From contig DF237693.1 in NCBI GenBank assembly GCA_000708835.1, forward strand, positions 1 through 38,468: 38,468 nucleotides of DNA. Direction: 5' to 3'. The translations under genes and the position numbers were made by a program. The notes under the pieces were generated by a model. That model was not told where the DNA came from and made no database searches. It saw only the letters and a program-made list of their open reading frames with translations. Source of the DNA: Klebsormidium nitens (Eukaryota > Plantae > Klebsormidiophyceae). Shown here in pieces: positions 1 through 38,468 of the stretch; the stretch's first letter is position 1; every line of letters starts with the position of its first letter.

Positions 1-348
1 TGTCTCCTGAACCGTCCTGACTCCTTGACTCCTGAGTCGGAAATCCTGAAAAGATTCTTAGGCCGGGTTGGTTTGGTGGTTTAATAATAGGGTGGGCACC
101 GGGTGGTAACCGACGGGGACTGGCGCCCCGAATAAAGACCGCAAGGCTGCGGACTTGGACGGGAGAGTGTCAATCCAGGAACGCAAAATCCAGTGTCTCC
201 GGACTCCGGACTCCGGAGCACGTAAATTTTGTGATAGGGAGACAAGCCCCTTGTAGGACACATGTATGATCCCCGGTCCCCCTGGCAGGAGTCAGGTTCT
301 TTGGCTCAGCGCGCTTCCTGCTTCGTGAGAGTCTGGACTCTGGTAACG

Positions 349-509
349 CAAGTGTGCCCTTAAACAGCGGTGTGCCCTAAAATAGGCACGCGGGGGACGG
401 GTAGGGTTAGGTTGGTGGTTAGGGTGGGTTCGGGTGCGGAGCGTGTAAATGGTTGGGTTAGGGCTTTTAGTTTGTTTGGTCGGGGTCTACGGATCTTTGG
501 GCACACTTG
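349..509. repeat. 11-bp inverted repeat (CAAGTGTGCCC / GGGCACACTTG) enclosing a G-rich, telomere-like tract; possible small non-autonomous element
   Basis: Perfect inverted repeat at 349-359 and 499-509. The interior reads GGGTAGGGTTAGGTTGGTGGTTAGGGTGGGTTCGGG. No target-site duplication seen. Confidence 0.4.
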
Positions 510-1813
510 AGTTTAATTAAAATACCAGTATCTTCGTGAGTCATGACTTTACCAGCCCTGATTTTCGCCTTTTCCGTCCTTCATGCTGATGCAGCCATCA
601 TTACATGAAGCATTTACTGCTCAACACGTTCTTGTCGAACTTGAAGGTGTGGTGGACGGTGCCAGTGTGAATGGAGCGTTGGAGTCTGGAAGTGGTTGTT
701 TCCGACGTGGCAGTACTAATGCCAGTAATGGCAGACCCAGCTCGAGTAGGGTTTCAAGCAGCAAATTGAAGTTAATTCAAGGGGGCAAGGGGGTGGCAAA
801 GTCCGCAACCGAATGCCACCACTCCAAGCAGCAATGGTTTTCAGGGGTTTGGTGAAGATCGTTTCCAGATTAGATATCCAGCCGTCCCGTAAGAGTTGAT
901 TCCCGCTGAGAAAGGTGTGCCATCCTGCACTTGCAATAAACCACAAGTTAGAGCTTGGGTTGTTGGTGGCCGTGGGGCTGTGAAGTCGTTGGTAAGCTGA
1001 GACTTGGTTGCTCAAACAAGAGGGTAAAGGACGAGAAAGCAGGGTTTTTACCAGGTCGAAAAGACGGAACCCGTGGATGAGCTCCTAACACTCGGCACGC
1101 CGCACTTTCATTATGGATTCAAAGCTCAGCCATCAAGAAAAAACACCGTCAGCTAGTTTATGGGGGGCACTGTTTGGGAAGTGTTGGGGCCGGGGGGGTG
1201 CAAGCATGGAGGATGCAGAGGGAGAGCTGAACCCCCAGAGACAGAGGCAGCGGCTCACGCGAAGGCTCTCGATGCTTTCAAAGTTTGCAGAAGGAAGTGG
1301 GATGGGGGGGAGGTCAGTTCCTCAAAGCCAGTGGAGATGTTTGAGCTGAGGCCATCTCTTGTTTGTGGCTGCTGCTTGACATTCTGAAGGATGGTTGCAT
1401 ATTTGCTTCCTTGATAAACTTCTAGTGAGTTTAGGTTTTCTTCAAATGCTGCAAGACGCCAGGGGCACACATATGTGAACATCTTTGGATCTGGTGACGT
1501 CCCATAGGCTTGCAGTCGTGTCTGTGATGTTGAGCCAGAGTAGAGACGGGGTTGCGACCCTCTGTTGAAATTTGAAACACCAAAGCTCTGATCAACTTGC
1601 TTCTTGCCTTGAATGTAAGCTCTTCAACTGAACATTCCTCACCTCATTCCTCAGAACACCCTGCACCTACCTAAGCTGAGATGGAATGATCAATGAGTTC
1701 AAAAGTCCTTATACCTGAAAATGGTTGACGCAGAAAGAGTGTCCAAAGTTCATTCTGACCAGAGACTGCAAGTTATGCACAGATGTCCTACTTTTCCACC
1801 TTGACGACCACGT

Positions 1814-4800
1814 ATGTTACTGAGCAAATCACCGTGCCCATGCAGTGCCGCGACAGCTGTCACGCAGCTGCATCTCAGTTTCGAGCGACCCGCCCCGAGT
1901 GCCCACCTGAGAAACATCCCCACCCTGTCCTCTGAGGAGATCGCTCTCATCCAAACCAGCTGGGCTAGGGTCGTGGAAGTGCATGGGATTGGCGCCATCT
2001 CGCTGTTCTATGTGAACTTATTTGCACTGGCGCCCCATCTGGAAGGACTGTTCAAGAGGACCAAGTGAGTGCGTTCACACTGTTGCGAGGCGTCAACGAC
2101 CCGTCTTGAGTGAAGTTGTTTGCACCGGCGGTATACAGAGGGAAAGAAGGTTTAAGAGCTTTGAGGGTTTTATGTACTCATAGCATCAGGACTCGCTGTC
2201 AAAGAGTCTTGCATTCTGAGCACAGAAAAGTGATCTGGATCCAGAAAGACCACGCAAGCTTTCTTTCATATCAACAGACATGCACTGTTCTCCCCCGACA
2301 ACTCCTTGCGGAAACTGAGTCCGTGCTGTGAGAATCTGTCCAACTCTTAGTTTGCGGGGAAGTTGAGTGGGAGTGTAGTTCTTTGAGAAAGACATGTGAA
2401 AGAGTACCTAAGCGTCGTTTCTTGTCATGTGAGACTGGATAATGGATAGCAAGCTCCGCGTTCCAAAAGCGTAAGGTACAATCTGCAGGGGTATTCAAGA
2501 GGCAATGTTCCAGGACATGATGGTCACCCTAATCGATAAGCTGCACGATTGGGAGTGGGTCGTGCACACGCTCGAGGCGTCGGCCATTCGGCACCTGCGC
2601 TACGGCGTATCCGCGTCCATGTTTTCTCCTGTCGGCGAGGTAAGTGTTGAAGTGTTTCTGTGTTATAACTGTTTGAATAATGACTGCTCTTGTGATTCAA
2701 GTTCTGGGGTTTGGGGCATGGATGGTCAGTTCAGACTTTGGGCGCATGCGCTGCGGCACACCCGCGGTTCTGCTCGCCCCAGTCGGCGAGGTATTGTTTG
2801 GATTCTACTGCCTGAGAGATTCTACATGCAGCCTGCACAACTATCAGTTCTTTACTCTCCAGCGGATCAGACTGAGGCCTGTATTTGCGTTTGGTAAGTC
2901 GGGTGTAGAATTTCGTTTCCTGACCTTGCTCAATGAGAAGCTTAGACTGTCTCTGCAGACCTCCTGAGGTCCTCAACCGTGATCAAGATTGACTTCGGCA
3001 TGGGCAAACGAAGAGCGAAGTAACTTTACTATGTGATTTGCCGGTGTTACGGGAAGACGCCCACATAAGGACATGAACGGGGCTCAATTGATCTGATCAT
3101 TCCTCCAGGGTAACGTTAATTTTATACTGGAAGGTAATTGAAGAGGCGTGACTTTCCCAGAGAAAGAAATTTAATCCGCACATGATTTGCAAGGTGGAAT
3201 CTATAATCCGCAGGCTGCTGGATTTTGACCGTTTGTCAAATCCCTGGCGAATCTGATGGAAGTCTGCTTCCAGTCTGAGGGGACCAAACACCCCAGGTAC
3301 ATAGGTTTGCATCCTGAACCATGTGCCAGCAGCCAAAACTCTAATTGCCCCAACCCGAAAATTGGTGGAATCAAAGTCCGAAGGGTCTTGTTTGTAACCC
3401 TTGAATTTTGGGTTGGGGCAAGAAGGGGTTTAGGAGCTATACTGATTGAGGAAGGTTAACCTTGCACAATTGCTCTAACTACTTGATAACTAACCACTAG
3501 ACCAGACCCAATCCGCAGGCCAACCGTGGTCCCCCCAGCGCTCGGGACACTCCATAACGCAATCTAGACCAGTCCATCGACGCGAATTCATCGGACGGCG
3601 CGGAACATGGGTCCGGCTCTCTGAGTGGGGTTTGGTCCCCCGGCTTCCAGTATATCCTCATCAATCTCGTTGTTGCCTACAGGCGCTCCTCAAAACATTG
3701 GACATGGGTTTGGGGGACTACTGGACTCCCGCAACAAAGGCTTCCTGGGTGAAGATGTGGACGGCAATCGTTGCCGTAAGCTGCCCTTCTCTCATCTTCT
3801 TTCTGACGTCCAACGTTTTCTGACCGGCTCCACCCGTCCCGCCAATTGTGGAGTACTCAAGATAACAAGCTGTAAGTGTGAATATCAATTCTGTGGTACA
3901 ACCGGTGCCTCCCATCTACACAAGGAGGGTTTGTCAACCACTTCTTATTCCTCTGCACCAGCCTGGCCGCGTTGTTTGAAGCAGGAAATTAATTAGTCCA
4001 ATAATCTCAGTGCGCGCCCTTCGAGTTTCTAAGCTTAAGAAGTGTTGACCCTTTATTAGGTGCCCAAACGGTTCTCTCCGTGCCACTTATGATGCGGCAC
4101 TTGGCTCAGTCACGAGAAGCAACATACCGGGTTCATTGTTTGACCTGCTGACATCATTGGCTGACATTGCTGTTGTGAGCCGCGGGACTGCTGCTTATCT
4201 GGTTATGCCCAGTCCCGCTTCCTTCACACCAAGTCAGATTAGTCGCAGACCTTGGACCCTTCACTTCTTCTCCCGTGGTTGATGGAACCGCTTGCTTCCG
4301 TTAATCATATGCCAGCGTATGCTTGAGCAGGCAGCCAAACGTTGCGGTTAATCGCCTTGACCCAGAACGGTTGAACTCGCAGGCGGCCAAACCCGGCACT
4401 TAAGGCCCGTAACCTAGAACGGTTGAGTTCCTCTCTCCGCAGGTCATGTCGGCGCATCTGAGGGCTGACGGCCTGACCCGCGCCGTTACGTGCAACAGTT
4501 TCGCTCTAGTCACGGCCGAAGTGGACCCAAAAACACTTTCCGTTTTCGCTCGGCTGATCCGTACTGTGTTCCGTTTCCGTTCAGGTCATGTCGGCGCACT
4601 TGAGGGCCGACGGCCTGACCCGTGCTGTCGCGAACAACAGTTTCGCTCTAGTTACGGCCGAGCTCGAACGCGCGCCTCGGGGGGAACGGGTCCGGTGGAT
4701 GCTAACCAAACTGCCCAGCGGGCTGACCCCCCTGCTCATGGCAATCCGCGACAAGAAGGTTCGCATCGTGAAGTGAGTTCTGCGCAGCTCAAATCTGCGC

Positions 4801-7800
4801 AATCGAAGTTTGTGCTACTGTAGAGTCGCCACCTGCTTTGCATCATCCTGAAAAACCAATCGCGCAGGTCGTATATGCTTTCTGACATTCTGGCAGTCGG
4901 CGCGCGGCGACCGCACCGGTTACCCCCTCCTTTCAGATCTTGCGCAGCCGCATTTGCTGAAGGCTTCAGAACACGGTCAAAAGGCCGTTAAGAGAAAATG
5001 GAGTGACGCGCAGGTACATGCGTATTATATTCTGGCCATCGGCGCCCGCCGATCGCACCGGCTACCATCACCTTGCAGAAATTGCGCACACTCGATCGCT
5101 AACGACATTGAAACATGGTTCAATGAACATTAACAGAAAGCCCGTTAACAAGATACGGGTTAACGCGCAGGTACATGCTGTCGGATATTCTGCATGGCCC
5201 CATTCTGGCCATTGCACCGGCTACCACCACCTTTCAGAGATTGCGCAGACTTAATCGTTTTCAAAGGCCCCGGACAATTTTGGTTTAAAAAGGCCGTTAG
5301 TTACGGACTCACGTGAAAGGGCCAACGTGCAGGTACATGCTTTCGGATATTCTGGCCATCCGCGCCGACCGTACTGGGTACTACTACGGCCGCGCTGAGC
5401 TGTGGGCCGCACACCCGACGATCGTCGGCGAGATTGTCGAGAACGTCCCGACGGCGGTGAAGGAGTTGCTGGACGGCTGCTACTGGCAGAGCGGCCACTC
5501 CTCGGGGGGCCTGAGACGGGTGAGTTGTCAACCCCCCAATATGGGAAACGGGATCATAGGAGCATTCAGCAGGGGGGCTGAAATGAGTGAATCTTAGTCC
5601 ACAAATGTGAAGACGTTCCTGGCAGAGGGGCCATTCCTCGGGGGGCAAGAGACGGGTGAGTCGTCGACCCCCCGGAAATGGGAAGAGAAATCAAAGGGAC
5701 GAGTGCAAGGGGCCCGTTGAAGAGCAACATTCTGGGCAACACCTGAATGTTTCATCGGGTCTGTCAAAAGCATGCTTTACAGGATCTGCTTTTGGTAAAG
5801 GGAATGCGAGCGAGCAGCCAAAACCTGTAGGTGCTCCTTCGATCTGCACGTCGTGTCTCGACGTCCGTTGAGAGTTTTATTTAAGTCGATTCCCTACAGT
5901 GAGAGCAGAAGGGTGCATTGAAGTGGGCTACGGCAAAATTAACCAAGCCGTTTCATCTGCCTTTTTGTTGGCAATCTAAACGCTTTTGAATCAAAAGCGC
6001 ATGGGCGTTACCAAACGCTGGTCGCCAAATGGGTCCCCCAACTCGAAACATTGCCCTTTGACATGAGAAAACCGGGAGCGCAAAGCCAAGATGGATTACC
6101 TTTTCCGCTTACTAGTTGATTGTCGCAGGCAGCTCAGTTTCTTGAATCAACCGATTAGAGCGCGGCTGAAAGCTGCGAAGTGCTTCCTTGTCAGTAAACT
6201 AGGCCTGGCGTCTACTCTTTCGAGCCCATTCTTCCTAGCAATGCAATAATCGAGTTTGTACATTGAGAGCCCTGTAAGTCGCGAGCCTTGGACCAGCTCG
6301 ATCAAGAGACACCGTCGCAGAACTTGCAAGGCAATCAAACCTCGAGGCGTTTCAGAATGTCTCTTCGCTTGAGACTTTAGGTATGTATTCTCGAAGTTAC
6401 GGGCAGGTCATCAAACATTGAGAGCCCGTCTGGAGAACCTCCCGTCACGTCTTCATAACGCCCACAAAACAAAGCTTGCCGCACATTTCTTGAAGAGTCG
6501 CGAGCGTGTAGTCCGAACACTATTCATATGATCCCGGCGCCTCCTCGAGAGTTAACCAGCGACCGATTCAAGGAAACCGTAACCAATTTATCTCAAAAGA
6601 AATTCGACCGAGTCCGGACCAGTCGCTTGTCTTGAAACGACTCGATTATCTCCCTCTAAGAACAAGTAATCGGGGCTGAAAACCAGCCGAAGGCTTCCAG
6701 ATTATCGATGCTCTTGCGGCCGCCCTTTTTCAAAGCCGACACTTCCAAGATTTCGTGGTAAACACTTCAAATTTTTTCCTGTGTCCGTGCATGGCTCAGG
6801 CAAACTTCTACGTCAAAGGCCTTTACGGCAATCCTAACTCAGATTCTGCCTCATAAGAGGCAATAAGGGCTAGAAGCCGACCGAAAACCTCCCCAAATAA
6901 CTGAATGCTGTTGCAGCCGTCTATTCGAAAAGAGACACTGACTTCAAAATCTTTGTGGTAAAAACTTCTCAACATGTCATTGCACAGGCAAACTTCTACA
7001 TCAAAGGCCTTTACGGCGACCCGGACCAGCCCGTGCGAGCCTCTCCGTTGGCTCAGATGCTCAACCTGCGGGGCAACTCGGCGTTCGAGCACCCCGTGAC
7101 TGGGATTATCATCTTCCAGAAGTGGAACATGTTCGGGCGGTCCGCCTTTCTCCGGAGCATGATGCTGGGTTGCGTCGCATTCCTGTTCCTCATTATGGGG
7201 TGAGCAGAACCTGAAACAAACCGCCTTCAAGTTGACACAGGAGTTTTTGGCTGTTAACCATGGATGGTTAGGGGCTGTTTGTGGCTGGTCAGAGACTGGT
7301 TATATGTCCAGCAACCAGACTCGCACCTGAATCAGCCCCGGATCAAGACAAGGTCAAGGCCGGGTTATTTGTTTAGTAACCTGAGACTCAGTCTAATAAT
7401 CAGCCTGGTTAGAAGCCAAAACTTGCTGTGAGACCTTGCAGTTGAATATAAGTAAATGAACGTCTGATCTGCCAACGTTCGACTGGGACTCCTTTCGGGA
7501 TGGATGGACAAACTCTAGTTGTCAACAGCGGGCGGTTTTTCGTCGACGCTAATGTCGAACTCTGCGGAGCCGGCCAAGCTCGTAGTTCAAAACCAAACAC
7601 AAGGCTTGATCCCTTGAAATCCTGTAGATTGCATTGCCCTTGAAACAGAGTCCGTCCCCCCTCAGGTACATCGCGTTGCCTCGCCAGTTAGAGGGCCTCC
7701 CCTTCCGGGCCCTCTTCTGGGCATACGTGATCTCCGATATGATCTCAGAGATCCGGCGCTCTATAGCGGTCGGGTGCATCAAGGCCACCCTTATGGGCGT

Positions 7801-10800
7801 GACCGTGCTTCTGCCCGTGCACTTCCTATCGGTTATGCAATTCGTAAAGCTTATCATGACCTCGCTCGTGTTGGTCTCCATCGGGTTCGAGCACACGTGG
7901 AACAAGGGGGATGGGTGAGTGCCCGTGACATCAGCATCTGAGAGTTCAGCGGTTTGCGGGGACGCTGCGATAAGGATTATTATACCTCAATCCGCGATGG
8001 GCCCTTTTCTGAGAGTCACGATCTGGCACGCCGCGCCGATTCTGTTGGCCTCCGAACCCGTGAAAGGTAGCAACAGAAGGAACCCGAAGGCCCTCGATTG
8101 TAGGAAAGGAGCAGATTGTTGCACTTCTCTCGCGTCCCGTGAACCGTTGGATCCGCACGTAGAAAGAAGCCGCCGACGTTCGTGCTCACTTGTTTGCTAA
8201 AGCGAAAAAGCTACTTCGCATCGCCACATCTCAGTTACGAAATTGCCCCTGTAGAAGGGAATTTGAACCATGCGATGCTTGTATGTCGACCTTTTCGTCT
8301 CGAATCTTTGCCTTGCTGGCGGAACGCGCTTGCACTCGCCAAGACTCACAAAACTGCTCAAATCAGTGGCCTAAAAAGCAAAGCTATCCTGAAGCTCTGC
8401 TTCATGCGTTCCTTGTCTTTCTGCATCCGACACGTGTCAAGACATTTACCACGCGCATCTCCACTGCAGGGTCACGGAGAGCATCTTGATAGCCACCGCC
8501 ACCATAGCGTATTGCTTCCAGATGCTCCATTATTACCTGGCGTCCAACGAGCTATCCTCCTTCGTCTTCACTCTGAGCCGGATGCTATACGACCTCGTCA
8601 AGTTCCTGGCCGTCTTTCTGCTCATATGGATCGGCTTCGCTCTCGCCTTCTACATCCTCTTGCGAACCCAACCCAAAGCGGACGGATCCACCGTCGACTT
8701 TACGGACGTCCACTGGTCATTCACCACTTTCTTCATCATGCTTTTCGGGTAAGCGTATTGATCAAACTCAACTTAACTTACATATATGGTAACCGCACTG
8801 GGACGGTGGGGTTACATTGGAGGCCATTAGGTGTGTAGGGGTGCGGAGCAGGTACTTCCCTGGGTTACGGTTCTTGTTAGCCTGAGCTTATAATCAGCTT
8901 ATAGCGGAGTTGATTTCGGCGCCCACTCGAGCTTCCTGTTTGCACCTGTAAGTTGGAACAAGTGGTTCACGGTAAAGGTGGAGGCAGTGCGGGAAGAGAA
9001 AAAACTGGTATTTTCGGTTTTAAAGATCACGGTTTTAGGGTTTGGCTTTGGTTTGGCGACAAATCATAGACCGCAGGCATTGGTACATCTACTAACTTTG
9101 AGAAAAGGACAACCGGGTTTTCGTTCGAGAGTATCCTTGACCACTGTGAGCGTTTTGATCACAAAGCCTGTGCATTTCCGGCGAGACGTCTTCTGTCTGG
9201 TACAATTTGTAAAGAAACTCAGGAAGTAACTCACACAAAGCATTTTCACGTGCAGCTATGCGGAGTTTGAGTTTCGGCAGATCGAGGACCGGCGTCTACA
9301 GGGCGTGGCGATCGTGCTGTGGTTCATCTACCTGATGCTCGCAAACCTGCTTCTTCTGAACCTTCTGATCGCCCAGTTCTCGACCACTTATGAGGCGGTC
9401 TACAAGGCCAGCTATGCCGTTGCGCTGAGGAAGTGAGGTTTTTCTCCCTTTCCTAGTTTTCCGTAGCAGTACGTTTTTCTAAGTGCGATCATATGCATAA
9501 TATCCCAGTAATTCTCGACCAATCATAAGGCTGCCTACAAGGGCCAGCTATCCTCTTGCGCTGAGGAAGGTTTTCTTCCCTTTCCTTGTTTTCGAATAGC
9601 GTTTACTCTCTCTATATCCTTGTCATAGTTTCCCGTGAACGTGAGTTTCTTCAAGCAGTCAACGTTTCCCCACCTTCTTACAACCTACGGAACAACCGTT
9701 TCCAAAAACAGCTGTGTCATTTGAGTGGAGGAAGTGAGCGCCATCCTAGTCCTTCGTAGGTGGAAGAGACGCTTCTAAAATCAATGTCTGCCGCTAGCTG
9801 ACTTCCTTTCCTTTGCCTCTTGCGGATCCGCCGTCGATCGAACGGGGCCTGGGGCTCAGAGAACAAATTCCTCCAAAAATTCGCGTCTCGTCTGCAATCA
9901 TCTCAACTAGGCGGCACTATATTGAGTTAACCAGCCAAACGGTGTGCTTTCTTGCTGTGGTTCTCCCCGGCCTCTTCGGTTGCCCAAAGCGAGTCGACTG
10001 AAAATCTTCGAGCGGATGCAGACTGCCGGCCGCAATGCTTGACATTTCTTCGTTCACCTCGACTTCTTAGCAATTTCTCCAGCCTCCACGTCATTCGGCT
10101 CTTTGAGTCGGCTGAGATTCAAGCGCACAGAGCGGAAATTTCTTTTCAACCACGCAGACTCGTTGACCAGGAATGCACCGAGTCAGGTCGGAGCCATGAG
10201 ACTCCGTATGGGGATGACGTCTGCCCCGAGCAATTGCAATCGGCCGTTTCCCTGTGATCGATAACACAGATAGTCTTGGCGGTTTACCAGATTGCTTACC
10301 AGACTTGAGTCCCAGGTTACTGGACAACCGACCGGGCTCTAACCTTGTTCTGGGCTTGTTACCGCCCAAATCCGGTTAGGGACATGTAACTACTTCTTAA
10401 CCAGTCCGTAGCCAGCCCATAAACATCCAGGATCAAGGGCCAACTTGTGCTACCTGACGTGGCTTCTTTTCCCGTAACGTGGCTTCTTCTTTGCAGGCTG
10501 TGCAACGAGCTTTTGGCGATTGAGGGGACTCTCTCAGTTGAGGAACGGCGGAAGCACTACAACAGGCTGAAGTTTGACGAGCCGCTGGAGTTTGACGAGT
10601 TCGACATGGGCCCGCCGGGGGGCATCCAGGTACATACGCTATGCCGCTGTGCTGATAAGTTCCTCGCATCCACCGCCTTATGAGGTGTTTGGGTTGGACG
10701 CTCGAGGCGTAAGCTTTGCCTGCTTTTTGTTTGACACAAAATGATACGCAGCCCCGGGTTCGCCTTTCATCAGCGTTTCTATCGTTTGTTACACCGGTTG

Positions 10801-12231
10801 GTTTTCGTCTTCGAATTGCTTCGAGGCACGCGCGTGCGTGGGAGGCCTTGCTAGAACGCATATCTCCCCGGCGAGGGGCTTGCTGACGTGTCGCCAAGCA
10901 CCTGAGTTCGTCATGTGACGTCACGCAGCTGCTCCAAGATGTGGACCCCTCCGCCGACGACACTGACGACTCGGACCGCATCGAGCGATACCCCGGGAAA
11001 GCGAGCCCCGACTTGCCTTGGCCCCCGAGAGACTACGACGATGACTCGGTTGCGACCAACCGGGCAAACACGCATAACCCACCCGAAACGAGCAACGAAC
11101 GTGGGCGCCCACAAGAAGAAAGAAACGTGGGCTCTGATGATAAGCGGTCCCCGATCCGGTTCTGGGACAACAATGGGCAGGCAGACCGGTTCCGGTCGGT
11201 TGTCGACGTGGCAGAGGGGTCGGCGCTTACCGACGCCGAGGCGTTTTACCGGGCGGGCGTGCTTCGTGCGAGGGGGGCAAAGGGCGGTGTCTCGCCGCAG
11301 AGGCGCGAGGCAAGTGTCGCCGTTGTGACCGCTTCGGAGCTAGCAAAGCACACCGGTCCTGCATCAAAGTGGCTGGCTATTGACGGAAAGGTGAGTGCCG
11401 AGTTGAGCTTGAAACAGCTTTTCCGCGAAGTCTTCGAGATCAGTTTGTGCGTGATGGGAAAGAAGGGCCACGTATGTAAAACCGGTTTTGGTTACTGCAT
11501 CGGCAGGTGGCTCTGGAAAACATGTGAAACTTGTGGTCTTGTGGTGTACTCGGAGGGACGGAAGTAGTTTCTGCATTGAGAAAGTATTCATTGCCAGGAT
11601 TACGAGGATCGAGCCTTGCTCGCTTTTGAAAACTTGGATTCTTTGCGTACTCTGCGCTGAAGGAAGGATTGAGCGGACAATTGACACTAAATTGTCTTGT
11701 CTGATAGTACCGGCTTGGAAATGGAAGATTTCTAGGGAGTGCTACGACAGACCAAGCTCAAATGCATAGCCACTTGAACTGAGCGTCTCGCAGAGTTAGT
11801 AAGTTCGACGTCGAGATGCGGCAGATCAGCCCAGACACTCAAGGCTGTGTTCGAGCGGTACAGAGAACCGCAGGAAGTTTCGGTTGCTTAACCAGGCTGA
11901 TTAGAAGACTGGAGTCTCAGCTTATTAGACATGACAAAAAACCGGGCTTTAACCTCGTTCCAGGGCTGGCTAATACCGCCCAAATCCAATAATTGGACAC
12001 TTGACCACTTTTAACCAGCCCATTAGCAGCCCATAACCAGCCACATGTGAATCTGCTTCTGCATTACAGGTTTACGACGTCACGCGTTTTGTAGACAGTC
12101 ACCCCGGTGGTCCAATCATCACCTCAGCTCTGGGGCGGGACGCCACACGAGAGTTCGACGAATTTGGCCACAGCGCTTACGCCCGGAGTCTCCTAGAGCC
12201 TCTCAAGGTCGGACAACTTCTGGTCGAGTGA
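1814..12231 (+). CDS. Globin-ankyrin-TRP-type cation channel-cytochrome b5 fusion protein (about 847 aa, 12 exons)
   Basis: Predicted exons: 1814-2064, 2489-2639, 3683-3775, 4585-4772, 5333-5519, 6988-7199, 7666-7914, 8470-8748, 9256-9432, 10497-10629, 10929-11390, 12070-12231. All 11 introns are GT..AG with matching phases. Total is 2544 nt (848 codons), ending at TGA 12229-12231 with no internal stop. The start codon is uncertain: a CAG at 1843-1845 could be an acceptor for an upstream exon. Confidence 0.88.
1925..4596 (+). CDS. Globin domain of the fusion gene (3/3 fold, flavohemoglobin/single-domain-globin-like), exons 1-4
   Basis: Spliced translation: LSSEEIALIQTSWARV..ISLFYVNLFALAPHLEGLFKRTK/GIQEAMFQDMMVTLIDKLHDWEWVVHTLEASAIRHLRYGVSASMFSPVGE/ALLKTLDMGLGDYWTPATKASWVKMWTAIVA/VMSA. 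It shows the A-helix Trp, B9-B10 FY, CD1 Phe, putative E7 Gln, proximal F8 His in RHLRYGV, the G-helix F..VGEALL and the H-helix W.....AW pattern. Confidence 0.93.
4597..5345 (+). CDS. Ankyrin-like repeat(s) between the globin and the channel domain
   Basis: SGLTPLLMAIRDKKVRIVKYML matches the ankyrin consensus G.TPL..A......IV..L. A weaker preceding repeat reads GLTRAVANNSFALVTAEL. Confidence 0.6.
4860..5250 (+). repeat. Three decayed tandem copies of the exon-5 acceptor junction of the globin-TRP gene
   Basis: CGCAGGTACATGC..ATTCTGGC..GCACCGGCTACC at about 4862, 5006 and 5163 (period about 150 bp), versus the functional copy at 5327 (GTGCAGGTACATGCTTTCGGATATTCTGGCC..). Confidence 0.85.
7147..10545 (+). 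CDS. Six-TM TRP-type ion channel domain (S1-S6, pore loop, TRP-helix region), exons 6-10
   Basis: Four upstream hydrophobic segments, then the S4-S5 linker and S5 (LSSFVFTLSRMLYDLVKFLAVFLLIWIGFALAFYILL), pore helix and filter (VHWSFTTFFIMLFGYAEFEF), S6 (VAIVLWFIYLMLANLLLLNLLIAQFSTTYEAV) and a post-S6 helix (ALRKLCNELLAIEGTL). These match TRPV/TRPC hallmarks such as LLLNMLIA.M..TY. Confidence 0.88.
7236..7430 (-). mobile_element. MITE-like element copy A (CACAG...CTGTG ends)
   Basis: 25-bp imperfect terminal inverted repeats: CACAGGAGTTTTTGGCTGTTAACCA versus the reverse complement of the right end, CACAGCAAGTTTTGGCTTCTAACCA (20/25). The interior is homologous to copies at 10265 and 11869. No clear target-site duplication. 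Confidence 0.6.
10265..10449 (+). mobile_element. MITE-like element copy B
   Basis: Starts CACAGATAGTCTTGGCGGTTTACCA and shares the interior GAGTCCCAGGTTACT..ACCGGGCTCTAACCTTGTTC..TACCGCCCAAATCC with copy C and the reverse complement of copy A. Ends ..CCAACTTGTG. Confidence 0.5.
11322..12231 (+). CDS. Cytochrome b5 heme-binding domain at the C-terminus, exons 11-12
   Basis: VVTASELAKHTGPASKWLAIDGK/VYDVTRFVDSHPGGPIITSALGRDATREFDEFGHSAYARSLLEPLKVGQL. Canonical W..I.GKVYDVT.F...HPGG....GRDAT..F...GHS..A with both axial histidines. The last exon is too short to appear in the supplied ORF track. Confidence 0.95.
11869..12049 (+). mobile_element. MITE-like element copy C
   Basis: CGCAGGAAGTTTCGGTTGCTTAACCAGGCTGATTAGAAGACTGGAGTCTCAGCTTATTAGAC.. 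aligns with the reverse complement of 7340-7430. Ends ..AACCAGCCACATGTG. Confidence 0.55.
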
Positions 12232-12514
12232 GATAGTCGCGTAACATGGATGTTACGTTTATTGGTCCTACTAATTGGAAACATAGTGGACCCGTTTGAC
12301 AATTTTGACTTGGTGAGGGGGCCATTCAGTCCGCGGCCGCACGCAACCGCTAGACCGTACAAAACCGTCAAATGTCGCGGGTCACTGCTCCATTTCAGTG
12401 CTAGCCCAGTCTGACTGTTTTTTCTTAGTGAGGGCGCCAGCCAGCTTGCACCCGCAGCAGCTAGACAATACCGTCCCAAGTCAGTTTTTCCTCCATCAAG
12501 GTCAAGGTGCAAAA

Positions 12515-12554
12515 GCATACCATATTGCATACCATATTGCATACCATATTGCAT
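12515..12554. repeat. 12-bp minisatellite (GCATACCATATT)x3
   Basis: Three perfect units plus GCAT, downstream of the globin-TRP stop codon. Confidence 0.9.
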
Positions 12555-14050
12555 GGGCTTGGGAGCCCGCACAAACAAGTCAAAATTAGATTTGCCGCAA
12601 ATGGGTCACTTTCGGCGTCTACCAAAATAGGTTTGATCTGTCAGCTTACGAGCTAGTGACCGAACATCCATCTTGATCACGGTACATTTCAGGATACAGT
12701 CAAAGTCCCGGACTCAACAATAGTGTCGATCGGATCAGCAGCGAAGTGAAGCCTGGCCGGCCCTCTGGATCTGCCCTTTTACATGCAATATTAATGATCG
12801 ATGTGACGATATATAACCTACTACCGGCGTTCGGTTTTAGTGACTTAGTGCGCAACTTGGCAACGGTGCCTTGGGGTAGCTAATCGAACGGATATATTGA
12901 CACGGAAGTTGTTCGCCATCGCACGCGGCCGCCGCAGCTTCAAGCACGACGGTTTAAGCTTTTGATTTGCATCACAGCATGCCAATGATGTCGTCTATAC
13001 GCGCTGCGACGGTATGTAGTGCGCTTCATCTGCTTGAGTGCTGAGTTCAGACAAACCATTGAATACGCCCAACCGTTGGGCCGGCGCGTATTCAATGGTT
13101 TGTCTGAAATTGTTGAACAGCTCCGCGACTCCTGATGATTGATGCGCCGGGCCCAAATTCATGCATGACACCTCCCATGCATGCCGCGTATATAGGATGT
13201 ACGTACTCACAAGCTTCTACTGTACGTAGTAGGTGCCGGCATGCGCATGTTTGAACATCTCAAGTTATAGAAATCGAATTAAGGACATTAGGATTCACAA
13301 GAGCGCTCAGCTGGCACCATAAACGCTAGCAACAGTCACTAAGTTATTGTGCAGGCTGTGGGAGACGGTCGGTCCGGTCCGATCGTCTTCAAGCCTTCGA
13401 ATCGCAAGACTGATGACAACCAAACGGACAATCATCAGTATCGAACACAGAGCATGCACCCTCGAACTTCGGAAGTCACTTGACCACAGTAATCAGGAAG
13501 CATCGTTGTGCAGTGCCGCGCGCAGCTTCCAACGTGTGAAACCGTTTGCCCCGAACTGAAAGCTACTGGTTGAACCTAGTGCTTGTCGACCGGTAACAAG
13601 CCTCTTATGATTAGCCCACCTCTGCTCAATTGGTTCACATTTCTCAAGTTCTAGGCCTGTGATTTAACAACAACAGGAAGTCAAATGCAAGCCACCATAG
13701 TAAATAATCACGTGAATCGCTTTTGACGATTTTATTGTTTCTCGCTAACTGTGGAGCCGTGCATCAATAGACTCGCCCGCTGGGTCCCTCTTCGAGTCTA
13801 CGATTTCTGGTTGCAAAGCTCACTTCGGATCGTGAGATATTTATAACAGGGGACCTCCCTCGGACAGCATGCGTGGGAACCATTCTACACGCAAAAGCGC
13901 TGGTTGATTCCGAGTTGCGACACAATCTTCTCGCGCATGATACCACCTTATTTCCCGTACCTGTCATGTGAACCTCAGATAAGTGGGCAGCAAATAGATC
14001 TACCCAGCTCGTTGAATACTTCTCCATATTGAAAACGACCAACGAAACGT

Positions 14051-24624
<10,574 letters not shown>

Positions 24625-27600
24625 TGGGGGGGGGATATGGGGACCAGGTTTGGACCGGGAGTATCAATCTGAGGGGCCCTCTTCTGTTGCTTGGCGGGGG
24701 GGCGTGCGCAACCCATTGGAACGGGCCAGAATTGATCACACTGCCAAACCCCGGGCGTCCGCTAGAGGGCGCCAGATTTGCAGGCCGAAGGCGGAAGTCG
24801 AGCTTTGCTCCTGCAGGAAGAGGAAGTATGCTTTGCCAACAAAATAGGACCAGTTCTTGGCTGCGGCCAAAGAAAGACGAAGAAGACAGAGAGGGAGACG
24901 AAATTAGACAGTCCTGATGCAGTCTGGACCCTGAACACAAAGCGTTGCTCCAATTTGTACACTGGTTTTGAGAGCTCCCCTGCATAAAGAAATGACAGCG
25001 CAGCTGGCTTGCAGTATGCGGGTAGGCCGACTTTGACCAGTGTTCAACTCGCGGTTGGCAAAGAAAGTGTGCCGCTCCTCTCATTACCGATGCAACAAGA
25101 TCTCCAAGGTTGCAACAAGGCCAGGCACCAACAATGCCACGCGCAGGCATGCGTGGTGTAGTGGGAGCCCTTGTAAGAATGCTTGATCAGCTGCTCAACT
25201 TATCATGTTGAACCACAGCAGAAATACCACTACCAAGTATGCAATGCCGCATACAATGCTGGAGCATTGTGCAGGTACATGAGGCATACATCACCAGGGC
25301 TAGAATAAGAACCAGGAAGGTGGGAATCGACTGCTGAATCAGAATTTCCAAAAGCAGACCTTGGCAAGAGCTAGGCAAGAGGAAGCACGTTTTTCTGCAA
25401 GCCAAGTATCTGCAGCCAGAGTAGGACTGCAGGCAACGAAAGCAACCGCTCCTGAGAAAACTTTCATAAACTTCTCTCATGGGAAGGACTTTCACCACTG
25501 GAGACTGTGCAGCAAAGTTTCAGTGCCAAGACTGCTGGAGCTTGTAGGTGGATTGTACATGGCCGTCTCTCTTTCGCTCCAGACCAACTTGGGTTTCTCT
25601 TTAGTAAGGACTTCCATACTCGCATTGCATTTTTGCGTGAGATCAGAAGTCCGCTTAGCAACATTGCTTGCTTGACCAACTGATAATCTGCAATGCAGAC
25701 TAACGGGCATCCGATTCCTGGAGCATTTTTCTTGACATTCTGAAACTTCAATGCAACTGATATCAAACATCATGGTGTCAAATGGGGCAATAAGTGAAAA
25801 GCAGAGCAGGATTACACAGAGAACATGCTCTGTATTTGAAGTGGTGATAGAGTCCACAACCAACCTTCTTTGTTATAGCACACATTGGTCTTCAAGGTAA
25901 TGTCATCTGCTGCTATCTGTTGTGACTTTGCCCTCATCATGGATTGAATGTTGGCTGACTGAGGTGTGCCACAAAGGAAGATTCGAGGTACTGTCCTTAC
26001 GAGACGCTTGAGGTCGGCAATCTGCCACCAAAGCATCAACACAAGTGAAGTGCAAACCCGGTAAATTTCTGATGCAAAGGCAGAGATACTCACCAACAGC
26101 GGAAGATCACGCTCTTACACTTTTGCAAGAATCCGCTACTGGTTGGCTGCCCTTAGGTAAGTGGCAGCTATCCACACAAGCTCTTGATACACTTTGCCCG
26201 TCCTTCCAAATTGCATAGATGGAAAAACGAACGCCCCAGCTCTGAGAAGATCGACGGCTGCGGCAGACCTTCAAAAGTCGGAGCTCCAAATGCTCAACCC
26301 GAGCTCAAAAAGCTGTTCAGTCATCTGTTGAATATCGGAAGACCTCGCAGATAACTCTATCTAGAGATCCTTACAGCCCTCCGATGCCAAGCAAAGCTTG
26401 TTCATGTGATCTTCTCCCAGAAGGCTTCGTGTCCGATCCTCGTGCAGTGCACCAGCCCGTTCTGTCCCTTCCAAGGGTCGTCACGTAACGAACAAGAGGC
26501 TGAGCGACCTTGTCAAGATTCAGGAGCTTTTCTGCGTTCTCCCAGCGTTCTGGCAGGCGCCACGGACCAAATCTCTCTTGCGAGTTCTCATTGCTCCGAG
26601 GCACGATTGTGCGAGCTTGAAAGCGCTTGAAAGTGGGAATGAACTCCACGAATCCCTGGCACGAGGCAAGCCTCTGCTGAAGACTGTGAAGTGATTCCCC
26701 TCGCAGAATCCAGATGCGCTGTCAGAGGGATGCCGGCCTACATCCTTTTTGGCGACTTGCCTCGTCTGATTCTAAAACCTGATGGTCGCTCTTCAACTGC
26801 TCTGACATGTCCGGTGATCCCCTTCGCACGAGCCGGCACCGAAACCGGGCAGGGTTCCGACAGGTTACAGCATGTTTGCCAAGCTGGTTAGCCCTATTAA
26901 ACGAGATTCGAATCCAAGCGGATTTGCCGGAATCATTACCTGACACAACCGGGAGCTTGTTGCTGTTTGTAAATCGGCAGAAGAGCCTTGGCAAAATAAG
27001 CCCGGGGCTTTGCCCCAACCCAAACAGTGATGGATTCTGTCAGACTTACCAGTCACAATCAAATTCAAGTTAGGAACAATGTAGAGTCTGACCACCCGGT
27101 CCGTCGTCAGACCCTGATTGCCATTCCGGTCTGTCATCGCTTTCCGCTGCGACGTCCACCATTCAGGGACCGGAAGCGCTGCTTGTTGCTTTCAATGTCA
27201 AAACAACCACGTGGTGGTGCAGGAGAGAGCTCGCACGATGGCGTCCGCGAATGCAACTTGAACGCCCTTGGAAACTCTGGCAGAGGCCCCTTGAAGAAGA
27301 AGAAAGAGGGGGTGTTTTGAAGGACACTTCTCTAGAAAGGGTTTCTTTTCTGCCGGATTGCGGGCACGTTAGCGGCATGCGCTCACTTTTGTCCTTGCGC
27401 GTACAGTTGCTCCAGAGGAGTGGTTGGCAGCCACAAATAGTGTAGGTTGAGGTAAGTGCAGATTGTGCTTATGAAAGTCTGTCAACCTGACGTGGTCAGC
27501 CAATAAATGTCCTGCTTCCAAAGCCACAGTTCTGTACGGAAGGAACGGATGCTTGGAGATCATTCAGCGACGAAAAGCTGTTCAAGGAAAACCAGTGCGC

Positions 27601-28424
27601 ACGCGCGGGTGCTAGCTGAAAAGTGAAGGCCATATGAATGCTGGGGTCATAAAATAATTGAAGAGAAGAATGGGGAGGCAATGAGAGCTTTTGAAAATCT
27701 ACCACTCGGTCAGGTGCCATCTGTGTGTCGGCCTGGTCCTGGCTTTCTGCGTCAACGTCTCATTCATAGACGCAGGAACTCTTGCTCCTAACCACGATTA
27801 GTTGAAGCGCATTGAACCAGACATGAGCCAGGTTGCTCGGTAGAAAGGCACTTAACTGGTCAAAAACCAAGCTAGATCCATCTTTTTGTGATGTTTGGCT
27901 GCCATAATGACTCAAGGTGGTATGGTCTGGTGCCACCTCGTTAGTCAAGAACATACTGGTTGCTCCTGTCAGGACTCTCGGTTATCGCATTCTTTCTATT
28001 CATTTCTCTCCTTGGTGAGAATATCATTCATTTATTCTGGTTATTTTTAATTGTCATCAGATTGTCCGATTGGCGATCCACTTAGACAATCAAATACCAA
28101 GTACAGTAGGGAAGCATGATCGAGAATATACAGCCCCTCACTCCAATTGGTGCTTATTATGCTGGTACGTGGTGTACATACCTCGTCTGCCGCGGGTCAG
28201 GAGGTATAAGATGCTCGTTGGCGTCCATTTGTGGCGACAAACTGGCACTAGTAATTCAATCCTCTATGCCATGGCAAGTGGTATACCAGGATTGACTTAC
28301 AGCTAACCAGCTAACCAAGTTGATAACCAAATCAAAACACTGAAAATCTCTTCTACGTCCATACAGAGCGTCTGCTGCTGAGGGACGGTTTACGCGCACT
28401 CAGCTGCGACCTGCAGGCCTGGCG

Positions 28425-31400
28425 ATGGCTGCACCTGCGCTGACGTCATGCCGACCTCAGCACGTTACGCAGCCTGCACGCCATGGCACAGGGCCCCTTG
28501 CAGAGGCAGCTGTTTGGAAGGCGTGCTATCTGAATGCTCGGTCGTCGAACCACTGGGGAACCAGACTAGGAGTGACGGGGTTGTCAGAATTGACTGAATC
28601 TAGTAAAGTGCACAACCGGGGGGTTTGTACGTTAACTGGGACCCACTCCAAGCACAAGCAGTCGGCAGCGTGTTGCTCTGACTGGCCAGCTTTCAAGGCC
28701 AGCGGGGTTTCCTATCCAGGGGTCCATGGTCCCCCCTGGAGCGCACTGCGCGGCGCATCGACTTTCAGCACCGCTGGAGTCAATAAAGGCAGAAGGCGGG
28801 AGGGGGGGTTTGCAAAAGTGGGCCGCTCTGTCGTAGCGAGTGAGGTGGAAACCCGCAGTCCCTCACGTGCGGCTAGGGTGCCCCGAGCGAAATTGAAACG
28901 GGACTTGACGAACCCCACCAGCGAGGACCCTGCCTCTAAAGGAAACGGTCTTCCGCAGGCGTCAAGTTTGAGGGGTGAGCGTGTGGGGCAGTCTCCATTG
29001 GAACAACGGCGGAGAGTTGATAGGAAAGAGGAGGCGGGGGCTCCAGTAGGTGAACCGAAAGCTCAACGAGTGCGGAGCACGGCAGGGCAAGGGGTGTCCG
29101 GAGCAGGCGGTGGGCGTGAGGGGGGGTCGGGGTTGCCTGGGAATCATCGGCGGGGGAACTCGACTGCAAACAGCCCCCACGAGTCTCGGCAAAATGGTGT
29201 CGACGAGAGGTTTAAGAGCGACGGGGCTGCTGAAGGAAGTGACGGGAAAATTGGGTCAGCCGAGTATGGAGTACGTCGGTCGGATGCTGAGGCGGGGGAG
29301 GACGGTTCAGAAATCGGGTTAGCCAAATCGCGTGGGGTTGTGGAGCGGAACCCAGAGGTTAGGGAGCGGCTGCAGATGCTGCGGAGTAAGTATTTGAAGT
29401 CTGCGCCGGCTGGTAGGGGTGACGATCTGAGTGGGGTTAGAGACCAGAACGGGGTTAGTGGTCAACCTGGGGTCAGCGGCCAGAACGGAGTCAGCATTCA
29501 GAGCGGGGTTACCGGCCAAAACAGGGTTAGCGGCGGGGTTGCGAAAGGTCGAGGGGCTGTGCTGCTGGAGGTATTGAGGCGAAACAGGGAGGAAGCTGCA
29601 CGGCGAGACGCAGTCGGGGGGCCGGGAGATGGGGTGCCCGAGGGGGAGATGGGTGAGAATACAGCGATAGTTCAAGCACGGCGAGAGCAGAATAGGGGAA
29701 ACGATTGGCAGGATTCAATAAGGAGGGGCGCAGACCTAGGGAAAGCTAGAACGGATGCAACGAACGGGAGAGGCGATACCGCTGGTGAGTCAGCCGAAAG
29801 GGGCGCAAGGAGCGAGGGTCTCGCACGGAAGAATGTCAGAACAGCGACACCAGAACTCGGGAGCCTAGGGGGCACTGAGACTAGAGTCAAAGCGCGCACG
29901 TCGAATCAGGGGGCGCCAAATTTGTCAAGGTGGACGCAAGAGAATGGGAAAGCACACGTCGGTTTTGCGGGACCCGATCGGGAATGGGGGGCTTCCGAGA
30001 GCAGGCAGAGTACCCCCCGGAAAAAGGAGCAGGGGCCCCGTTTGGGGCCTATGGAAAGGGGCTGGGAGGTTTCGAGGCCGAAGTCTCGGGGGAGCGCTGA
30101 CGTCAGACTCACCGGTGCAAGCTCTGCGAGGGTGAAAGAAGAGGGCGATCAGGAAAGAAGGGCACGAAGCAGGTTAGCTAAACGAGCCCGTTTGTCCCTT
30201 TCTTCTTCTTTGCTTTCCGTTTCCTGGTTCCTTCCGTAGAGACACAGGCCGACAAAAACGTCTTAGCAGGTGGGAGTACACAATGACGGTACAAAAGCGA
30301 TGAAGAATATGCAATCACGGGGAACCATTTGTGAGAGACGACCTTCTCAAATCGGCACTGCAAGTCCATGGGGGCTAGAGACAGGGGTGGTCAGGAGGGA
30401 AGGGCACGAAGCAGGTGCCCTTTCTTGTGTATTCTTCTCGTGCTCTTTCCTTCTTGTTCTTGCAATAAGGGAAGCTCTGAAGGTGAATGCCTTGCTGGAT
30501 GGACTGAAATCAGCCCTTTCAAATGCCGAGAAAACCATATAAAGATTTCCTCGTCCGCAGAATTCCATTTCCAGGCTAACCGTAAATGTGTGGACTAGCA
30601 TGCAAATGCGCCAATGCAAGAGTGAATAGTCAAGTAGGGTAGGGCCTTGAGAAAGAACGGCCGGAAACCTCCGGTTGATTCTCAGCTCTCATCAAGGCAG
30701 AATCTCAGTAGAGTTTGTTAAAGAGTTGCTCGTTGTGACGCGAGCACACTCGTTTGCAGATTGCAACTGCAATTGGGGGCTTCACTCATAGAGCAACAAT
30801 CGTAATTCCGCACATATTCTGAGAAGTCGAGGGTCGCTTCGAGTGTCAGTCGTTTGTGAGCAGTCTGTGCACAGCGTTAAAATACCATACCTGTATCTAA
30901 GAGAAACTCCTGTGGTAAATTCAAGCGCCTCTTAGGTCGGGCTTCGCTTTTCTCACGCCGATCGAATCGCTCCTCGGGCAGAGTCGAAAGCTCAGCCCCG
31001 AAACGCTTTCGTTTCTAGATTGTAGGCACAATCAGATTGAGCTGTCTTCCTGAGCAATTTGATCGGCCTTTGGCGCTGGCAGGAGTTACGACCTACGGTG
31101 GCAGTTTGTTACCTAGAATGCCTTAGGCAGGTTGACATGAAAGTTGTTTCTGAATTGGATACTACTCAATTGTGCAATCGGAGAATGTATGCCACTTCTC
31201 ACACTAACTTTTGTCTTCGTTTCTGGTGTTCAGGGAAGAAGGGAGGCCGGTCGCCGTGACGCAACCGCCTTCCAGCGTGAGGGACTCGAGAGCAGTACCT
31301 GGGGCAAAGCGTGCTGACGTCACCGTAACGTCAGCATCCGTAACTGCCTCTCCGAGGGACAAAGTTGGCTCGGACGTCAGCACGACGTCAGCATCCGGAG

Positions 31401-34400
31401 CAGCCCCCCGAAGCAGAAGCATCGGTGGCCCGGGGGTAACGACCGGACGAGCAGTTGGAGGGGGAAGGGGCGGGGGATCCCTGGCGAAATCAGTCAGGGC
31501 CAGTAGGGGGGAAGGTGATGTCAGCATGACGTCATCTGCCGCTGGAAAGAGCGGAGATCCCGTGGATGACGCCTTGGAAATGGCGCGTCGTATGTTTGGC
31601 CGAGTGAAGGGGAGCGAGGTTGGGAGAGGGTTAGGCCAACCAGGGACTGGGTTAACGAAGAAGAGCGAGGGCAAGACCACAACTGTCGATGTTGATCGGA
31701 GATCTGTAAGAGGTGGGAAGGAGGGAAGCGTGTTGCGGGGGCGTAGTGTTGCAGCGGAGGAAGGTGCGAACCAGGTGAAGCAGGGGTCAGAGGGTCAGGA
31801 TGGGAAGTCCGGGGATTGGCAGAGGACCGAATGGCGCGCAGGGCCTCGGAAAGGTGGTGTGAATGCGGCCGCGGAAGAGGGGAGGAACTACGAAGACGAC
31901 TCTGACGAGGGCCTATTCGCACCGGAGGAGGAAGACGAGGAGTTGGACGTTGACGATGGTGGAGAAGAAAGAGAACTGTCCGCTGAGGAGTTGGCGGAAG
32001 AGAACGCGGAGCGGGCGCAGTTCACTGCAGAGGAACTAGAGTCGGGGAGAGAGTTGGAATATTCGGGGCTGCCGATAAGCCTGGGAGCGGAGGCGGAAGA
32101 AGCGCTGGCGGCGCAGTTTGGGGTGGAGGGTTTAAGCGGGTCAGAAGCCGGGTTAGGAGAGGGTTTGGACGGGGTAGAGGAGGGTTTGAACGGGCCAGGG
32201 GAGAGTTCCGAAGGTTTCGCAGAGGATTTTCGAGAAAGAGATACGGAGGAGGGGGCTGAGGAGTGGGAAACAGATGAAGAAAGTGCAGGGGGAGCGGACA
32301 CGGAGTCTGGCACGAACGAAGGGGACGAACAGACGGGGGCTCCGCTGGGGAAGCGCTCGAAGGTTCTGGCGATGCTAGAAGAAGTTTGGGGTGCGGATGA
32401 CGAGGGAGGGGAGGAAACAGGTGACAAAGCGGTGCGTTTCGAAACCAGGGGGCCGCAAAAGCCGGCGATCAGGGTGAGGGTTTTGGCTGAGGAAGAGAAC
32501 GTCTCTTTGGAGAGCTTGACGCCACTCGAGCGGGCCCGGATTCTTTTCCGGGGGGGCAAGCCCACACTGGGGGAGAGCAGGGAGAGTCCCCCCGGAGAGG
32601 AAGAGGACGGAGCAGAAAGGGCCCCGGCCCGAGTGACGTCACCAAAGTGGAGGCAGCCGTCAGCCGAGGCGGAGAGGGATCCCCCGCGGGTGTTGGAGTC
32701 GTCGAGGCGAAAGGTGACGACGTCGAGCGCGCAACGGAAGCGGCTTGGGCAGAAAGTGAAGAAGGTCGAGCCGCTCACGACGCGGGCGCAGGTTATCGAG
32801 CGGGTTAAGCAGCTGGCGCGCGACACCCTGCACGAGTTCCTGCAAATGCGGTTAGCGGACCGGTTACGGGTTGACTATATCGTTAACCACTGCCCGAAGT
32901 TCCTGGCGCGTCAGGTGCTCTTGCCGCTCGCCCAGAGCCAGAATCGGTCCACCCCGCCGGAGAAGCAGCTGCGCGCCCTGGTTTTCGGGTTAAGCGGAAC
33001 CCAGTTGGTAACCGCGTATGAGGAGGCTCTCGAGATCACCGACGAGCAGAAGGGGTTAGCGAAACGGGTTTTGGCGAGCCACCTGCACGTGCACCGGTAC
33101 ATGGAGAAGGGGATGGCGGAGAACATCGCGGAGAATTGTCCGATCTTTCTCGTGGAGGGGGTAATCGTTCCCGCATCGACGATACCCTTCGAGGCCCTCA
33201 GTGTCGTGCAGGTATTTTCCTGGAGAAGGTCACACAAGACACCCTTGACAGACGTTGGCTGAGCATTCCAGTTCCGCTCCTCTGTTTCGCGTCGTGTTTC
33301 TCGTTTTTATGACCTGCTTACGGTTCTGAACATGTACTTTGAGAGATCCGGTATGACGTCCCGAAATTCAGGACAAATGATGAAGCATCTGCTAGCCAAG
33401 AGTTGCACATGCGTCTGCTTAAACAGTTAGTTGGAGAACGTTCCAATTCTTTCACGTCGCCGTGCGACTTCGGCCGCCTGTGCTTTCTGCTGGTGTGATT
33501 CTGTGCGCGCCTTCATACTGAGCGCTCTCTCTGCGCTAAAATGCTGATGAGAAGATTTCGCCACCTATCTGCTTCTCGCCTTCATGGCGTTCTCGTCAGA
33601 AACCACAGACTGTGCTCCGCCTGCATCATACTCAAATTGGCTTTTTCTTCATTCCTGAGCCGGGTTAAGCCAATCCGATTCTCGTTCCGTGGTTTGACAA
33701 AGTAGAGCGCCGATACCTGCCGTAATTTTTCAAACCTCTGAACAAGGACTAGCGCGAATCAGCCCTTCTCTCGTTTCCCTCACGACTCCAGTCGAACCTC
33801 TGAACGGAGACAAGGCGTATCAGCCCTTTCCTCGTTTTCTTCTCAGCCCCCATTTATATACCTCCGAACAAAGACCAGCGCGAATCAGCGTTTCTCTCAT
33901 TTCCTTCTCAACCCCGAGCGGCACTAGTGGCGCAGATTGCGCCGCCTCGCCAACCATGCCAAATCACGAGACTGCTCTTTTCATTTCTCCCAGAAAGTCA
34001 GAAGCCTGGAAGTGACCGCGCGTGACACAGGACACCTGCAGAAATCACCCAACTGCAGGAATCACCCAAACTTTCTTGATACTGGCTTTTGCGAAACAGC
34101 TCAATGTTTTCCCTGGCGCAAGCATTGCCAACCGCTCAACTCGGATTCACACGTAGTCCCGTTGTTGATGTAACGCACCCCCCAACATTTGACGAAACTG
34201 ACTACCTCCGTTTTCCCCTTGCCCACAGCAAACCCGCTTCAAAGAGTGCTGGCGATGAAACCACTTTCGTCGAATCATGCTCTCGTTGCAGACATAGAAC
34301 ATTTCGTCCTACCTCCAATGGTGGGTTTCAGTCACGTCTGTTCAAAATGGCCTTGGGTCGTCAAACCCTCACTGTCCAACGACGCTGCTTCAGGAAAATT

Positions 34401-35912
34401 GTAAAACCCTCTTCATTGTTCCTGCAGCGCTTCCACCTGAAGATGCGCTGGCGCCGGAAACAGCGCCGCCCCATCCCCCGCTCCAAAAATGGCGACCCGG
34501 TGCGCGACGCCGAACTCGCGATGACGTACGTCCTCTGCAACACGAAGCGCAAGAAGCTGACGTGGGCCTTCTTCGAGGCGCTGGGGATGCCCGAGGCTGA
34601 CGTCATCCGTGCGCGCAACAAGATGCGGCCGGGGGTCTCGCTGACGAACCTCGCGCGCGTGGTGACGTGGCTGCGGACGGAGCTGGAGCTGACGTCAGCG
34701 GACCTGCAGGCGGTCATCCGGCAGAGCCCGCTGCTCATGGCGCACAGCGTGGAGTCGCTCGAGGCGCGGAAGGCGTTCTTCCTGCGGAAGCGGATCGGCG
34801 TCAGCGAGAAGACGCAACGGGAGTGGCTGCTGAAGTACCCGCGGATGTTTACGCGCCCGGTGGAGTCGTCGCTCATTCCGCTGGTCTACGGACTGATCGA
34901 CGAGTTCGGGATCGGCGATGCTCCGGAGCTGCTGAGAAAGTACCCGCGCGTGTTCGCGAACAACACGTGGGCGCAGCTCCAGATCAAGGTCGGGGGCCTG
35001 ATCGACGTCGGCTGCACGCCCGCTGACGTCAGCCGGCTGTTCGCGGCGGCCGACAACGGGGTGAGCCAGGACGTGCTGTGCAACGGGCTCGACCGGCGGA
35101 TTCCGCCGCTGGCGAAGCTGCTGCGGAAGAACGGGTTAACGGAACGGGAGGTCGCTAACGTGGTGGTCAGCGAGGTGCCGCTCTTGGCCGTCGATCTGAA
35201 GGAGATCGAACGGCGGCTGCACTTTCTGCTGCGGGACATGGAGCGGAGTCCGCGAGAGATCGGGGCGTTCCCGGCGTGTCTAAAGTACCCCGTAGAAGCG
35301 AGGCTACAGCGGTTGGGTTACGTGAGCCGGTACGGGTTTGGGGAGGGGTTAGGGTTGGCGGAACTGCTGAACCCGGACGATCGGGAGTGGCAGGAGATGA
35401 AGAAAGCGTGGCGGGGGGTGGGGCAACACCCGGCGAGCGTCCCCTCGAAAAAGAACGACGCCGATCGGGCGGAGGAGCTTTTGGCGCAGTGGGAGGAGGA
35501 GAATGAGGAAGACCCGGAGGTGAAGGAGCTGGTTAAGATGGAGGAGGAAGGGTTAGTGCTGATGGACCCGATCAAGTTCAGGCCCCGGAAACGGAATCGG
35601 ATTCCGATCCCGAAGGTGTATAACATCTACGAGCAGAACCGGATCCGGAAGCCGAAGGATCCGGACTATACGGTGAAAATGCTGGAAAAGAGACTGGCGT
35701 TGGCGCTTGGAGAGGAGCCGCCAACAAGGGGGGAGGAAAACGGGTCAGCAACGGAACCGGGTGTAGTTAAGAAAAAGAAGGTGGTTCGCGTGAGAGGCTT
35801 GGTGGTGAAGAAAAGGAATCAGGTTAAGGGGAAGTCGCCCAGGAAAAAGAAGGGCAAGAAGGCGCCCAAGCAGCCGAACACGCTCTTTCCGGGCGTCGAG
35901 AAGATGTTCTAA
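28425..35912 (+). CDS. mTERF-family protein with a long low-complexity N-terminus, possibly organelle-targeted (about 1736 aa, 3 exons)
   Basis: Predicted exons: 28425-30172, 31234-33211, 34428-35912. GT..AG, phases 2 and 0 match, total 5211 nt. The last exon has repeated mTERF-like motifs (VIRQSPLLMAHSVESL, LLKYPRMFTRPVESSLIPLV, LLRKYPRVF, FPACLKYPVEARLQRL) and a basic K-rich tail. The N-terminus (MAAPALTSCR...) is transit-peptide-like. Joining the three exons into one gene is inferred from phase compatibility. Confidence 0.75.
33735..33912. repeat. Degenerate intronic tandem repeat (three units, about 55-70 bp apart)
   Basis: CCTCTGAAC..GAC.AG.GCG.ATCAGC..TTC.CTC.TTT.C.TC at about 33737, 33797 and 33861. 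Confidence 0.7.
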
Positions 35913-37099
35913 CGTTGCCTCAACGTTGTAACGAGGCTCAGGGACATGTCACGAGTTGAGGTCAGTTGAAAGAGTTGTTTGTAAGAGTTGACGGTCGGAG
36001 ATCGAATCGCAAGTGAACGATGTGGTCGGATGCATGCCCGCCCTACTTTGCAAGATACCGGATCCGTCGACGGCGGCCAGGGGTAATCCTTGCTTGCTAA
36101 GGATGCGTGTCGTTCCCAGAAGCCGCCACATAATCTTTTTGCATCATGCAATGGTTTTAAATTCCCCAAGTACGGCTGCCATGAATGAGGGCTTTCGGCT
36201 TTAGTAATGTGCATGTACGACTCCACGATCCTTCGTCAGCATCGCATTGTCGCATCATTGTAGACAATTCCTGCGGCTTCATTGGAGTCCCATTGGACCG
36301 ACCATGTCGATTCCTTGAGGGTTATGGAGAATTAACTGATTGCACGCATTGAAGTGAAGATTCGTATCGGTTTTATGTACGTACAATGGTCTGTCATCCA
36401 CGTGCCAGTTTTCGCCGTATCTAAACAGGCCATACGAAGCTTCGATCTCATGACTGAGCTATATATCAAGTTGCATATTGAAAGACATATGCGCATATAC
36501 GGACGTGTGTGGTGTGTTAATGTGTCACGCCGTGCTTAATTTTGATCGTCGTACGATGGTCTCATGGCCCGTCTAATGAATCATGATGCATCGCGTGCCG
36601 CATAAGGGCGGGCCTGCCAAGTCACGTGCAGGCCGCGGCCCGCTTCCCGCCCGCGTGCGCATCATCATCGGAGTGGCGCGGCCACTCCGATGAGGTAGAC
36701 CCTACGGACCCACAACCTTCAAATTTACACGGGCGCGATCGCCGCGGTCGCGCGAAAATTCACTCTATCAATTTTGCGGCTCACCGCAGACTGCCGACGC
36801 GTCGGCACTTGTCAAAATTTCAATGCCCTCCAGTCCCCCGGACTCCGTACTACTGGCTGATAGCATGTTCGCACTTGACTTGATTTTATGCCGGCGGCGC
36901 CGGCGGCGAGTTTCATCCGGCGATTTTGTAGATTTCCCGGCGCCGGAGCATCGCCGCCGGCGCCGGAGTGTTCAGTTGCTCCAAATACTCCGGCACCGGA
37001 CAACTCCGGCGCCGGAGGCCAGCTTAGCTGCAACCCCTCCAAGCTGGCCTCCCAGATCTGCATCGCAGACCTCCCATCTGATCAAAGCCTTCATCTTTA

Positions 37100-38236
37100 A
37101 TGGCGGCGGCCACCGAAGGGGATGAAGGCCTACCGCATCAGGAGCAGCCAAGCGTTCAGGACACGCAGCCCCTTGTTGAAGCGCAAGATGAGGCAGCTGG
37201 AGCTAGCACTCAGAAGACTGCCCCAGAGGCAACAACTGCAGGAAAGCGAAAGGGCGCTGCCAAGCCCTCAAAGCGGGGGTCCAAGAAGGGCAAGAAGGAC
37301 GATGGTGGTAACGAAGAAGACACTTCTCTAGCAGGCCAAGCCTTCAAATGGACAGACAACGGGATTGAGGGCCTCGTAGATGTTTGGGGTGGAAAGTCCA
37401 GAAAGCTGCAAGGGGGGAACCTGACGGCGAAGCATTGGGATGAGATTGCTTTTGCAGTCAGTGCAGCAACAGATTGCCAAGTGACGGCCCAGCAATGCAT
37501 GGACAAGGTAGATGGCCTGAAGAAAAAGTACAAGAGCATCAAGGAGAAGAAAGGGAAGACAGGCAGCGAAGGCAACGTTGCCAAAGGTTGGAAATGGTTC
37601 GAAGACCTGGACCGAGTCCTGGCGGCAAGACCAAAAACTGCGGGTGTTCCAGGGGCAATCGACGGGGGGTGGCAGAAAACTCGGACAGCCGGTGTACAGA
37701 TCGACTCAAGCGACGAAGCAGAGGGGTCAGAGAACGAAGGAGCAGACCCTCTTACCGGTGAGCCGCTTGGTGAGGAAGAGCCGCAGAAGCAGCGGCCAAG
37801 CGAGCAAACAGCTGGGATTGAGGCAGCAAAGAAAGGTCAACCCGCACCAAGAAGCAAACCGGTCAGTACTGGGAAGAAAAGCGCAGGCTCCACGAATGTT
37901 GAAGAGGCAAAAAGTCCGCGGGCCACTGTTTCGAACATGCCTGGTGTGTCTGGCCAGCCAACTGCCGGGAAAAAGGTTGGGAAGCATCGCTTGTCGGATG
38001 AAAGTCCAATGCGGAAACTTGCCGGGAAGCTTGGAGAGTTTGTGGGTGTTATTGCGGAAGGGGAGAAGAACAGGGCAGAAGAAGCACGGGAAAGACTTCA
38101 GGCTGAGGAGCGAAGGCACGCCGAAAGCCTGGCGATGGAGCGGAGCCGTCTAGATTTTCAGCAGCAAGTGGCGCTTGAGAACATGCGGCATCAACATGCG
38201 ATGCAACAGATTGCAGCAAGGCAGCTTGAAAGGTAA
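37100..38236 (+). CDS. Myb/SANT-like (trihelix GT-type or PIF/Harbinger-associated) DNA-binding protein with C-terminal coiled coil, 378 aa, intronless
   Basis: FKWTDNGIEGLVDVW....LTAKHWDEIA....VTAQQCMDKVDGLKKKYK....WKWFEDLDRVL follows the W..W..W..QC..K...LK..YK..W.WF..LD pattern. The C-terminal E/R/Q-rich helix (RAEEARERLQAEERRHAESLAMERSRL..) is coiled-coil-like. Confidence 0.85.
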   Translation: MAAATEGDEGLPHQEQPSVQDTQPLVEAQDEAAGASTQKTAPEATTAGKRKGAAKPSKRGSKKGKKDDGGNEEDTSLAGQAFKWTDNGIEGLVDVWGGKSRKLQGGNLTAKHWDEIAFAVSAATDCQVTAQQCMDKVDGLKKKYKSIKEKKGKTGSEGNVAKGWKWFEDLDRVLAARPKTAGVPGAIDGGWQKTRTAGVQIDSSDEAEGSENEGADPLTGEPLGEEEPQKQRPSEQTAGIEAAKKGQPAPRSKPVSTGKKSAGSTNVEEAKSPRATVSNMPGVSGQPTAGKKVGKHRLSDESPMRKLAGKLGEFVGVIAEGEKNRAEEARERLQAEERRHAESLAMERSRLDFQQQVALENMRHQHAMQQIAARQLER

Positions 38237-38468
38237 GCAGACTGTCCTTCGTAACATGCGTTTGTAAGAACAAGTGCGATGTGTCTTGTGCAAATCAGAT
38301 TTCTTACATCGTTTGATTCTGATTGAGAGTTTAAAGCTCAGCCGCCAGCTATTTGATCCAGGAGAAAAGATATGTGACACATGTTGCAGCTGGATTGTTG
38401 TGGACGAATCAAACCACTATCAGATCAACAATGCCGTTGTGACGGTTGGACAGGGTTCACACGCTGCC

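What the first reader, a model, noticed from the sequence alone, without database searches (positions are those of the whole stretch)
1814..12231. One polypeptide fusing a globin, a TRP-type channel and cytochrome b5: candidate self-recharging O2/NO/redox-sensing ion channel
Seen: 12 exons splice in frame into globin - ankyrin-like - 6TM TRP-type channel - linker - cytochrome b5. The joins are not loose gene-joining. Exon 4 (4585-4772) carries both the end of the globin H helix and the ankyrin repeat. Exon 11 (10929-11390) carries both the channel-side cytosolic tail and the first half of cyt b5. All three heme-ligand histidines are intact. Established: 6TM channels have both termini in the cytosol; cyt b5 is a physiological reductant of ferric globins (met-hemoglobin, cytoglobin); globin-coupled sensors use ligand binding to control an output domain. 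Inference: ligand or redox state at the globin could gate the pore, with the tethered b5 re-reducing the globin after NO dioxygenation or autoxidation. I know of no characterised channel with this architecture, but I cannot search to confirm novelty.
Basis: partly seen in the sequence, partly recalled or inferred. Interest (0 to 1): 0.95.

Follow-up and report, generated by a model that had tools for sequence, protein, structure and literature searches.

The report
Globin–TRP channel–cytochrome b5 fusion gene
A transcribed gene of the alga Klebsormidium nitens encodes one protein that joins an oxygen/NO-binding globin, a TRPV-like ion channel and a cytochrome b5, and it belongs to a large family of globin-bearing channels, mostly in dinoflagellates, on which I found no paper.

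Summary
The window is scaffold DF237693.1 of Klebsormidium nitens. The true first coding exon is 1206-1312, spliced to 1846, so the ATG at 1814 is intronic: 13 exons, not 12.

RNA contigs from four studies carry the six 5' joints (exons 0-6) exactly. The 3' joints were not seen directly. They rest on contig lengths, on family-invariant channel residues and the b5 start sharing exon 11, and on homologues.

Each domain is confirmed:
- a complete 3/3 globin (neuroglobin, Z 18) with TyrB10, GlnE7 and HisF8;
- a TRPV-like core (Z 16.8);
- a b5 with both histidines.

The architecture is not unique. There is a 67% paralogue, already noted by this scan as s1-326876. At least 339 globin-channel relatives exist, mostly dinoflagellate transcripts. 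Cytochrome b5 sits at the C-terminus here and at the N-terminus in some dinoflagellates. HisF8 is kept in 34 of 34 aligned proteins. Eight full-text searches found no paper on the family.

Gating by heme state, with b5 as re-reductant, is a reasonable but untested inference.

The parts
1206..1312 (+). Coding exon 0 (aa 1-36). N-terminal basic helix, conserved in the paralogue.
   Evidence: P0001 is reproduced only with this exon. Joint 1312>1846 is present in 4 RNA runs. Alignment with P0004.
1846..2064 (+). Exon 1 (aa 36-109): globin helices A-CD, with TyrB10 (Y91, 2009-2011) and PheCD1 (F105, 2051-2053).
2489..2639 (+). Exon 2 (aa 109-159): globin helices E-F and the start of G, with GlnE7 (Q112, 2496-2498) and proximal HisF8 (H144, 2592-2594).
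   Evidence: Alignment to Hell's Gate globin and neuroglobin. Joints.
3683..3775 (+). Exon 3 (aa 160-190): globin G helix and the first part of H.
   Evidence: Pfam Globin profile positions 86-114 on this exon alone. Joints.
4585..4772 (+). Exon 4 (aa 191-253): last turns of the globin H helix (to about aa 198), then ankyrin-like helix pairs with the invariant P-R-x-E-R motif (aa 221-225).
   Evidence: Globin fold covers model residues 63-198. Model 196-680 aligns to TRPV2 190-719. Invariant columns.
5333..5519 (+). Exon 5 (aa 253-315): linker domain with the invariant I-R-A-D-R...Y-Y and L-L-D-G-x-x-W motifs, and a beta hairpin.
   Evidence: pLDDT 83-94.
6988..7199 (+). Exon 6 (aa 316-386): pre-S1 region (invariant W361) and S1.
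   Evidence: Joint 5519>6988 in 4 RNA runs. Ion_trans match starts at aa 380.
7666..7914 (+). Exon 7 (aa 386-469): S2-S3.
   Evidence: Model helices. P0001.
8470..8748 (+). Exon 8 (aa 469-562): S4, S4-S5 linker, S5, pore helix.
   Evidence: Ion_trans E 2.6e-6 on this exon alone. Alignment to TRPC3.
9256..9432 (+). Exon 9 (aa 562-621): selectivity-filter region (G-Y-A-E), S6 with L-L-N-L-L-I-A (N597, 9359-9361), start of the TRP-helix equivalent.
10497..10629 (+). Exon 10 (aa 621-665): post-S6 helix and the first two strands of the conserved C-terminal beta block (F653, D657, G659, G662, G663, Q665).
   Evidence: Invariant columns. Strands 650-669 at high pLDDT.
10929..11390 (+). Exon 11 (aa 666-819): third beta strand and the invariant R685/G688/W696 channel tail, then a disordered acidic linker (about aa 701-794), then the first ~21 residues of cytochrome b5. 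No Met codon in the exon.
12070..12231 (+). Exon 12 (aa 820-872 plus stop): rest of cytochrome b5, with H830 (H-P-G-G, 12100-12102) and H853 (12169-12171). No membrane anchor follows.
   Evidence: Cyt-b5 E 1.3e-14 on this exon alone, profile positions 22-73. PDB cytochrome b5 E 1e-15.

Best explanation
The locus is one transcribed gene for an 872-aa subunit of a TRPV-like, probably tetrameric cation channel. In place of most of the ankyrin repeat domain, the subunit carries a cytosolic 3/3 globin. A ~95-residue disordered tether ends in a soluble cytochrome b5.

Proposed mechanism (inferred, not shown). The ligand or redox state of the globin heme (O2, NO or CO bound; ferrous versus ferric) is passed through the globin H helix into the ankyrin-like/linker/C-terminal beta-sheet coupling domain, the module that gates TRPV channels, and so changes cation (probably Ca2+) flux. 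The tethered b5, charged by a separate NADH-b5 reductase, returns the globin to the ferrous state after NO dioxygenation or autoxidation. The sensor therefore resets and also reports cellular reducing power.

Shown here: the gene structure, transcription of the 5' half as one spliced RNA, the three folds, the intact heme ligands, and family-wide conservation.
Inferred: heme binding, electron transfer, gating, and ion selectivity.
For: One gene:
- Six joints linking the globin exons to the S1 exon sit in single contigs of 2647-4056 nt in four RNA runs.
- Three of these contigs run 2004-2252 nt past position 7099, where the spliced model needs 1562 nt to reach the stop codon. The fourth stops within 1 nt of the exon 9 donor if exons 7-9 are spliced as modelled.
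- Exon 11 holds family-invariant channel-tail residues and the start of b5 in one frame without any Met codon.
- The b5 profile match runs unbroken across the exon 11/12 join.

Folds:
- Globin residues 63-198 superpose on neuroglobin over 134/134 residues at rmsd 2.0 and Z 18. Sequence E is 1e-14 to Hell's Gate globin and neuroglobin, with TyrB10, GlnE7 and HisF8 aligned.
- The core 196-680 aligns to TRPV2/TRPV1 from the last ankyrin repeats to the C-terminal strand, Z 16.8. Sequence matches: TRPC3/6 E 1e-9, TRPV, TRPA1.
- b5 scores E 1e-15 with both histidines.

Functional coupling:
- A 67% paralogue keeps all three domains.
- At least 339 relatives carry globins on the same channel core.
- HisF8 is kept in 34/34, PheCD1 in 33/33 and TyrB10 in 31/33 aligned sequences.
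- b5 is at the N-terminus in dinoflagellate P0082, P0115 and P0147. It is at the C-terminus in Klebsormidium and in a metagenomic eukaryote whose upstream exons also encode two globins.
- b5/b5 reductase is an established reductant of cytoglobin (PMC7475203).
Against: - No experiment bears on heme binding, electron transfer or gating.
- The 3' joints (6>7 to 11>12) were not seen in reads. RNA runs hold more of the 3' half than exons alone would give (0.33-0.47 against 0.285 expected), so some 3' introns are retained in part of the RNA. Retention of intron 10 would give a b5-less channel.
- Most dinoflagellate relatives listed have no b5, so a fused b5 is not needed for the family's basic function.
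- The tether is long and disordered, so no geometry links b5 to the globin.
- By spacing from S6, the Trp of the TRP helix is an invariant Ala (A618) in this family. Coupling may therefore differ from TRPV.
- GlnE7 is specific to Klebsormidium; the dinoflagellate proteins have Leu with His next door.
Confidence: 0.5

Rival explanations
1. Tethered enzyme rather than sensor. Globin plus b5 form a membrane-anchored NO dioxygenase (or nitrite reductase). It protects or locally conditions the channel, or simply uses it as an anchor, and has no allosteric control of the pore.
For: The TyrB10/GlnE7 pocket and the nearest solved relatives (Hell's Gate globin, Vitreoscilla Hb, flavohemoglobin, neuroglobin) are of the NO-dioxygenase type. 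A globin fused to its own electron donor is the logic of flavohemoglobin. b5 fusions normally feed an enzyme domain, as in the flavocytochrome b2 hits.
Against: The modelled globin H helix (175-198) is separated by a single non-helical residue from the first helix (200-206) of the channel's best-conserved cytosolic domain. Globin and channel core have stayed joined across at least 339 relatives. An anchor role would not need a conserved TRPV-type coupling domain.
Confidence: 0.2
2. Two independent inputs. b5 is itself a redox-sensing or partner-docking module for the channel and does not reduce the globin. Globin and b5 report different signals, for example O2/NO and NAD(P)H state.
For: The long disordered tether and the variable position of b5 (N- or C-terminal) fit a loosely attached module. 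Most relatives work without b5.
Against: Every b5-bearing member examined also carries globin(s). The apparently globin-less P0005/P0039 have two globins encoded in upstream exons. The globin heme is the only evident electron acceptor in the protein.
Confidence: 0.12
3. Structural replacement only. The globin has taken the place of the ankyrin repeat domain as an assembly or scaffold module, and heme chemistry plays no signalling role.
For: The globin sits where TRPV/TRPA channels carry ankyrin repeats.
Against: HisF8, PheCD1 and TyrB10 are conserved across distant lineages, as expected for a heme pocket in use.
Confidence: 0.08
4. Annotation artefact or mainly separate products. The domains are made as separate proteins from alternative transcripts.
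For: The 3' joints were not seen directly. Excess intronic words in the 3' half of RNA runs, and the X7 contig ending at the exon 9 donor, show some unspliced RNA.
Against: Four independent contigs join the globin exons to the S1 exon. Exon 11 has no Met codon and holds both the channel tail and the b5 start. A Trinity transcript in EukProt and ~3.5-kb Logan contigs (assembled sequencing runs, unspliced ORFs) of other species hold globin plus channel in one ORF.
Confidence: 0.04

Closest known systems
TRPV / TRPA (group 1 TRP) channels
   Same: Six transmembrane helices with a pore loop; L-L-N-x-L-I-A in S6; the last ankyrin-like repeats, a linker domain, and a beta sheet completed by a C-terminal strand. 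Model 196-680 aligns to TRPV2 190-719, Z 16.8. Sequence hits to TRPC3/6, TRPV, TRPA1 and Nanchung/Inactive.
   Different: No six-repeat ankyrin domain; a globin takes its place. By spacing, the TRP-helix Trp is an invariant Ala. A cytochrome b5 sits on a long tail. Identity is about 14-16%.
Bacterial globin-coupled sensors (HemAT, DosC, AfGcHK)
   Same: An N-terminal globin joined through a helix to a C-terminal output domain; ligand or redox state of the heme controls the output (PMC7475203).
   Different: Their globins belong to the sensor (S) family, and their outputs listed in the review passage seen include chemotaxis (MCP/aerotaxis) domains. Here the globin is neuroglobin/flavohemoglobin-like, the output is an ion channel, and the host is a eukaryote.
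Flavohemoglobin and the cytoglobin / b5 / b5-reductase system
   Same: A TyrB10/GlnE7-type globin kept ferrous by a dedicated electron donor, supporting NO dioxygenation. b5 reduces cytoglobin efficiently (PMC7475203).
   Different: The donor here is a tethered b5, not an FAD/NADH module, so an outside reductase is still needed. The whole assembly is part of a membrane channel.
Dinoflagellate di/tri-globin channel proteins (e.g. Noctiluca scintillans A0A7S1AZ59 = P0137; MMETSP transcripts P0082, P0115, P0147)
   Same: Same channel core with the same invariant linker and C-terminal motifs; the channel-proximal globin has HisF8, PheCD1 and TyrB10; some carry b5.
   Different: Two or three globins; b5, when present, is N-terminal; E7 is not Gln. 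Identity to the Klebsormidium protein is 21-24%. Known only as automatic annotations.
Guillardia theta chimeric b5-plus-three-globin proteins (EKX33177.1, EKX39126.1; PMC4101818)
   Same: Cytochrome b5 fused to several 3/3 globins in proteins of more than 1000 residues, the same N-terminal layout as P0115.
   Different: The paper reports no channel part.
TRPM2 (NUDT9-H domain) and other TRP channels with fused sensor or enzyme domains
   Same: A soluble ligand-binding domain of enzymatic origin fused to a TRP channel and used for gating (PMC11573590 abstract).
   Different: The ligand there is a nucleotide. No heme domain is involved.

Membership tests
Globin (3/3 fold, neuroglobin/flavohemoglobin-like) | Proximal His at F8 | tested here: met
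   H144 aligns with F8 of 3s1i, 3wfw and neuroglobin. Kept in 34/34 aligned family members.
Globin (3/3 fold, neuroglobin/flavohemoglobin-like) | Complete A-H helical sandwich with Phe CD1 | tested here: met
   Model residues 63-198 superpose on 134/134 residues of neuroglobin, rmsd 2.0, Z 18. F105 is kept in 33/33. Pfam Globin E 1.7e-9, 38.6 bits against a cut-off of 22.
Globin (3/3 fold, neuroglobin/flavohemoglobin-like) | Binds heme b | not testable with these tools
   Needs spectra of the expressed domain.
Globin-coupled sensor (S family) | Sensor-type (protoglobin/HemAT-like) globin domain | tested here: not met
   All 46 PDB sequence matches at E<=0.01 are Hell's Gate globins, neuroglobins, Vitreoscilla Hb, plant, invertebrate and other animal Hbs, cytoglobin or flavohemoglobin. 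None is a HemAT or GCS globin.
Cytochrome b5 | Two axial His (H-P-G-G and a second His) in the b5 fold | tested here: met
   H830 and H853 align with the ligands of microsomal b5, E 1.2e-15. Pfam Cyt-b5 E 3.2e-21 over profile positions 1-73 of 74.
Cytochrome b5 | C-terminal membrane anchor of microsomal / outer-mitochondrial b5 | tested here: not met
   The protein ends 3 residues after the domain. It is a soluble, tethered b5 domain, as in other b5 fusion proteins.
TRP channel superfamily | Six transmembrane helices with a pore loop between S5 and S6 | tested here: met
   Ion_trans aa 380-613, E 1.2e-10. Six long helices plus a pore helix in the model. Hydropathy peaks.
TRP channel superfamily | [quoted passage not shown] | tested here: inconclusive
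   N-L-I-A of S6 is present (N597 to A601; N in 33/35). A pre-S1 Trp (W361) is invariant. By spacing from S6 (TRPV1 numbering from my own knowledge), the TRP-helix Trp is an invariant Ala (A618). The other positions were not mapped.
TRPV-type architecture | Linker-domain beta hairpin joined by a C-terminal strand next to the TRP helix | tested here: met
   Strands 303-318 and 650-669 at pLDDT 84-94. Model 196-680 aligns to TRPV2 190-719 and TRPV1 229-757. This is model-level evidence only.
TRPV-type architecture | Six-repeat ankyrin repeat domain | tested here: not met
   Only about two ankyrin-like helix pairs (aa ~200-260). Pfam Ank models score E 0.013-0.026, below their cut-offs. A globin precedes them.
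TRP channel superfamily | Tetrameric cation-conducting pore | not testable with these tools
   Needs electrophysiology or cryo-EM. The acidic residue in G-Y-A-E aligns with the Glu of TRPC3's filter region.

The most novel reading that the evidence does not exclude
This family would be the first ion channels gated directly by a covalently attached heme sensor: globin-gated TRP channels that turn O2/NO/redox state into a cation (Ca2+) signal. In Klebsormidium, an unidentified eukaryote and some dinoflagellates, a built-in cytochrome b5 resets the sensor. The family is abundant in dinoflagellate transcriptomes, so it could underlie gas or redox sensing in a major plankton group.
Probability: 0.4. 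Interest if true: 0.92.

Novelty: new variant of a known kind. Interest (0 to 1): 0.8.

Why it matters
To my knowledge, no ion channel is known whose sensor is a fused globin. O2 and NO sensing by TRP and K+ channels is, as far as I know, indirect (Cys oxidation, hydroxylases) or uses loosely bound heme. A channel carrying its own heme sensor and its own electron relay would make direct gas or redox gating testable in a single recombinant protein.

The comparative result widens the point. Hundreds of such proteins, mostly dinoflagellate transcripts and marine environmental contigs, are labelled only "globin domain-containing" or "hemoglobin-like flavoprotein", so a whole channel family has gone unrecognised. 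Cytochrome b5 joined at opposite ends in different lineages is Rosetta-stone-type evidence that b5 and the globin-channel work together. For Klebsormidium, an early-diverging streptophyte of soil crusts, it suggests a route from O2/NO status to Ca2+ signalling that land plants, which lack TRP channels, do not have.

Tried and rejected
- Pfam on single exons gave only a marginal globin hit (E 0.037), so it could not test the globin. The joined protein could not be pasted in. It was recovered as P0001 by a search of protein representatives with exon 8, which found only three hits in 1.84 billion.
- A profile search with the first seven relatives found one new member, because of the word prefilter. 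The family appeared only when a dinoflagellate-type member was used as the query.
- The first AlphaFold model (8 sequences, pLDDT 58.6) was too weak for the globin. The 35-sequence alignment raised it to 70.3.
- I first read P0005/P0039 as globin-less channel-b5 proteins, which would have favoured b5 as an independent sensor. I rejected this after finding two globins in upstream exons of the same strand, split off by a prokaryote-style gene caller.
- Separate-genes model: rejected for the 5' half by the RNA joints.
- Use of the duplicated decoy splice sites: none appears among the joints.
- Eight full-text searches for a prior description found none.

Full report
**Identity of the sequence.** The window is the whole 38,468-bp scaffold DF237693.1 of Klebsormidium nitens (assembly GCA_000708835.1). 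K. nitens is a filamentous streptophyte alga.

**Checking the observation.** Every intron is GT..AG, most with strong CAG|G and GTGAGT/GTAAGT consensus, and the product is 847 aa, as claimed.

I could not paste a joined protein into the tools, so I searched 1.84 billion representative proteins with exon 8 alone. That returned the public protein P0001: 872 aa, GAQ91211.1, UniProt A0A1Y1IPR6, named only "cytochrome b5 isoform". P0001 is identical to my model from residue 12 of the model onward, but it begins with a different N-terminus. A coding exon at 1206-1312 spliced to an acceptor at 1846 reproduces P0001 exactly. The gene has 13 coding exons and spans 1206-12231.

**Transcript evidence.** Sixteen RNA runs of the species hold words from the 3' half of the gene, and a largely overlapping set of eighteen holds the 5' half.

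I laid contigs of four RNA runs from four studies on 1100-7099. Each run has one long contig (2647, 3731, 3839 and 4056 nt). Each of those contigs carries the joints 1312>1846, 2064>2489, 2639>3683, 3775>4585, 4772>5333 and 5519>6988, with no other joint. The globin exons, the ankyrin-like/linker exons and the S1 exon are therefore on one spliced RNA.

In run X16 the share of 5' words (0.16) equals the exon-only expectation (0.159).

The indirect evidence for them is as follows.
- Three contigs continue 2004-2252 nt past 7099, whereas the spliced model needs 1562 nt to reach the stop. That leaves plausible 3' UTRs of 440-690 nt.
- The fourth contig ends within 1 nt of the exon 9 donor if exons 7-9 are spliced as modelled.
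- The share of 3' words (0.33-0.47) exceeds the 0.168 expected without exons 11-12. It also exceeds the 0.285 expected for exons alone, so some 3' introns are retained in part of the RNA.
- Lengths alone cannot exclude retention of intron 10 in the main contigs.

**Sequence logic for the channel-b5 join.**
- Exon 11 has no Met codon in its 154 codons.
- Its first 35 residues hold R685, G688 and W696. These are invariant in every relative and lie directly after the exon-10 residues F653, D657, G659, G662, G663 and Q665.
- In the model, the third strand of a confident beta sheet (664-669) straddles the exon 10/11 join.
- The same exon ends with the first ~21 residues of cytochrome b5. Exon 12 alone matches only profile positions 22-73, while the joined protein matches positions 1-73.

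The channel tail and the b5 start therefore share one exon and one frame.

**The three domains.** Residue numbers are those of P0001.

*Globin.* Pfam Globin scores E 1.7e-9. Solved structures match at E 1e-14 (Hell's Gate globin I, a globin-Roadblock fusion, neuroglobin), with Tyr B10 (Y91), Gln E7 (Q112) and His F8 (H144) aligned. In the 35-sequence AlphaFold model, residues 63-198 superpose on all 134 residues of neuroglobin at 2.0 A, Z 18.

*Channel.* Ion_trans scores E 1.2e-10. TRPC3/6 match at E 1e-9, with TRPV, TRPA1, TRPM2 and Nanchung/Inactive below them, aligned through S4-S6 including L-L-N-L-L-I-A. Foldseek ranks only TRPV, TRPA1 and Nanchung/Inactive chains among its top 50. VIA-align puts model 196-680 on TRPV2 190-719 and TRPV1 229-757, Z 16.8 over about 400 residues. 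That range runs from the last ankyrin repeats, through the linker domain, the six helices and the TRP-helix position, to the C-terminal strand.

The "ankyrin-like" label is supported by structure only. Pfam Ank models stay below threshold.

*Cytochrome b5.* E is 3.2e-21 in Pfam and 1.2e-15 to microsomal b5, with H830 in H-P-G-G and H853 aligned. No membrane anchor follows. Residues ~701-794 are acidic and predicted disordered.

**Relatives.**
- K. nitens has a paralogue on scaffold DF237810.1 (P0004, 948 aa, 67% identity over the full length). It has the same three Pfam domains and the same exon layout. The scan had already noted it (s1-326876).
- More distant relatives share the channel core and its invariant linker and tail motifs.
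- A search started from one of them found at least 339 proteins. These are mostly complete ORFs from dinoflagellate transcriptomes (Noctiluca, Zooxanthella, Kryptoperidinium, MMETSP) and ~3.5-kb environmental JGI contigs (likely transcripts). They carry two or three globins ahead of the channel.
- The ESM Atlas holds three clusters with Globin plus channel models, of 226, 169 and 56 members.
- Three MMETSP transcriptome proteins carry cytochrome b5 at the N-terminus, ahead of the globins.
- A metagenomic eukaryote (P0005/P0039) has b5 at the C-terminus, as in Klebsormidium. Its apparent lack of a globin is an artefact of gene calling: two globins, with TyrB10, GlnE7 and HisF8, lie in upstream exons on the same strand.
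- Across 35 aligned members, HisF8 is kept in 34/34, PheCD1 in 33/33 and TyrB10 in 31/33. Gln at E7 is particular to Klebsormidium within that alignment.

**Interpretation.** Three things argue that the heme domains work with the channel rather than merely beside it:
- the globin stays attached to a conserved TRPV-type coupling domain;
- the heme pocket is conserved over large evolutionary distances;
- b5 is joined at either terminus, and both termini are cytosolic and meet in the TRPV architecture.

The most economical mechanism is a heme-state-gated cation channel with b5 as the electron relay that keeps or resets the ferrous sensor. This matches the known reduction of cytoglobin by b5 and b5 reductase (PMC7475203). 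It remains an inference.

The main rival is a tethered NO dioxygenase with no allosteric role. Most relatives lack b5, so the relay is an optional addition.

**Novelty.** The gene model and its automatic domain hits are public. The architecture recurs in hundreds of proteins. The 2014 Guillardia paper described b5-plus-three-globin chimeras without mentioning a channel (PMC4101818). Neither a 2020 review of globin diversity nor a 2022 survey of TRP channels mentions such a fusion, and none of eight full-text searches returned a description. I rate it a new variant of known kinds (TRP channel; globin-coupled sensor) and a family that has not been recognised.

Noticed in passing
window 4440-4519 vs 4582-4661; 4866/5012/5170 vs 5333; 5619-5673 vs 5483-5537; 6790-6834 vs 6978-7022; 9512-9542 vs 9377-9407; also about 2750-2790 vs 2615-2645: Tandem copies of exon edges with their splice sites lie inside the adjoining introns, 135-190 bp from the real site (up to four copies of the exon 5 acceptor). 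None of these decoy sites is used in the RNA contigs. The paralogue shows the same pattern (L004, residues 357-381 repeated five times, 481-511 four times). Another note of the scan reports it in a globin gene (s1-267619). It looks like a genome-wide way in which introns grow in this alga.
   Followed up: partly
window 1100-1846 and upstream: The RNA contigs extend 564-678 nt upstream of position 1100, so the 5' UTR is about 700 nt or longer. The ATG at 1814 is intronic. The N-terminal 36 residues (basic, R-R-L-S-M-L-S-K) are conserved in the paralogue and modelled as a helix; they may be a regulatory site.
   Followed up: partly
window 6900-12300: RNA runs hold more of the 3' half than exons alone would give (0.33-0.47 against 0.285), whereas the 5' half matches exons only (0.16 against 0.159). 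The X7 contig stops at the exon 9 donor. The 3' introns seem to be removed late or incompletely. Retention of intron 10 would give a channel without b5.
   Followed up: partly
window 11941-12043, 10331-10429, and inverted at 7370-7411: A short dispersed repeat (about 100-150 bp) occurs in introns 11, 9 and, inverted, 6. It may be a miniature transposable element.
   Followed up: partly
window 12527-12562: Three tandem copies of a 12-nt unit (cataccatattg) lie in the presumed 3' UTR.
   Followed up: no
L003:1402-3100: In the metagenome contig ena:ERZ25071359 ctg24372, the gene caller split a di-globin-channel-b5 gene at introns, one of which holds a (TG)n microsatellite. Database entries P0005 and P0039 are therefore N-terminally truncated.
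   Followed up: yes
window 14051-15231 (minus strand), 14577-14930: The next gene downstream, on the opposite strand, encodes a 1413-aa PTEN-like phosphatase (DSPc, PTEN_C2). A 354-N assembly gap lies inside it.
   Followed up: no
window 34089-35909 and 37100-38233: Long open frames carry an mTERF domain (E 1e-15) and a Myb/SANT-like DNA-binding domain (E 2.5e-14). The long purine-rich frames at 28425-30236 and 31211-33259 have no Pfam match.
   Followed up: partly
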